Assembly: GCA_963735115.1 (NCBI GenBank)
Contig: CAVTJR010000003.1
Location: forward strand, 1,528,884 to 1,592,883
Reading direction: 5' to 3'
Length of the DNA: 64,000 bases
Source: an uncultured Actinomycetota bacterium
Lineage (GTDB): Bacteria; Actinomycetota; Acidimicrobiia; Acidimicrobiales; Bog-793
The notes beneath the pieces are model-generated. The model searched no databases, was not told the DNA's origin, and was given only the letters and a program-made list of their open reading frames with translations. Shown one piece after another: positions 1-64,000 of the stretch. The first letter of the stretch is position 1. Each line of letters begins with the position of its first letter. A program made the translations under genes and the position numbers.

Positions 1-1194
1 GACGACTCGGTCGTGCGCTCCGCCGCCGGCCGCATGCAGGCCGTGCGGCGATCGCGCGGCTTTGCCCCCGAGCCGCTCGCGCTGCCGAGTGCGGCACGGC
101 GGCAGGTGCTTGCAGTCGGGGCGGAGCTGAAGAACACCGTCTCGGTCGCCAAAGGTGCCGCCCTCGTCACGAGCCATCACATCGGCGACCTCGAGCACCT
201 TGCCACCTACCGGTCGTTCCTGCAGGCGTCGGCGCACCTCCCTGCCCTCTACGGCGTCGAGCCGGACGTCGTCGTGCACGACATGCACCCGGAGTACCTC
301 TCCACCAAGTACGCCCTCGATCTCGAGCTCGAGCCGTGGGCGGTCCAGCACCACCACGCCCATGTGGCCTCCTGCCTGGCCGAGCACGGGCGGACAGAGG
401 CGGTGCTGGGCGTGGTCTTCGACGGTCTCGGCCTCGGCCCCGACGGCGTCCTCTGGGGCGGCGAGTTCCTCGTGGCCGATCTGGAGGGTTTCGAGCGGGT
501 GGGGCACCTCGCTGCCGTCGACATGCCGGGGGGGACGGCGGCGATCAAGGAGCCCTGGCGGATGGCGCTCTCCTGGGTGGCTGCGACGGGCGGGGGCACT
601 GCGGCCGCTCAGCTCGGCCCCGGCCTTGACGAGCGGTGGCGAGCCGTTCTCCGTCTCCTCGAAGGTGACGGCCTCCTCCCGAGCACGACGAGCGTCGGCC
701 GGCTCTTCGATGCCGTGGCGGCCCTGCTCGGCATCCGCACGAAGATCACCTACGAGGGCCAGGCGGCCATCGAGCTCGAGGCGCTCGCCGCCGGCGTTCC
801 CGACGCCGTGGCGACGGCCTACCCCGTCGAGTTGCGCCAGGCAGAGACGACGGTCGTGCTCGATCCGGCTCCCTTGATCGGGGCCGTCATCGAGGAGCGG
901 CTCCGGGGAAGGTCGCCGGCGCTCATCGCCGCTGGGTTCCACAAAGGCCTCGGCACAGGGGCGGCGACCCTCGCCGCTCGACTGGCGCTGGACCGTCGTC
1001 TCGACACCGTGGCGCTCAGCGGTGGTGTCTTCCAGAACGCCCGCCTCACACGTGTCATGGAGGGCGAGCTCAAACGTCTCGGCCTGGCGGTGCTTGTGCA
1101 TGAGCTCGTACCGCCCAACGACGGCGGTATCAGCGTCGGTCAAGCCGCCATCGGGGCGACGGCGGCCGGCCCACCGCCCCTAGCTCGCCATTAG
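1..1194 (+). CDS. hypF: Hydrogenase maturation carbamoyltransferase HypF, C-terminal part (5'-partial)
   Basis: Frame is open from base 1 (DDSVVR). Motifs RRSRGFAP, GAELKNT, HDMHPEY, QHHHAH, LWGGE, TTSVGRLFDA, SGGVFQN, PPNDGGISVGQ. Confidence 0.95.
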   Translation, partial: DDSVVRSAAGRMQAVRRSRGFAPEPLALPSAARRQVLAVGAELKNTVSVAKGAALVTSHHIGDLEHLATYRSFLQASAHLPALYGVEPDVVVHDMHPEYLSTKYALDLELEPWAVQHHHAHVASCLAEHGRTEAVLGVVFDGLGLGPDGVLWGGEFLVADLEGFERVGHLAAVDMPGGTAAIKEPWRMALSWVAATGGGTAAAQLGPGLDERWRAVLRLLEGDGLLPSTTSVGRLFDAVAALLGIRTKITYEGQAAIELEALAAGVPDAVATAYPVELRQAETTVVLDPAPLIGAVIEERLRGRSPALIAAGFHKGLGTGAATLAARLALDRRLDTVALSGGVFQNARLTRVMEGELKRLGLAVLVHELVPPNDGGISVGQAAIGATAAGPPPLARH

Positions 1195-1251
1195 AAACCG
1201 ACAGCAGTCACACGGCTCCGCCCGGTCCCGAACCAGCTCGCGCAGCCGGCT

Positions 1252-2379
1252 TCACCTCCTGGGGCCGAGTCCGATGGCTACCTCCCGGTGGAGGCGGCCG
1301 AAGTTGTAGTAGGCAGCACATGCGCCCTCGGAGGAGACCATGCACGTGCCGATCGGCGTCTCCGGCGTGCAAGCCGTGCCGAACACCTTGCATTCCCAGG
1401 GCTTGATGACGCCCTTCAGCACCTCCCCGCACTGGCAGGCTTTCGGGTCGGCCACGCGGACACCCGGCACGCTGTAACGGAGCTCGGCGTCGAACTCGGC
1501 GAACTCCGGTCGCAGCTTGAGGGCGCTCTGGGAGATGAACCCGAGTCCGCGCCACTCGAAGTGGGGCCGGAGCTCGAACACCTCCGCCAGGATCTCGAGC
1601 GCCCGCGGGTTGCCCTCGTCGCGCACGCAGCGCGTGTACTGATTCTCGACACAGCACCTCCCTTGACGGATCTGGAGGAGGAGCATCTCGATCGCCTGCA
1701 GGATGTCGAGCGGCTCGAAGCCGGCCGTCACGAGCGGCTTCCCGTAGGTCTCCGGCACGAAGCGATAGGGCCGTTGCCCCACCACGGTCGAAACATGGCC
1801 GGGCCCGAGAAATCCGTCGAGCCGCAGATCCGGGGACTCGAGAATCGCTTTGATCGGCGGCACGATCGTGACGTGATTCGAGAAGACCGTGAAGTTCCTC
1901 ACGGCTTCCTGGCGGGCGCGCAGCAGGGTCACGGCGGTCGATGGCGCCGTCGTTTCGAAGCCGACGGCGAAGAACACAACCTCGCGGTCAGGGTTCTCCA
2001 CCGCCACCCGCAGGGCGTCGAGGGGCGAGTAGACGAAGCGGACGTCGGCACCGCGCGCCTTGGCCGACAGGAGGTTGCCCGCCGAGCCGGGCACTCGCAT
2101 CATGTCGCCGAACGACGTGAAGATGACGCCGGGCTCCTCCGCCACGGCGATGGCGTCGTCGATGCGACCCATCGGGATGACGCATACCGGACAACCAGGG
2201 CCGTGCACGAGCTCGATCGTGTCCGGCAGGACGTGCTCGATCCCATGGCGGTAGATCGTGTGCGTGTGGCCGCCGCAGACCTCCATGAACTTGAAGTGGT
2301 CCTCATCTGCCAGCTGACTGATCCGCGCAACGAGCGCTCGGGCCGCTGCTGGGTCGCGGTACTCGTCGACGAAGCGCAT
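1252..2379 (-). CDS. hypD: Hydrogenase formation protein HypD
   Basis: Motifs MEVCGGHTH, GPGCPVC, GFETTAP, PGHVS, C-terminal CxCxxxxxG...PxxC...C...GTCMVSSEGAC. Confidence 0.97.
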   Translation of the reverse strand: MRFVDEYRDPAAARALVARISQLADEDHFKFMEVCGGHTHTIYRHGIEHVLPDTIELVHGPGCPVCVIPMGRIDDAIAVAEEPGVIFTSFGDMMRVPGSAGNLLSAKARGADVRFVYSPLDALRVAVENPDREVVFFAVGFETTAPSTAVTLLRARQEAVRNFTVFSNHVTIVPPIKAILESPDLRLDGFLGPGHVSTVVGQRPYRFVPETYGKPLVTAGFEPLDILQAIEMLLLQIRQGRCCVENQYTRCVRDEGNPRALEILAEVFELRPHFEWRGLGFISQSALKLRPEFAEFDAELRYSVPGVRVADPKACQCGEVLKGVIKPWECKVFGTACTPETPIGTCMVSSEGACAAYYNFGRLHREVAIGLGPRR

Positions 2380-2383
2380 GGCC

Positions 2384-2656
2384 TCAGGTGATCTTCGAGT
2401 CGACGACGGAGCGAACCTCGTCCTCGTAGGCCTGACCCATCAATCTCAGGCCGGACATCGCCAGTTCCGCCTCCTCCTCGTCAATCTTCGACATGGCGAA
2501 GCCGACGTGTATCAGCACCCAGTCTCCCGGAACGATGCCCTCATCCTCGAGCAGCCCATAGTTGATGTTGCGCCGCACGCCGGCGACGTCGACCTTCGCC
2601 AGCTGGCGAACGGGGTCGACGATCTCGACAACTTCACCTGGAATGCCGAGGCACAT
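2384..2656 (-). CDS. hypC: Hydrogenase chaperone HypC
   Basis: MCLGIPG start at 2656 preceded by GGAGGAG RBS; GDWVLIHVGFAMSKIDEEEA. The listed ORF start 2800 is too far upstream. Confidence 0.95.
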   Translation of the reverse strand: MCLGIPGEVVEIVDPVRQLAKVDVAGVRRNINYGLLEDEGIVPGDWVLIHVGFAMSKIDEEEAELAMSGLRLMGQAYEDEVRSVVDSKIT

Positions 2657-2659
2657 GGC

Positions 2660-3006
2660 TTCTCCTCCCTGTCGAGCCCGGTACCCGATCAGCTCGAGCG
2701 TGAGCTCGTCGCCGCCGATCTGTGACACCCGCGGGCACCGCAAGCGGGGCAGGCGATGATCGGCTTGCTCGACTCGAATGTCTCCCAACAGGTCAAGCAT
2801 CTACCCCTGACCGGCATGAGCACCAGCTCGGCTCTGAGCGAGTCACTCACGCAGCCGGCGGCCGCCGGCGCGAACGACTGCTCGAAGGCTTCCGGGTGCG
2901 CGTGATGCAGCGGACCGACGCGGGCGCGCACGCCCGCCACGGGACGCTCCCCGGTGCGCTTCTCGACGACATCGACGATCGCCTCGCAGAGGCTGAGCTC
3001 GTGCAT
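2660..3006 (-). pseudogene. hypA: Nickel metallochaperone HypA, frameshifted near 2730
   Basis: MHELSLC start and two CxxC motifs (CLTC, CPAC). The HypA-type C-terminus GGDELTLELIGY lies in another frame. Confidence 0.8.
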
Positions 3007-3518
3007 CACCCCGCCTTGGCGACGATCCGGACCCGGATGGTGACGTCCGGGTACACCCGCAACATCATGATCCTCGGAGGTTCCATCCCGAAGTCCCGCA
3101 GGTTGAACACGTGCTGCCCCTCGAATACGACGGTGCCACCCGCGAGGGTCGAGAATGTCACCTCGTCGGCCACCCGCTGGGTGACGCCCCGGAACGTGAT
3201 GTCCCCGTCAGCCACGTAGCTCCCCTTCGTCTCGCCCGGCGTCAGCTGTCGCAGGACTGCGGTGATCGCCGGGAAGCGTCTGGCTTCCACGCGCCGCATC
3301 ATCTCCCGGTCGTACAAGCCGTTGCCTGATGACATCTCGGCGATCGGCAGCTCCAGGTGGGCTCGCACGGGCGATGACAGGTTGACGAGCCCGTCGGCCC
3401 CGACCTCGCCCTCGAAGTAGCCGTCCATCCCGTGAGTCTCCGAGTGGATCGGATGAAGGCTCGAGCGTGCCTCGATCCACACGGTGGTCTCGTCCGGGTC
3501 GATGGTGTAACGGCCCAT
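3006..3518 (-). CDS. YceI-like (lipid/polyisoprenoid-binding fold) protein
   Basis: WIEARSSLHPIH, SSGNGLYDREM, GDITFRGVT, RDFGMEPP. Its stop overlaps the hypA start (TGATG). Confidence 0.75.
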   Translation of the reverse strand: MGRYTIDPDETTVWIEARSSLHPIHSETHGMDGYFEGEVGADGLVNLSSPVRAHLELPIAEMSSGNGLYDREMMRRVEARRFPAITAVLRQLTPGETKGSYVADGDITFRGVTQRVADEVTFSTLAGGTVVFEGQHVFNLRDFGMEPPRIMMLRVYPDVTIRVRIVAKAG

Positions 3519-3564
3519 CAGCGCACCCGCCGGCTGGGTCGATGCGCTCGGCGAAGCGCCACGG

Positions 3565-3669
3565 TCACAGCGCTCGAGTCTTCAGGTACGAGGCGATGTC
3601 CGGGCGCGACCGACCTACGAGAGCCGTGATGACGGCGAACACAAGTGTCAACGGCACCGTTTCGATCAC
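3565..3669 (-). CDS. 34-aa small membrane protein (DUF6893-like, typical of actinobacterial hydrogenase clusters)
   Basis: Not in the ORF track. GTG start after a purine-rich RBS; VIETVPLTLVFAVITALVGRSRPDIASYLKTRAL has a hydrophobic helix plus a PDIxxYLxxRxM-like tail. Confidence 0.6.
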   Translation of the reverse strand: MIETVPLTLVFAVITALVGRSRPDIASYLKTRAL

Positions 3670-3887
3670 GTTTCTCTCCCCCTTCTTCCTTGCGGGCGGG
3701 ATGTCCCCGCGCCACGGAGGCCTGCGAGCATACGCGGCACGCCGGTGGCATCGACGCCGGCGGGTCCCTGCCCGAGCGTCGACCGGAGTCGACGGCAGCG
3801 TGACGGCGAGGTGTACGGCGCCGTCGACTCAGTTGAGCCCATGCCGGAGGTCCCGCCCGTCGCGGGCAGTCGTCGCACTGTGGAGGT

Positions 3888-6731
3888 TCAGCCGACGAGC
3901 GGCTCGCCCGACAGCTCGGAGACGATCCTCCTAGCCTCGTGGGCAAGGCGCAGTGTCGACTCCCAACCAGGTGGAGCGATCGGCATGAGGTCTCCGATGG
4001 CCACCTCGATGCCGGCGCGGCGAGGAAACTTCTCACCGGGCCGCACGACGTCGCGGGTCCCTCGGATGCCGATCGGCAGCACTGGCGTGGAGGTCTCGGT
4101 GGCGGCGGCGAACGCTCCCAGGTGGAACGGCCGCAGCCCGACAGCCCTGTCGACCGACCCCTCGGGGAACGCCGCCAGGCGGTGGCCGGACCGAAGTACG
4201 TCGACGAGCCTCTCGGCAGCCCCGAGCTCCTCGCTGACGGCCTCCCGGGCGACGAACTGACATCCCAGCCGTCGGAGGAACGGCCCGGCGATCCATTGTC
4301 GCTCGAGGACGTCTCCTGCCACGAAGGTGACCGGCTCCGGCAGGCACTCGATGAGGATGAGACCATCGATGAAGCTCATGTGATTGCCGACGGCCACGTA
4401 ACGCCTTGCCCGCTCCGGCGCTTTCCCGTGCACGGTCAGGCGCACGCCGACCATCGTGCAGAGCCCGCGGCCGGCCGCCCGCACGAGCGACCAGCGAAGC
4501 TGGGGTGACGGGAGAAGGCGCACGCCGATCCACACGGGTATCCCCACGACGAGCACGACCGCCCATGCATAGGCAGCAAACGCCAGAGAACCCGCTGCCT
4601 CGGCCAGACGGCGCAGCCTCGGACGGCTTGCCGACAACCCGAAACGAAGAGCCTGCAACCGCGGGCCGAGTGGGCGCCGCCCGATCTCGTGGCGCTCGTA
4701 GCGGTCCCGGGTGGCGCTCCTCCGGATTTTGCCACTTGGCGTCTTGAGGACGCTGCCGGGTGGCGCCAGCACGACATCGTCAGGCGGCGTGCCCGCCACC
4801 TCCGCGATGGTGGCCCGCACGCGAGCGAGCAGCTCGGAACGAGCCGCTTCGTCGCGGCCGTCCAGGTTGGTCTCCACGACCGCCACGAGACGTTCGGTTG
4901 CCTGCCGCGGGTCGGGGACGGCGAACACGGCTACGCAGCCTCGCCTGGCGCCCGCCAGATGGCCGATCGCTTCCTCCAAGTCCTCCGGGTGCAGGTTGCG
5001 GCCCGCTCTGATGACGAGGTCCTTGGCTCGACCGGTCAGGTAGATCTCGCCCGATACGAGGTAGCCGATGTCGCCCGTGTCGAGCCAGCCGCCGTGGAAG
5101 AGGGCGTCGGTGGCGGCGGCGTCGCCGAAGTAGCCGCTCGTCGCCGAGGGGCCGGTGAACTGGATGCGCCCTTCCCGGCGCTCGGGTAGCTCGTGCCCGA
5201 GGGTGTCGACGACGCGGATGGCATAGCCCGGCAGCGGCGCCCCGCAGGATACGACCGCCCGCGTGACGCCGGCGCGCCCGGCGGGCACCGCCCGCCCGAG
5301 GCGGGCGAGCTCCTCGCGCTCCACGACGTCCACGAGCGGTGGGCGCCCGAGTGGCGGGAAGGTGAGGCCGACGCCGGCTTCCGCCAGCCCGTAGACGGGC
5401 GCCATCGCCTCGCGCCGGAACCCGTATGGCCCGAAACGCTCGAGGAAGCGGTCGATCGTGTCGGCGCTCACCGGTTCGGCGCCGTTGCACGCCAGACGCC
5501 ACGAGGAGAGGTCGATGCCGGCGAGCTCCTCCTCAGTGACATGGCGAGTGACGAACTCGTACCCGAAATTCGGCGAGGCCGACAGCGTGCCGCCCGACTC
5601 GGAGATGGCCCGGAGCCAACGGGACGGTCGGGCAAGGAACGCAAGCGTCGGCATGATCGCGAAGAGGTAGCCGAAGTACAAGCTCGAGAGCCATCCACCG
5701 ATGAGCCCCATGTCGTGGTACAGGGGGAGCCAGCTGACGAAGACGTCCGCCGACCCGAGGCCGACAGCAGACCCCATCGCCCGGATGTTCGCCAGTAGCT
5801 GGTCGTGGCTGAGCACGACCCCTTTCGGGCTGCCCGTGCTGCCGGAGGAGTACTGGATGAATGCCGGGCTCGAGGCCGCCACCGCGGGCAGTCCCAGGTG
5901 ACCGGAGGCTTCGGCTCGCAACTCCGCCACCGTCATGCAGGCGCGCAATTGCGGTACGTCCGCCTTGAGCAGGCGGGCCACCGGGGCAACGGTCTCATCG
6001 GAGACGAGCAGGGAGATCGACGCATCCTTGAGAATGCGTGCCTGGCGCCGAAGGTGATCCTCGAGCAGCAACGGACGGCTTGGTGGGTAGAGCGGAACCG
6101 GTATCGCCCCACAGAGGGCGATACCGAGGAAGGCCTCGAAGTAGTCGACCCCGGTCGGCAGCATGAGTGCCACCGTGGAGCCAGGACTGATCGATTCCCG
6201 CCGAAGCCCCTTTGCCACCTCCCGAGCGCCTCGTGTGAGCTCGCCGTAGGTGAGCTCACAGAGCCCAGCGGGAGCGTCTGACACATGCAACAGCCGGGCA
6301 TGGAGGCGATCGCCGTGGTGGTCCTCGTGCCAGGCCAACACGTCGATCAGCGTCTCTGCTCTAGAGAGCGCCTCGGCGTCGAGCTCGGCCGGTTCGGCCG
6401 CCTTCGCCCGCTCGCCAGACCACTCCCGACCAGGAGAACGTCCCCGCGCGGCCCGGGTGGCGCGGAGCCAGTCTTCAGGCGTCTCGGCCGTCGTGAAGAC
6501 CTCGTCGGGCAGCTGCACTCCGAAGGCGGCTTCGACGCGGGCACGGAGCTCTACGAGCGCCAGGCTGTCGATCCCGAGGTCCGCCGCCAGGCGACTGGTG
6601 AGGCGGACGGGCGGCGCCCACTTGGAGGACTCGTGCAGCTCGGCGACGAGACCCTTTGTGATCCCGAGCATTGCGTCCGCCGCCGCCGCGTCGTCGCCGT
6701 CCGCATGCTGGCCTGATCCGAGAGCACTCAC
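3888..6731 (-). CDS. Fusion of acyl carrier domain, fatty acyl-AMP ligase-type adenylation domain and PlsC-type acyltransferase
   Basis: LGIDSLALVEL (phosphopantetheine Ser); QYSSGSTGSPKG, SWLPLYHDMGLIG, YGLAE, TGD, KTPSGKIRR; NHMSFID (HX4D) and FPEG. Confidence 0.9.
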   Translation of the reverse strand: MSALGSGQHADGDDAAAADAMLGITKGLVAELHESSKWAPPVRLTSRLAADLGIDSLALVELRARVEAAFGVQLPDEVFTTAETPEDWLRATRAARGRSPGREWSGERAKAAEPAELDAEALSRAETLIDVLAWHEDHHGDRLHARLLHVSDAPAGLCELTYGELTRGAREVAKGLRRESISPGSTVALMLPTGVDYFEAFLGIALCGAIPVPLYPPSRPLLLEDHLRRQARILKDASISLLVSDETVAPVARLLKADVPQLRACMTVAELRAEASGHLGLPAVAASSPAFIQYSSGSTGSPKGVVLSHDQLLANIRAMGSAVGLGSADVFVSWLPLYHDMGLIGGWLSSLYFGYLFAIMPTLAFLARPSRWLRAISESGGTLSASPNFGYEFVTRHVTEEELAGIDLSSWRLACNGAEPVSADTIDRFLERFGPYGFRREAMAPVYGLAEAGVGLTFPPLGRPPLVDVVEREELARLGRAVPAGRAGVTRAVVSCGAPLPGYAIRVVDTLGHELPERREGRIQFTGPSATSGYFGDAAATDALFHGGWLDTGDIGYLVSGEIYLTGRAKDLVIRAGRNLHPEDLEEAIGHLAGARRGCVAVFAVPDPRQATERLVAVVETNLDGRDEAARSELLARVRATIAEVAGTPPDDVVLAPPGSVLKTPSGKIRRSATRDRYERHEIGRRPLGPRLQALRFGLSASRPRLRRLAEAAGSLAFAAYAWAVVLVVGIPVWIGVRLLPSPQLRWSLVRAAGRGLCTMVGVRLTVHGKAPERARRYVAVGNHMSFIDGLILIECLPEPVTFVAGDVLERQWIAGPFLRRLGCQFVAREAVSEELGAAERLVDVLRSGHRLAAFPEGSVDRAVGLRPFHLGAFAAATETSTPVLPIGIRGTRDVVRPGEKFPRRAGIEVAIGDLMPIAPPGWESTLRLAHEARRIVSELSGEPLVG

Positions 6732-6794
6732 ATACGTGATCCGGAGCCGAGGAGGACACCATCCATGGAGGCTGAAGTCATCGACTCAAGAAAG

Positions 6795-6808
6795 AGGACG
6801 TTCGCCTC
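6795..6808 (+). promoter_or_regulatory. Degenerate DevR/DosR-like box upstream of hsp20
   Basis: AGGACGTTCGCCTC, followed 23 nt later by CACCAT (6832-6837). Confidence 0.5.
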
Positions 6809-6865
6809 TGGCGGGCGTACGTCCCGCCCCGCACCATACATGTGTACCCAGAGAAGGGACGCACC

Positions 6866-7318
6866 ATGACAATGATTAAACACCAGGAAGCACGGAAGCT
6901 GGAGCCATTCGATCGGTTCTTCGGCCAATGGCCCGAGATCTTCCACCGGCCGCTCATCTTCTGGCCGGAAGAAGCCGAAGCCACGCTGCGGGTTGAGGAG
7001 TACCAGGAGAACGGGACTCGAGTCATCCGAGCTGAAATGCCTGGGATCGACCCCGACAAGGACGTGGAGGTCACGGTCCTCGACGGCGTGCTCCACATCG
7101 GAGCCCAGCGCCTGGCGGAGGAGAAGTCGGAGACGAAGCGCTACGCCCGGCGCGAGCTTCGCTACGGGTCCTTCTCCCGCGACCTGCCGCTGCCAGAAGG
7201 TTGCGCCGCAGCCGACGTCAAGGCGACCTACAAGGACGGCATCCTCGAGTTCCGTCTGCCGGCTGCTTCGATGGCGAAGAAGGCCGAACCGAAGAAGATC
7301 CCGGTAGCCAAGGTTTGA
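6866..7318 (+). CDS. Hsp20/alpha-crystallin small heat shock protein
   Basis: IRAEMPGIDPDKDVEV, RELRYGSFSRDLPLP, ATYKDGILE; GAAGGGA RBS before ATG 6866. Confidence 0.95.
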   Translation: MTMIKHQEARKLEPFDRFFGQWPEIFHRPLIFWPEEAEATLRVEEYQENGTRVIRAEMPGIDPDKDVEVTVLDGVLHIGAQRLAEEKSETKRYARRELRYGSFSRDLPLPEGCAAADVKATYKDGILEFRLPAASMAKKAEPKKIPVAKV

Positions 7319-7329
7319 GTTGACACCTC

Positions 7330-7382
7330 GCCCCGGGGCAGCCCGTTTCGCCAGGGAACCGGCTGCTCCGGGGCTTTCGTTT
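7330..7382 (+). terminator. Intrinsic terminator after hsp20
   Basis: Stem GCCCCGGGGCAGCC...GGCTGCTCCGGGGC followed by TTTCGTTT. Confidence 0.8.
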
Positions 7383-7519
7383 CCTCCGCCGTCGCTAGGG
7401 AGCGTCCTAGGACTGCACGTCGATCTCTTCGGTTCAGGCTCCGGATGACGTAGTCGGATACGTGAACAAGGTAGCGGTCGGTCGCTGCCGGCGGCGTGTC
7501 CCGCTCAGCACCGCGGGAT

Positions 7520-7533
7520 GAGTCGTTTGACCC
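7520..7533 (+). promoter_or_regulatory. DevR/DosR-like box
   Basis: GAGTCGTTTGACCC(TA), followed 23 nt later by CATGCT (7557-7562). Confidence 0.55.
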
Positions 7534-7609
7534 TAGCGGTGCAGTTGCTGTCAACCCATGCTGATGTGAGCCGGGAAATGCCGCGTGCCCGGCGGGAAGG
7601 TGCCTTCCG

Positions 7610-8239
7610 ATGGTGAAGATCGCCACCTGCGACGGTGCACCGGGTCTTGAGGACCCTCTCTTGCCCCAGCCGGAAGGCAGCGTGCGCCTCGACGAGCACA
7701 CCCTCTGCATCGGCGCCGCCGTGACTCTCCAGGAGCTCGTCGACGACGAGCGCGTACCGGCCGTCATCCGCCACGCCGCACGGCGAGATCAGCCGCGGGC
7801 GGTGCGCACGCTCGCGACCGTGGGCGACTGTGTGAGTGCGGCCGACTCCGACAGCGAGCTGCTCTCGACTCTGCTCGCCTACGACGCCACCGTGACCGTC
7901 TACGACCGGCACCGCTCGATGACGATGCCGCTGGCGCGGGCCTTGAGCGGACACGCCAGCCTCATCCGATGCCTGGTTACGGCGCTCGTGATCGAAACCG
8001 ACGGCGTCGCCTTCGCTGCCAGAGTGGGGCGCGCTCCGGACGAGCGCCCCGTCGTGGCGGCTGTCGCTCGTCGGAAGATGAACGGCGAGTTGCGCGTGGC
8101 GCTCTCCGGCGTCGCCACGTTCCCCGTCGTGGCAGCGAAAACCGACGTAGTCGACCCGCCCGGGGACGTCACGGCGTCGAACGAGTACCGGCGCGTGCTG
8201 GCGACCACGGTGATGATCCGGGCCCTTGAAGGCGTCTGA
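7610..8239 (+). CDS. Molybdenum hydroxylase FAD-binding subunit homolog (YgfM/CoxM-like), N-terminally short
   Basis: IGAAVTLQEL, VRTLATVG, RVALSGVA, DPPGDVTASNEYRRVLA. It lacks the usual N-terminal PxSLxEA/AGGT segment. Confidence 0.7.
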   Translation: MVKIATCDGAPGLEDPLLPQPEGSVRLDEHTLCIGAAVTLQELVDDERVPAVIRHAARRDQPRAVRTLATVGDCVSAADSDSELLSTLLAYDATVTVYDRHRSMTMPLARALSGHASLIRCLVTALVIETDGVAFAARVGRAPDERPVVAAVARRKMNGELRVALSGVATFPVVAAKTDVVDPPGDVTASNEYRRVLATTVMIRALEGV

Positions 8240-8250
8240 CACGAGCAAGC

Positions 8251-9255
8251 TCAGCTAGCGGCCTGCGGGGCTCGATGAAATGCCTCCTCGTTGACCAAGG
8301 TGGGCGGGCGCCGCCCCCCGAGGGCCGCGAGGATGTTGTCGACCGCCAGCATTCCCATCGCCAGGCGCGTGTCGACGGTGGCACTTCCGAGATGAGGGCA
8401 GAGCACGACCCTCGGCTGCCCGAGCAGCCGAGGTGACACCTCCGGCTCCCGCTCGAACACGTCGAGTCCGGCAGCGAAGATCCTTCCTCGCTCGAGAGCC
8501 TCGGCGAGCGCCTCCTCGTCCACGACCGGACCGCGGGAGGTGTTGACGAGCACGGCCGTCGGCTTCATCGTGGCGAGGCGGGCGCCCGTGATGAGATGCC
8601 GGGTCTCCTCGGTCAGATTGACGTGGAGACTGACGAAATCAGCGACGGCGAGCAGCTCATCGAGCGTCATCGACTCGGCACCATCGGCGCCACGGCCGGA
8701 TGCCGGCGTGCTCGGGGAGTGGGCGACGTACACGACACGCATCCCGAAACCCGTCGCCCGCCGCGCCACCGCCCGCCCGATCCGCCCGAACCCGATGATG
8801 CCGAGCGTGCGCCCGTAGACGTCGCGCCCGAGCATCGTCTCGGGTCCCCAGGCCCATGGCTGGCCGGAGCGGAGGAGACGATCTCCCTCGGCAACCCTGC
8901 GGGCTGCCGCCATCAGGAGCGCCCAGGCCATGTCGGCCGTGGCCTCGGTCAGCACGTCCGGCGTGTTCGTCACCATGACCGACCGAGCGGTGCAGGCATC
9001 GACGTCGACGTTGTCGACCCCGACGGCATAATTGGCAACGACACGAAGCTGGTTCCCTGCCGCCTCGAGCAGCTCGACGTCGACCCGCTCGGTCAGCAAG
9101 GTGACGATGCCCCGCTTGCCCCTCGCATCGCGGAGAAGGACGTCGCGCGGTATGGCCGCCTCGCCATGCCAGCAGGACAGCTCGCACTCGGCAGCGAGTC
9201 GATCCATGACGGCGGCCGGTAGCCTCCTTGTCAGGAGCACTGGCTCGCGGGGCAC
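8251..9255 (-). CDS. D-isomer 2-hydroxyacid dehydrogenase (glyoxylate/hydroxypyruvate reductase type)
   Basis: ANYAVGVDNVD, NTPDVLTEATAD, GFGRIG, NTSRGPVVDE, GLDVFERE, PHLGSAT. Confidence 0.93.
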   Translation of the reverse strand: MPREPVLLTRRLPAAVMDRLAAECELSCWHGEAAIPRDVLLRDARGKRGIVTLLTERVDVELLEAAGNQLRVVANYAVGVDNVDVDACTARSVMVTNTPDVLTEATADMAWALLMAAARRVAEGDRLLRSGQPWAWGPETMLGRDVYGRTLGIIGFGRIGRAVARRATGFGMRVVYVAHSPSTPASGRGADGAESMTLDELLAVADFVSLHVNLTEETRHLITGARLATMKPTAVLVNTSRGPVVDEEALAEALERGRIFAAGLDVFEREPEVSPRLLGQPRVVLCPHLGSATVDTRLAMGMLAVDNILAALGGRRPPTLVNEEAFHRAPQAAS

Positions 9256-9363
9256 TCACGCGAACCTACAACGGCAGAAGGGGGACCATGAGTCTTCGTG
9301 GGCACTCGTCGGTACAGCTCGGGACGTGCGCGGCGAGGCGGCGCCCCTGGCCAGGTCGACTTT

Positions 9364-9377
9364 GGGCCGAAGGACCC
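9364..9377 (+). promoter_or_regulatory. DevR/DosR-like box upstream of the ade-xdh operon
   Basis: GGGCCGAAGGACCC(TA), followed 23 nt later by CAGGCT (9401-9406). A weaker copy TGACCGAAGGTTCA at 9547-9560 has CACTTT 23 nt later. Confidence 0.7.
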
Positions 9378-9612
9378 TATGCGGGTGATCGGGTCGGGTT
9401 CAGGCTTGAAGCGAGCCGCGGTGAGGCCCCGCGCCGTGATCGGCTCAAAAGACCTGTCGGGGAGCAGTGGTCGTTCTGCTGTCGCCAGGAGGAGGCCGAG
9501 GTCATGAAAGGGTTGGCCGTCGCGACATGGCCGAGCCGAGTCCCCTTGACCGAAGGTTCACTAGAGGCGGTGGCGTGGCTTCGCACTTTGTGCGCTCAGG
9601 AGGAGGGCTGAC

Positions 9613-11334
9613 ATGCCCCGTCGGGCAACACCGGAGCTTCTCGCCGTAGCTCGGGGTGACGCGCCAGCCGATCTGCTCCTCACGGGCGGGCGTGTCTTCG
9701 TTCCGAGCACGCGCGAGTGGGTACTCACCGACCTGGCCATCTACAAGGGCGTGATTGCCGGGTGGGGACAACGTGAGGCCCTCCAGGTCGTCGACGTCTC
9801 CGGGACGTCGCTGACGCCCGCCTTCATCGACGCCCACATGCACCTCGAGTCCACCAAGCTCTGGGTGGACGAGTTCGTGCGGAGGGTGCTCCCCCACGGC
9901 ACGACCGCCGTGGCGGCCGACCCGCACGAGGTCGCCAACGTCTTCGGCATCCCCGGTGTTGTCGCCTTGGCCGAGGCGGCGGCTGGGCTGCCCTTCACCT
10001 TTGGCATCTGCGCCTCGAGCTGCGTGCCGGCGTCACATTTCGAGAGCCCGGGCGCCGAGCTCGGTCCGGGCGACCTCGCCTCCTTGCTGGACGACCACGG
10101 AGCGATCGGAGTGGCCGAGGTGATGAACTTCCCCGGCGTGGTCAATGGCGACCCCGAGGTGCTGGCCAAGATCGCCGCCGCTGGCAACCGTCGCGTCGAT
10201 GGACACGCTCCCGGTCTGTGTGGTCGCCAGCTCGACGCCTATCTGGCTGCGGGCATCGAGTCGGATCACGAGTGCACGGAGCTCGCCGAGGCCGAGGAGA
10301 AACGTCGCAAGGCCATGTGGATCTTCATCCGCGAAGGTTCGGCGTCGCGCAACCTCAGAGCTCTGATTCCGACCGTGATCCGGCACGGCACGGAGCGCGT
10401 TGCCCTCTGCACCGATGACCGCGAGCCGGACACGCTCCTTCGAGCCGGACACGTGAACGACTGCGTGCGCCTGGCGGTGTCGTGCGGCGTCCCGCTGGAA
10501 GACGCCCTCGTGCTCGCCACGAGCAACCCGGCCGATTACCACCACTTCGACCATCTCGGCTGGCTGGCACCCGGTTACCAGGCCGATGTGCTCTGCTTCG
10601 AGGACCTGGCCGGAGTCGTGCCCGCACGCGTCTGGCAGGCGGGCCGCCTCGTGGCCGCCGACGGTGCCGTCGTCGACGGGGCCGTTCCTTCCCGGCCGGC
10701 GCCCGACTTCATGCGCGCCTCGGTCCATCTCGATCCTCCACCGACGGCGGCGGATCTGGACCGCCGCCCACCCGAAGGTGGGCTGGCGCGTGTCATCGGG
10801 ATCGAGGAGCACTCGCTCACGACCCGCCAGCTCATCCTCGACGTCACGGACCCGTCGGTGGAGGTCTCCCGCATCGGGGTCGTGGAGCGGCACCGCCGCA
10901 CCGGTCGTGTCGGTCTCGGCTACGTCCACGGTTTCGGTCTCGCTCGCGGTGCCATCGCCTCGACGGTGGCGCATGACGCCCACAACTGCATGGTCGTGGG
11001 CGCCATCGACGCCACCGGTCCGCCCGACATGGCGGTCGCCGTCGCCAGGCTGGCGGAGATCGGTGGAGGCCAGGTGGCCGTTCTCGACGGCCAAGTGCTC
11101 GCCGAGGTCCCGCTCCCGATCGGTGGCCTCATGAGCGACCTCGACGCAACCACGGTCGCCGTCGAGGTGGAGCGGCTGGCCGAGACGGCCTCGAAGGCGC
11201 TCGGCATCAACATCGCCGCGCCCTTCATGCAACTCAGCTTCCTCGGGCTGTCGGTTCTGCCCGAGCTGAGGATCACCGATCGCGGCATCGTCGATGTGAC
11301 GACCTTCTCTCTGGTCGACGCGGCGGCAGGCTGA
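9613..11334 (+). CDS. ade: Adenine deaminase (AdeC-type, binuclear)
   Basis: FIDAHMHLES, DPHEVANV, AEVMNFPGV, DGHAP, SDHE, REGS, CTDD, STVAHDAHN; AGGAGG RBS. Confidence 0.95.
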   Translation: MPRRATPELLAVARGDAPADLLLTGGRVFVPSTREWVLTDLAIYKGVIAGWGQREALQVVDVSGTSLTPAFIDAHMHLESTKLWVDEFVRRVLPHGTTAVAADPHEVANVFGIPGVVALAEAAAGLPFTFGICASSCVPASHFESPGAELGPGDLASLLDDHGAIGVAEVMNFPGVVNGDPEVLAKIAAAGNRRVDGHAPGLCGRQLDAYLAAGIESDHECTELAEAEEKRRKAMWIFIREGSASRNLRALIPTVIRHGTERVALCTDDREPDTLLRAGHVNDCVRLAVSCGVPLEDALVLATSNPADYHHFDHLGWLAPGYQADVLCFEDLAGVVPARVWQAGRLVAADGAVVDGAVPSRPAPDFMRASVHLDPPPTAADLDRRPPEGGLARVIGIEEHSLTTRQLILDVTDPSVEVSRIGVVERHRRTGRVGLGYVHGFGLARGAIASTVAHDAHNCMVVGAIDATGPPDMAVAVARLAEIGGGQVAVLDGQVLAEVPLPIGGLMSDLDATTVAVEVERLAETASKALGINIAAPFMQLSFLGLSVLPELRITDRGIVDVTTFSLVDAAAG

Positions 11335-11337
11335 TCC

Positions 11338-12219
11338 GTGGCGGTCCTTGTGCCTCGTTCGCTAGACGAGGCATTCGCCATGCTCGAGCGGTCCCCCGAG
11401 GCCGAGCTGCTGGCAGGCGGCACGGACTTCATGGTGGAGGTGAACGCCGGCCTCCGGCGACCCTCCGCCGTGCTCTGTCTTGGACGCATACCCGAGATCG
11501 CCGGCTGGCGACGGGAGGACGGGCACGTGGTGCTCGGCGCCGGTCTGACCTACACCGAGATGATGGAGCCGGAGCTGGCCGGTCTCGTACCCGGGCTCGC
11601 CCGCGCCGCACGGACCGTCGGCTCGCCTCAGATCCGCAACGCCGGCACCGTCGGCGGCAACCTCGGCACCGCCTCCCCGGCCGGTGACTCGCTGCCGTTG
11701 CTGGCCGCCCTCGAGGCCACCGTCGTCGTCGGCCATCTCGCAGGCACGAGGCGCACGCTTTCCTTGAGCCAGCTCCTGACCGGCCCGAAGAGGACGTCAC
11801 TCGAGCCGGGCGAGATCATCCTCGAGGTGCGAGTGCCCGCCAATTTCGGCACGCAGGAGTTCTTGAAGGTAGGCACGAGAAACGCCATGGTCATCGCCGT
11901 CGCCAGCGTGGCGGTCGTCGTCGACTGGGTCGGCCACGGTGTGCGGATCGCCCTCGGTTCCGCTGGACCGGTTGTGATCCGGGCGACCGACGCCGAGGAG
12001 CTGGCGGAGTCGAGAATCGACTGGGAGGAGCGACGCCTCGCAGCCGGCGAGGACGACCTGAGCGATTTCGTCGACCTTGTTCGGGCTGCGGCGCGCCCGA
12101 TCGACGACCACCGCTCGACCGCCCAGTACCGCCGGCATGCCGTCGGGGTATGCGCCGAGCGCGCCCTGCGCCGGGCATTCCAGGGCGATGATCGCAAGGA
12201 AGAGCCATGGAGCAGCTGA
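11338..12219 (+). CDS. pucC: Xanthine dehydrogenase FAD-binding subunit
   Basis: PRSLDEA, LAGGTDFMVEVN, VGSPQIRNAGTVGGNLGTASPAGD, KVGTRNAMVIA, PIDDHRSTAQYR. Confidence 0.9.
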   Translation: MAVLVPRSLDEAFAMLERSPEAELLAGGTDFMVEVNAGLRRPSAVLCLGRIPEIAGWRREDGHVVLGAGLTYTEMMEPELAGLVPGLARAARTVGSPQIRNAGTVGGNLGTASPAGDSLPLLAALEATVVVGHLAGTRRTLSLSQLLTGPKRTSLEPGEIILEVRVPANFGTQEFLKVGTRNAMVIAVASVAVVVDWVGHGVRIALGSAGPVVIRATDAEELAESRIDWEERRLAAGEDDLSDFVDLVRAAARPIDDHRSTAQYRRHAVGVCAERALRRAFQGDDRKEEPWSS

Positions 12220-12707
12220 GCACTGAGGGATCCCTCCTCAGCTACACGCTTCGCGTGAACGGCCGCGACCGGCCGGTCAGCGATGCGCTCATCGAAGAGA
12301 ACCTCCTCTACGTCTTGCGGGAGCGGCTCGGCCTTCGCGGGTCGAAGAACGCCTGCGAGCAGGGCGAGTGCGGGGCGTGCTCGGTGATCCTCGACGGCAG
12401 GCTGGAGTGCGCCTGCACGGTGCTCGCCGCCAGCGCCGTCGGTCGAGAGGTCGTCACGGTGGAGGGTCTCACGCCTGACGGCGACGGGCTCTCGGACCTG
12501 CAGGAAGCCTTCCTCGCCGAGGGGGCCGTCCAGTGCGGCTTTTGCACTCCGGGACTTGTCGTGAGCGTGCACGACCTCCTTTCGCGCAACCCTCACCCGA
12601 CCGAACTCGAGATTCGCGAGGCCATCTCCGGCAACCTCTGCCGCTGCACCGGCTACGGCCGCATACTTGCGGCTGTGAAGGTGGCCGAGGAGATGCACCA
12701 GCCATGA
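12207..12707 (+). CDS. pucE: Xanthine dehydrogenase [2Fe-2S] subunit
   Basis: KNACEQGECGACSV, QCGFCTPG, GNLCRCTGY. Confidence 0.92.
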   Translation: MEQLSTEGSLLSYTLRVNGRDRPVSDALIEENLLYVLRERLGLRGSKNACEQGECGACSVILDGRLECACTVLAASAVGREVVTVEGLTPDGDGLSDLQEAFLAEGAVQCGFCTPGLVVSVHDLLSRNPHPTELEIREAISGNLCRCTGYGRILAAVKVAEEMHQP

Positions 12708-15064
12708 CCACCCTCGACACGCTCGCCGAAGCCGAGACGACCGATCGCACGGCGCAGGGCCTCGGAACGAGCGCCCGCCGGCCGGACGGGCGACCCAAGG
12801 TCCGGGGGCAGTTCGCCTTCTCGTCCGATCTCGAGGCGAAGGACATGCTCTGGGGCCAGCTGCTGCGTTCTCCCCACCCGTCGGCGACCATCCGCCACAT
12901 CGACGTGTCGGGCGCGTGGCGTATCCCCGGAGTCGTGTCCGTCCTCACTGCGGACGACGTGCCCGGCCGCAGCAGCTATGGACTCGACTACCCCGACCAA
13001 CCGGTCTTCGCCTCAGACGTCGCGCGCTACGCCGGAGAGCCCGTGGCGGCGGTGGCGGCTGACCACCCCGTGACGGCGCGACGTGCCGCCGAGGCCATCG
13101 TCGTCGACTACGAGGTGCGCGAGCCGCTCACCGACTCCGAGGCGGCCCTCACGGCCGAGCCGATCCACCCGCTCGGCAACGAGCTCTACCGTCAGACGAT
13201 CCGCCGGGGTGACCCTGCCGCCACTGGCGTCGTCTCGGTCGAGGGCCACTACGAGACCGGCATGCAAGACCAGGCCTTCATGGGGCCTGAATCGGGCCTG
13301 GCCGTTCCGGCGGCCGATGGCGGCGTCGACCTGTACATCGCCACACAGTGGCTGCACGTCGACCAGGACCAGATCGCCGCCTGCCTCGGCTTGCCCCTCG
13401 ACCTCGTGCGCGTTCACCTCGCCGGTGTCGGCGGGGCCTTCGGCGCCCGTGAGGACCTGAGCATGCAGGTGCAGCTCTGCCTGCTGGCGTTGCGCTCGGG
13501 CCGGCCGGTGAAGATCGTCTACTCGCGGGAGGAGTCCTTCCACGGCCATGTCCATCGGCATCCAGCGCGAATGTGGTACCGGCACACGGCCGATGCCACC
13601 GGCCGACTCGTAAGTGTCGAAGCCCGTATCCTCTTCGACGGCGGCGCCTACCTCTCGTCGTCAACGGCCGTGACGCTGAACGCCGCCTGCTTCGCCAACG
13701 GCCCCTACAAGGTGCCCAACGCCTTCGTCGACTGCACGGCGGTGCGCACGAACAACCCTCCATGCGGCGCCATGCGCGGCTTCGGCGCGGTCCAGGTGTG
13801 CTTCGCCCACGAGGCCCAGATGGACAAGCTCGCCGCTGCCCTTTCGATCGACCCAGTCGAACTGCGACTCTTGAACGCCTATGCGCCGGGAGACGAACTC
13901 ATCATCGGACAGGTGCTGACGGGGACGGCGCCGGTCGCCGAAGTCATCCGGGCGTGCGCGGCCGCCCCGCTGCCTCCCGGAAGTCCGGACACGGTGCCCG
14001 AGCTCGCCCTTCCCGGGGGTGCCGGCCGGACGGCCGAACGGCGGCGGGTGCGACGCGGGGTGGGTTTCGCTGTCGGGTTCAAGAACCTCATGTTCTCCGC
14101 TGGCTTCGACGATTACTCGACGGCGCGTTGCCGCCTCGAGGACGGTCAGGTGACGATCACGACCGCCGCTGTCGAGGTGGGACAGGGCCTCGTCACACTG
14201 ATACAGCAGATCGCCCGTGATGTGCTCGGAGTCGACGAGGTCGCCCTCGGAGAAGCTGCGACGGTTGGCATCGGCTCGGCAGGCTCCACCTCGGCGAGCC
14301 GCCAGAGCTGGATGACGGGGGGCGCGGTCGACAGCGCCTGCAGGACGGTCCGCGAGCGACTCCTCTCCTCCATCGCCCAGCGCTTCGAGGTGCCGCGTGC
14401 CGGTCTCGAGCTCGCCTCCGGCCGGGTCGTCTCCGCCGACGGTTCGTTCAACGTCTCCCTGTCCGAGGCTGCCGCCGGAGAGGTCCTCGAGGAGACGGCC
14501 GTCTTCCGCCACCCTGGGACAGCTGAGCTCGACGAGAACGGCCAGGGCGACGCCCATGTCTCGTTCGCTTTCGCCGCTCATCGGGCCGTCGTCGACGTCG
14601 ACCTCGACCTCGGTCTCGTCAAGGTCGTCGAAGTTGCCACTGTCCAGGACGTCGGTCGCGTCCTCAACCCCGTGCAGCTCCTCGGCCAGCTCGAGGGCGG
14701 CATCTCCCAGGGCGTGGGTTTCGCCGTGATGGAAGAGATCGTCCTCGACAAGGGGAAGGTGCGCAACCCTTCGTTCACCGACTACATCATCCCGACGGCG
14801 CTCGATATGCCACCGGTGAGAGTCGAGGCCCTCATCGAGCAGCCCGAGCCGGGCTCGCCTCTCGGTGCCAAGGGCGCCGGCGAGCCGCCGTCGATCTCGT
14901 CCACCGCCGCCGTCGTGGCGGCCATCCGCAACGCCACGGGTCTCGAGCTGGCACGAACCCCGGTGCGGCCGCAGGACATCGCCCTCGCCCTCGCCGGGCA
15001 ACCGTCCGAAGGGGCCGGCGAGGCCCCCGCCACCCCCTCGCCCGCAAAGGAGGCCATGCCATGA
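12704..15064 (+). CDS. pucD: Xanthine dehydrogenase molybdenum-binding subunit
   Basis: ATGA-coupled to the 2Fe-2S gene. [50 protein letters not shown]. Confidence 0.92.
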
Positions 15065-16065
15065 CAACGCCCGTCGCTGTCTACCTGCAGGACGCCCATC
15101 CCATCCGTCAGGGGATGGAGATCGCCAAGTACGCCGAGTCGAAGGGCTTCCACGCCGTCTGGCAAGCCGAGAGCCGCCTCGTGAGGGAGGCGACTGTGCC
15201 GATGGCGGCGTTTCTGTCCGTCACCGAGCGGATCAAGGTCGGCTCCGGCGTGGTCAACAACTGGACCCGCAACCCGGCCCTCCTCGCCTCGACGTTCTCC
15301 ACCCTCGATGACCTCGCCCCCGGGCGCGTCATCCTCGGGATCGGGGCCTGGTGGGAACCACTTGCCAGCAAGGTCGGCATCAAGCGGGAGAAGCCGCTGC
15401 GCGCCATGCGCGAGACCGTGGAGGCCGTCCGCGCCCTGCTCACCGACAAGAACGTCACCTACGAGGGAGAGTTCGTCCACCTCGACGGTGTCGAGCTCGA
15501 TTACGTCTACCAGGAGCGGCGAGCAAAGGACGTGCCCATCTACATCGGCGCCACGGGGATGCAGATGATGGAGCTCGCCGGCGAGATCGGCGACGGTGTC
15601 GTGCTCAACTACCTCGTCTCGCCCGCCTACAACGACCGAGCCCTCGAGCACCTCGAGGTGGGTGCGCAGCGGGCAGGGCGCTCGGCCAGCGACATCGACA
15701 GGCCGCAGCTCGTCGTCTGCTCGCTCGACGAGGACCGCGAGGCGGCCCTCGATGCGGCCCGCATGCTCGTGACGCAATACCTCGGCCAGCAACCCCACAT
15801 CATGAAGGCCTCGGGCGTGCCCCAGTCGCTCCTCGACAAGATCGGCGAGGTGCTGACGTGGCCGGCGACCCACGAGCAGGTGGAGGCCGCCTCGAAACTC
15901 GTCCCGGACGAGATCGTGCAGATGCTGACGGCCTCGGGAACCGCCTCGGAGTGCCGGGCGCAGGTGGCCGAGTACGTGAGGCGGGGTTGCACCTGCCCGG
16001 TGCTCTACCCGCTCGGCCGGGATGTGCACGCCATGATCGACGCCTTCGCGGACTGGACCGCCTGA
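15061..16065 (+). CDS. Luciferase-like (LLM) oxidoreductase, Mer-like, probably F420-dependent
   Basis: ATGA overlap with the pucD stop. [17 protein letters not shown]...[23 protein letters not shown]...LAGEIGDG. Confidence 0.85.
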
Positions 16066-16231
16066 GAGAACAGGGCTGGTCCCGAGCCGCCACCAGCCGG
16101 GCACCGGTGATGGCGCGCCGCGACCTCCCAGGCCTCGGTGCCGTCGGCCGGGGGTGCGAGGTTCGTCGCGACAGGCTGGCGAGCGCTGTGTCTACCCTGG
16201 ACAGGGCAGTCCGGCGTGAGAAGGGGAGACC

Positions 16232-16792
16232 ATGACCACACTGAAGAACCGGCCGAACACCGCCCTCCTCGTCGTCGACGTGCAGAACAGCGTCGTGGAG
16301 GGGGCTCACGAACGTGAGGCGGTCGTCGCCAACGTCGGCCGCCTGGTCGACAAGGCGCGGCGGGAGGGCGTGCCCGTTGTCTGGGTGCAGCACTCCGACG
16401 AGCACCTCGCCAAGGGGAGCGACGAATGGCGGATCGTCCCCGAGCTCACCCCGCAGGACGCCGAGCCGCTCGTCGAGAAGTCCTACGGCGACTCCTTCGA
16501 GGACACCAACCTCGAGAACGTGCTCTCCGGCCTCGGTGTCGGGCGGCTCGTCGTCGCCGGCGCACAAACCGACGCTTGCATCCGCTCGACCCTCCATGGG
16601 GCGCTCGTGCGGGGCTACGACACCACCCTCGTGAGCGACGCCCACACGACGGAGGACCAGACGGAATGGGGGGCGCCTCCCCCGGAGCAGGTCATCGCCC
16701 ACACGAACCTCTACTGGACCTACGAGACGGCGCCGGGCAGGACGGGCGGGACGGTCGAGACGAAGGACGTCGACTTCGCCGGGACGGCCTGA
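16232..16792 (+). CDS. Cysteine hydrolase / isochorismatase family amidase
   Basis: ALLVVDVQN (Asp), VEKSYGDSF (Lys), GAQTDACIRST (Cys), SDAHTT. Confidence 0.9.
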   Translation: MTTLKNRPNTALLVVDVQNSVVEGAHEREAVVANVGRLVDKARREGVPVVWVQHSDEHLAKGSDEWRIVPELTPQDAEPLVEKSYGDSFEDTNLENVLSGLGVGRLVVAGAQTDACIRSTLHGALVRGYDTTLVSDAHTTEDQTEWGAPPPEQVIAHTNLYWTYETAPGRTGGTVETKDVDFAGTA

Positions 16793-16868
16793 GCGCCGTC
16801 GTCTGCCGCGTCCTCAGCCCAGGACGGCTGGCGGGCTCACCCGACGGCGCACCACGCCGAGGCGGGTT

Positions 16869-17891
16869 TCAGAGGCGGGCGAAGAGCCGAGCCGCCTGCT
16901 CGCGGGCGCGTGCTCGGATCTCGGCCGGATCGACCCTCGTGGGCTGGCCGTCGCGCAGGACGGCCTCTCCGTCCACGACGACCTCGAGCGGGCGCACGCC
17001 GGGCGTGAAGGCGAGGTGCCAGGCGTCCATCGGCTCGTAGCTCCAGCGCACGCGGTCGTCACGCGCCTCTGGCACGAGCTCGTAACCGCCCTCCAGCCAG
17101 GACCAAGCCGCCGACGGTGCGGCCGTCACGTCGTCTTCCCGATGGCGGGCATACGCGACTCGGAACTCCTCGAGCATGTCGGCCCCGATGCCGTCGGTGC
17201 CGAGAGCCACAGTGCCCTCCCACCGAGCGGGACGGCCGTAGCCGACGGCGTTGTTCATGTTCGAGCGTGGGTTGTGTGCCACGGTGCCCCGAAGCGGTCG
17301 GTCGAGGTGCACGCAGTGGGCGAGCAGCCAATTGTCAGCCGCCACCGCCTCCAGCCGTCCGCCTGCGGCGGCGTCGACACGGTCCTCCGACACATGGATG
17401 TGCACGCCGGCCCCGAGGTCGGTAGCGAGTCCCACGACCTCCTCGAGCGTCGCTTCCGAGAGCGTGAAGCACGCATGGGCACCAACGAAACCTCGTCCGC
17501 CGCCTTTCAAGAAACGCTCGTTCTCCGCCAGTCCTGCCCTCGTTCCCGCTGCACCGTTGCGGTCCGTGACCTCGTAGCAGCACAGCGACCGCACGCCCAC
17601 CTCTGCACAGGCCTCGGCGATGACGTCGAGCGAACCCTCGATGGCGTTCGGCGAGGAATGATGATCGACGATGGCCGTGGTGCCGCCTTCGAGCGCCTCC
17701 AGCGCCCCCAGCAACGCCGACCAGCGGATCATGTCGAGGTCGAGGGCGCAGTCGAGCCGCCACCACACGAGCTCGAGGATCTCGGGGAAGTCCCTGGGCA
17801 CTCGCGGTGGCGGCGGCATCCCCCGGGCGAGGGCGGAGTACAGGTGGTGGTGTGCACAGACGAGCCCCGGCGTCTCCTCACCGGGCGTCAT
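16869..17891 (-). CDS. ssnA: SsnA-like metal-dependent amidohydrolase
   Basis: PGLVCAHHHLYSALARG, EILELVWWRLD, GTTAIVDHH, GAHACFT, HIHVSE, HNPRSNMNN, LGTDGIG. Start 17891 lies just after the upstream Mo-enzyme stop. Confidence 0.8.
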   Translation of the reverse strand: MTPGEETPGLVCAHHHLYSALARGMPPPPRVPRDFPEILELVWWRLDCALDLDMIRWSALLGALEALEGGTTAIVDHHSSPNAIEGSLDVIAEACAEVGVRSLCCYEVTDRNGAAGTRAGLAENERFLKGGGRGFVGAHACFTLSEATLEEVVGLATDLGAGVHIHVSEDRVDAAAGGRLEAVAADNWLLAHCVHLDRPLRGTVAHNPRSNMNNAVGYGRPARWEGTVALGTDGIGADMLEEFRVAYARHREDDVTAAPSAAWSWLEGGYELVPEARDDRVRWSYEPMDAWHLAFTPGVRPLEVVVDGEAVLRDGQPTRVDPAEIRARAREQAARLFARL

Positions 17892-17895
17892 GGGG

Positions 17896-20499
17896 TCATT
17901 CCTCGGACGAACCGGCTGAGGCGGCCACCGCCCGTCGCATGGGAAGCGTGTCCCTCCATTCGCCGTCGAGATCGTGCAACGCAGTCGCCACGGCTCCCGC
18001 CGTCGGGACGAGGCCGATCTCCCCCATCCCCTTGATGCCATACGGGCTTCGCGGCTGAGGCACCTCGACGAGGACCGCTTCGATGGGCGGGACATCCTTC
18101 GCTCGCAGGATGCCAAGACCCCGGAGCGTCATGTGCGTCGGGCGTCCGTCCTCGTCGGCAGGGAACTCCTCCGACAAGGCGTACCCGAGCCCCATGTGAA
18201 CGGCACCCTCGATCTGCCCTTCGCAGAGCATCGGGTTGACGGCGCGGCCGACGTCGTGAACGGCCACCACCTTCTCGATCTGGCTCGTCTCGCGATCGAT
18301 CGTCACGAGCTGGGCGGCATAGGAGAAGGCCGAGTGGATGATCGGGTTCTCCACCCCCTCGTCGAGAGAGTTCGTCCAGTCGACGCGGTACTCGCCCTCG
18401 TAGTCGACGCCCGGCTTGCATCCGTCCTCGATCGCCCGCTGGCAGGCGGCCGCGATGGCGCCCGCCCCCATCAGCGTGCCGCGGGAGCCGGTCGTCTGGC
18501 CTGCTCCGAGCTCGCGGGTCGTGTCCACGACGACCCGAACCCGCCCGGGGTCCAAGCCGAGCTCCTCGACGGCAACCTGCTGCGCGACGGTGTGGATTCC
18601 CTGTCCCATCTCCGTCCAGCAGTGGCGTACCTCGACGTCGCCGCTCTCGTCGAAACGCACGACTGCCCGCACGATCTCGAGGAACCCGTTGCCGAGGCCG
18701 GAGTTCTTCAGCCCGAGGCCGAGGCCGACGGCCTTGCCGGCCGCCACGGCGGCGTCGTAGGCAGGCTCGACGGCATCGAGGCAGGCGAGGGCGCCGAGGC
18801 AGCCGTCGTCCATCACCTGCCCCGGCCCCCAGACACATCCCGGACGGATGGCGTTGCGGCGGCGCATCTCGAGACCCGAGATTCCCACCTTCTCGGCCAA
18901 GCGGTCCATGACGCCTTCCATGGCGAACTGGGCCTGATTCGCACCAAAACCGCGGAAGGCGCCGCACACGGGGTTGTTCGTCCGCACCGCCAGGGCCTCG
19001 ACGTCGATCGCCGGCAGCACGTACGGGCCGGAGGCATGGCCGGCCGCCCTCTCGAGCACCTTCATGCCGACGGAGGCGTACGGCCCGGAATCGCCGATCA
19101 TGCGCGCCTTCAATGCGGTCAGCATCCCGTCGGCATCGCAGCCTGCCCAGTACTCGAGGCGGATCGGGTGACGCTTGGGATGGAGGAGGAAGGACTCCTC
19201 ACGCGACAACGTGCATTTCACCGGTCGCCCGAGCAGGAAGGCCGCCAGAGCAGTCTGCGCCTGGTTCGACATGTCCTCTTTCCCGCCAAAGGCTCCGCCG
19301 TTCGAGACCAGCTCGACGACGACCTGGGTTTCGGGGACGGCCAGGACGGAGGCGATCTGGTCGCGGTCGTCCCAAACCCCCTGCCCACCGGAATAGACCG
19401 TCAAGGTGCCGTCAGCTTGTGGCACGGCAAGGGTCGACTCGGGCTCGAGGAAGGCGTGCTCCACGCGCTGGGTCTGGAACACCTCGTGCAGGCGATGCTC
19501 CGAAGCGGCCAAGGCGGCCTCCACGTCGCCCCGCTGATAGGCGGAGCGGGAGAGGACGTTGCCGTCGAGCTCCCAGACGGCGTCCTCCGGGTCGTCGATC
19601 GCCGCCACGGCGTCGGTGAGCGCTCGCAGCGGCCGGTATTCGACATCGACGAGCTTGGCTGCCTCACGCGCCTCTGCGAGCGAGCGAGCGACGACGATGG
19701 CGAGGACGTCGCCGAGATAGGCGGTGCGCCCGCCCTCCGGGATGAAGACGGGCCAGTCGGTGTAGATGATGCCGACTCGGAGCTTGCCCGGTACGTCGGC
19801 TGCGGTGAACACGGCCTCCACGCCCGGCGCCGCCAGCGCCGGGCCGGTGTCGATGCGAACGATGTCGGCTCGGGCGTGGTCGGCCAGCCGGAGCGCCCCA
19901 TGGAGCATGCCGGGGACGCGCAGGTCGTCCACGTAGGCGCGATCCCCGAGAGCGAGCTGCAGGCTCTCGTACTTCGGGCTGCGAGCGCCTATGCCGTGCT
20001 TCGTGCCGTTCGTACCGTTCGTACCGTCGCCCGCCGCAACGAGAGGGGCCCTCCCGCTGGCGAGGAGCTCGACGGCGTCGAGGATCTTCGTGTAGCCCGT
20101 GCAGCGGCACAGGTGGGCACCGAGGTGGCGGGCGGCGTCCTCTCGGGTCAGCTCCGAGCCCTTCTTGTCGAGCAGCGCCTTCACGCGCACGACGATCCCC
20201 GGCGTGCAGAACCCGCACTGCAGGGCACCCGTGGCGGAGAAGGCGTTGGCGAAGCGCGCCCGCTCGTCCTCATCGAAACCCTCCAGCGTCGTGACGGACT
20301 TGCCGGCGACACGGGCGAGAGAGGTGCTGCAGCTGATCATTGCTTTGCCGTCGATGAGCACCGTGCAGCACCCGCACTGCCCCGACGGCGAGCAGCCATC
20401 CTTCGGCGAGGTGATGTCCAGCTCCTCGCGGAGGGCTGCCAGGAGATTGGGGTGCTCGCCGACCTCGACCAACTTGCCGTTCAACGTGAACTCGGTCAT
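17896..20499 (-). CDS. Fused [2Fe-2S]-molybdopterin hydroxylase (XdhD / Se-dependent xanthine dehydrogenase-like)
   Basis: N-terminal KDGCSPSGQCGCC, QCGFC, HLCRCTGY; then EHAFLEPES, GGAFGGKED, AFRGFG, EMGQG, TTGSRGT, KGMGEIG. Confidence 0.9.
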   Translation of the reverse strand: MTEFTLNGKLVEVGEHPNLLAALREELDITSPKDGCSPSGQCGCCTVLIDGKAMISCSTSLARVAGKSVTTLEGFDEDERARFANAFSATGALQCGFCTPGIVVRVKALLDKKGSELTREDAARHLGAHLCRCTGYTKILDAVELLASGRAPLVAAGDGTNGTNGTKHGIGARSPKYESLQLALGDRAYVDDLRVPGMLHGALRLADHARADIVRIDTGPALAAPGVEAVFTAADVPGKLRVGIIYTDWPVFIPEGGRTAYLGDVLAIVVARSLAEAREAAKLVDVEYRPLRALTDAVAAIDDPEDAVWELDGNVLSRSAYQRGDVEAALAASEHRLHEVFQTQRVEHAFLEPESTLAVPQADGTLTVYSGGQGVWDDRDQIASVLAVPETQVVVELVSNGGAFGGKEDMSNQAQTALAAFLLGRPVKCTLSREESFLLHPKRHPIRLEYWAGCDADGMLTALKARMIGDSGPYASVGMKVLERAAGHASGPYVLPAIDVEALAVRTNNPVCGAFRGFGANQAQFAMEGVMDRLAEKVGISGLEMRRRNAIRPGCVWGPGQVMDDGCLGALACLDAVEPAYDAAVAAGKAVGLGLGLKNSGLGNGFLEIVRAVVRFDESGDVEVRHCWTEMGQGIHTVAQQVAVEELGLDPGRVRVVVDTTRELGAGQTTGSRGTLMGAGAIAAACQRAIEDGCKPGVDYEGEYRVDWTNSLDEGVENPIIHSAFSYAAQLVTIDRETSQIEKVVAVHDVGRAVNPMLCEGQIEGAVHMGLGYALSEEFPADEDGRPTHMTLRGLGILRAKDVPPIEAVLVEVPQPRSPYGIKGMGEIGLVPTAGAVATALHDLDGEWRDTLPMRRAVAASAGSSEE

Positions 20500-20598
20500 G
20501 GCTCCATTCTCCCACTGCCCTGATCGGCGGCGCGCCCCACCTGGCCGGCGCCGAGAAGTGCCTCGTTCCATGATCGCTCGGCCGTGGGCGCCTAGGTA

Positions 20599-20661
20599 GG
20601 GGCGAAGGACCCTAAGGCAGCCCCACGGGCTTTCGCCTGCTCCTAAAGGGTCCTTCGGCCC
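20599..20661. promoter_or_regulatory. Pair of DevR/DosR-like boxes in a divergent promoter
   Basis: TA-GGGGCGAAGGACCC-TAA (20599-20612) with minus-strand GATCAT 23 nt away, and GGGTCCTTCGGCCC (20648-20661) with plus-strand TACCCT 23 nt away. Confidence 0.75.
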
Positions 20662-20766
20662 TTCAGGCCGCCCGCCCTCATCTTTACCCTTCGGTTACAA
20701 GCAGCGTTACCAGCCCTCCATCAACACCGAGGTTGGGGGGGAGGTCGACCGGGAGAGGAGTCGCGA

Positions 20767-21996
20767 ATGCCGCCGGAGGGCTCGCAGTCTCGATGGGCGC
20801 AGCGACGCACGAGCTGGGAGCGCTTCCTCCTCAGCTGGTTCGCCCTCCCCGGGTCGCTGCTGGCGGCACTCCTCCTCGGCGCCCTCATGATGGCCGTGCT
20901 CGGCGCCAACCCGCTCACGGGTTACCACGCCCTCTTCGACGGTGCCTTCGTGGGCAGCTACGCCCTCGGCGCTACCGCCGTGAGGGCTGCTCCGCTCCTT
21001 CTCGTCGGGGTCGGAATCTGCATCTCGTTTCGCGCCAGCATGCTCAACATCGGCGGCGAGGGCCAGCTGGCGATGGGCGGCCTCGCCTGCGCGGCGACCG
21101 CCCTCGCCCTCCCGAACCTGCCGAGCATCGTGCTCATCCCCCTCGTGCTCCTCGCCGGCGCGGCCGGCGGGGCCATCTGGGGCGCCATCCCGGGCGCCTT
21201 CAAGGCCTATTTCAACGTCAACGAGATTCTCAGCACGATCATGCTCAACCTCGTCGCCGTGCAGATCATGAACTACCTCTTGGCGGGCCCCATGGTTGAC
21301 AACACCCAGAACTCGACCTATGGCCTCATCCCGGAGACACGGCTCCTCTCCTCCCACTCCTGGCTGCCGATTCTCATCCCCGGAACCCAGCTCCATCTCG
21401 GCGTCGTCATCGCTGTCGTCGTTGCCGGGGGTGCCTACGTGCTGCTTTTTCACACCGGCGTGGGGTTCCGGCTGCGCGCCGTCGGGATCTCGCGCGAAGC
21501 CGCCAATTACGCCGGCATCAAGGTGAAGCGGACGATGGTGTTGGCAATGACCCTCAGCGGGGCGATGTGCGGTCTCGGGGGGGCGATGCTCGTCATCGGG
21601 AGCATCTCGCACAGGATGGTGACCGACGGGAGCCTCACCGGCTTCACCGGCTCTGACGGCTTCAACGGCATCGTCGTGGCTCTCTTCGGCGGGCTCAGCC
21701 CCCTCTGGAGTGTCGTCTCTGCCTTCCTCTTCGGAGGGCTGCTCACCGGCGGCGACGCTCTCCAGGTGGCCACGGGCGTGCCGGCCGACATGGTGACGGC
21801 CCTCGAAGGCCTCGTCGTGGTGTTCGTCGTATCGCTCGAGTACATGAGGCGCCGGGCCCGCACGGCCGCCTTGGCCCCGCCGGTGACGCCCTCGCGCTCA
21901 TCGCGGGCAAAAGACGATGTCCCTCCGCTCGTCGGGGTGGGACGGGCCCCAGGGCTCGGCTCGCACGAGGCCTCCAGGACGGGAGCGTCACCGTGA
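20767..21996 (+). CDS. Nucleoside/purine ABC transporter permease (CUT2, BMP-associated)
   Basis: NIGGEGQ, NEILSTIMLN, GFRLRAVG...AANYAGI, GFNGIVVALFG; multiple hydrophobic helices. Confidence 0.9.
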   Translation: MPPEGSQSRWAQRRTSWERFLLSWFALPGSLLAALLLGALMMAVLGANPLTGYHALFDGAFVGSYALGATAVRAAPLLLVGVGICISFRASMLNIGGEGQLAMGGLACAATALALPNLPSIVLIPLVLLAGAAGGAIWGAIPGAFKAYFNVNEILSTIMLNLVAVQIMNYLLAGPMVDNTQNSTYGLIPETRLLSSHSWLPILIPGTQLHLGVVIAVVVAGGAYVLLFHTGVGFRLRAVGISREAANYAGIKVKRTMVLAMTLSGAMCGLGGAMLVIGSISHRMVTDGSLTGFTGSDGFNGIVVALFGGLSPLWSVVSAFLFGGLLTGGDALQVATGVPADMVTALEGLVVVFVVSLEYMRRRARTAALAPPVTPSRSSRAKDDVPPLVGVGRAPGLGSHEASRTGASP

Positions 21997-22925
21997 GCCA
22001 CTTCTTCACCTACGCCGTCCTCACCTCCACGGTGGCCGCCGCCATCGCCCTCGCCAGCCCGTTCCTGCTGGCCTCCCTCGGCGAGACGATGGGCCAGCGA
22101 AGCGGCGTCATCAACCTCGGTGTCGACGGGATCATGCTGCTGTCGGCCTTCTCGACCTACTTCGTGGCCCTCAAGACGGGCAGCCTCCTGTTCGGGGTCC
22201 TCGCCGGCGTCGGGGTCGGGATGGTGATGGGCGTCATCACCGCCTTCATCTCTGTCACCTTGAAAGCCGAACAGGGCATCAGCGGCATCGGGATCTACCT
22301 CTTCGGCCTCGGCTTCAGTGATCTGCTGTTCATCAAGCTCGTGGGCACACCGCTGCCCATCAACGAGCTGACTCCGATCGGCATCCCCCTGCTCGACCGC
22401 ATCCCCGCTGTCGGGAACATGCTGTTCAAGCAGACGATCCTCGTCTACCTGGCCTTCCTGCTCGTCCCCGTGTTCGCCTTCGTGCTGAACCGCACGACCT
22501 ACGGCCTCAAGATCCGCGCCTGCGGGGAGAACCCGGCCGCCGCCGACACCGTCGGCATCAGCGTGGCGCGCATCCGTTGGTCGACCGTGCTCATCGGCTG
22601 CACGATGGCGGGTCTGGCGGGCGCCGCCTTGCTCCTCTACGACGGGATCTTCATGGAGAACCTCACGCAGAGCGAGGGGTTCATCGCCGTGGCGCTCGTG
22701 TACTTCGGTGCCTGGCGCCCCCTCGGCGTCATGGGCGGCTCCGTCCTCTACGGGTTCACGATCGCCGTCGTCCTCGAGTGGAAGTCGCTCGGCATCATCC
22801 CGCTCAGCGCCTCCGATCTCGCCGCCACGGCTCCGGCCGTCATCACGATCCTGGCCTTGTTGCTGGTGGCTCGCCGCTTCCGGCAGCCCGCCGTCCTCGG
22901 CAAGCCCTACGAGAGAGGAGGTTGA
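21993..22925 (+). CDS. Nucleoside/purine ABC transporter permease 2
   Basis: SGVINLGVDG, GLKIRACGENPAAADTVGISV, GFIAVALVYFGAWRP, LGKPYER. Confidence 0.9.
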   Translation: MSHFFTYAVLTSTVAAAIALASPFLLASLGETMGQRSGVINLGVDGIMLLSAFSTYFVALKTGSLLFGVLAGVGVGMVMGVITAFISVTLKAEQGISGIGIYLFGLGFSDLLFIKLVGTPLPINELTPIGIPLLDRIPAVGNMLFKQTILVYLAFLLVPVFAFVLNRTTYGLKIRACGENPAAADTVGISVARIRWSTVLIGCTMAGLAGAALLLYDGIFMENLTQSEGFIAVALVYFGAWRPLGVMGGSVLYGFTIAVVLEWKSLGIIPLSASDLAATAPAVITILALLLVARRFRQPAVLGKPYERGG

Positions 22926-23027
22926 TGCCCCCCGCACGTGTCTTCCCATCTACTCGGGGCCGGCCGCCCCTGCGGTCGCCCACCTCGACACATTCAGTTC
23001 AGTCCGAACCCTAAGAAAGGAATGACA

Positions 23028-24047
23028 ATGCATGCACATCTGACCAAGAAGGTCGGCGTGCTGCTCGTCGCAATCGGTGTGGCCCTCGGCCTGGCCGCCT
23101 GCGGGAGCACCGCCTCGACCAGCACGACCACCACCAAAGCCTCTTCATCTGCGCCAAAGGTGTTCAAGGTGGCTCTGATCGCTCCGAGTGCCACCAACGA
23201 CCTGGCGTTCACGGAGTCGATGTACAACGCCCTCGAGGGCCTCAAGACGACTGAGAACCTGCAAATCTCGGTCTCGGCCAACGAATTCATCGTGGCAGAC
23301 GCCGCCAACATCATCCGCGAGTACGCCTCGGAGGGGTACAACCTCGTGATCGCGCACGGATCCCAGTACGGCTCGACAATCGAGCAGCTGGCTCCGCAGT
23401 TCCCGAAGGTGTCGTTCGCCTGGGGCACGGCCGGCTCGACGTTCGGCTTGCCGAACGTCTTTGCCTACGAGGCCAGCTCGAACGAAGGCGGCTACGTGCA
23501 GGGGTACATGGCAGCGCTGTTGAGCAAGTCGCACGTGCTCGGAGTCATCGGGCCGATCGCGACGGGCGATGCCAAGCTGTACGTTGACGGCTTCGTCGCC
23601 GGGGCCAAAGCGGCCGATCCGACGATCACCGACCACCCCGTGTACACGGGCTCCTTCAGTGACGACAGCCTGATGGCCACGGCCGCCAAGACGTTCGTCT
23701 CCGACGGTGCTGATGTCCTCACGGGCAGCTCGCAGTCGGTCGTGGGAGCCATCGGTGTCGCTCGCGCTGACCACCTCCCCTGGTTCAGCACGCAGTGGAG
23801 CCAGGCGACCCTGGCGCCGAGCAACGTCGTGTCGGCGCAGGTCTACAACTGGACGCCCGTCCTCACCCAGATGATCACGGAGATCCGTTCGGGCAAGCTC
23901 GGCGACGCCACGTACGTCATCGGGCTCGGCAACGGCGGTGAGCAGATCGTCTTCAACCCGGGCTACAAGCTCCCGGCATCGGTGAAGGCCAAGGCGCAGA
24001 AGCTCATCACCGACATCACCAACGGGTCCCTCACGGTTCCTCAGTGA
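23028..24047 (+). CDS. BMP family (PnrA/Med-like) purine nucleoside-binding lipoprotein
   Basis: Signal peptide with lipobox LAAC, Thr/Ser linker, GYNLVIAHGSQY, EGGYVQGYMAA; AAAGGA RBS. Confidence 0.88.
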   Translation: MHAHLTKKVGVLLVAIGVALGLAACGSTASTSTTTTKASSSAPKVFKVALIAPSATNDLAFTESMYNALEGLKTTENLQISVSANEFIVADAANIIREYASEGYNLVIAHGSQYGSTIEQLAPQFPKVSFAWGTAGSTFGLPNVFAYEASSNEGGYVQGYMAALLSKSHVLGVIGPIATGDAKLYVDGFVAGAKAADPTITDHPVYTGSFSDDSLMATAAKTFVSDGADVLTGSSQSVVGAIGVARADHLPWFSTQWSQATLAPSNVVSAQVYNWTPVLTQMITEIRSGKLGDATYVIGLGNGGEQIVFNPGYKLPASVKAKAQKLITDITNGSLTVPQ

Positions 24048-25696
24048 TCGCAGGAAGCGACGGTACGGAGGCCACAGTGGCAACCACGAGCAACAGCCCT
24101 ACGGCTACCGCTACCGCGACCGCCCATCCGGAGGAGGCAGTACCGCTCCTCCGGATGAGCAGCATCACCAAGCGCTTCCCCGGCGTGCTCGCCAACGACG
24201 ACGTGGACTTCGATGTCCGAGCCGGCGAGGTCCACACGCTCTTCGGAGAGAACGGCGCCGGCAAGAGCACGCTCATGCGCATCCTCTACGGCCTCTACCG
24301 CCCCGACTCGGGCGAGATCCGCGTCCACGGCGAGGCCGTCCAGATCTCCTCGCCGGCCGCCGCCATCCGCCATGGCATCGGCATGATCCACCAGCACTTC
24401 ATGCTCGTGAACACCTTGACCGTGGTCGAGAACGTCGCCCTCGGGCTGAAATCGTCCCGCGGTCCGCTCACGGACCTCGGCAAGGTCTCGGTACGCCTCG
24501 AGGAGCTCGCCGAGCGGCACGGGCTCGAGGTCGACCCTCATGCCCTTATCTGGCAGCTCTCGGTCGGCGAGCGCCAGCGCGTCGAGATCCTGAAGGCGCT
24601 CTACCGCGACGTCGGTCTCCTCGTCCTCGACGAGCCGACTGCCGTGCTCACCCCGAACGAGGTCGACGATCTCTTCCGGGTCCTCCGCCAGCTTGCCGCG
24701 AGCGGACGAGGGCTCGTGTTCATCTCCCACAAGGTGAACGAAGTGCTCGAGATCTCCGACCGCATCACCGTCCTTCGCGCCGGCAAGCGCATCGGCACGG
24801 TCTCCAGGGCGGAAGCCTCACAAAGCCGGCTCGTCGAGATGATGGTGGGGCACGACCTGTCCGCCGATGTGCGACCGACGGCCGCCGCTGCAGGCGAGAG
24901 ACGTCTCGTCGTGCGCGACCTCACGGTGAAGGGAGACCGCGGGCAGGACGCCGTACGCGGGCTCGATCTCGAAGTCGACGCCGGCGAGATCGTCGGGATC
25001 GCCGGAGTGTCAGGCAACGGCCAGCGTGAGTTCGCCGAGTCGGTCGCCGGCATTCGTGCCCCTACGAGCGGCTCGATCCTCCTCGGCGGGAGCGAGGTAG
25101 CCGGCGCCCCGCCTGCCCAGGTGCGGGCTGCCGGGCTTGCTTATGTCCCCGAGGAGCGCATGCGCGACGGCATCGTTGCAGATTTCACCGTCGCCGAGAA
25201 CCTCATGCTCGTGGACAACAACAAGCCGAGCTTCTCCCGGCTCGGGTTTCTCCGCAGCCGCGTGATCAAGCGACACTGCCAGGAGCTCGTCGACGCCTTC
25301 GACGTGAGAACGCCGAGTCTCGACACGCCGGCACGCAACCTCTCCGGTGGCAACATTCAAAAGCTCATCATGGCCCGGGAGCTATCCGGCCAACCTCGCC
25401 TGCTGCTCGTCGCCCAACCGACGCGGGGGATCGACGTCAGTGCCGCCCAGTACATCCACCGGCGGCTCGTCGAACAGCGCGACGCCGGTACGGCCGTGCT
25501 CATCATCTCCGAGGATCTCGACGAGGTGATGTCGATCTCCGATCGCATCCTCGTGATGTACGAGGGCCGGATCATCGGCTCCGCCGACCCGCGCACGAGT
25601 ACGCGTGAAGCCATCGGCCTCATGATGGCCGGCATCGAAGCCGAGCAGTCGGAGGAGGCTGCGGCCGCTGTCGAGCCGGTGAGCGTCGATCGCTGA
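24044..25696 (+). CDS. ABC transporter ATP-binding protein, double ATPase domain
   Basis: GENGAGKST, LSVGERQRVEI, LDEPT, GVSGNGQ, LSGGNIQK, AQPTRGID. Start uncertain. Confidence 0.93.
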   Translation: MIAGSDGTEATVATTSNSPTATATATAHPEEAVPLLRMSSITKRFPGVLANDDVDFDVRAGEVHTLFGENGAGKSTLMRILYGLYRPDSGEIRVHGEAVQISSPAAAIRHGIGMIHQHFMLVNTLTVVENVALGLKSSRGPLTDLGKVSVRLEELAERHGLEVDPHALIWQLSVGERQRVEILKALYRDVGLLVLDEPTAVLTPNEVDDLFRVLRQLAASGRGLVFISHKVNEVLEISDRITVLRAGKRIGTVSRAEASQSRLVEMMVGHDLSADVRPTAAAAGERRLVVRDLTVKGDRGQDAVRGLDLEVDAGEIVGIAGVSGNGQREFAESVAGIRAPTSGSILLGGSEVAGAPPAQVRAAGLAYVPEERMRDGIVADFTVAENLMLVDNNKPSFSRLGFLRSRVIKRHCQELVDAFDVRTPSLDTPARNLSGGNIQKLIMARELSGQPRLLLVAQPTRGIDVSAAQYIHRRLVEQRDAGTAVLIISEDLDEVMSISDRILVMYEGRIIGSADPRTSTREAIGLMMAGIEAEQSEEAAAAVEPVSVDR

Positions 25697-25801
25697 GCAG
25701 CCGGCTTTGCCGGCGTCCTGGTCTGCCGACGGCGGCACTTGGTCCAGTGGCAGGCTCCAAAACGGCTCGTCTCCGACACCACAGGCGTGCGGCCGAGAAC
25801 C

Positions 25802-25843
25802 TGGTAGTGAGTTCCGGTCACATATGCGTGCAACCGACTACCA
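25802..25843. repeat. Imperfect intergenic palindrome (REP-like)
   Basis: TGGTAGT...CACATATGCGTG...ACTACCA between convergent genes; single copy in this window. Confidence 0.35.
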
Positions 25844-25909
25844 CGTCGGGCGGCAAACGGCTCCCACCGGTGTGCGCGATCGGCGAGACACGAGAGACAA
25901 CATTCGGCC

Positions 25910-26863
25910 TCAGCCCGGCACGAAACGCGTGCCCGTCTCGCCTGCGAGGGCCCTCTCGACGTTGGCGGGATCGGTCACGATGGCTTCCGTGCCACCCGCG
26001 TCGAGGTAATTGAGGACGGCCTGGATCTTCGGCGCCATGCTGCCGGCGGCAAAGTGGGTACCCTCCGCCAGGTACGCCCTCGCCTCGGATGCGGTCAAGC
26101 GGTCCACGAAACGCTGCTCCGGTCGTCCGAAGCTGAGCGCCACCTGCTCGACCGCCGTCGAGATGAGGAGGAGGTCGGCGCCAAGGTTGGTGGCCAGCAG
26201 CGCCGAAGCGAGGTCCTTGTCGATGACGGCCGCGACCCCCTCGAGATCGCCGTCCTCTTTGCAGACAACCGGAATGCCGCCCCCGCCGGCGGTGACCACG
26301 ACGATGCCGGCCTCGACGAGCGTGCGGATGGCAGGCATCTCGACGATCCGCACCGGAGTGGGAGAGGCGACGACGCGGCGCCAACCGCGGTTGGCATCTT
26401 CGATGAGCTCCCAGCCCTGCTGCCGTCGGCGCTCTGCCATCGCCTCGTCCATGAACGACCCGATCGGCTTGCTCGGATGGCTGAAGGCAGGGTCGTCGGC
26501 TCTCACCTCCACCTGGCAGATGACGGTGGCTGCGTTGCGATCCATGCCGAAGCGGCGGAACTCGTTGCAGAGGTTCTGCTGCAGGGCATATCCGATGGCA
26601 CCTTGCGTGTCGGCCCCGCACACGTCGAGGGGAACCTCGTGCAGCTCGCTCGCCGCCAGCTCGGAACGTCGCAGGATGAAGCCGACCTGGGGCCCGTTGC
26701 CGTGGGCGATGACGACGTTCCAGCCGGCGCGGATCATCCCGACGATGTGGTGGCAGGTTTCTTTGGCGGCGATGTACTGATCTTGCACCGATTCGTGCTG
26801 CTTGTCCTTGATGAGTGAGTTGCCACCGATGGCGACGACGGCCGTGCGGCTCGCTGTGTCCAT
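25910..26863 (-). CDS. arcC: Carbamate kinase (ArcC/YqeA)
   Basis: VVAIGGNSL, HGNGPQVG, ADTQGAIGY, KPIGSF, WRRVVASP, GGGGIPV, AVIDKD, GSMAPK. Confidence 0.96.
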   Translation of the reverse strand: MDTASRTAVVAIGGNSLIKDKQHESVQDQYIAAKETCHHIVGMIRAGWNVVIAHGNGPQVGFILRRSELAASELHEVPLDVCGADTQGAIGYALQQNLCNEFRRFGMDRNAATVICQVEVRADDPAFSHPSKPIGSFMDEAMAERRRQQGWELIEDANRGWRRVVASPTPVRIVEMPAIRTLVEAGIVVVTAGGGGIPVVCKEDGDLEGVAAVIDKDLASALLATNLGADLLLISTAVEQVALSFGRPEQRFVDRLTASEARAYLAEGTHFAAGSMAPKIQAVLNYLDAGGTEAIVTDPANVERALAGETGTRFVPG

Positions 26864-26866
26864 GGG

Positions 26867-27844
26867 TCAGCTCATCGTGAGCGCCATCACTGCCTTCTGG
26901 CCGTGGAGGCGGTTCTCGGCTTGGTCGTAGACGATGGACTGCGGCCCGTCGATGACCTCGTCGGTCACCTCGACGTTGCGATCGGCAGGCAGCGGGTGCA
27001 TGAAGACGGCATCTTCGTTGGCCGTCTTCATGTGGCGGGCGTCTGTCATCCACGAGTGGTACTGGTTGATGAGACGTGTGTCTTCGGCCTCGTCGGGTGT
27101 GGTCACCATGGCACCCCAGCTCTTGGCGTAGACGACGTCGGTGCCGACGAAACCCGCCTCGAAGTCGTCCATGAGCTCGAACCCGGCGTGCCCGATGCGA
27201 GCGTTCTCCCTCGCCTGCTCGACGATCTCGGGCATGAGTGAGAACTCGGGTGGGTGCACGAGGCGAACGTTCATGCCGAAGCGGGGCAGCAGGAGCACGA
27301 GGCTCTGGGCGACGCTGACGGGCTTCAAGTAGGAGGGGTCGTGCGCCCAGGAGATCGTGGCGGTCTTGCCTCGCGGGTCGCCGAAGCGCTCGATGATCGT
27401 CATGAGGTCGCCGAGCGCCTGATGGGGGTGGTAGACGTCGCATTGCATGTTGAGGACCGGAACCCTGCTCGCCTCGGCGACGTCGCGCAGGTACTGGTTC
27501 CCCACGCCGAAGTCACAGTGGCGGATGGCGATGCCGTCGTTGTAGCGGCCGAGGATCTCGCCGATCTCCTTCGGAGTGTCCCCGTGGGCGATCTGGGTAG
27601 TACGGCTCTCGATGAACTGGGCGTGGCCGCCGAGCTGGGCCATGCCGGCTTCGAAGGAGGCCCGCGTGCGCGTGCTCGAGAAGAAGAAGAGCATGGCGAG
27701 GACCTTGTCGCGAAGGAGCGGGTGGCCGATGCCGAGGGCGCGCTCGCGCTTCAAGTGGAAGGCGATGTCGAGCAGCGTGTCGACTTCGTCCTTCGTCCAC
27801 TCCTGCAGGTCGATGAGGTCGCGTCCGCGAAGGTGTGTCTGCAT
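26867..27844 (-). CDS. YgeW-like (ornithine/knotted-type) carbamoyltransferase
   Basis: SSTRTRASFE, HPHQ, SWAHDPSYLKPVSVAQSL (resembles YgeW WAYSPSYGKPLSVPQ), YAKSW, HPLPADR, QAENR. Confidence 0.8.
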   Translation of the reverse strand: MQTHLRGRDLIDLQEWTKDEVDTLLDIAFHLKRERALGIGHPLLRDKVLAMLFFFSSTRTRASFEAGMAQLGGHAQFIESRTTQIAHGDTPKEIGEILGRYNDGIAIRHCDFGVGNQYLRDVAEASRVPVLNMQCDVYHPHQALGDLMTIIERFGDPRGKTATISWAHDPSYLKPVSVAQSLVLLLPRFGMNVRLVHPPEFSLMPEIVEQARENARIGHAGFELMDDFEAGFVGTDVVYAKSWGAMVTTPDEAEDTRLINQYHSWMTDARHMKTANEDAVFMHPLPADRNVEVTDEVIDGPQSIVYDQAENRLHGQKAVMALTMS

Positions 27845-27848
27845 CGGT

Positions 27849-28802
27849 TTACTCCATTGCTCCCAGCACGAGGGACAGAAGGGACATGCGCATGACGACG
27901 CCGTTGAAGGCCTCCACCCAGTAGCGGGCGTGCCGCGTGCTGTCGACGTCCGGCGGCAGCTCGTCCATGCGGGGGAGGGAGTGGAGGATGATGGCGTCGG
28001 ACTTCGCCTTCGCCGCCAGCAGCTCTCGGGTGACGCGGTAGGCCGCCGGCGTGCCGCCGCGCTCCCCGCTCGCTTCCACCCGCGACTGGGTGTAGTCGGC
28101 CTGCACGACCGGCTCCATGTAGATCACGTCGGCGTCGGCGATGCAGGCCTCGACGCTCTCGGCCTCGCGGTATTGCACGCTGCGCTCGTCGAGCTCCGAC
28201 TTGAACTCGTCAGTGAGCGACATGTCCTCCGGCGAGACGACGAAACCCTCGAGGTCGAACTGCGACATCGCATACAGGATCGAGTGCATCGTCCGCATCC
28301 TCATGTCCCCGACGAGCAACATTTTCAAGCCGTCAAGGCCACCGCGTGCCTGCCAGATCGTGTAGAGGTCGGTGAGCACTTGCGTCGGGTGCTCACCCCA
28401 GCCGTCGCCGCAGTTGATCACCGGGACCGACGCCCAGCGGGCGGCCTCCTCCGGCGCCCCCTGCTGGAAGTGGCGCATGGCGATGACGTCGCCGTAGTAC
28501 TCCAGCATGTGGACGGTGTCCTTGATGGACTCCTGGTAGAAGTCGCCGGCTCGCGTCATCTTGGCATCGGAGAAACCGAGCACATGGCCGCCGAGCCGGT
28601 GCATGGCCGCCTCCGTCGCCAGCCGAGTGCGGGTGCTCGGCTGGTAGAAGGCCGTCAGCAGCGTCTTGTGCTTGAGGAGATCCCCGTTCCGCCGTTCCGC
28701 CGCGTACGGTCGCAAGCGGTCCGCCACCCGGAAAATCTGGAAGAACTCCTCACGCTCCATGTCTTTGAGGGACAGAATGTCCCGACCGAGAAAACTTCGC
28801 AT
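27849..28802 (-). CDS. Aspartate carbamoyltransferase-like protein (second transcarbamylase)
   Basis: PSTRTRL, ESIKDT, MRHF, INCGDGWGEHPTQVLTDLYTI, VGDMRMRTMHS, HSLPRMDEL. Confidence 0.85.
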   Translation of the reverse strand: MRSFLGRDILSLKDMEREEFFQIFRVADRLRPYAAERRNGDLLKHKTLLTAFYQPSTRTRLATEAAMHRLGGHVLGFSDAKMTRAGDFYQESIKDTVHMLEYYGDVIAMRHFQQGAPEEAARWASVPVINCGDGWGEHPTQVLTDLYTIWQARGGLDGLKMLLVGDMRMRTMHSILYAMSQFDLEGFVVSPEDMSLTDEFKSELDERSVQYREAESVEACIADADVIYMEPVVQADYTQSRVEASGERGGTPAAYRVTRELLAAKAKSDAIILHSLPRMDELPPDVDSTRHARYWVEAFNGVVMRMSLLSLVLGAME

Positions 28803-28838
28803 GCATGCATCTTGCCTGCTCCGGAATGTGCCGAGCTA

Positions 28839-28852
28839 GGGCCTTTCGGCCC
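28839..28852 (-). promoter_or_regulatory. DevR/DosR-like box upstream of the transcarbamylase-carbamate kinase operon
   Basis: TA-GGGCCTTTCGGCCC; minus-strand CAAGAT 24 nt away, 6 nt before the ATG at 28802, consistent with a leaderless transcript. Confidence 0.75.
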
Positions 28853-28935
28853 GATTGTCGCCCTCGGCGCGCCGATACAGTTGCCTGGCCAGCACGGACG
28901 GCTGGGCGCAGCGACGAATCGGAAGGACGCCATCG

Positions 28936-30654
28936 GTGGCTCGGCACGGGCAAGCAGCGAGGTCGCTGTGGGTTCGGGGCGCCACCATCATCGACGGCAC
29001 GAACGCCGCCCCCATCACGGGCGACGTCGTCGTCGACGACCGCGGTGTCATCGCCGCCGTCGGACCGCCGTTGCGGCAGGCACCTTTCGAGGTGGCCTCG
29101 ACGGTGGACGGGTCCGGTTACGTGCTGTCGCCCGGTTTCGTCGACCTTCACTCCCACTCCGACCTTTACACGCTGTTTCGCGACGCGCCCGGCAACCCGC
29201 CCATCGGTGACTCGCCGAAGCTCGTGCAGGGCTGCACGGCCCAGGTCTTCGGCCAGGACGGCATCTCGGCCGCTCCCGTCTCCGAGGACGACCTCGGCGA
29301 TCACGTCGCTTTCCTCGCCGGCCTCGACGGCACGATCCCGCCCGAGTCCTGGACGTGGCGCTCCTTCGGCGAGTACCGCCAGGCGGTGACCGCCAGCTCG
29401 ACGACGCGCACCGCTCTCCTCGTCGGGCATGCCACGATCCGGCGGCTCGTCATGGGCGACGTCGCGCGTGAGGCGACAGCAGCCGACATCGAGGCCATGC
29501 AGCAGGCGCTCGCCACCGCCCTCGACGAGGGTGGGCGAGGCTTCTCCACCGGCCTCGTCTACGTTCCGGCCGCCTACGCGACGACAGACGAAGTGGCCGC
29601 CCTCTGCGAGGTCGTGGCGGCCCGCCAGGTGCCCTTCTTCGTGCATGTGCGCTCGGAGAGCGACCGCGTCGTCGAAGCCACCGACGAGGTGCTCGAGATC
29701 GCCGCTCGCACCGGCTGCCATCTCCACTACAGCCACATCAAAGCTGCCGGGCGGGAGAACTGGCACAAGGCCTCCGTGCTGATCGACCGCATGGCGGCGG
29801 CCCGCGAGGCGGGCGTGCACATCTCGGCGGACGTCCACCCCTATATCGCCGGCTCGACGTCTGCCATCGTCTTGCTCCCACCCTGGGTGCAGGACGGCGG
29901 CCACGAGGCGGCGATCGCACGCCTCTCCGAACCGGCCATCCGCGCCAAGCTCCGCCTGCAGCTGCTCGAGGACACGACCTCGTGGGACAACTGGTGGCGG
30001 TTCTCCGACGGCTGGAGCGGGCTCAAGGTGGCGCGGTCGCGACGGCCGGAGCTCGTCGGGCGCTCCTTCGCCGAGGTCATCTCCTCGGCCGGCGTGAGCG
30101 ACCTCGCCTCCCAGGAGGCATTCGACGCCATCTTCGACCTGCTGGCGGACGAGAACCTCGGCATGTCCCTCGTCTCGTTCAACAACGTCGAGGAGAACGT
30201 CGCCCGTTTCATGGGCCAGCCCTACACCTCGATCGGCACCGACGCCGTCGTCGACCACGGTGGGCACCCGCACCCCCGCCTGCACGGGACCTTTCCCCGC
30301 GTGCTCGGCCGTTTCGTGCGTGAGCTCGGAGCGCTCTCGCTCGAGGAAGCCGTCCGCAAGGTGACCTCGCAGGCCGCAAGCGTCGTCGGCTGGGGCGGTG
30401 TGCTCGGTGAGCTCCGGCCCGGACTGCCGGCCGATCTCGTCCTGTTCGATGCCGACGTCATCGCCGACCGGGCGACCTTCGAGTCGCCGTGGGAGTACCC
30501 CGTCGGAATCGAAGGCGTCTGGGTCGGAGGGTTCCGGGTCGTGCAGCAGGGAGACCTCGCCCCGGAGGCCGACGTCGTCGCCGGTGACCCGCGTGCGGCG
30601 GAGTCAGACGGCGCCGGTCAGCGCCCTTCGACGACGGGCGAGCGGGCAACGTAA
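28936..30654 (+). CDS. N-acyl-D-amino-acid deacylase family amidohydrolase
   Basis: PGFVDLHSHSD, GQDG, GFSTGLVY, HVRSE, SHIK, IGTDA, HPRLHGTFPR; GGAAGGA RBS before GTG 28936. Confidence 0.9.
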   Translation: MARHGQAARSLWVRGATIIDGTNAAPITGDVVVDDRGVIAAVGPPLRQAPFEVASTVDGSGYVLSPGFVDLHSHSDLYTLFRDAPGNPPIGDSPKLVQGCTAQVFGQDGISAAPVSEDDLGDHVAFLAGLDGTIPPESWTWRSFGEYRQAVTASSTTRTALLVGHATIRRLVMGDVAREATAADIEAMQQALATALDEGGRGFSTGLVYVPAAYATTDEVAALCEVVAARQVPFFVHVRSESDRVVEATDEVLEIAARTGCHLHYSHIKAAGRENWHKASVLIDRMAAAREAGVHISADVHPYIAGSTSAIVLLPPWVQDGGHEAAIARLSEPAIRAKLRLQLLEDTTSWDNWWRFSDGWSGLKVARSRRPELVGRSFAEVISSAGVSDLASQEAFDAIFDLLADENLGMSLVSFNNVEENVARFMGQPYTSIGTDAVVDHGGHPHPRLHGTFPRVLGRFVRELGALSLEEAVRKVTSQAASVVGWGGVLGELRPGLPADLVLFDADVIADRATFESPWEYPVGIEGVWVGGFRVVQQGDLAPEADVVAGDPRAAESDGAGQRPSTTGERAT

Positions 30655-32000
30655 CGGCCCCAACCGGCTTCGCCCGTGAAGCTGCCGTCTCTCGCCACGA
30701 CGCGCCCTCGGCTCAAGACGAGGGCAGGCCAGCCGACGACCACGCGGCCGGCGTAGGGCGAATGGTCGACAGCCATGTGCAAGTCGGCTGCCTCGAGCGA
30801 CTGGCGGCGATCCGGATCCCAGATGACGACGTCCGCATCGGCGCCCACGGCGAGTGAGCCCTTCTGCGGCCACAGCCCGAAGGTCTTCGCCGGCGCCTCG
30901 GCACAGAGCCGCACCCAATCCCCCACCGTGATGCGGCCCACCCGGACGCCTTCCCACACGAGGGCGAGGCGGGTTTCGATGCCGGGAAGGCCACCGGGGA
31001 TGTCCGTGAAGTCGGCCGCCCCCCCGGGTCGGCCTGCCACACCGGCGCGGCGGTCGGCGCGGGTGAAGGGGCAGTGGTCGGTGGCAACCGTATCGATGTA
31101 GCCCTGCGCCAGTCCCTCCCAGAGCTCCTCGGAGTGCCACGGCTGGCGTAGCGGAGGCGTGCACACGTAGTCGGCCCCGTCGGGCCCCTCCAACCGTGAG
31201 GTGTCGAGGTAGAGGTACTGCGGACAGGTCTCGGCGCGGACGTTCACGCCTCGGTCGCGGGCGGCTCGCACTGCCGCCAGCGCCGGAGCGGAGGAGACGT
31301 GAACGATGAAGATCGACGCCCCCGTCACCTCCGCCAGCGCACAGGCCCGGCCGACGGCTTCGGCCTCGAGCACGGCCGGGCGCGTCAGGGCGTGCTCGAT
31401 GACGGCCGTTCGCCCGGCCGCGAGCGCCTGGTGGCGCAGCTCCTCGACGGCACCGCCGTTTTCGCAGTGCAGTGTGACGAGGGAACCGTTCCGCCGGGCA
31501 GCCTGCATGAGACGCAGCACGGTGCCGTCGTCCACCTGCAGCCGCTCCGGGTACGCCAGGTAGAGCTTGAACGACGTGATGCCCGCTTCGACACCAGCGG
31601 CCACGACGGCCTCCGGCACGGCTTCGGTGAACGTGAGATGCAGGCCCCAGTCGATGGCGGACGGCTCCGCCCACGCCCGCCAGATCGCCACGGTCGCCAT
31701 CGGGTCGTCACCGCGTTGCACCGTGACGTAGTCAACGATGGTGGTGGTCCCGCCCACGGCGGCGGCCCGCGTGCCGCTCGCGAAGTCGTCCGACACGCGC
31801 ACGGCACCCACCGGCATGTTGAGGTGCGTGTGGGCGTCGACGCCACCCGGCGTGACGAGCTTGCCCGTGGCGTCGTGCACCTCCTCTCCAGGCAGCGGCG
31901 TGAGACGACCCACCTCGGCGATGCGACCGTCGGCGGCGACGCGAACATCTCCTCTTCGCTCGCCGGCCGCGTCCACCACCGTGCCGTCGCGGATCAGCAT
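30618..32000 (-). CDS. hydA: Dihydropyrimidinase / D-hydantoinase (HyuA-like)
   Basis: PGGVDAHTH, GGTTTIVD, SFKLYLAY (carboxylated Lys), HCENG, VHVS, ETCPQYL, ATDHCPF, PGGLPGIETR. Confidence 0.92.
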   Translation of the reverse strand: MLIRDGTVVDAAGERRGDVRVAADGRIAEVGRLTPLPGEEVHDATGKLVTPGGVDAHTHLNMPVGAVRVSDDFASGTRAAAVGGTTTIVDYVTVQRGDDPMATVAIWRAWAEPSAIDWGLHLTFTEAVPEAVVAAGVEAGITSFKLYLAYPERLQVDDGTVLRLMQAARRNGSLVTLHCENGGAVEELRHQALAAGRTAVIEHALTRPAVLEAEAVGRACALAEVTGASIFIVHVSSAPALAAVRAARDRGVNVRAETCPQYLYLDTSRLEGPDGADYVCTPPLRQPWHSEELWEGLAQGYIDTVATDHCPFTRADRRAGVAGRPGGAADFTDIPGGLPGIETRLALVWEGVRVGRITVGDWVRLCAEAPAKTFGLWPQKGSLAVGADADVVIWDPDRRQSLEAADLHMAVDHSPYAGRVVVGWPALVLSRGRVVARDGSFTGEAGWGRYVARSPVVEGR

Positions 32001-32105
32001 GCCGCCGGACCCGGCCGTCTCGCCTGCACCGCCCGGAAGCGGGCCGCCGCGGGCCACGGGCGGCGCGCTGGCATACGAAGAGGTCTCACGACCACGATCC
32101 GCTGC

Positions 32106-33407
32106 TCAGGGCCAGAGCCGGCGCGCCCGACGGGCGAGCTCGCCCCGGGCGGCGGCGAGCTCGAGACCTACGAGCTCCCCGTCGCTGACGACGAGCTCAC
32201 CGCCCACGAGGAGATGGCGCACACGCCGGTCCGGGCCGAGCACGAGGCCGGCGATCGGGTCGGGCACGTCGCCGAGGTCGTCGCCCGGCCAGATGGCGAT
32301 GTCGGCCGGCGACCCGGGCTCCAAGCGACCGAGCTCGCCTCGGCCGAGGCACCGTGCCCCGCCGGAGGTCGCCAGCCCGAGCGCTTCTGCCGGCGAGAAG
32401 GCGCTGGCGTGACCATCTCGTAACCTCGCCAGGTAGAGGGCTTGCCGCATCTCGGGCTGCAGAACGCCGGCCTCGTTCGATGCGGCGCCGTCGACACCGA
32501 GGCCGACGGGGGCGCCGGCGTCGACGAGCTGGCGGACCGGGCAGATACCCGAACCCAGACGGCCGTTCGAGCTCGGGCAGTGGGCGACGCCGGCGCCGGC
32601 AGCACCGAGGCGGGCGACCTCGCTCGGATCGAGGTGGATGGCATGGGCGAACCAGACGTCGGGGCCGAGCCAGCCGAGGCCCTCGACGTAGTCGAGCGGC
32701 CGGCAGCCGAAGCGCGCCAGGCTGTCGCGTTCCTCGTCCAACGTCTCTGCGAGGTGCGTGTGCAGGCGGAGCCCGAGCCTGCGGGCGAGATCGGCTGACT
32801 CGACCATCAGCTCCTTGCTCGTCGAGAAGGGACTGCAAGGGGCGACGACCACACTCACCCGGCTGCCGTCGTGCAGTCGCGCCGCTACGGCCTCGGTGGA
32901 GGCGAGGATGACCTCGACGTCCTCGACGATGTCGTCCGGCGGCAGCCCTCCAGCGCTCTCCCCGAGGTCCATGGAACCGCGAGAGAGGTGGAGGCGGACA
33001 CCGACGGTGCGGGCGGCAGAGGCGATGGCGTCGAAAACGCTGTCGTCACCGTGGGGGACGACGTAGTGATGGTCGGCCACCGTCGTGGCGCCGCTGCGAG
33101 CGAGCTCGGCCAGGCCGACAAGGGCAGCGGCGCCGACGTCGTCGCTCGACAGCTGGTTCCAGACGGGGTAGAGCTCCTGCAGCCATCCGAAGAGGTCGCA
33201 GCTCGTGGCACGCCCCCGCGTCATCCACTGGTAGAGGTGATGGTGCGTGTTGACGAGCCCGGCCGTCACGATGTCGCCGTCGCAGCGCAGCTCCCGGTCG
33301 CCCGGTCTCGCTTCGACAGAACCGATCTCGGTGATGAGCCCGTCCTCGACAGCGACGTCTGCGGGGAAGCGGGCGCCCCGCAGCACGAGGCGCGATTCCG
33401 TTGACAT
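32106..33407 (-). CDS. 8-oxoguanine deaminase / AtzB-like amidohydrolase
   Basis: GLVNTHHHLYQWMTRG, DHHY, APCSPFS, HTHLAET, HCPSSNGRLGSG, GVDGAASNE. Confidence 0.88.
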   Translation of the reverse strand: MSTESRLVLRGARFPADVAVEDGLITEIGSVEARPGDRELRCDGDIVTAGLVNTHHHLYQWMTRGRATSCDLFGWLQELYPVWNQLSSDDVGAAALVGLAELARSGATTVADHHYVVPHGDDSVFDAIASAARTVGVRLHLSRGSMDLGESAGGLPPDDIVEDVEVILASTEAVAARLHDGSRVSVVVAPCSPFSTSKELMVESADLARRLGLRLHTHLAETLDEERDSLARFGCRPLDYVEGLGWLGPDVWFAHAIHLDPSEVARLGAAGAGVAHCPSSNGRLGSGICPVRQLVDAGAPVGLGVDGAASNEAGVLQPEMRQALYLARLRDGHASAFSPAEALGLATSGGARCLGRGELGRLEPGSPADIAIWPGDDLGDVPDPIAGLVLGPDRRVRHLLVGGELVVSDGELVGLELAAARGELARRARRLWP

Positions 33408-33427
33408 GTGGACCTCCGGGTGCTCGA

Positions 33428-34779
33428 TCATCGACGGCCCCCCGTGAAGAGCACGGCGACGCTCTCGCCCGGCCCGACGACGCCCTGCTCACGCAAGGCC
33501 ACGAGACCGGCGAGTCCGGCTGACCCGGTCGGGTCGACCTGGATGCCCGTTGTTTCGAGGGCGAGGGCATTCGCCTTCTCCAGCTCTTCCTCGCCGACTA
33601 CGACGGGCCGACCCCCGGTGACGAGCATCGCCTCGACGACGGCCAACCAGTCGTAGGTTTCGTCGTCGAGAATGCCGTGGGCGATGCTGTGCGGCGTCGT
33701 CTCCCAAGGCCACATGAACTCGGACCGGTGCTGGGCGGCCTGGCGGAGAGCCCGGTGGATCGGGTCAGGACCGCTCTGGCCGTCAAGGAGGGCCGCCACG
33801 CGGTCGAAGGCGCGCTTGAGCGGCCAAGCGCTCTCGGTCTGGACGGTGTGGAAGCGCGGGGGGCGCTCGAGGAGACCGAAGGTGACCGCTTCGCCGAAGG
33901 CGGCGGCGACAGCGCTGGCGAGTGCCCCTCCACCGACCTGGACGACGACGTGATCGAGAGGAGCTCCGGTGGCCGCCAGGTGGGCCACGATCTCGTAGCC
34001 GAGCGTCTGGCCGCCTTCGATGGCGAGGCCGTTCTCGTTGCCCTGGCAGGTGAACGGCAGAGCTCCTTCAGCGATGGCCGCCCGCATGCGGTGGTAGGTG
34101 GGATCGCCGTTCACTCCGGCTTGGCGGGCGCACACGGTGATGCGAGCCCCGAGGGAGGAGAGCCGCGCGACGACGGCCGGGTCGGCGTCGGTGGGCACGA
34201 ACACGAGCAGCTGCCGCCCGCCTGCCGCCGCCACGACCGCCGCAGCCAAGGCGGCGTTCCCGCAGCTGGCGATCGCCAGCGGGCGTCGCTCGCTCGCATC
34301 GATCAGGCCAAGCTGTTCGGCCACCTCGAGGTGGAGGAGCAAGCCGAAGAGGTGGCGTCCCTTGTGAGAGCGGGCGACATTGTGGGTCTCGTCCTTCACG
34401 AACACGGGACCGAGGACACCAGCACCTTCACCGAGACGCCCCTCGAAGGTCAGCGGCGTCGTGACGAACCCGCTGCCGTCGACGTCTGCCACGGCGGCGT
34501 CGAGCCGCCGCACGAGAGCGACGAACTGCCCGTCGCCGAGACCGCCGGCGACGGCGAGGTGCTGGGCGTGCAGCAGCGATCGGAACCGCACGAACGGGTT
34601 CTGCTCGCCCTCGTCGCCCGCAGGGAAGGTGACGGCGTCCGCATCGAGCACCCTGCGAAGGACGTGGTCGACACCATCGCCGGCGCGCGGGCAGGAGAAC
34701 GGGTATGGCTCGAACGGCTCGAGGACCGTACCGCACCCGCGGCAGACCATCAGGCTCGGCAAGGGCGTGTGCCGCAGGT

Positions 34780-34783
<4 letters not shown>
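33428..34783 (-). CDS. Fold-type II PLP enzyme, threonine synthase-like, with N-terminal Cys motif
   Basis: CRGC...[15 protein letters not shown] (PLP Lys), [40 protein letters not shown]. Confidence 0.85.
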
Positions 34784-36282
<1,499 letters not shown>

Positions 36283-36561
36283 GCGACACCTCCATCCATG
36301 GCGTCCTCGCCATCATCGTGCGAAACGCTTGGCGTCTCGTATGCCGACTGTTCGTTGTACCGGCGCCGCTCGTCCCCACCTGCGTGCGAGCCTGCGGGTG
36401 GCGGCTGCGTTCCGCAGGCTGCGGGCGAATGAGAAGAAACGTAGCTCCGCCAGCTCGAGCTCTCCGAGCAGGGTGCTCGGTGGTCGCCGGCGGACCGCAG
36501 CAAGGCCGGTGGCGTTCTTTGAGCTGGTGCCACTCGTTCGAGCACGTCCCGGGCCCTCGCC

Positions 36562-37920
36562 TCAGATGACGGCTTCGTCGAGCATGGCGTCGGCGACCTT
36601 CACGAATCCGGCGATGTTCGCCCCCACGACGTAGTCCCCGTCCTCGCCATACCGCTCGGCTGCTTCCCGGCAGTGCGAGTGGATCGCCCCCATGATGGAC
36701 CGCAAACGTTCGTCCACCTGCTCGCGTGTCCACTGCAGATGGAGGCTGTCCTGCGCCATCTCCAGCCCGGAGACGGTGACACCGCCTGCGTTTGCTGCTT
36801 TGCCCGGTCCGAAGAGGACCCCGGCGGTACGGAACTGCGAGGCGCCGTCCGGCATCGTGGGCATGTTGGCCCCTTCGGTGACGGCGATCACGCCGTTGCC
36901 CACGAGGTTGGCCGCATCCTTGCCGTTGATCTCGTTCTGGGTGGCGCACGGGAAGGCACAGTCGGCCGGGACCGCCCAGAGCGGGTTGCAGTCCCCGTGA
37001 GTGGCGGCGGTGAAGCTTGCCGTCGGGAACTTCGTGGCGTACTCCGAGATGCGCCCGCGGCGAACGTTCTTCAAATCCATGACCCAGCAGAGCTTCTCTT
37101 CATCGATGCCGTCTGGATCGTGCACGAAGCCACCCGAGTCGGACAGCGTCACCGGTTTCGCACCGATGGCGATGAGCTTCTCGGCGGCGTATTGGGCGAC
37201 ATTGCCGCTGCCGGAAATGAGACACGTCTTGGCCTCGAGGCTCTGCGAGCGGGTGGCGAGCATCTCGGCGGCGAAGTAGACAGCGCCGTAACCGGTCGCC
37301 TCCGGACGGACGAGGGAACCGCCCCAGCCGTAGCCCTTGCCGGTCAAGGTGCCGCTGAACTCGTTGGTGATGCGCTTGTACTGGCCGAACAGGTAACCGA
37401 TCTCGCGGCCGCCCACACCGATGTCACCCGCAGGAACATCGGTGAACTGACCGATGTGGCGGTACAGCTCACTCATGAACGCCTGGCAGAACCGCCGCAC
37501 CTCGGCGTCACTCCTTCCCTTCGGGTCGAAGTCGGAGCCACCCTTGGCGCCACCCATCGGCAGCGTCGTGAGCGAGTTCTTCAACACCTGCTCGAAGGCG
37601 AGGAACTTCAGCAGCCCGGCGTAGACGCTCGGATGGAAGCGAAGCCCGCCCTTGTAGGGCCCGATGGCACTGTTCATTTGGACGCGGAAGCCGCGATTGA
37701 TCTGTATCTCCCCCTCGTCGTCCACCCAGGGGACGCGGAAGATGATGGTGCGCTCCGGCTCCGCCATGCGTTCGAGGATCTTGGCCGCCTCGTACTCGCG
37801 GTGCTCGGCAAGCACCGGCGCGAGCGAGGTGTAGACCTCCCCAACGGCCTCGAGAAACTCCGGCTCACCAGGGTTCTGGCGCGCCACGTCGTTCAGCACG
37901 CGTTCGATGTAGTTCGACAT
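36562..37920 (-). CDS. gdhA: NADP-specific glutamate dehydrogenase
   Basis: GPYKGGLRFHP, MGGAKGGSDFDPKG, DVPAGDIGVG, RPEATGYG, SGSGNVA, EGANMP, KAANAGGV. Confidence 0.97.
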   Translation of the reverse strand: MSNYIERVLNDVARQNPGEPEFLEAVGEVYTSLAPVLAEHREYEAAKILERMAEPERTIIFRVPWVDDEGEIQINRGFRVQMNSAIGPYKGGLRFHPSVYAGLLKFLAFEQVLKNSLTTLPMGGAKGGSDFDPKGRSDAEVRRFCQAFMSELYRHIGQFTDVPAGDIGVGGREIGYLFGQYKRITNEFSGTLTGKGYGWGGSLVRPEATGYGAVYFAAEMLATRSQSLEAKTCLISGSGNVAQYAAEKLIAIGAKPVTLSDSGGFVHDPDGIDEEKLCWVMDLKNVRRGRISEYATKFPTASFTAATHGDCNPLWAVPADCAFPCATQNEINGKDAANLVGNGVIAVTEGANMPTMPDGASQFRTAGVLFGPGKAANAGGVTVSGLEMAQDSLHLQWTREQVDERLRSIMGAIHSHCREAAERYGEDGDYVVGANIAGFVKVADAMLDEAVI

Positions 37921-38025
37921 TGGCGTCGTGACTCCTTCTTGTCTCGCTTCGTTGCGATGTCGGCCAGCTGAATCAGGCACAGACGCTCGTGAACAAATGA
38001 TGCGCCCGGCTCGACGAGCGAACTA

Positions 38026-38039
38026 GGGCCGAAGGTCCC
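38026..38039 (-). promoter_or_regulatory. DevR/DosR-like box upstream of gdhA
   Basis: TA-GGGCCGAAGGTCCC; minus-strand CATCAT 23 nt away (38002-37997). Confidence 0.75.
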
Positions 38040-38223
38040 CCGCCTGCGCTTCAAGCGTCCCTTTACCTGTAGGAACCTCTGCGTGCGCCGCCATGGCAAC
38101 GCATCGCGGCCCGAGGCGCATCCCCTCCGCGCCCTGCGGCGCTAGCCTCCGGTCCGGCGTCCGCGTTCATGAGGTGAGCCGTGCCGCAGCCATCGACGAC
38201 GACAGCCCGATGACACCTTGGCC

Positions 38224-39351
38224 ATGAGCGCAGACGATCGCGCCGGACCTCGCCCCTTCGGTGTGCCCACCCTCGAGGACCTCGGGGACCTGAGCGGACG
38301 CTCGGTGCTCGTGCGGGGGGACCTCGACATCGCCGAGCTCGAGCCCGGTTCGCTGGCTCGCGAGCGACGCCTCGGTGTTCTCCTGCCGACCCTGCGATGG
38401 TTGCTCGACCGCGGTGCCCGCGTGTCGGTCTGCGGCCATGTCGGGAGCCTCGTTGGTGAAGCTGACGAGGCGTCCTTCTTGGGAATCCGTCGGGAAGTGG
38501 AGGATGCCTGTCCCGGAGTGAGCGTCCTCCCGAACCTGGCGGGCGAGCAGGAGCGCTTGGGGGACCGACAGCTGGCGGTGGAGCTTGCGCGGGGGCAGGA
38601 CTTCTATGTGAACGAGGCCTTTCAATGGTGCTGGATGTCGCTCGCCTCCATCGTGGGGCCTCCCGCCCTGCTTCCGTCAGCTGCTGGGCTGCGGCTGGCG
38701 GCCGACCTCGTGCTGCTCGAGCCTTTGATCCTCCACCCCCCGCGACCGTTCGTGGCCGTGTTCGGAAGCGATCAGTCGCTTTCACGGCTTCCCGGCTTGC
38801 GCGGGCTGATACTTCGCGCTGATGCGACCCTCGTCGGTGGGGCAATGGCCCTGCCCTTCCTGCAGGCGATCGGTGTGCAAAGCGCCCCAAAGCCCGAGAC
38901 CGAGCTGCTGCGGGAGTGCCGAGCGTGCTTCGGGCTCGCCCGGGAGATCCAGCACAACGTTCGCCTTCCCTCGGACCTCGTCTGGGAACAGCCGGACGGG
39001 ACGGTGGTGCTCGCCCCCTCCGCCTCATCGCTCGACGGCTCCGTCTCCGACATCGGGTCGACGACGCGCCTTCGCTACGCCGAGGTGCTGCGGGGAGCGG
39101 GCAGTGTCCTGTGGACGGGCGCCCTCGGCCGAGCGGAGGACACACGCTTCGCCCAGGGTACGCGAGCGGTGGCCGCCGGCCTGCCGCCGCAGGGCCACGT
39201 AGTACTCGGTGGGGACGCTGCGCTGGCCGCCCTCGAAGACCTCACGAGTGCCGCCACCGGAGTGCTCAGTGCCACCGACAGCGCCGTCACGTTGTTGAAG
39301 GACGGGGATCTACCGGGCTTGGCGGCGCTCCGGGGGAGCCGGCGGGGCTGA
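38224..39351 (+). CDS. Phosphoglycerate kinase-like protein with degenerate active site
   Basis: PGK scaffold motifs VLVRGDLD, YVNEAF, AAGL, PPRPFVAVFG, VGGAMA, DIG, GGD, LPGLAAL; substrate and catalytic motifs are replaced. Confidence 0.75.
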   Translation: MSADDRAGPRPFGVPTLEDLGDLSGRSVLVRGDLDIAELEPGSLARERRLGVLLPTLRWLLDRGARVSVCGHVGSLVGEADEASFLGIRREVEDACPGVSVLPNLAGEQERLGDRQLAVELARGQDFYVNEAFQWCWMSLASIVGPPALLPSAAGLRLAADLVLLEPLILHPPRPFVAVFGSDQSLSRLPGLRGLILRADATLVGGAMALPFLQAIGVQSAPKPETELLRECRACFGLAREIQHNVRLPSDLVWEQPDGTVVLAPSASSLDGSVSDIGSTTRLRYAEVLRGAGSVLWTGALGRAEDTRFAQGTRAVAAGLPPQGHVVLGGDAALAALEDLTSAATGVLSATDSAVTLLKDGDLPGLAALRGSRRG

Positions 39352-39401
39352 GCCACAGCAACCCGCCGCAGTCCTCCTCCAGCTCGCGAGCAAGGCGCCC
39401 G

Positions 39402-40949
39402 TTACGGCAGAGGCGCCACCGGCTCAGCCGAGGTGAGCGGGCCGACCGACGTGAGAGGCGCTACTGGCTCCGACGCCGTGAGCGCCGCTTCCTTGCGGAC
39501 GCTTGTCCTGGACAGGATCCCGTAGGCAACTCCGCCGACGATCATCCCGACGAGCCAGCTGAAGTCCGCTCCATGCGTCCAGTTCGAAAGCGGACCGGTG
39601 TAGGAGGGCACATAGAAGGCGGCATCGATCCACATCATGGCAGCGAACATGCCGAGAGCCAGCGACGAGAGCGCCTTCCAGTTGAAGCCGCCGTCCCGCC
39701 AGTAGAGACCGCCACGCTTCTCAGCCAGCGAAAGGACGTCGTAGCGGCCGCGACGCAGCAGGTAGTCGACGATGAGGACGCCGAACCAGGGCCCCAGCCA
39801 CACGACGATGTAGTCGAGGAAGCCCGACAGGTCCGCGTAGAAGTTGCCCTTGAAGATCACAAGGGCCGTCACCCCGCCGGAGATGACGGTGTCGATGAGC
39901 ACGCAACCCCACCGCTTGAGGGGGATGCCGAGCGCCTGCAGGGTCACGCCGGAGGAGTACATGTCGATCGAGTTGATGGCGAACAGCTGCGGGATCGCCA
40001 GGATCAAGAAGGGCCAGAAGAACCAGCTGGCAAACGACGACGGGACGCCCGTAACGGCAGTGACACTCGGGCTGACGAGGTAGGCAGCCGCTCCGAGGAG
40101 CTCGAGCAGGATCGACGGAATCGCTCCTCCAAGCGTGGCGGCCCAGAAGGTCTTCATCTTGGCTGTGTCCCGCGGAAGGTACCGAGAGTAGTCAGCGGCG
40201 TTCTCGGTCCAGCCGAGCCCGCCGGCGGAGACGATGAGCACGAGCGCCGTCGTCCAGAGCCACCAGGTGGTGTGCTGGTGGAAGGTGCTCAGGTGGGCGT
40301 GCGGAATGACAAGGCATGCCATGACGGCGAAGACGACGATGAACACGAAGGACAGGTAGCGCAGCACCTTGATGATGGTGGCGTGGCCGAGGAACGGAAC
40401 GATGAACTGGATGGCCACCGCGCCGATGATGATGGCGACCTTGGCGCCGGTGTCGACATGGGTTCCCTCCCGCAGGAACATGGCAATGACGACGAGCACG
40501 ATGATGACGATGCCCTCGATCTCGAAGCCGACCTGGGTGATCCAGTTGAAGAGGGAAGGGGCACGGTTGCCGTTGCGACCAAAGGGAGCTCGGCTGACCA
40601 TGAAGGCGGTCGTGCCGGTCTCCGGCCCGGGCAGGCTCGCCCAACCGAGGAAGGCATAGCCGAGGTTGCCCACGAGGATGGCCAGCACGGCCTGCCAGAA
40701 CGACAGCCCGAAGGAGACGATGAGTGCTCCGTAGACGAGGAACTCGACGTTCCAGATCGCCCCCGCCCACATCCAGAACAGCCCGGACGGCTTCATCTTG
40801 CGGTCCGAGTCGGGAATCAACTCGATGCCACGTTGCTCCAGCTTGAAAGCTTCGTAGCTCTCCGACGTCGGGGGGGCATCGAGGTCAACGGCGCCACCTC
40901 GCGCGCCTCCGCCAAAGCCGCCGGTCACAGCGCCTGTCCCATCGGCCAT
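39402..40949 (-). CDS. NCS1 family purine-cytosine permease
   Basis: EQRGIELIP, SRAPFGRNG, WTENAADYSRYLP, NSIDMYSSG, PWFGVLIVDY; about 12 hydrophobic segments. Confidence 0.92.
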   Translation of the reverse strand: MADGTGAVTGGFGGGARGGAVDLDAPPTSESYEAFKLEQRGIELIPDSDRKMKPSGLFWMWAGAIWNVEFLVYGALIVSFGLSFWQAVLAILVGNLGYAFLGWASLPGPETGTTAFMVSRAPFGRNGNRAPSLFNWITQVGFEIEGIVIIVLVVIAMFLREGTHVDTGAKVAIIIGAVAIQFIVPFLGHATIIKVLRYLSFVFIVVFAVMACLVIPHAHLSTFHQHTTWWLWTTALVLIVSAGGLGWTENAADYSRYLPRDTAKMKTFWAATLGGAIPSILLELLGAAAYLVSPSVTAVTGVPSSFASWFFWPFLILAIPQLFAINSIDMYSSGVTLQALGIPLKRWGCVLIDTVISGGVTALVIFKGNFYADLSGFLDYIVVWLGPWFGVLIVDYLLRRGRYDVLSLAEKRGGLYWRDGGFNWKALSSLALGMFAAMMWIDAAFYVPSYTGPLSNWTHGADFSWLVGMIVGGVAYGILSRTSVRKEAALTASEPVAPLTSVGPLTSAEPVAPLP

Positions 40950-41047
40950 CTTCGGACCTCCCTTGTGCCGGAAAGAGAAACCCGCAAGTTCCCCTCGGTG
41001 CGGCTCGTCCGTTAACAAACATGTTCCTTTCGAGGGCGGCTTCTCTA

Positions 41048-41114
41048 GGGTCTTTGTGCCCTACTTCGAGCAGGCAGAGGAGGCGGGGATCATCGATGCA
41101 GGATCGAAAGTCCC
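41048..41114. promoter_or_regulatory. Two DevR/DosR-like boxes in a divergent promoter
   Basis: TA-GGGTCTTTGTGCCC-TA (41048-41061) with minus-strand CATGTT 24 nt away, and GGATCGAAAGTCCC (41101-41114). Confidence 0.7.
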
Positions 41115-41128
41115 TCTAGAGTGACCAC

Positions 41129-41389
41129 GTGGTTGAAGCCATCGTCCTCGTGAATGCGGAGCCCGCCCACTTGGCGAGCCTCGGTCGCCAGCTCGCCGAC
41201 GTGGCGGGAGTCTCGGCCGCCTTCTCGGTTGCGGGTGACGAGGATTTCGTCGCCGTAGTACGTGTCGTCAATCACGAGGAGTTGGCCGAGGTCGTCACGA
41301 CGCGGATCGCCGTCCTCGAGGGCATCACGCGCCTTCGAACACTCATCGCCTTTCGTAGCTACGGCACCGAGGACGAGCGTTACTTCTAG
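41129..41389 (+). CDS. Stand-alone Lrp/AsnC ligand-binding (RAM) domain protein
   Basis: 86 aa; FSVAGDEDFVAVVRV, LEGITRLRTLIAF; no HTH domain. Confidence 0.85.
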   Translation: MVEAIVLVNAEPAHLASLGRQLADVAGVSAAFSVAGDEDFVAVVRVVNHEELAEVVTTRIAVLEGITRLRTLIAFRSYGTEDERYF

Positions 41390-41483
41390 ACGCTCTCTCG
41401 CCTGAGCTCGGAGGCCGCCACGTTCGCCCGTCCAGGCGCTCGTGGCCCCGCAGCCGGCCGCTCGGGCGAGAGAAGATGAGGGG

Positions 41484-42869
41484 ATGAGCGATCTCCGCCA
41501 CCTTCTGGCCGACGCCGCCAGACGCGCCGCCGAGTACCGGGAGAACGTGTCCGACTCGCCTGTCTTCCCCTCCGACCTGGGGATCGAGTCGTTGCGTGGC
41601 GCCCTTTCCCTCCTGCCGGACGGGCCGACACCGCCTCTCGAGGTGATCGCCCAGCTGGCCGGCCTCGTCGAGCCGGCTCTCGTCGCCAGCACAGGACCGC
41701 GCTACTTCGGGTTCGTAACGGGCGGTTCGCTTGATGCAGCCACGGCGGCCGACGTGCTGACGACCGCATGGGACCAGAACGCCTACAACGCCGTCACCTC
41801 GCCTGCTGCCGCCGTAGTCGAGGAGGTTGCCGGCGGCTGGTTGAAGGGGCTGCTCGGCCTGCCGGCGGGAGCCGCCTTCGGCTTCGCTACGGGGGCACAG
41901 GGTGCCAACACGGTCTGCCTGGCCGCCGCCCGCCATGGCGTGCTCGCCGAGGCAGGCTGGGATGTCGAGCGCCACGGCCTGCTCGGAGGACCACGGCTGC
42001 GGGTGGTCGCCAACGGCGAGCGGCATGCCACGATCGACCGTGCGCTCAGGCTGCTCGGCCTCGGCGCCGAGCTGCTCGAGCCGGTGGAGACCGATTCCGA
42101 CGGGGCCATCGACGTCGACGACCTGAGACGGGTGCTCTTGCGGTCGCCGCCCGGCCCCACCATCGTCTGCCTGCAGGCCGGCAACGTCAACACGGGCGCC
42201 TTTGACGAGTTCACCTCAGCCGTGGCTGCCGCCCACGAGCACGGTGCCTGGGTTCATGTCGACGGCGCCTTCGGCCTCTGGGCGGGGTGCAACCCCGCGA
42301 CGGCCCACCTCGTGGCCGGCGTCGAGGGCGCCGACTCCTGGGCGACCGACGGACACAAATGGCTCAACGTCCCCTACGACTGCGGCTACGCCTTCTGTGC
42401 CCACCCGGACAGCCAGGCTGCCGCCATGTCCTACACGGCCGCCTACCTCAACAGCCCGGCAGGCGGCAGCTTGCGGTCGCCGGGCGACTTCGTGCTCGAG
42501 TCCTCCCGTCGGGCGAGGGGTTTCGCCACCTGGGCCGCCCTCCGCCAGCTCGGCCGCGAGGGCCTCGCCCAGCTGGTGGAGCGGTGCTGCGCCCTCGCCC
42601 GGCGCTTCGCCGCCGGGCTCGGCACGTCCGAGGGAATCTCGGTCGTGAACGACGTCGTGCTCAACCAAGTCCTCGTGCGCTTTGGCGACGACGAGCGGAC
42701 GGCTCGCGTCATCGAGACCATCCAGCGCTCCGGCGAGTGCTGGATGGGTGCTACCTCGTGGCATGGCATGCGCCTCATGCGGATCTCGGTGTCGAGCTGG
42801 CGCACGACAGAGGCCGACGTGGACCGCTCGGTCGCGAGCATCCTTGCGGCCTCGAGGGCGGCGAGCTGA
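41484..42869 (+). CDS. Group II PLP-dependent decarboxylase (aromatic L-amino acid decarboxylase-like)
   Basis: GPRYFGFVTGG, WDQN, AGNVNTGAFD, HVDGAFG, SWATDGHKWLNVPYDCG. Confidence 0.9.
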   Translation: MSDLRHLLADAARRAAEYRENVSDSPVFPSDLGIESLRGALSLLPDGPTPPLEVIAQLAGLVEPALVASTGPRYFGFVTGGSLDAATAADVLTTAWDQNAYNAVTSPAAAVVEEVAGGWLKGLLGLPAGAAFGFATGAQGANTVCLAAARHGVLAEAGWDVERHGLLGGPRLRVVANGERHATIDRALRLLGLGAELLEPVETDSDGAIDVDDLRRVLLRSPPGPTIVCLQAGNVNTGAFDEFTSAVAAAHEHGAWVHVDGAFGLWAGCNPATAHLVAGVEGADSWATDGHKWLNVPYDCGYAFCAHPDSQAAAMSYTAAYLNSPAGGSLRSPGDFVLESSRRARGFATWAALRQLGREGLAQLVERCCALARRFAAGLGTSEGISVVNDVVLNQVLVRFGDDERTARVIETIQRSGECWMGATSWHGMRLMRISVSSWRTTEADVDRSVASILAASRAAS

Positions 42870-42894
42870 GCGCGGCCCCGCGGCGGCGAGGTTG

Positions 42895-43938
42895 CTATGG
42901 GGCGGCGAGGCTGGGCTCGCGATTGACCTCGTCGACGAGGTCGATGAGCTGCGCCAGGGTGTCGAGGCGGTGGATGACGTCGCCCGCCAGCTTGGCTTGC
43001 AGCGTCGTGATGCCCGCCTGGCGGTAGAGGCGTAGGCGCTCGCTCACCGTCTCCGGGGGACCGAGCAGGTTGGTCTTGAAGCCGAGCTCGGTCGGCACTC
43101 GGTCGGCCGCCTCCTGGCGGCGGCCGGAAAGCCACAGCTCCTGCACGGCCTGCACGTCGTCGCCGAACCCCTGTCGGGCGAAGGCGGCGTTGTAGAAGTT
43201 CTTGCCCTTGGAGCCCATCGCCCCGATCGTGAAGGCGTAACCCCGGGCGTGGCGCCCGGCCGCCTCCTCGACGTCCTCGGTGAGCTCCACCGCCACCGGG
43301 ATGACGAGCTCTAGGTCGGCCAGCGTCCGACCGGCGCCGGCGGCACCCGAGGAGAGATGCTGGAGGAAGACGGAGGCATGCTCGGGGATGAAGGCGTTGC
43401 CGATCCAGCCGTCCGCCAGCTCGCCGGTCAGCTCCAGGTTCCGCGGTCCGAGGGCGGCCACGAAGATGGGCACCTCGACGGGGGCGATCATCGAGCGCAA
43501 GGCGCGGCCAGGACCATCGGGCAAGGGCAGCTGGAAGACCTCGCCCACGTAGCTGAGGCGATCGCCGCGGGCGACGGTGCGGACGATGTCGATCGTCTCG
43601 CGGGTGGCCGCCAGGGGCGAACGAAAGCGGACGCCGTGCCAACCCTCCATGACCTGCGGCCCGCTCGTGCCGAGGCCGAGGAGGAAGCGCCCGCCCGAGA
43701 GCAGCTGCAGCGACATCGCCGACATGGCGAGGTTGGCCGGTGTTCGCGCACCGAGCTGAACGATCCCGCTGGCGAGAGCGATCGTCGTCGTCTGGCCGGC
43801 CAGATACGCCAACGGCGTCAGGGCGTCCTGCCCCCAGACCTCCGGCACCCACACGGAGGTGGCACCCAACCGCTCGGCCTCGACGACGAAGGCGGCATCA
43901 TCGGCTGTTGAGACGAGGGCGCTGATCCCCACTTGCAT
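42895..43938 (-). CDS. LLM class F420-dependent oxidoreductase
   Basis: PEVWGQDA, ARTPANLAM, LGLGTSGPQVMEGWHG, AALGPRNLELTGELADGW. Confidence 0.9.
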   Translation of the reverse strand: MQVGISALVSTADDAAFVVEAERLGATSVWVPEVWGQDALTPLAYLAGQTTTIALASGIVQLGARTPANLAMSAMSLQLLSGGRFLLGLGTSGPQVMEGWHGVRFRSPLAATRETIDIVRTVARGDRLSYVGEVFQLPLPDGPGRALRSMIAPVEVPIFVAALGPRNLELTGELADGWIGNAFIPEHASVFLQHLSSGAAGAGRTLADLELVIPVAVELTEDVEEAAGRHARGYAFTIGAMGSKGKNFYNAAFARQGFGDDVQAVQELWLSGRRQEAADRVPTELGFKTNLLGPPETVSERLRLYRQAGITTLQAKLAGDVIHRLDTLAQLIDLVDEVNREPSLAAP

Positions 43939-44017
43939 GCTGAGCAACCTCCGGCGAGACGCGGCGGACGCTCGGCCGGCTCCGGTTCGCCGCGCCAGTG
44001 AACTCGCACCTCACTAC

Positions 44018-44063
44018 GCTGTCAAGGGCCAGCCTCGGTGCCGTCAAGGGCCAGCGCCTCGGC
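44018..44063. repeat. Imperfect tandem repeat with 22-bp period in a divergent promoter
   Basis: GTCAAGGGCCAGC at 44021-44033 and 44043-44055. Confidence 0.6.
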
Positions 44064-44098
44064 GCGGAAACAGAGCCAGCCTGGGTGAGAAGGGTGAC

Positions 44099-44605
44099 GT
44101 GGAGCCTCCCGAACTGCGTTACAGCGACGGCCCAACGGTCGAGGTTGTTCTCGTGATCGCCGCGCCCCTTGACGTCGTGTGGACCTGTGTGTCCGACATT
44201 CAGCTGCCGGCCCGCTTCAGCACCGAGCTCCTCGGCGCCGAGTGGCTCGACGGCGCCACCGGAGCGCACGTGGGCGCCCGGTTCGTCGGCCACAACCGCC
44301 ACCCGGCTATCGGTGACTGGGACACGACGTCGACGATCTACGCCTGCGAACCGGGACACGTGCTCGGCTGGGCGGTCGGCGACATCGAGGCTCCCTCGGC
44401 TCGCTGGTGCTTCACGCTCGCACCGGAGGGCGCGGGCACGAGGCTCACCCAGTGGATGCAGATGGGGCCTGCTCGAAGTGGCATCAACCTCGCCATTGAC
44501 ACCATGCCCGACAAGGAGTCCAAGATCCTGCGTCGTCGGCTCGCCGAGCACCGCGCCAACATGGAACGCACGCTTGTCGGCATCAAGGAGACGGCGGAGG
44601 CCTGA
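44099..44605 (+). CDS. SRPBCC / polyketide cyclase family protein
   Basis: IAAPLDVVW, GARFVGHN, GWAV...ARWCFTL, GTRLTQ, NMERTL. Confidence 0.85.
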   Translation: MEPPELRYSDGPTVEVVLVIAAPLDVVWTCVSDIQLPARFSTELLGAEWLDGATGAHVGARFVGHNRHPAIGDWDTTSTIYACEPGHVLGWAVGDIEAPSARWCFTLAPEGAGTRLTQWMQMGPARSGINLAIDTMPDKESKILRRRLAEHRANMERTLVGIKETAEA

Positions 44606-44620
44606 GAACCCCCCGCCCGG

Positions 44621-46165
44621 TCACGCTCGCCGTGAGCCCTCGATCGCATCGCTCACGTCGCCGCCAGCCGATGGCCCTCGTCTCTGCCGAGCAGACGGGA
44701 GGCCGCCGCTCGTGACCTCGGCCGTCCGTTCAGCCGTCCTGAGCGCCCATGGCGTCGTCGTCACGATGCCGAGCGAGAGGACGAGGGCGCCGCAACCGGT
44801 CATCAGCCACCAGCCGTCATGGGTGGCAGACGGGAAGCGTTCCACGAACCGACCACCCGCCAGGCCGGCCACGGCGGTTGCCCCGACGATGGCGACGCCG
44901 AGAGTCTGGCCGATCTGGCGGCTCGTGGAGGCGATGGCGCTCGCCACGCCCGCTTGGCTGGCAGGCATGCCGGAAACGGCCGCCACCGTGATGGGGGCGT
45001 TCACGACTCCGAAGCCGACGCCGACGATGACGTAGGCAACGAACAGGCGCGTGAAGGACGTCGTGGCGGACAGGTTCGTAAGCAGGAGACCGCCGATACC
45101 GAGCCCGGCGCCGCCGAGCAGCAGCGACGGACGGGCACCTACCCGCCCGACCAGACGGCCCGAGATGGGAGACATCAGCACCGTCACTCCCGCCATCGGC
45201 ATCGTGTCAAGGCCGGCCCGAAGGGCCGAGAGACCTCGAACCTCCTGCAGGTACAACGTGTTCAGGAACAAGAAGCCCGCCAAGCACACGAAGGAGGCGA
45301 CGGCGATCACGGTCGCTCCGGAGAAGGGGGCGCTCTTGAAGAACCGCATGTCGATAAGCGGCTCTCTTCTCCTGCGCTCGTAGGCGACGAGCGTCCCGAG
45401 GCTCACGGCGGCGACGACGAAGAGACCGAGAATGAGCGGGGACTCCCAGCCACGCCGCGGACCCTCGATGATTCCGTACGTGAGAGAGAACAGCGTCACG
45501 ATCACGAGCAACTCGCCGAGGGGATCGAGCCGGCGGGCGGTCGGCGCCCTGGACTCCGACACGAAGGCACCGGTCAGCACGATGGCGGCAATCCCGATGG
45601 GGATGTTGACCCAGAAGATGGACCGCCACCCGACTGCTGCGACGAGGACGCCGCCCGTCACTGGCCCGAGCGCCATGCTGACGCCGACGACCGCTCCCCA
45701 GATGCCGATGGCCTGGGCCCGCTCTCGGGGGTCCTCGAAGGTGTTGCGGATGATCGACATGGCCACCGGGTTGAGCATCGACCCGCCGACGGCCTGCAGC
45801 ATCCTGAAGAGCACGAGCGACGTCAGGTTGGGCGCCAGGCTGCAGGCGAGCGAGCCCAGTGTGAACAGGATCAGGCCGAGCTGGAAGACCCTCCGGCGAC
45901 CAAAGCGATCCGCCATCGATCCTGAGAGCATGAGGAGACTCGCCAGCACGAGGGTGTAGGCGTCCACGATCCACTGCAAGCCGGACACCGAGGCGTGGAG
46001 CTGCTTCGATATCGAGGGCAGCGCCACATTCACGATGGTGTTGTCGAGCCCGACAATGAACAGGCTCATGCAGCAGATGAACAGGACTCCGATGCGCCGC
46101 CGCCGGGAGGCAACCACCGCGATCCCGCTCGATGGAACCTCGCCCACCCGACAACCGTACGGCAA
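44621..46165 (-). CDS. MFS transporter, DHA2 (EmrB/QacA) family
   Basis: LDNTIVNVALP, ADRFGRRR, RMLQAVGG, WRSIFWVNIP; 14-TM pattern. Start uncertain. Confidence 0.92.
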   Translation of the reverse strand: MPYGCRVGEVPSSGIAVVASRRRRIGVLFICCMSLFIVGLDNTIVNVALPSISKQLHASVSGLQWIVDAYTLVLASLLMLSGSMADRFGRRRVFQLGLILFTLGSLACSLAPNLTSLVLFRMLQAVGGSMLNPVAMSIIRNTFEDPRERAQAIGIWGAVVGVSMALGPVTGGVLVAAVGWRSIFWVNIPIGIAAIVLTGAFVSESRAPTARRLDPLGELLVIVTLFSLTYGIIEGPRRGWESPLILGLFVVAAVSLGTLVAYERRRREPLIDMRFFKSAPFSGATVIAVASFVCLAGFLFLNTLYLQEVRGLSALRAGLDTMPMAGVTVLMSPISGRLVGRVGARPSLLLGGAGLGIGGLLLTNLSATTSFTRLFVAYVIVGVGFGVVNAPITVAAVSGMPASQAGVASAIASTSRQIGQTLGVAIVGATAVAGLAGGRFVERFPSATHDGWWLMTGCGALVLSLGIVTTTPWALRTAERTAEVTSGGLPSARQRRGPSAGGDVSDAIEGSRRA

Positions 46166-46206
46166 TGCAACGGACCTGGCTGCGAGGTGACCGACTCGAA
46201 CGCAGC

Positions 46207-47277
46207 TCAGGTGCTTGTGGACCTCGGTCCGATGGCGGATCCACCCGCGATGGTCACGAGCTCAGTGAGCACGCGCCGGAGCTCCATCGTGTTGCGGTCG
46301 GCCCGCGTGTGCACCTCCGTGCGGAGGTTGAGGGGCAGCGACAGCTCGTCATAGCGCGTCTGCACGGCGAGGTCCTCGTTGAGGACCTCCTGCTCGAAGG
46401 CGATGGCACCCGCCTTGGCGTCGAGATCACCACCAAGATCGTCGCGCCAGAGCGTCGTGTAGAGCCTGCAGCGCTCTTCGCTCAACGGCTGGATGAAGAA
46501 GCCGATCACGTTGCGGCCGCGAGCCTCCAGGAACTCGAGCCGAAGCGAGAGGAAGAACGGCACCTGGTACCGGTAGGTCATGCGACGGGTCTGGACGAGT
46601 GGGCGGATGCCCTCTGCCACCCCCGGATCCTCCCGGTTGGCGAAGGGATGCTCGTAGACGACGCGAAAGCCCCAGCCGTCGCGTTCGACGTCATAGGGAG
46701 CCAACGTCCTCGACTCGTCCGTGCCGAAGGTACCGGCGTGGACGAACGGGAAGTGGGCAAAGTCGAGGAAGTTGTCCGCCATGAGCCCGGCGCTTGCTCG
46801 AGCCTCGGTAGGAGGCAGCTCGAGCATCTCGAAACCGCCCTCCTCGGCCTCCGGGATCGAAGGCAACTCGACGATGGGAGTCTCAGGAGCGAGAAAGACC
46901 ATCCCAAAACGTTCAGCTACGCCGGCTGGGGCCTCTAGGCGGGCGTTCGGCGGGAGGGCGGCCCCGGGTCCGAGCGCCGGAATCTCGACGCATCGGCCCG
47001 AGACGTCGTAACACCAGCCGTGGTAGGCGCAGCGCAGGACGTCGTCCTCGCGACTGCCGAGGGAGAGAGGAGCGAGCCGGTGGGGGCAGCGATCGAGGAA
47101 GACAACGGGTTTGTCGCCCGACCGGAAGGCCACGTACGGCTCTCCGAGCAGCTCCAGCCTCAGCGGCTGCTCGCCGATCTCGGCCGAGCGGGCTACCGGA
47201 TGCCAACATCGCCGCAGCGCGGGATGGGTGTTGTTCAATCGCTCGACGTCATCGGATGGCCGCACGGGGTCCCTCAC
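46207..47277 (-). CDS. Rieske non-heme iron oxygenase alpha subunit (VanA-like)
   Basis: CPHR...CAYHGW Rieske motif and NFLDFAHFPFVH mononuclear Fe motif. Confidence 0.9.
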   Translation of the reverse strand: MRDPVRPSDDVERLNNTHPALRRCWHPVARSAEIGEQPLRLELLGEPYVAFRSGDKPVVFLDRCPHRLAPLSLGSREDDVLRCAYHGWCYDVSGRCVEIPALGPGAALPPNARLEAPAGVAERFGMVFLAPETPIVELPSIPEAEEGGFEMLELPPTEARASAGLMADNFLDFAHFPFVHAGTFGTDESRTLAPYDVERDGWGFRVVYEHPFANREDPGVAEGIRPLVQTRRMTYRYQVPFFLSLRLEFLEARGRNVIGFFIQPLSEERCRLYTTLWRDDLGGDLDAKAGAIAFEQEVLNEDLAVQTRYDELSLPLNLRTEVHTRADRNTMELRRVLTELVTIAGGSAIGPRSTST

Positions 47278-47379
47278 CTTCGTCAGCAGGGCCGGGCGGG
47301 CTCAGGCTAGGCGAAGGCACCATGGGCGGTTACGGGTGTGGCACCGAGTTCGCCCTGGAGCCGCCTCGCGTGCCGGTTG

Positions 47380-47393
47380 TTGACCTTCGGCCC
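47380..47393 (+). promoter_or_regulatory. DevR/DosR-like box
   Basis: TTGACCTTCGGCCC(TA), followed 23 nt later by GACACT (47417-47422). Confidence 0.55.
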
Positions 47394-47472
47394 TATTCGC
47401 CTCCGCCCATCGAGCCGACACTGTCAGCAGAGGCTTCGCGAGGCGCAGCCCGAAGCAGGAGGGACGAGCCAC

Positions 47473-47703
47473 ATGACCGACGTGATGATGCCTGAGGGGA
47501 TGGTGCACGCCGAGCGCGCCGAGGTGCACGAGAAGCAACCGGCGGTGTACGCGGCCGGGCGCATCTGCGACGAGCCGTTGTGTGGAACAAGGCTGTCCAT
47601 CTACAACCGTTCGACGACCTGCGCGCTTCATGCCCACGTCTCCTATGCCAGCAGCGGCCACCGCGTGCATCGCGGCCGTCGCAGGGCTGCCTCGGCGGCC
47701 TAG
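47473..47703 (+). CDS. Small hypothetical protein with putative Zn finger and basic tail
   Basis: AGGAGG RBS; GRICDEPLCGTRLSIYNRSTTCALH (C-x4-C-x12-C-x2-H); RVHRGRRR tail. Confidence 0.65.
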   Translation: MTDVMMPEGMVHAERAEVHEKQPAVYAAGRICDEPLCGTRLSIYNRSTTCALHAHVSYASSGHRVHRGRRRAASAA

Positions 47704-47757
47704 CCCCAACGCGGACACGCTGAGCGAATTCTCAGGTTCAGGTGCGATACTGGAGCC

Positions 47758-48930
47758 ATGGCGGATACAAAGACATGGACGATCAGGACGGGTGTCGGCC
47801 TCGTGCTGGTGTGCGGGCTCGCAGCCGGTGGCTACGGCATCGTGCACGCAGCCTCCGGCTCGCATGACGGCGCCCTCGCAGGCACTGACACGGCATCCCG
47901 CTCAGCAGCGAAACCCTCTGGTTCGAGCTCGCCCCCGAGCTCGTGGCCGAATGGCGGGTTCCGGCGAGGCGGTGCGGGCTTCGGGCCTGGCGCCTTCGGA
48001 CGGGTCGGCGCCGGCTTCGGGCCTGGCAGCTTCGGGCTAGGTGGCGCCTCGGGCACGGTCGCAACGGTCGCAACCCGGTCGTTCACCGTGAAGACCCAGC
48101 AGGGAAGCACCCTCACTGTCGACACAACAGCCTCCACCACGTACTACGAGGCCGTCTCGAAGGTCGGAGCATCTGCCCTCAAGGCCGGCGAGCGGGTCGC
48201 CATCTCGTTCACGCGACCGGCGTCGTCAGCCGCAGGATCGAGCTCAGCTGGCACCGCCAAATCTGTGACACCCGTGGCCGCCACCGTCAACATCATCCTG
48301 CCCACGCTGCAGGGCGAGGTGGTCTCGAACTCCGGCGGGACGATCGTCATCGAGGACGCCCAGGGTTTCCAGCGCACGGTCGACACGTCGGGCTCGACGA
48401 CGTATACGGAAGCCGGCGCCACCGTCCCGACATCGGCGGTGACCAACGGCCTCGACATCATCGCCTTCGGCACCATCGCCTCTGACCACACCGACCTCGA
48501 CGCCACGACCGTCGAGGTGATCGGGCCGGTCGCCGCAGGCAAGGTGACGAAGATCTCGGGCACGACGATCACCGTCTCGTCGCCATGGGGCGGCGGGGGT
48601 TCCACAACGATCGCCACGACGCCGTCGACGATCTTCCGGAAGGGTGGGAAGGCATCGTCACTCGCCCGCCTCAAGGTCGGGGACATCGTGACGGCGATCG
48701 GCACCCGTGAGAGCGGCGGCACCTTTGCCGCCACAGCCGTCAGCTTCGGCTCGCTCGCCAGCACGCCGAGGAACGCCGGGGGGCTCGGGCTCGGCGGCGG
48801 CTTCTTCGGCGGCGTCGGGTCTCGGCCGAGCTTTGGAGGCTCTGGTGCCCCCGGTCCAGTGCCCGCTGCCGCCGGCGGCGGTCTTGACGGAGCGAGCGGC
48901 TTCGGCTCCTCGAGCCTGCTCACGTACTGA
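47758..48930 (+). CDS. Exported Gly/Thr-rich protein with three repeated beta domains (DUF5666-like)
   Basis: N-terminal TM/signal; three repeats of G-x-V...T.TVxTTxSTxY...LKxGxxV; Gly-rich termini. Confidence 0.7.
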   Translation: MADTKTWTIRTGVGLVLVCGLAAGGYGIVHAASGSHDGALAGTDTASRSAAKPSGSSSPPSSWPNGGFRRGGAGFGPGAFGRVGAGFGPGSFGLGGASGTVATVATRSFTVKTQQGSTLTVDTTASTTYYEAVSKVGASALKAGERVAISFTRPASSAAGSSSAGTAKSVTPVAATVNIILPTLQGEVVSNSGGTIVIEDAQGFQRTVDTSGSTTYTEAGATVPTSAVTNGLDIIAFGTIASDHTDLDATTVEVIGPVAAGKVTKISGTTITVSSPWGGGGSTTIATTPSTIFRKGGKASSLARLKVGDIVTAIGTRESGGTFAATAVSFGSLASTPRNAGGLGLGGGFFGGVGSRPSFGGSGAPGPVPAAAGGGLDGASGFGSSSLLTY

Positions 48931-48970
48931 GGAGCAGGAACGCCGGCAGCCCTCGAACGGCACCAAACCG

Positions 48971-49861
48971 TCACACCATGGAGGCGGTGGCCCGAAGGGC
49001 CTCGATGACCCGTTGCTGGCGTGGGGTGACGGTCAGCAGCGAGAGCAGCTCCGTGCGGTGAACGAGTCGTGGGCTGCCAAGCGGCACGCGTGAGATGCCC
49101 GCGACGCCGGGGCACGCGGGTGCCGGTAGCAGCGCGACGCCGAGGCCGGCAGCAACGAGGGCGAGCAGCGTGAGGAGGTCACTGCCCTCATAGACCAACC
49201 GGGCACGCCGTCCCACCGCGACCGGCGGCCGATCGTAAACGCTGGTGCCGGTGAGGGCTGGAGCCACGATCCAGGGGGCGTCGGCGAGAACGGCGAGATC
49301 GATGCTTGCCCGAGCCTGCAACGGATGATCGGAGGGGAGCGCCACCACCAGGCCGGCTTCGGCCATCGCGGCCGACGACAGCAGCCCGGCGTCGGCCAGG
49401 TGCAACGGCTCGTTCGGGGCGGCGATCCCATCGACGAGAGCGGCGTCCACGGCTCCCGAAGCCACCTCCGCGACGGCGGCGCGCGGATCGGCCGAGCGAA
49501 CCGTGACGCGCAAGCGGGGATCGATGGAGCGCACCTCCCGCAGCGCCGCTGCCAACAGCTGGGGAGCGGCCAAGGGGCAGGCGGCGACGCGAACCTCCAT
49601 CGGTTCGTTGCCGAGATGGCTCAGCTCGCTGCGGGCGACATCGAGGCGCAGGAGAACCCGCGCGGCGTGCTCGGCGAGTCGCTCGCCGGCCGGCGTCGGC
49701 CGCACCGGGCGACGCTGCACGAGCCGCTGCCCGACCTCGAGCTCGAGGGCCGCCACCTGCTGCGAGACGGCCGACTGGGTGTAACCGAGCTCTCTGGCGG
49801 CGGCGGTGAACGACCCGCAGCGAACGACAGCCAGCAAGGCGCGTAGTTCACGGACCTCCAT
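48971..49861 (-). CDS. LysR family transcriptional regulator
   Basis: GSFTAAARELGYTQSAVSQQVAALE, PTPAGE; divergent from the GATase gene. Confidence 0.93.
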   Translation of the reverse strand: MEVRELRALLAVVRCGSFTAAARELGYTQSAVSQQVAALELEVGQRLVQRRPVRPTPAGERLAEHAARVLLRLDVARSELSHLGNEPMEVRVAACPLAAPQLLAAALREVRSIDPRLRVTVRSADPRAAVAEVASGAVDAALVDGIAAPNEPLHLADAGLLSSAAMAEAGLVVALPSDHPLQARASIDLAVLADAPWIVAPALTGTSVYDRPPVAVGRRARLVYEGSDLLTLLALVAAGLGVALLPAPACPGVAGISRVPLGSPRLVHRTELLSLLTVTPRQQRVIEALRATASMV

Positions 49862-49864
49862 TCG

Positions 49865-49879
49865 ATAAGTATTACTGAT
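49865..49879. promoter_or_regulatory. LysR-type T-N11-A box
   Basis: ATAAGTATTACTGAT, an AT-rich dyad immediately upstream of the lysR start. Confidence 0.55.
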
Positions 49880-49935
49880 GTAGAGATAGCGGAACATCGT
49901 TGGACGTTCTGTTCGGCTTCAGCGAGGATGCAGAC

Positions 49936-50715
49936 ATGACGTCATCGCCTGCTCCCCCATCCCCTCGGCTTGCCCTCGTCGGCGACCGCTCGCCCTCGGT
50001 GCAAGCACACGTCAAGATCCCGGACCTCATCGATGCGCTCGCCACGGACACCGAGGAGCTCATCGAGATCTACTGGCTGCACAGCACGAGCATCACGGCG
50101 CCCGGCGACGTGGCCGGCTTCGACGGCATCTGGGTCACTCCAGGGAGCCCGTACGAGAACCCGGACGGAGTCCTGGCCGCCATCACGGCGGCCCGAACCG
50201 GGGCGATCCCGTTCCTCGGGACGTGCGGCGGCTTCCAGCACCTGCTCCTCGAGTTCGCTCGCAACGTGTGCGGGCTTGCCGAGGTGGAGAACGCCGAGGA
50301 GCATGAGGAGGCTCCAAAACAGCTCATCGTTCCGCTCGAGTGCTCGCTGCTCGGGGAGGAAGCGCCCGTGGTGGTCGAGGCGGGCACGACGGCCGCCAGC
50401 GCTATGGGCGCCGGACAGTCGACGGAGCGCTTCTTCTGTCGTTACGGCCTGAACGTCGACTACCTCGCCGTCCTGCAAAGCCACGGCCTCGTCATCAGCG
50501 GGCATGACGACCTCGGCGACGCCCGCGTAGCGGAGCTGGCGATGCATCCGTTCTTCGTCGGCTCGCTCTTCCAGCCTGAGCTGTCATCCGATCCGACGTG
50601 GGTGCACCCGCTCATCGTCGCTTTCGCGGCGGCCGTTCGCAGGCATGCCGCCGCCCGCGCCGATACCTCGGGCCCCCAGCGAGCGCCCGTCTCGTCGCTG
50701 GCGGGGGTGGAGTGA
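49936..50715 (+). CDS. Stand-alone CTP-synthase-like glutamine amidotransferase domain protein
   Basis: ALVGD, DGIWVTPGSPY, PFLGTCGGFQH, HPFFVGSLFQPE; no synthetase domain. Confidence 0.85.
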   Translation: MTSSPAPPSPRLALVGDRSPSVQAHVKIPDLIDALATDTEELIEIYWLHSTSITAPGDVAGFDGIWVTPGSPYENPDGVLAAITAARTGAIPFLGTCGGFQHLLLEFARNVCGLAEVENAEEHEEAPKQLIVPLECSLLGEEAPVVVEAGTTAASAMGAGQSTERFFCRYGLNVDYLAVLQSHGLVISGHDDLGDARVAELAMHPFFVGSLFQPELSSDPTWVHPLIVAFAAAVRRHAAARADTSGPQRAPVSSLAGVE

Positions 50716-51266
50716 TGCCGATCGTTCCTGAGACGAAGGACTGGACGTGGGTGATCGAGCGCCCCTGCCCCGAGTGCGGCTTTGACGCCACGAGCATCCC
50801 GTCTGAGACGGTGCCGAGGCTGCTGCGCGAGACGGCGGCGGCCTGGCAAGCCGTGCTGGGAGAAGGCGACGCACCTGCTCTCCGGTCTCGGCCCTCGGAG
50901 GACCGCTGGTCCACCCTCGAGTATGCCTGCCACGTCCGAGACGTCTTCGCCCGCTTCGACGAGCGGCTCCGCTTGATGCTCGCGGAGGACGACCCGACGT
51001 TTCCGAACTGGGACCAGGACGCCACCGCCGTCGCCGATCGCTACAACGAGCAGGACCCGGCCGTCGTGATGACGCAATTGAGCGCCGCCGCCCTCGCCTT
51101 TGCCTCGAACCTCTCGGCGCTGTCTGCGGACGACTGGCATCGACAGGGCTCGCGCAGCGACGGTGCCCACTTCCGTCTGGATGGCTTCGCCCGATACATG
51201 ATCCACGACCCGATCCACCATCTGCACGACGTCGGCAGCCCACTGCGGTCCGTCGAGCGAAGCTGA
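50715..51266 (+). CDS. DinB family protein
   Basis: KDWTWVIERPCPECG, WSTLEYACHVRD, HDPIHHLHD; TGATG coupling to the upstream gene. Confidence 0.85.
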   Translation: MPIVPETKDWTWVIERPCPECGFDATSIPSETVPRLLRETAAAWQAVLGEGDAPALRSRPSEDRWSTLEYACHVRDVFARFDERLRLMLAEDDPTFPNWDQDATAVADRYNEQDPAVVMTQLSAAALAFASNLSALSADDWHRQGSRSDGAHFRLDGFARYMIHDPIHHLHDVGSPLRSVERS

Positions 51267-51473
51267 GAGCCGGCCGCCGGCGGCGACGCCCATCGTCGCT
51301 CGCTCTTCCGGCGGGAGTCTGACCGCCTCGAATGCGCCACGCGGAAAGAGGGCGCGCCGGCACGCCGCCCCTTCCAAGACGCTCGACCTGCGGCGCGCGA
51401 CAATGTCGGGCGAGGGGCCGGGCACCCCCCTCCTTGGAGCACTGGGCATGCTGGCGCTGGGCGACGGAGGCTC

Positions 51474-53126
51474 GTGGGACCGCTGGACCCGACAAGGACA
51501 CCTTCCTCGAGAGCGCAGGAGCGCGAGAACGCCCGTATCCAGGCGTTCAAGCTCGTCGTCGACGTCCAGGCGGCCGTGTACGGTGCCTCCGAAGCGATCG
51601 ATCGCCTCCTCGACGACGCCTTGGCAGAGGGGTGGCCGGAGGTCGTTCGGGCAGGCATCTTCGCCGCCGCCGTGGCCGCCGTGGCTCTTGACTACAAGCA
51701 CGGGCTTCCCGCTATCGAGCGCCTTCTCGCCCAAGCCGATGCAGATGGCGACCATGCGATGGTCGCCCTCGCCCTCGCCATGCGCTCCAGCCTGGACACG
51801 ACCGGAGAGCATCAGTCGGCCGCCTTGGATGCAGACGCCGACCTCGCCCGCGCCACCGTGCTGCTCGAGTCCGCTCACGGCGACGAGCTCACGCGCATGA
51901 CGGCGCACAACGAGTGTGCGCAGGCGTTCGGCGATCGCTGGCTCTGGGAGCTGGCCGACGAGCAGTACGCGGCCGCCTTGAGCTTGGCTCCCTCCGAGCC
52001 CCCCGCGTGGTTGCCGTTCGTCCTGCCGGCGATCGTCTACAACCAGGCCGAGATGCAGGTCGACTGGGCCTGTGCACAACGCCAGCTTGGCGACGACGAG
52101 GGTGTGGCCGAACGTTGGCAAACTTGGGAGACGACGATGGCGACGGCTGTCGGCGTCGAGCTGCCCCACCTGTGGCGCACTGAGTTGAACGCTCTCGGCT
52201 GCCTGCTGGGGGCCATCGCCGGACACGACACGGGCGAAGAGGCGCAGGCTCAGCTGGCGGCTCTTTCGCCGGATGAGCACGTCCGCGCCTGGCCACTCGG
52301 GCACCTCTGGCTGGCGATGGCGCTGCAGCGCACAACGTCGGGCCACCTCGCCGAGGCGGCGGAGGCGACAGAGGCCGCTCTGATGAACATCGACCCCCAC
52401 GGCTCACCCGACACCTACGACCTCGCCCTCTCGGTCGCCGCCGAGCTGGAGGGTCGCGGAGGTCACGCCGTGGGGCTTCGCTACGGGCGTCGCCAGCTCG
52501 AGCGCCGCTCCGCCAACCGCCTCGCCGCCCTCGGGTCCATGCGGTCTCGCCTGCAGGCTGAGCGACTCCACAGCGAGCACGATCTGTTGAGCCGCCACGC
52601 CCATCTCGACGACCTGACAGGTCTGTCGAACCGACGCGGCTTCGATCGGTACCTGGCTGCGCTGGATCACCAGGGCATCGACGCCGTGGCGATCCTCCTC
52701 GTGGACCTCGATGGCTTCAAGGCCGTCAACGACCACTACGGTCACGCCACGGGCGACGCCGTCCTCATCGCCGTCGCCGGCGTGTTGCAGACGAGCGTAC
52801 GACAGGTTGACTGCGCCGTGCGGCTGGGGGGCGACGAGTTCGCCGTCGTCCTGGCCTCCGCCAATCTCGAGGTGGCGCGCATGCGAGCAGAGGCTGTGGT
52901 GGGCACCGTTCGCCAGCATCCCTGGGCCGGCATGGCTCCCGACTTGAACGTCTCGATCAGCGTGGGCCTCGCAGCCGGTCCATCGTCGAGCATGCGCGAG
53001 CTCATCGCGGCGGCGGACTCAGCCCTCTACGAGGCGAAGGCCGCAGGAGGTCACCGCATCATCTCCCGGCAGTTGCCGGCTCGAGCCTCGAAGGGGCGCG
53101 ACCCTACGGAAGAGACCTTGACCTAG
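51474..53126 (+). CDS. Diguanylate cyclase (GGDEF) with helical N-terminal region
   Basis: DDLTGLSNRR, DLDGFKAVND, GHATGD, RQVD I-site, RLGGDEF, ADSALYEAK. Confidence 0.9.
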   Translation: MGPLDPTRTPSSRAQERENARIQAFKLVVDVQAAVYGASEAIDRLLDDALAEGWPEVVRAGIFAAAVAAVALDYKHGLPAIERLLAQADADGDHAMVALALAMRSSLDTTGEHQSAALDADADLARATVLLESAHGDELTRMTAHNECAQAFGDRWLWELADEQYAAALSLAPSEPPAWLPFVLPAIVYNQAEMQVDWACAQRQLGDDEGVAERWQTWETTMATAVGVELPHLWRTELNALGCLLGAIAGHDTGEEAQAQLAALSPDEHVRAWPLGHLWLAMALQRTTSGHLAEAAEATEAALMNIDPHGSPDTYDLALSVAAELEGRGGHAVGLRYGRRQLERRSANRLAALGSMRSRLQAERLHSEHDLLSRHAHLDDLTGLSNRRGFDRYLAALDHQGIDAVAILLVDLDGFKAVNDHYGHATGDAVLIAVAGVLQTSVRQVDCAVRLGGDEFAVVLASANLEVARMRAEAVVGTVRQHPWAGMAPDLNVSISVGLAAGPSSSMRELIAAADSALYEAKAAGGHRIISRQLPARASKGRDPTEETLT

Positions 53127-53196
53127 TCAAGTCATCCCGTCAGCCGAGGCTGTTGGGTGGGTGCTCGGCTCTGAGCGGCCCGAGGGGCGTTTGCTT

Positions 53197-53224
53197 GACG
53201 AACCCGCAACCGGATCCCTACGGT
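53197..53224 (+). promoter_or_regulatory. Possible sigma-70 promoter
   Basis: TTGACG-N18-TACGGT upstream of the beta-helix gene (approximate coordinates). Confidence 0.4.
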
Positions 53225-53320
53225 CGGCTCCGCACCACGGGGGCTGGAGCCGACGGCGGGAATTCGAGGTGTTGCGGCCTGCAGGCACGTGGTGGTCCAA
53301 CAACGAAGGAGGCGGTGCTC

Positions 53321-54538
53321 ATGCAACCAAGGATCCTGCGGGCCGTCGTGCCCGCCGTCGTGCTCCTTGGAGCCGTGACCGTCGGCGCAGCTGGAGTCGC
53401 CGGCGCAGCCACACCTCGGGCGAAGACGCTCTGGGTGGCGCCACTGGCGACGAAGAGCAAATCGGCGGCATGTCGGGACGCCGCCTACCACGAGATCAAC
53501 GCCGCAATCGCCGCCGCCTCGCGCGGCGACACAGTCATGGTCTGTGCAGGCACGTACACCGGCTCTACGACGATCACGACCGGCGTGGCGCAACAGCCGA
53601 CGATCACGACCGAGGCGGACATCGACAAGTCGATCCGCCTGATCGGCCAACGCGGCGCCACCATCGACGCCGCCGGCGTCGACAACGGCGTCACGTTCTT
53701 CGTGACGACCAACGCCACCGTGAAGGGGTTCTCCATCAGGGGCGCAACGGGAGAGGGTGTGCTGGCCTTGCTCTCGAGCCACCTCACGATCGAGAACAAC
53801 ATCGTCGAGAGCAACGACACCGGCAGCTCGACGAGCTCTTGGTCCGAGTGCCAGGCGAGCGGCTTGGTCCCCAACGACTGCGGCGAGGGCATTCACCTGA
53901 TGTCGAGCACGTACTCGAAGGTGCTCGACAACACCTCGGAGTTCAACTCCGGCGGCATCCTCTTGAGCGACGACTTCGGCCCCAACCACAACAACGAGGT
54001 CAGCGGGAACCTCGTCGAGGACAACGAGTCGGACTGTGGCATCACCGTCGTCGGCCACAACCCCGATGCCGTCAACAGCGCAGGGGTACCCCGCCCGACC
54101 AAGGGCGGAACCTACGACAACACCATCAGCGACAACGTCGTCATCTCGAACGGCACGACGGGTGACGGCGGTGGCGTCCTCCTAGCCTCGGGCGTCTCGG
54201 GCGGCGGCTCCTACGACAACACGGTGACCGGCAACGAGATCGCCGGCAACGGGCTGAGCGGCATCACCGTCCACCAGCACGCACCGCTGTCGGACGTCTC
54301 GGGCGACGTCTTCAGCGACAACTGGGTCGGGACGAATGACCTTCTCGGCGACCCGGGCACGGGCGACTCGGCCACCACGGGCATCCTCGTCGACAACGGC
54401 GGCACCGGCAAGACGATCTCGGTGACGGTCGAGGGCAACACGATTGCCTGGAACACCTATGGCGTCTACGACGACGCCCCTGGCATTACCCGCGTCGGCA
54501 ACACCTTCGTTCACGTCAAGATCCACTTCAAGAGGTAG
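53321..54538 (+). CDS. Secreted right-handed parallel beta-helix (NosD/pectin-lyase-like) protein
   Basis: Signal peptide; INAAIAAASRGDTVMVCAGTY; repeated Asn-ladder GI.L...N.VxxN units; AAGGAGG RBS. Confidence 0.85.
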   Translation: MQPRILRAVVPAVVLLGAVTVGAAGVAGAATPRAKTLWVAPLATKSKSAACRDAAYHEINAAIAAASRGDTVMVCAGTYTGSTTITTGVAQQPTITTEADIDKSIRLIGQRGATIDAAGVDNGVTFFVTTNATVKGFSIRGATGEGVLALLSSHLTIENNIVESNDTGSSTSSWSECQASGLVPNDCGEGIHLMSSTYSKVLDNTSEFNSGGILLSDDFGPNHNNEVSGNLVEDNESDCGITVVGHNPDAVNSAGVPRPTKGGTYDNTISDNVVISNGTTGDGGGVLLASGVSGGGSYDNTVTGNEIAGNGLSGITVHQHAPLSDVSGDVFSDNWVGTNDLLGDPGTGDSATTGILVDNGGTGKTISVTVEGNTIAWNTYGVYDDAPGITRVGNTFVHVKIHFKR

Positions 54539-54785
54539 CCCCACGGCGCACCGCCTCCGCGGGGCGCTGGACGCGATGACAAAACGGCTTCGCAGCGGTT
54601 GACCGTAGGTGGTAGGCGCAGGCGACACCCCGGCGCCTACCACTGGTTTCGGGCTCACGATCGAACCACGTCCCCGTGGTCGATGCGGCTCGAATCTGCC
54701 CGCAGAGGGCGCAACCGCGACCGGGTGGCTGATCCCTTGCGGTCTCGGGCGGCCCCCCGGGGCCCGGTTGCCGCGCCCTTGCGAT

Positions 54786-54820
54786 GGGTCTTTTGCCCTC
54801 GCAGGTGGGACTTTCGGCAC
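54786..54820 (+). promoter_or_regulatory. Tandem DevR/DosR-like boxes
   Basis: GGGTCTTTTGCCCT (54786-54799) and GGGACTTTCGGCAC (54807-54820), 21 bp apart; CAGACT 24 nt after the second. Confidence 0.65.
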
Positions 54821-54894
54821 TGGGGATGGCACCTCACGGGCGCCCAGACTGAGTGCAAGGTCGGCGGGAGCCCGACCAGAAAGAAGGAAGTCCG

Positions 54895-55497
54895 ATGAAC
54901 AACCCGATTGCACAACCGATTGCACTGATTGGCGAGCCCTCGAAGAGGACCACCCCGGACGTGCTGGAGTGGCTGGGCAGGTCCAAGGTCATGGCGGTCG
55001 GTTGGCTCGCCATGCGGGTCTGGCTCGGCATCATGTGGATGCAGGCAGGCTGGGCGAAGCTGTTTGGCGCCGAGAACGGCTACTTCCTCCACAACCACGG
55101 CGCCGGCGTGGCCGGCTTTGCGGGCCACGGTGTGGCCGCCTACAGCTGGTGGGGGAGCTTCCTGCACAGCTTTGTCGTCCCGAACGCCAGCTGGATCGCC
55201 GTCCTTGTCGCCTTCGGAGAGTTCGCGATCGGCTGTGGCCTCGTGCTCGGGTTCTTCACCCGGACGGCCGCCATCGCCAGCCTCTTGCTGCTCTTCACCT
55301 ACGTCATGACGGGCACGGCGAGCGTGTGCGCCTTCTACGCACTCTTCGCCATCGTGATCCTGGCGACGTGGAGGACGTCGAGCTGGATCGGCGTCGACGG
55401 ACTGGTGGCTGGCTACCGCCAGCGTCACCCCAGCGGCCGGCACGCCGTAGTGCACCCCGCCGTGACCCCGATCGCCGGGCAAGCCACGGCCGCCTAG
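54895..55497 (+). CDS. DoxX/DoxD (TQO small subunit-like) membrane protein
   Basis: RVWLGIMWMQAGWAK, FGEFAIGCGLVLGFFTR, IGVDG; four TM segments. Confidence 0.85.
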   Translation: MNNPIAQPIALIGEPSKRTTPDVLEWLGRSKVMAVGWLAMRVWLGIMWMQAGWAKLFGAENGYFLHNHGAGVAGFAGHGVAAYSWWGSFLHSFVVPNASWIAVLVAFGEFAIGCGLVLGFFTRTAAIASLLLLFTYVMTGTASVCAFYALFAIVILATWRTSSWIGVDGLVAGYRQRHPSGRHAVVHPAVTPIAGQATAA

Positions 55498-55524
55498 ACG
55501 ACCCCATATCCAACCCCGTCAAGT

Positions 55525-55555
55525 CGATGCGGCCTGCTTCGAGCAGGCCGCATCG
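55525..55555 (+). terminator. Perfect GC-rich hairpin after doxX
   Basis: CGATGCGGCCTGC-TTCGA-GCAGGCCGCATCG; no U-tract. Confidence 0.6.
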
Positions 55556-55691
55556 GCGCGTCCGCACGGACAGTCGCCGGGGTTCCGCGCCCCTGCAACG
55601 GGCCGGAAGCAGGTGCCCGACTGGCGCGCCTACTTGTTCATGAAATGCCCTGCGACCATCATTAGCTTCCGACGTCGCAGGGAGGTGGCCG

Positions 55692-56096
55692 ATGCTCGAG
55701 CAGCACGAAACCATGGAACGTCTCGGACAGCAGGTGAAGAGCGCCTTGGAGGCAGCAGATCTGGAGGCGTATGCCGACCTCCTCGACCCCAACGTGCACT
55801 GGGGGCCGCCTGACTCGCCCTCGCCGCCCTGCCAGAACCGTGAGCAGGTCCTGAGCTGGTATCGGCACGGGCGGGACTCGGGTGCCCGAGCCCACGTGGC
55901 GGAGGTCTCCGTCCTCGGGAATCGGCTCCTCGTCGGTCTCAAGGTGGCCGGCACGGAAGAGGCGAACGAGCGCGGCGGCATAGCCACCCGGTGGCAAATT
56001 CTCACCGTGCGAGATGGTCGAGTCGTCGACATCGTCGGGTTCGAGACGCGAGGCGAAGCCGTGGCTCACGCCGGCCCAGACGCTCCCTCGGACTGA
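55692..56096 (+). CDS. SnoaL/NTF2-like protein
   Basis: DLEAYADLLDPNVHW, CQNREQVL, WQILTVRDGRVVDI; GGAGG RBS. Confidence 0.8.
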   Translation: MLEQHETMERLGQQVKSALEAADLEAYADLLDPNVHWGPPDSPSPPCQNREQVLSWYRHGRDSGARAHVAEVSVLGNRLLVGLKVAGTEEANERGGIATRWQILTVRDGRVVDIVGFETRGEAVAHAGPDAPSD

Positions 56097-56110
56097 GCCC
56101 GGTCGCTCGG

Positions 56111-56644
56111 ATGCTCTACTGCTTCGGCTTTGAGTCCGTCGCCGTCCTCGTGAGCGACCTCTACTTCTTCGACGCCGCCGCCGCCGGGGATCAGCACGGC
56201 GCTGAGCGCGGCGTCCGCCTCGAGCTGCGGTCCCTCGAGGGCGAGGAGCTGGTCGGATCGGTCTACTCGGCGCAACCGCTCCGCGTCGGGCGGCCGATCT
56301 GGCGAGTCGACCTGCTCGAGTCGCTCGCAGGGCCACCGGGAAGCTTCGACCGCACGCACCACCACCCGCGCTTTGCCGGCTGGGAGCCACAGGATCGTGT
56401 CTTCGACGCGCAGCTGTCGGCCGAGCCGATCGAGTGGGTGGGCCGCCGCCTCGTCGACCTCGACGGCATCTTCGAGCAGGCAGGGCTGGAGCCTGCCGCC
56501 GCCGGAGACGCCGTCGAGCTCCGGGCCGCCGTTCCCGAGATTCTCGACAGCGTGCGCCGGCTGCTGGCACTGGTGCACGCAGGTGAGCTCGCCAGCCCCC
56601 CAGCCAAGCCTCCGACTGCCACCACGCGCATCGGTTGGCTCTGA
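56111..56644 (+). CDS. Hypothetical protein
   Basis: Coding-like composition; GAERGVRLE, PIWRVDLLE, DRTHHHP, ends RIGWL. Confidence 0.7.
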   Translation: MLYCFGFESVAVLVSDLYFFDAAAAGDQHGAERGVRLELRSLEGEELVGSVYSAQPLRVGRPIWRVDLLESLAGPPGSFDRTHHHPRFAGWEPQDRVFDAQLSAEPIEWVGRRLVDLDGIFEQAGLEPAAAGDAVELRAAVPEILDSVRRLLALVHAGELASPPAKPPTATTRIGWL

Positions 56645-56737
56645 AGCGACTCCCGTCGCTTTCTGACGTGCTCGGCGACGCCGGGACGAACGTCTGTTCG
56701 TGAGAACGCGGGCGGGCTTGGCCAACAGGTTCGCCGG

Positions 56738-58052
56738 GTGCGACACTTTGGTGTGCCCGCAACCACGCCGCACGAGGCGAGCGCCGAGTTGGCCGAGCCG
56801 ATCCTTCACCTCTCACGGGTCGTCAAACGCCCGCTCGTCGACGACGGCGGGGAGAAGATGGGCCGCGTCGAGGATCTCATCGTGCGCCTGGACGAGCAGC
56901 CGCACCCGCCGATCGTCGGAGCGGTCGTGCGCATCGCCGGACGTGACCTGTTCGTACCTATCGGCAAGATCGCCGATCTCGAGGACGGCCGCGTCCGCTT
57001 CGAAGGCGGGCCGGTGGACCTGCGACACTTCGAGCGCCGCCCCGGCGAGCTCCTCCTCGCGAGGGACCTGCTCTCCCGCCACCTCATCAACCTTGTAGGC
57101 GGACGTCTCATCAGCGCCAAAGAGATCGAGCTGGCGAAGGTGCACGGCGTGTGGGAGGTCGTCGGCGTCGATCCGAGCAGCCGGCCGGCGCTCAGGCGTC
57201 TCTTGCCGGGAAGGATGGGACGCAACATCTCGCCGGGCTCGCTCGTCGACTGGGCGAGCATCGAGCCGTTCGTCGCCCACGTGCCGACCGCCCGATTGCG
57301 TATCCCCTATCGGAAGTTGGCCCGGCTCCACCCGGCCCAGATCGCTGACCTCGTGGAAGCCGCCTCGCACGAGGAGGGAGAGGAGATCATCGAGGCCGTG
57401 AAGGCAGACCGCGAGCTCGAAGCCGACGTGTTCGAAGAGCTCGATGTCGAGCACCAGGCGGAGTTCGTCCGATCGAGGACCGACGCCGAAGCCGCCCGGC
57501 TGCTCTCGCGCATGGCGGCCGACGACGCCGCCGACCTCATCATGGAGCTCGACCAGGAGCGGCGGATGCCCATTCTCGACCTCTTGTCCGCTCCCCAGCA
57601 GCGCAAGGTACGTTCATTGCTCAGCTACAACCCCGAGACGGCCGGGGGCCTCATGAGCCCCGACTTCCTGGCCCTGCCCGAGCAGACGACGATCGCTGAG
57701 GTGCTGTCGGCCATTCGCCTGAGCACGGCGCCGCTCGAGACGCTCCAAGTCGTCTTCAGCCTCGATGAGGGCGGGATCCGTGTCCGGATCGGCGCCTCTC
57801 GTGTCGTTGATCAGGTCCGACCCGGCAGAGCTTCTCTCATCGGTGGCTCGAGCCGTCTCCGCCCACATTCATGCCGACTGGGACCTCCACGCCGTCGTGC
57901 GAAAGATGTCCGATTTCAATCTGACCGTTGCCCCCGTCATGGACGGGGAGCACCACAGCATCCTCGGCGTAGTCACCGTCGACGACGTCTTGGAGTTGCT
58001 GCTACCGAGCGGTTGGCGGCGCGACGCCGGCATGACGGCGGCTGAGGAATGA
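56738..58052 (+). pseudogene. PRC-barrel/MgtE N-terminal/CBS domain protein with an internal frameshift near 57775
   Basis: LARLHPAQIADLVE, MAADDAADL, YNPETAGGLMSPDF; the second CBS motif (APVMD...LGVVTVDDVLE) continues in the shifted frame to 58052. Confidence 0.8.
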
Positions 58053-58149
58053 CGACGCTCCTCGGCGCCCTGTGCCACCGACGGCCCGGCGTGGGCGGCG
58101 CCCGTCTCGGACGGCGCGCCCCGCAGGGGGCTGCCGCACCGAGCGGTCC

Positions 58150-58291
58150 GCATGAACCGGGGGTTCCGAGAGCCCCCGCGCGTACGTCGACGTTCAGGTC
58201 CCGAGGAGCTCCGCCACCTCGCAGTTGACCGGTGTCGGCGTGCGCGCCTCGAGGCGCACGACCGAGACCGAGCACTGAAGGAGGTGAAGCG
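58150..58291 (+). ncRNA. Candidate cis-regulatory RNA leader of the NRAMP gene
   Basis: A long hairpin 58215-58286 pairs CACCTC with the SD GAGGTG; the alternative stem 58202-58221 is mutually exclusive with it. Confidence 0.45.
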
Positions 58292-59923
58292 ATGCCCAGC
58301 AGGGGTGAGACGGCGAACACGAGCGCTGTACTCGACGAAGCTCACGCCGGCGACATCCAAGGCGCCCTCGGAACGATCAGGGAGCACGACACCGACCGGC
58401 GCCGCACGTGGGCGGCGCGGCTGTTGGCGCTGCTCGCCATCATGGGTCCCGGGCTCATCGTCATGGTGGGCGACAACGACGCCGGCGGGGTTTCCACCTA
58501 TGCACAGGCTGGCCAGAACTTCGGTCTGACCCTGCTGTGGACCCTTCCCCTGCTCATTCCGGTCCTCATCGTGAACCAGGAGATGGTGGTCAGGCTGGGC
58601 GCAGTCACCGGTGTCGGCCACGCCCGGCTCATCATCGAGCGGTTCGGCAAATTCTGGGGGGCGTTCTCGGTGGGCGACTTGTTCGTCCTCAACTTCCTGA
58701 CGATCGCCACCGAATTCATCGGCGTCAGCCTGGCGCTCGAATACTTCGGCATCAGTGAGTACATCGCCGTGCCGCTTGCAGCCGTCGGGCTGATCCTCAT
58801 GACCGTTTCCGGCAGCTTCCGTCGCTGGGAGCGCTTCATGTACGTCTTCGTGCTGGCCAACTTCCTCGTCATCCCACTCGCCATCTTCAGCCACCCCCCT
58901 CTCCGGCCCTTCCTCCACGGCATGTTCGTCCCGGGCGTGCGGGGCGGCTTCACGTCCACCTCGGTGCTGCTCATCATCGCCATCGTGGGAACGACGGTGG
59001 CGCCCTGGCAGTTGTTCTTCCAGCAGTCCAACATCATCGACAAGCGCATCACCCCGCGGTGGATCAACTACGAGCGGGCCGACACCTTCATCGGTTCGGT
59101 CGTGGTTGTCTTCGCCGCCTCAGTGTTGGTGGCCGTACCCGCCGCCGCCTTCGCCGGGACGAAGGCGTTTGGGAGCTTCACGGATGCCAACGGTGTCGCC
59201 CACGAGCTGGCGCACTACGTCGGGCATGCCTCCGGGGCGATCTTCGCCATCATCCTGCTCAACTCCTCGATCATCGGTGCGGCCGCCGTGACACTGTCGA
59301 CGTCGTACGCCTTCGGCGATGTGTTCGGCGCCAGGCACTCGCTCCACCGAGGGTGGCGCGACGCCAAGCTCTTCTACGGCACGTTCTCAGCCATGGTGGT
59401 GCTCGCCGCCGGCCTCATCCTCATCCCCGGCGCTCCACTCGGTCTGATCACCACCGGTGTGCAGGCCCTCGCCGGCGTGCTACTACCGAGCGCAACCGTG
59501 TTTCTCCTCCTGCTCTGCAACGACAAGGACGTGCTCGGTCCGTGGGTGAACAAGCCATGGCTGAACGTCGTGGCCGCCTTCATCGTCTCGGTGCTGCTGG
59601 CGCTGTCTCTCGTCCTGATGGCGACCACGTTGTTCTCCACCATCAACGTCAAGGCGCTCACCGTCGTCCTGGCCGCCGTGCTCCTCCTCGGCTACGCCGC
59701 CGCCGGCGCAGTCGTCGTGCGCGGAAGGCGACGCCACCCTCCGCAACCTCAGCCCGTCCTCGGGCAGCGTCGCGACACCTGGCGGATGCCGCCGCTCAGC
59801 CTTCTCGATCGGCCGAAGTGGTCGCGGGGACGGCTGACCGCCATGTACCTGCTGCGCGCCTACCTCGTCGTGGCGGTCCTCTTGCTTCTCGTGAAGGCCG
59901 TCGAACTGGGCGTGCACAAGTAA
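58292..59923 (+). CDS. NRAMP family divalent metal transporter (Mg-type subfamily)
   Basis: GPGLIVMVGDNDAGG, QEMVVRLG, GTTVAPWQLFFQQS; AAGGAGGTG RBS. Confidence 0.92.
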   Translation: MPSRGETANTSAVLDEAHAGDIQGALGTIREHDTDRRRTWAARLLALLAIMGPGLIVMVGDNDAGGVSTYAQAGQNFGLTLLWTLPLLIPVLIVNQEMVVRLGAVTGVGHARLIIERFGKFWGAFSVGDLFVLNFLTIATEFIGVSLALEYFGISEYIAVPLAAVGLILMTVSGSFRRWERFMYVFVLANFLVIPLAIFSHPPLRPFLHGMFVPGVRGGFTSTSVLLIIAIVGTTVAPWQLFFQQSNIIDKRITPRWINYERADTFIGSVVVVFAASVLVAVPAAAFAGTKAFGSFTDANGVAHELAHYVGHASGAIFAIILLNSSIIGAAAVTLSTSYAFGDVFGARHSLHRGWRDAKLFYGTFSAMVVLAAGLILIPGAPLGLITTGVQALAGVLLPSATVFLLLLCNDKDVLGPWVNKPWLNVVAAFIVSVLLALSLVLMATTLFSTINVKALTVVLAAVLLLGYAAAGAVVVRGRRRHPPQPQPVLGQRRDTWRMPPLSLLDRPKWSRGRLTAMYLLRAYLVVAVLLLLVKAVELGVHK

Positions 59924-59943
59924 CAGCTGGAAGGACACCATCC

Positions 59944-61041
59944 TCACCGGCTGACGCGCCGGACAGCCTGCGCGAGCCACTCCGGCCTGATCTCGACCCC
60001 CCACCCCGGTCCGTCAGGAATCGCCACGGCACCGTCGCGCACTGACAGTCGAGGTTCGAACAGCCCCGCCTGGAAGGGGTAGTACTCGTCGGGCTCGATG
60101 GAGAATTCGACATACGGCCCGGCGTTCGGAATGGCCCCCATGAGATGGAGGGCGAACACGGTCACGAGGGACAGGTTGGCCGAGTGGGGCACGCAGCGGA
60201 GTCCCGCCTCCTCTGCCATGGCGGCCACTTCGACAGCTCGCGTGAGTCCTCCCACGTAACAGACGTCCGGCTGCACGACGTCCACCGCTCGCAGGGCGAT
60301 GATCCTGCGCCACTGGCTGAGGGAACAGTCCTGCTCCCCGCCGGCGACGTCGAGCGACAGGGCGCGCGCCACCTGAGCTGTCCACTCGAGCTCCCAGTAC
60401 GGACATGGCTCCTCGAAGTGGCAGACGCCGTAGTCCTCCAGCAGATGCCCCACCTCGATCGCACGAGCCGGCGTATAGGCGCTGTTGGCGTCGACGAGCA
60501 GCCCGGCGTCGTCACCGAGGGCGCTGCGCAAGGCAGGCACGATCGCCTCCGTCCTCCCGGGCCACTCGTCGGCATCGTGACCGCACTCGCGCCCGATGCG
60601 GAACTTGAAGGCTGAGAAGCCGGCCACCTCCCTCAGTCGCGCCAATCGGGCCGCCTCGTCGCCCGGAGTGATGTCGCGTCGCATGCTCGAGGCGTAGACG
60701 GGAAAGGGCCGCGGAGAACCTCCGAGCAGCTCGCACACGCTTTGGCCGGCTCGACGACCACGCAGGTCCCACAGGGCGGTGTCGAGTCCTGCTAGCGCTC
60801 TGCAGAGGTAGGAGCCGGGAAACTTGTGCTCGCGTTGTGGGATGACCGCCACGAGACCGGCGATGTCGTCGGCGTCGGCTCCGACAGCGTGCGGCGCCAC
60901 TTGGCGGTGCAGCACGGCGGAGGTGATGTCGGCGTTGAACGGCGCCACCTGCCCGAACCCTTCCCACCCGTCGTCGGCGACCACCCGGACGATCGCGACC
61001 TCCTCGGTCGCGTACGTCTCGATCGCCGAGATGCTCGCCAT
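59944..61041 (-). CDS. Mandelate racemase / muconate lactonizing enzyme family protein
   Basis: [41 protein letters not shown]. Confidence 0.9.
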
Positions 61042-61087
61042 GGCAGATCGCTCCTTAAAACTGACGGCGTCCGCGGGTCATCTTGGC

Positions 61088-62182
61088 TCAAACGACGGCG
61101 CCCGGGAACACGATCACCGGACGCAGCTGCTCCCCCCTCTTGGCCGACGACACGGCTTCATTGATCTCCGCCAACGCGAAGCGACTGGAGATCAGCTCGT
61201 CGAGCATCAACTCCCCGGTCAGATACGACTGCGCCGCCCGGGGTATGTCGAGGCGCGGCTGCGAAGCTCCCATCTTGCTCCCGAGGATGCGGAGGCTCCC
61301 GTCGGCGATGGCGACCGGGTCGAGAGACAGTACGGTGCCGCTCGGGGGTATCCCCACGATGACGAGCGTCCCCCCCCGGCGGAGCAGGCCGAAGCCGAGC
61401 GCGCTCGCCACGCTCGAACCCGTCGCCACGAGCACGTAATCGGCCCCGTGGCCGTCCGTCAGCTCCTCCACTTGCTCTCTGGCATCGGTCAGGGAGGGGT
61501 TGAGCACGTCCGTGGCGCCGAAGAGCTTGGCAGCGGCCAGCTTGTCGTCCGAGAGGTCGAGCGCGACGATGACGGCCGCACCGGCCAGGCGGGCGCCCTG
61601 CACGCAATTGAGGCCGACCCCGCCCGTACCGACGACAACGACGGACGACCCGGGACGCACCTGAGCGGTGTTGACGACGGCCCCGAGGCCCGTGAGGACA
61701 CCGCAGGCGAGCAGGCAGGCGCGATCGAGCGGGAGCTCGCTCGGTACGACGATCGCCTGCGACGCATCCACCGTGACGAGCTCGGCGAAGGCGGCGGTGT
61801 GCATCGCCTGCAGGAGCGGACCGCCCTGGCGGGTCCGAAGCGGTGGAGACGTATCGGAGATGAAGCCGCCTTCGCACAGGGTCGGCTGCTCCCATCGACA
61901 CGGCCCGCATCGTCCGCACGAGCGGACGAGCGTAACGACGACGTGGTCACCCTGCTTGAGCACATCCACGCCGGCGCCGACGACTTCGACCACTCCGGCG
62001 CATTCGTGGCCGTAGACAGCTGGCAGGTCCCCGCCCCAGGCTCCCGACATGTAGGCGATGTCGCTGTGACACACGGCACAGGCGCTGACTCGAACTGACA
62101 CCTCGGCGGCTTCCGGCGGTCGCAGCTCGACCTCTTCGAGCTCAAGGGGACCGCCGAACTCGTGGCAGACAGCTGCGATCAC
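61088..62182 (-). CDS. Zn-dependent alcohol dehydrogenase (MDR)
   Basis: CHSD, GHE, CGRCGPC...C, ACGVLTG, GTGGVG; GTGA overlap with the upstream stop. Confidence 0.92.
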   Translation of the reverse strand: MIAAVCHEFGGPLELEEVELRPPEAAEVSVRVSACAVCHSDIAYMSGAWGGDLPAVYGHECAGVVEVVGAGVDVLKQGDHVVVTLVRSCGRCGPCRWEQPTLCEGGFISDTSPPLRTRQGGPLLQAMHTAAFAELVTVDASQAIVVPSELPLDRACLLACGVLTGLGAVVNTAQVRPGSSVVVVGTGGVGLNCVQGARLAGAAVIVALDLSDDKLAAAKLFGATDVLNPSLTDAREQVEELTDGHGADYVLVATGSSVASALGFGLLRRGGTLVIVGIPPSGTVLSLDPVAIADGSLRILGSKMGASQPRLDIPRAAQSYLTGELMLDELISSRFALAEINEAVSSAKRGEQLRPVIVFPGAVV

Positions 62183-63252
62183 TTTCCGACCCCCGGACCG
62201 TCTGCGCCATTGCGTCCGCCACCGAGAGCGCTCAGCAACGCCGGCGACCGGCGGAGGAGATCGAGGAGATAGCTCCCACGATCGGGCGTGTACCCGTTCG
62301 GGATCGACAAGGTCGCAAGTGAGCTCAACGAGTCGGCGCCGAGGCCGGCTGCCGAAAACGAGGTTGCTGTCGAGAAAAAGAGCACCGTGCCATCGTCCTT
62401 CGTGAGCAGGATCGCCGTGCCTTCGCAGCCGGTCACGTTCGTGCATACGAGCGTGAGGTCGCCCCGCCAGAGGCCGCGGGCGCCGAGCATGCCGGCGACA
62501 CCGAAGGCGTCCGTGGCGTCGGCCACAACGGTCGTGGCAGCAGGGTCAACGGCGGCTGCCCACCCGAGCGCATCGGTCGAGGGATCGATCACCGTGACGC
62601 CACCTGTTGACCCGACGGCTTCACGGGCGGCGGCGGCGGCGGCGAGGCCGGCATGGCCGGATCCGATGATGATGACATGATCGCCTGGACGGGCGAGCGA
62701 ACGTACATGCGACGCCGCCGGATACACGTCGAGGGCCGTGAGGACAACGGAGAGCGGCAGGTCGTCCGGGACAGCCGCACAGGACATCCGGCCCGTGACG
62801 ATCGCCCTGCCGCGGGCGGGCACCTGCGGGCTCGTCAGATCGACAGGGCCGACGTCGTCGAGGCGAAGTGGCGTCGCCACGAGGGAGGCGAGGGGCACCA
62901 CCCGCTGGCCGAGGAGGAGGCCAGCCTGCCAAAAACTGGCGCCGAGCACGCTGAGGTGACCGAGGAGAACACCACCGGATCCGGTGACCGGGTTGTGCAG
63001 CTTGCCTCGCTCGGCGACGATCGCTCGGATCCGCGCCGCCATGGCGTCGGCATCGTTGTCACAAGCAAGGCGGATCTGGCGGTAGCTCGTAGCGTCAAGG
63101 TTCAACATCTCGACTTCGACCTCGGCTTCGAACTCGTTGGCGGGAGCCGTGGCGTCAAGGCGATCCGCCATGTGAGGCAAGGAGCCCTTTGGCGACAGCG
63201 ACCGCTGGCTACCGAGTGCCGCCGGGTTGACGAAGTACAGGTCGCTCGTCAA
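62179..63252 (-). CDS. L-erythro-3,5-diaminohexanoate dehydrogenase (Kdd)-like protein
   Basis: PKGSLPHMADRLD, LNLDATSYRQI, RGKLHNPVTGSGGVLLG, LDVYPA, FFSTATSF, IPNGY. Start uncertain (TTG 63252). Confidence 0.75.
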   Translation of the reverse strand: MTSDLYFVNPAALGSQRSLSPKGSLPHMADRLDATAPANEFEAEVEVEMLNLDATSYRQIRLACDNDADAMAARIRAIVAERGKLHNPVTGSGGVLLGHLSVLGASFWQAGLLLGQRVVPLASLVATPLRLDDVGPVDLTSPQVPARGRAIVTGRMSCAAVPDDLPLSVVLTALDVYPAASHVRSLARPGDHVIIIGSGHAGLAAAAAAREAVGSTGGVTVIDPSTDALGWAAAVDPAATTVVADATDAFGVAGMLGARGLWRGDLTLVCTNVTGCEGTAILLTKDDGTVLFFSTATSFSAAGLGADSLSSLATLSIPNGYTPDRGSYLLDLLRRSPALLSALGGGRNGADGPGVGK

Positions 63253-63349
63253 GATGCCGAATCTAGTCTCGCCTCCCCCTCGGCTCAGCGGGCCGACGGC
63301 GACGAGTGCCGCGCCTCTTTCGCCTTGTCGGTCTTCACGGGGGCGTCTG

Positions 63350-64000
63350 TCAGCCGGGCCTGCGCTCCCGAGCGAGGGCGGCGACATCGGCCGGCAGAGC
63401 GATCGCCCGAGCAGGGTTCTCGACGAGGAGCCGCAGCCGGAGCGTCTCGTCGATTCCGAAGCGGTCCATGACCGGGACCACGTCGCGCAGGATGTGTGCG
63501 TAGCCCTCGCCCCCGTATCGCACCCAGTAGGCCTTGGAGTAGACGTCTTGGGACACGACGATGCGCTGGTCGAAGCCGAGGTCAGCCACTGCCCGGATGA
63601 GTTTGAGTCGCATGGCGTCGTTAGGCATCGCAAAGTCCGAGTACGGGTAGAAGCTCGACTCGTGCCCGAACAGGTCGAACGACACGAAGGCGCCCGCCCT
63701 GGCGAGTTCGGCGACGGCTGCCGGGTCGTCAAGGGTGCGGTCGAGGTGGCTCATGACGACACGGGCGGGGTCGGCACCGGCGCTGCTCGCCACCTCGAGC
63801 GCCTCCCTCGGAGCGGCCGGATGGCGGCCGGGGTGGATGATGAGCGCCCTTCCGGTACGTGCCTGTGCCCGTGAGGCGGCCACGAGCGCCTTGCGCTCGC
63901 ATTCGACCATGGGCCAGCTCAGGCCGATCTCGCCGATCACTCCGGCCTTGACGGCGACTCCCTGCCGATCTGACGGCACGCCGTCGACACAGTCGGAGAC
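63350..64000 (-). CDS. Phosphotriesterase-family (PTE/PHP) protein, 5'-partial
   Basis: GVIGEIG, IHPG, SHLDR, FDLFG, SQDV, NPARA; frame runs off the window end. Confidence 0.88.
   Translation of the reverse strand, partial: VSDCVDGVPSDRQGVAVKAGVIGEIGLSWPMVECERKALVAASRAQARTGRALIIHPGRHPAAPREALEVASSAGADPARVVMSHLDRTLDDPAAVAELARAGAFVSFDLFGHESSFYPYSDFAMPNDAMRLKLIRAVADLGFDQRIVVSQDVYSKAYWVRYGGEGYAHILRDVVPVMDRFGIDETLRLRLLVENPARAIALPADVAALARERRPG

Follow-up and report, generated by a model that had tools for sequence, protein, structure and literature searches.

The lower module of the reductive urate (2,8-dioxopurine, yanthine) pathway in E. coli and Clostridium consists of YgeW, YqeA, YgeY and YgeX (PMC12507026; bioRxiv 10.1101/2025.04.24.650524). 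In C. difficile, the place of YgeW and YqeA is taken by UacY, a D-aminoacylase homologue (PMC12507026), and Li et al. argue that UacY cuts the 2-ureido group. Two studies from 2025 disagree on the intermediate, which is either albizziin or 3-amino-2-ureidopropionate.

Three other transcarbamylases are relevant for comparison. Pseudo-ATCase subgroup 2 of Nocardioides sp. JS614 is an ATCase paralogue located beside a ygeW homologue, with no function assigned (Barba et al. 2013, PMC4016543), and the pairing of the two genes is already in print. UGTCase Rxyl_2847 of Rubrobacter xylanophilus is a pseudo-ATCase that phosphorolyses allantoate and is encoded beside a carbamate kinase (PMC4016543). DPTCase, the L-2,3-diaminopropionate transcarbamylase of zwittermicin and viomycin biosynthesis, performs the albizziin/diaminopropionate carbamoyl transfer (PMC4581275). 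A literature search, with subscription journals mostly outside its coverage, returned no paper giving a second carbamoyltransferase the YgeY step.

Gene content of the cluster

In the 64,000-nucleotide stretch of DNA analysed here (the window), genes for an ATCase-like protein (TC1), a short YgeW-type transcarbamylase (TC2) and a carbamate kinase sit inside a cluster for reductive, oxygen-independent urate breakdown (Table 1), a variant of the known pathway. In common with E. coli and Clostridium, the cluster has a YgeW-type transcarbamylase with carbamate kinase and homologues of SsnA, HyuA and the molybdoenzyme. It differs in the lack of YgeY and YgeX, the shorter YgeW, the F420-type reductase that probably replaces YgfK, and the addition of an ATCase-fold transcarbamylase and two PLP enzymes, which probably stand in for the missing YgeX. 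The urate reductase of gut bacteria is selenium-dependent; no selD was found in the source genome, which is 91.7% complete.

Table 1. Features of the cluster, with positions in the window
Feature	Position	Strand	Remarks
Adenine deaminase and three-subunit xanthine dehydrogenase	9613-15064	+	PucD-type large subunit above cut-off
LLM/F420-type reductase; probable YgfK replacement	15061-16065	+	Basis includes PMC12507026
SsnA-like amidohydrolase	16869-18116	-	Coordinates of the open frame; true start further downstream
Molybdoenzyme; probable urate reductase	17896-20571	-	814.6 bits, close to the 830.45-bit cut-off of the Se-dependent XDH model
BMP-type (nucleoside/purine) ABC transporter, four genes	20767-25696	+	Converges on carbamate kinase
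Carbamate kinase (YqeA/ArcC)	25910-26863	-	Intact ORF, 317 aa
TC2, short YgeW-type transcarbamylase with proline-rich loop	26867-27844	-	Intact ORF, 325 aa
TC1, ATCase-like	27849-28802	-	Intact ORF, 317 aa; pseudo-ATCase (ATCase fold, non-RxQ 240s loop, HSLP)
D-aminoacylase-family amidohydrolase (PF07969; UacY-like)	28936-30654	+	Divergent from TC1
Dihydropyrimidinase/hydantoinase, HyuA-like	30618-32057	-	43% to E. coli HyuA; above TIGR02033 cut-off
8-oxoguanine deaminase family	32106-33431	-	Above NF006055 cut-off
Fold-type II PLP enzyme, threonine-synthase-like	33428-34783	-	
Fold-type II PLP enzyme, 500 aa; probable YgeX stand-in	34780-36282	-	

The three genes are separated by 4 bp (TC1/TC2) and 3 bp (TC2/carbamate kinase), in agreement with the spacing of 3-4 bp given in the initial annotation. 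The contiguous order TC1, TC2, carbamate kinase recurs in 17/35 loci of the class and 33/80 GTDB loci and is therefore not due to chance. Promoter and terminator scans of the locus gave no match. In one metatranscriptome run (X1), two near-identical contigs span the TC1/TC2 and TC2/carbamate kinase junctions, a weak observation from a single study in which DNA carry-over is possible.

The absence of arcA, pyrC and carAB from the neighbourhood, also noted initially, was borne out by tblastn of the window with the genome's own proteins: arcA, carA, carB and pyrR gave zero matches, and pyrC gave two matches, one with the dihydropyrimidinase (29%) and one with a 65-residue segment of the D-aminoacylase. 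An arginine deiminase (ADI) pathway reading was rejected, with arcA-arcB located on C1, outside the window. The separate housekeeping pyrB whose presence the initial annotation left to be checked was found on another contig (C2), in a pyrR-pyrB-pyrC-carAB operon, and scores above both ATCase model cut-offs; TC1 is thus not the genome's sole pyrB. No carbamate kinase gene other than that of the cluster (390 bits against NF009007, cut-off 266) was found in the genome. The search for YgeY elsewhere in the genome yielded five M20 matches, none of them on the contig of the cluster, the best scoring 119 bits against a YgeY cut-off of 321.5.

The D-aminoacylase gene, missing from the initial annotation, is on the strand opposite to TC1 and begins some 133 bp upstream of it; this start was inferred from a GGAAGGA site ahead of the GTG at 28936, within a frame open from 28855. 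It resembles UacY as a PF07969 member in a uricolytic cluster and, in few independent cases, is present where TC2 is absent, as a putative stand-in for YgeW. UacY replaces both YgeW and YqeA in C. difficile, whereas here the UacY-like hydrolase coexists with TC2.

Active sites of the two transcarbamylases

The motifs reported initially for TC1 (STRT, HPTQ, GDMRMRTMHS and YMEPVVQ) are all present as written, and the divergence of its acceptor-binding region was upheld. In the alignment of 19 TC1 rows, the carbamoyl-phosphate site (S52-T53-R54-T55, R105, H134 and Q137) is invariant and R167, the alpha-carboxylate arginine, is retained. The RxQxxER motif of the ATCase 240s loop (PMC4581275), with R229 and Q231, is absent; the sequence E-P-V-V-Q-A-D occupies its place. 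The replacements T228>E230, R229>P231, R234>D236 and P266>S275 are invariant in all 19 rows, the Q231 position is V or I in all of them, and HSLP is found instead of the ATCase motif HP[LG]P. E. coli K84, contributed by the neighbouring subunit, aligns to TC1 Y89, a loss established at the alignment level only, since the pLDDT of this loop is below 50. Judged by sequence, the aspartate beta-carboxylate site is lost in TC1.

By its gene context (a ygeW homologue next door, xdhABC and hyuA in the vicinity) and its STRT, HPTQ and HSLP motifs without RxQ, TC1 matches the published description of pseudo-ATCase subgroup 2 of Nocardioides JS614; a Nocardioides MAG locus (L070) has the JS614-type layout, and its TC1 is 79% identical. 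However, HSLP together with V-Q-A (V-Q-P in 5/19 rows) places TC1 near row "3" (HSLP, VXP) and not row "2" (GX[SC]) of Table 1 in PMC4016543, whose subgroup labels may have been interchanged relative to the figure. UGTCase Rxyl_2847, whose substrate allantoate is a di-ureido purine catabolite, shares with TC1 a carbamate kinase neighbour and the H(T/S)LP motif, but it belongs to an oxidative route with uricase and allantoinase, has no YgeW partner and carries another 240s loop. DPTCase would share its chemistry with TC1 if the TC1 substrate is albizziin; it is anabolic, however, and belongs to the OTCase branch with HDLP and (T/S)RWQTTG, which TC1, on the ATCase branch with HSLP, does not have.

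Active-site residues and the tree identify TC2 as YgeW-like, although it scores 164.8 bits against the YgeW model (cut-off 500) and, at 325 aa against about 396 aa, is some 70 aa shorter, with gaps at the extra N- and C-terminal helices and the long 240s loop. YgeW residues Q98, Q160, S200, K203, K270, D334 and E344 correspond to Q84, Q134, S171, K174, K241, D288 and E292 of TC2; the acceptor-site residues are retained in 10-11 of 11 TC2 rows (D334 as D or E), with the alignment of D124 being ambiguous. The proline-rich loop of YgeW is present, and the gene adjoins that of carbamate kinase, as expected of ygeW. As to the trefoil knot of YgeW, the structural model of TC2 has its lowest rmsd with the AOTCase 3kzk (2.0 A, TMq 0.91), while the first rank by E-value is an OTCase.

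Distribution and candidate roles of TC1

Among 301 genomes of the class, TC1 was found in 36 and TC2 in 35, the TC2 set being the TC1 set minus one genome (G266); 34 of the 36 carry TC1 and TC2 without YgeY and without the D-aminoacylase. G266 has TC1, carbamate kinase and the D-aminoacylase, and its only transcarbamylases are TC1, PyrB and an OTCase. YgeY occurs in a single class genome (G198), together with the D-aminoacylase but without TC1 and TC2; carbamate kinase was not found there. Metagenome loci L181 and L164/L165 hold TC1 and carbamate kinase without TC2, and in L180 and L189 YgeY occupies the same slot. The TC2-less, hydrolase-bearing pattern represents about two independent events, drawn from a 95% complete genome and contigs. 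Four planctomycete TC1 genomes have a long YgeW (three above the cut-off, one, L085, at 60%) and gave no match for YgeY.

In an Anaerolineae-like class (G359), operons with the order YgeY, TC2, carbamate kinase are common, so TC2 fills the YgeW slot. Of 75 TC2-type genomes sampled there, with TC2-type and YgeY-type lists hand-sorted from model start and score, 42 have only YgeY, 15 only TC1, 12 both and 6 neither, compared with 19.4 (both) and 13.4 (neither) expected under independence. The corresponding odds ratio of 0.11 overstates the avoidance, because the genomes are kin, and strict exclusivity of TC1 and YgeY is rejected by this sample. In 9/29 TC1 loci of this class and in 3/80 GTDB loci, the distance between YgeY and TC1 is no more than 10 kb.

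The exchanges seen among these loci are consistent with two steps, of which A is taken by TC2, YgeW or the UacY-like hydrolase and B by TC1 or YgeY, so TC1 most likely acts on the second ureido group. We consider it probable that TC1 phosphorolyses this group in place of the hydrolase YgeY and forms, with TC2 and carbamate kinase, the ATP-yielding lower part of a reductive (2,8-dioxopurine) urate route of the F420 type. By homology to the 2025 pathway, the upstream enzymes of the cluster would make 2,3-diureidopropionate. TC2, like YgeW, would phosphorolyse one ureido group, and TC1 the other, releasing 2,3-diaminopropionate; carbamate kinase would convert both carbamoyl phosphates to ATP, pulling two uphill reactions. 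By fold logic, TC2, as an AOTCase-like enzyme acting on N-alpha-acylated amino acids at a ureido group of the side chain, would cut the 3-ureido group. TC1, ATCase-like with the alpha-carboxylate arginine retained and E230/D236 in place of the beta-carboxylate site, would then cut the 2-ureido group of 3-amino-2-ureidopropionate, with albizziin a substrate of almost equal likelihood. This fold-based assignment would be contradicted in G266 if the D-aminoacylase removes the 2-ureido group, as argued for UacY, since the 3-ureido group would then be left to TC1.

The double phosphorolysis put forward in the initial annotation remains the best reading, with TC1 accompanying YgeW-type enzymes and carbamate kinase and mostly taking the place of YgeY, although the 12 genomes with both run counter to it and require either redundancy or some other task of TC1. 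Replacement of YgeY would raise the yield per urate from one ATP to at most two; the initially predicted two ATP hold as an upper bound, since the UacY-like hydrolase of this genome could bypass TC2 and lower the predicted yield to 1-2 ATP. The new specificity claimed for TC1 would apply only to 3-amino-2-ureidopropionate, the transfer involving albizziin being known from DPTCase.

A less likely role, though one to be taken seriously, is that of a catabolic transcarbamylase for another ureido compound of the cluster (allantoate, N-carbamoyl-beta-alanine or another side product), with removal of the second ureido group left to another round of TC2, to the D-aminoacylase or to a urea-eliminating PLP enzyme. 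This would account for TC1, TC2 and YgeY sitting together in 7 loci and for the 12 genomes that share them, and the sole assayed pseudo-ATCase, which carries H(T/S)LP, uses allantoate (PMC4016543, PMC4581275). The two PLP enzymes occur near TC1 in 55/80 and 46/80 loci, and one of them might conceivably split urea from albizziin by elimination, so that no second cleavage would be needed. However, the 500-aa PLP enzyme is also present in 5/5 YgeY-type genomes without TC1, and its occurrence thus does not follow the absence of YgeY. The allantoate route was rejected, as neither uricase nor OHCU decarboxylase was found in any of five TC1 genomes tested, with positive controls. TC1 also occurs almost only alongside YgeW-type enzymes (35/36; 27/28; 77/80), and the 34 class genomes described above have both transcarbamylases without either hydrolase.

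It is very improbable that TC1 is a second aspartate transcarbamylase, ordinary or catabolic. Database sources label its relatives aspartate carbamoyltransferase, it exceeds the TIGR00670 cut-off (248.1 against 236.95 bits), and the best structural match of its model is the P. abyssi ATCase (TMq 0.87, 41%), but it falls below the cut-off of NF002032 (217.7 against 263 bits), has lost the aspartate-site residues, and lies always in a purine-catabolic context in addition to the true pyrB. In a quick IQ-TREE analysis, run without AOTCase or UGTCase references and with the genome's own PyrB and ArgF as long branches, TC1 falls within the ATCase branch but outside the canonical PyrB rows. A non-catalytic role as partner subunit or regulator of TC2, to which near-perfect co-inheritance and tight spacing would point, is equally remote given the invariant carbamoyl-phosphate residues, the retention of TC1 with carbamate kinase where TC2 is lost (G266, L181) and the 42 genomes with TC2 and YgeY but no TC1.

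More tentatively, TC1 may be a catabolic transcarbamylase of wide occurrence, derived from ATCase, that acts on (R)-3-amino-2-ureidopropionate and, together with TC2, doubles the ATP gained from urate at substrate level; its hosts would be bacteria of several phyla living in soil, peat and sediment, and all four combinations of transferase or hydrolase at the two ureido groups would occur in nature. If so, this activity would be undescribed in the literature searched, where subscription journals were mostly outside coverage. TC1, TC2 and the UacY-like hydrolase offer direct test material for the dispute over albizziin and 3-amino-2-ureidopropionate, and the four enzyme combinations would be a ready set for settling which ureido group goes first. 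If TC1 has the proposed role, the reductive urate pathway, which has been suggested to be a recent gut adaptation (PMC12990295), would be common outside guts, with substrate-level phosphorylation supplying as many as two ATP. A function in purine catabolism would then fall to a family that databases name aspartate carbamoyltransferase and that has at least 580 matches among GTDB genomes.

Genomic setting of the operon

TC1 (the ATCase-like protein), TC2 (the short YgeW-type transcarbamylase) and carbamate kinase are encoded on one strand with gaps of 4 and 3 bp, in agreement with the tight operon described in the initial annotation. Its remark that arcA, pyrC and carAB are not nearby also held: arcA, carA, carB and pyrR of the same genome had no match in the window, and pyrC had weak matches, limited to two amidohydrolases. 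The genome (4.42 Mb, three contigs, 91.7% complete) carries five transcarbamylases: TC1, TC2, pyrB, arcB and argF. The separate housekeeping pyrB proposed as a check is present, with the RIQKER motif, in a pyrR-pyrB-pyrC-carAB operon on contig C2; arcB lies behind arcA on C1 and argF on C3. Since the carbamate kinase of the window is the sole copy found in the genome, and the permease-arcA-arcB locus L276 (C1, 1347256-1351059) lacks arcC, this kinase may additionally serve arginine fermentation.

Features of the purine-catabolic cluster surrounding the operon
Feature	Position	Strand	Remark
Adenine deaminase and XdhABC			
LLM/F420-type reductase, then isochorismatase-family gene	15061-16792	+	End of xdh operon
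SsnA-like protein			
Molybdoenzyme near Se-dependent XDH model	17896-20571		Just under cut-off
BMP-type ABC transporter	20767-25696	+	
Carbamate kinase	25910-26863	-	Over NF009007 cut-off
TC2	26867-27844	-	YgeW-type transcarbamylase
TC1	27849-28802	-	Best-scoring on ATCase models
UacY-like D-aminoacylase-family gene	28936-30654	+	Divergent from TC1, starts ~133 bp upstream of it
Dihydropyrimidinase; 8-oxoguanine deaminase			
Two fold-type II PLP enzymes without assigned function	33428-36282	-	Where YgeX is expected

The trio is embedded in a purine-catabolic cluster whose gene set matches the reductive urate pathway published in 2025, down to the F420 variant noted in Chloroflexota by Li et al. 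(PMC12507026). In that pathway, HyuA yields 2,3-diureidopropionate, one ureido group is removed by phosphorolysis (YgeW) with ATP formation by YqeA, the other is hydrolyzed by YgeY, and YgeX deaminates diaminopropionate (bioRxiv 10.1101/2025.04.24.650524); the two studies of it are at odds over which group leaves first (PMC12990295). YgeY was not found in this genome: the best match (26.7%) is on a different contig and scores 119 bits against the 321.5 of the YgeY model. The two PLP enzymes could represent a new diaminopropionate lyase or racemase; the 500-aa one neighbors TC1 in 55 of the 80 loci and also occurs in five of five YgeY-type genomes.

The ABC transporter is reversed between carbamate kinase and the XdhD-like gene, which adjoin in related loci such as L042, L176 and L177; this suggests an insertion or inversion. 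Another ygfM/xdhD-like pair, with 36% to E. coli XdhD, is found on C3 (722230-726008), well away from the cluster. No selD was found in the genome, although it is present in the class members G198 and G266; set against the molybdoenzyme's score just under the Se-dependent XDH cut-off, either selD is missing from the assembly or this is a selenium-free variant.

Properties of the two transcarbamylases

TC1 scored over the cut-off of TIGR00670 (248.1/236.95) and under that of NF002032 (217.7/263), and its predicted structure (mean pLDDT 85) adopts the ATCase fold, with 1ml4 as top match (TMq 0.87). In ATCase, R229 and Q231 contact the substrate's beta-carboxylate, R167 its alpha-carboxylate. Compared with E. 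coli PyrB, TC1 keeps S52, T53, R54, T55, R105, H134, Q137 and R167 (TC1 R170), lacks K84 in the alignment, and is altered at T228>E230, R229>P231, Q231>V233, R234>D236 and P266>S275. The changed states are constant in 19 of 19 TC1 rows (V or I at the Q231 position), which bears out the divergent acceptor-binding region pointed out initially, with the equivalents of R229, Q231, R234 and P266 replaced. The aspartate site of ATCase comprises R167, R229 and Q231 (residue table, PMC4581275). Acidic residues in its place would suit a free-amine substrate.

The TC1 family is tight: of the 50%-cluster representatives, two that are full-length stand at 78-84% and the next fall to 49% and below, and the near relatives come from Acidimicrobiales MAGs. 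In the transcarbamylase tree suggested earlier, here a quick one, TC1 forms a clade (SH-aLRT 91) among non-RxQ paralogues, separate from canonical PyrB rows. Numerous further ATCase paralogues among P0128-P0258 have unrelated 240s loops (e.g., P0131, P0132, P0135, P0140, P0143), which suggests more transcarbamylase specificities to be assigned.

The description of the second gene as YgeW-like held for its active-site residues and its place in the tree. TC2 passed the cut-off of no model (best OTCase, 260.7/306; YgeW, 164.8/500) and is without the extra helices of YgeW; it retains the YgeW proline-rich loop and Q98, Q160, S200, K203, K270, D334 and E344, and in the quick tree it clusters with long YgeW, apart from OTCases. 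In structure comparison (pLDDT 93), AOTCase was the best fit by rmsd (2.0 A) and OTCase ranked first by E-value. YgeY>TC2>CK operons in the Anaerolineae-like comparison class (e.g., L256, L257) show that TC2 occupies the YgeW slot there. Locus L254 (8699-13631, genome G386) is a different twin-transcarbamylase module, in which two other divergent transcarbamylases, similar to YgeW/AOTCase (41% and 38% to TC2), and a carbamate kinase come after a YgeY-family gene.

Distribution of TC1, TC2 and the hydrolases

Of the 301 genomes searched in the window's class, 36 yielded TC1, and all of these except G266 also yielded TC2 (35 genomes). YgeY was found in one genome, G198, which has neither TC1 nor TC2, and in none of the 35 fetched TC1 loci. 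D-aminoacylase orthologues (>=58%) occur in the genome under study, G266 and G198; two further matches at 40-42% have no such neighbors in their 4.5-kb loci. In G266 (95% complete; three transcarbamylases in total) the hydrolase diverges from TC1>CK with a 3-bp junction, and in G198 (98%; two housekeeping transcarbamylases) from YgeY>XdhD>SsnA>LLM, with no carbamate kinase found in the genome.

From 80 metagenome hydrolase matches we took the 31 close ones, leaving out 49 that were <40% identical. Next to these close hydrolases were TC1-TC2-CK in six loci, TC1 at a contig edge in one, TC1-CK without TC2 in three (L181, L164 and L165, the latter two looking like one lineage), YgeY in two and TC2 alone in none; within the available contig DNA, the other 19 had none of TC1, TC2, CK or YgeY as neighbors. 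GTDB holds at least 580 TC1 relatives, the best 80 of which come from Actinomycetota, Chloroflexota, Planctomycetota, Spirochaetota, Verrucomicrobiota and others. TC2 or YgeW shares the locus in 55 of these 80, and a TC2-type gene lies elsewhere in 19 of the other 25 genomes; five of the last six were searched for canonical long YgeW, which was present in three, so that TC2/YgeW was not found in three of the 80. Of these 80 genomes, 50 were searched for YgeY, and it exceeded the model cut-off in 3.

The Anaerolineae-like class (151 genomes, including G359) provides counter-cases. YgeY-family matches over the model cut-off occur in 122 genomes and TC1 in 28; the 75 TC2-type genomes, sorted by hand, comprise 42 with YgeY only, 15 with TC1 only, 12 with both and 6 with neither. 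This is a negative association, not exclusion; the genomes are kin rather than independent cases, and 36 YgeY matches of lower score fall outside the count. The YgeY matches seem to represent two subtypes, one without a TC2 link, and TIGR03526 may lump different functions. YgeY lies within 10 kb of TC1, often directly upstream, in 9 of 29 TC1 loci; in L249 (11515-12691, genome G416) the YgeY beside TC1 is split over two frames, by decay or assembly error. Such co-occurrence means either that redundancy is tolerated, for which the hydrolase alongside TC2 in the window is a precedent, or that TC1 has another substrate.

A possible second phosphorolysis

The gene pattern fits two slots, in which step A would be performed by YgeW, TC2 or the D-aminoacylase and step B by YgeY or TC1; each of the four transferase/hydrolase combinations has been seen here or published. 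TC1 most likely produces carbamoyl phosphate, because carbamate kinase is retained beside TC1 where TC2 is missing and was not found in the one all-hydrolase genome. That TC1 carries out the second phosphorolysis is, in our estimate, moderately probable. In the order of Liu, TC2 would cut the 3-ureido group and then TC1 the 2-ureido group, whereas in the order of Li albizziin would be the substrate of TC1; fold logic favors the former and the D-aminoacylase swap the latter, and we lean slightly to the order of Liu. Being uphill, phosphorolysis depends on the kinase to draw it forward (PMC4016543), and YgeW is stimulated by YqeA (bioRxiv 10.1101/2025.04.24.650524); this may be why some genomes additionally keep a hydrolase.

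Pseudo-ATCases were described by Barba et al., the one assayed being an allantoate-cleaving UGTCase; that of Nocardioides JS614 adjoins a ygeW homologue, xdhABC and hyuA, as in the TC1/TC2 cluster, and was given no function (PMC4016543). The C. difficile UacY, of the same family as the D-aminoacylase neighbor of TC1 (a gene that the initial annotation did not mention), stands in for YgeW and YqeA (PMC12507026). Our literature search, over the main texts of open papers, found no paper assigning a second carbamoyltransferase to the YgeY step. The cluster is a variant of a known pathway, its gene pairing having been in print without function since 2013, and the pairing of the UacY-like hydrolase with TC1-CK or with YgeY alone in relatives would give one-ATP and zero-ATP versions of it.
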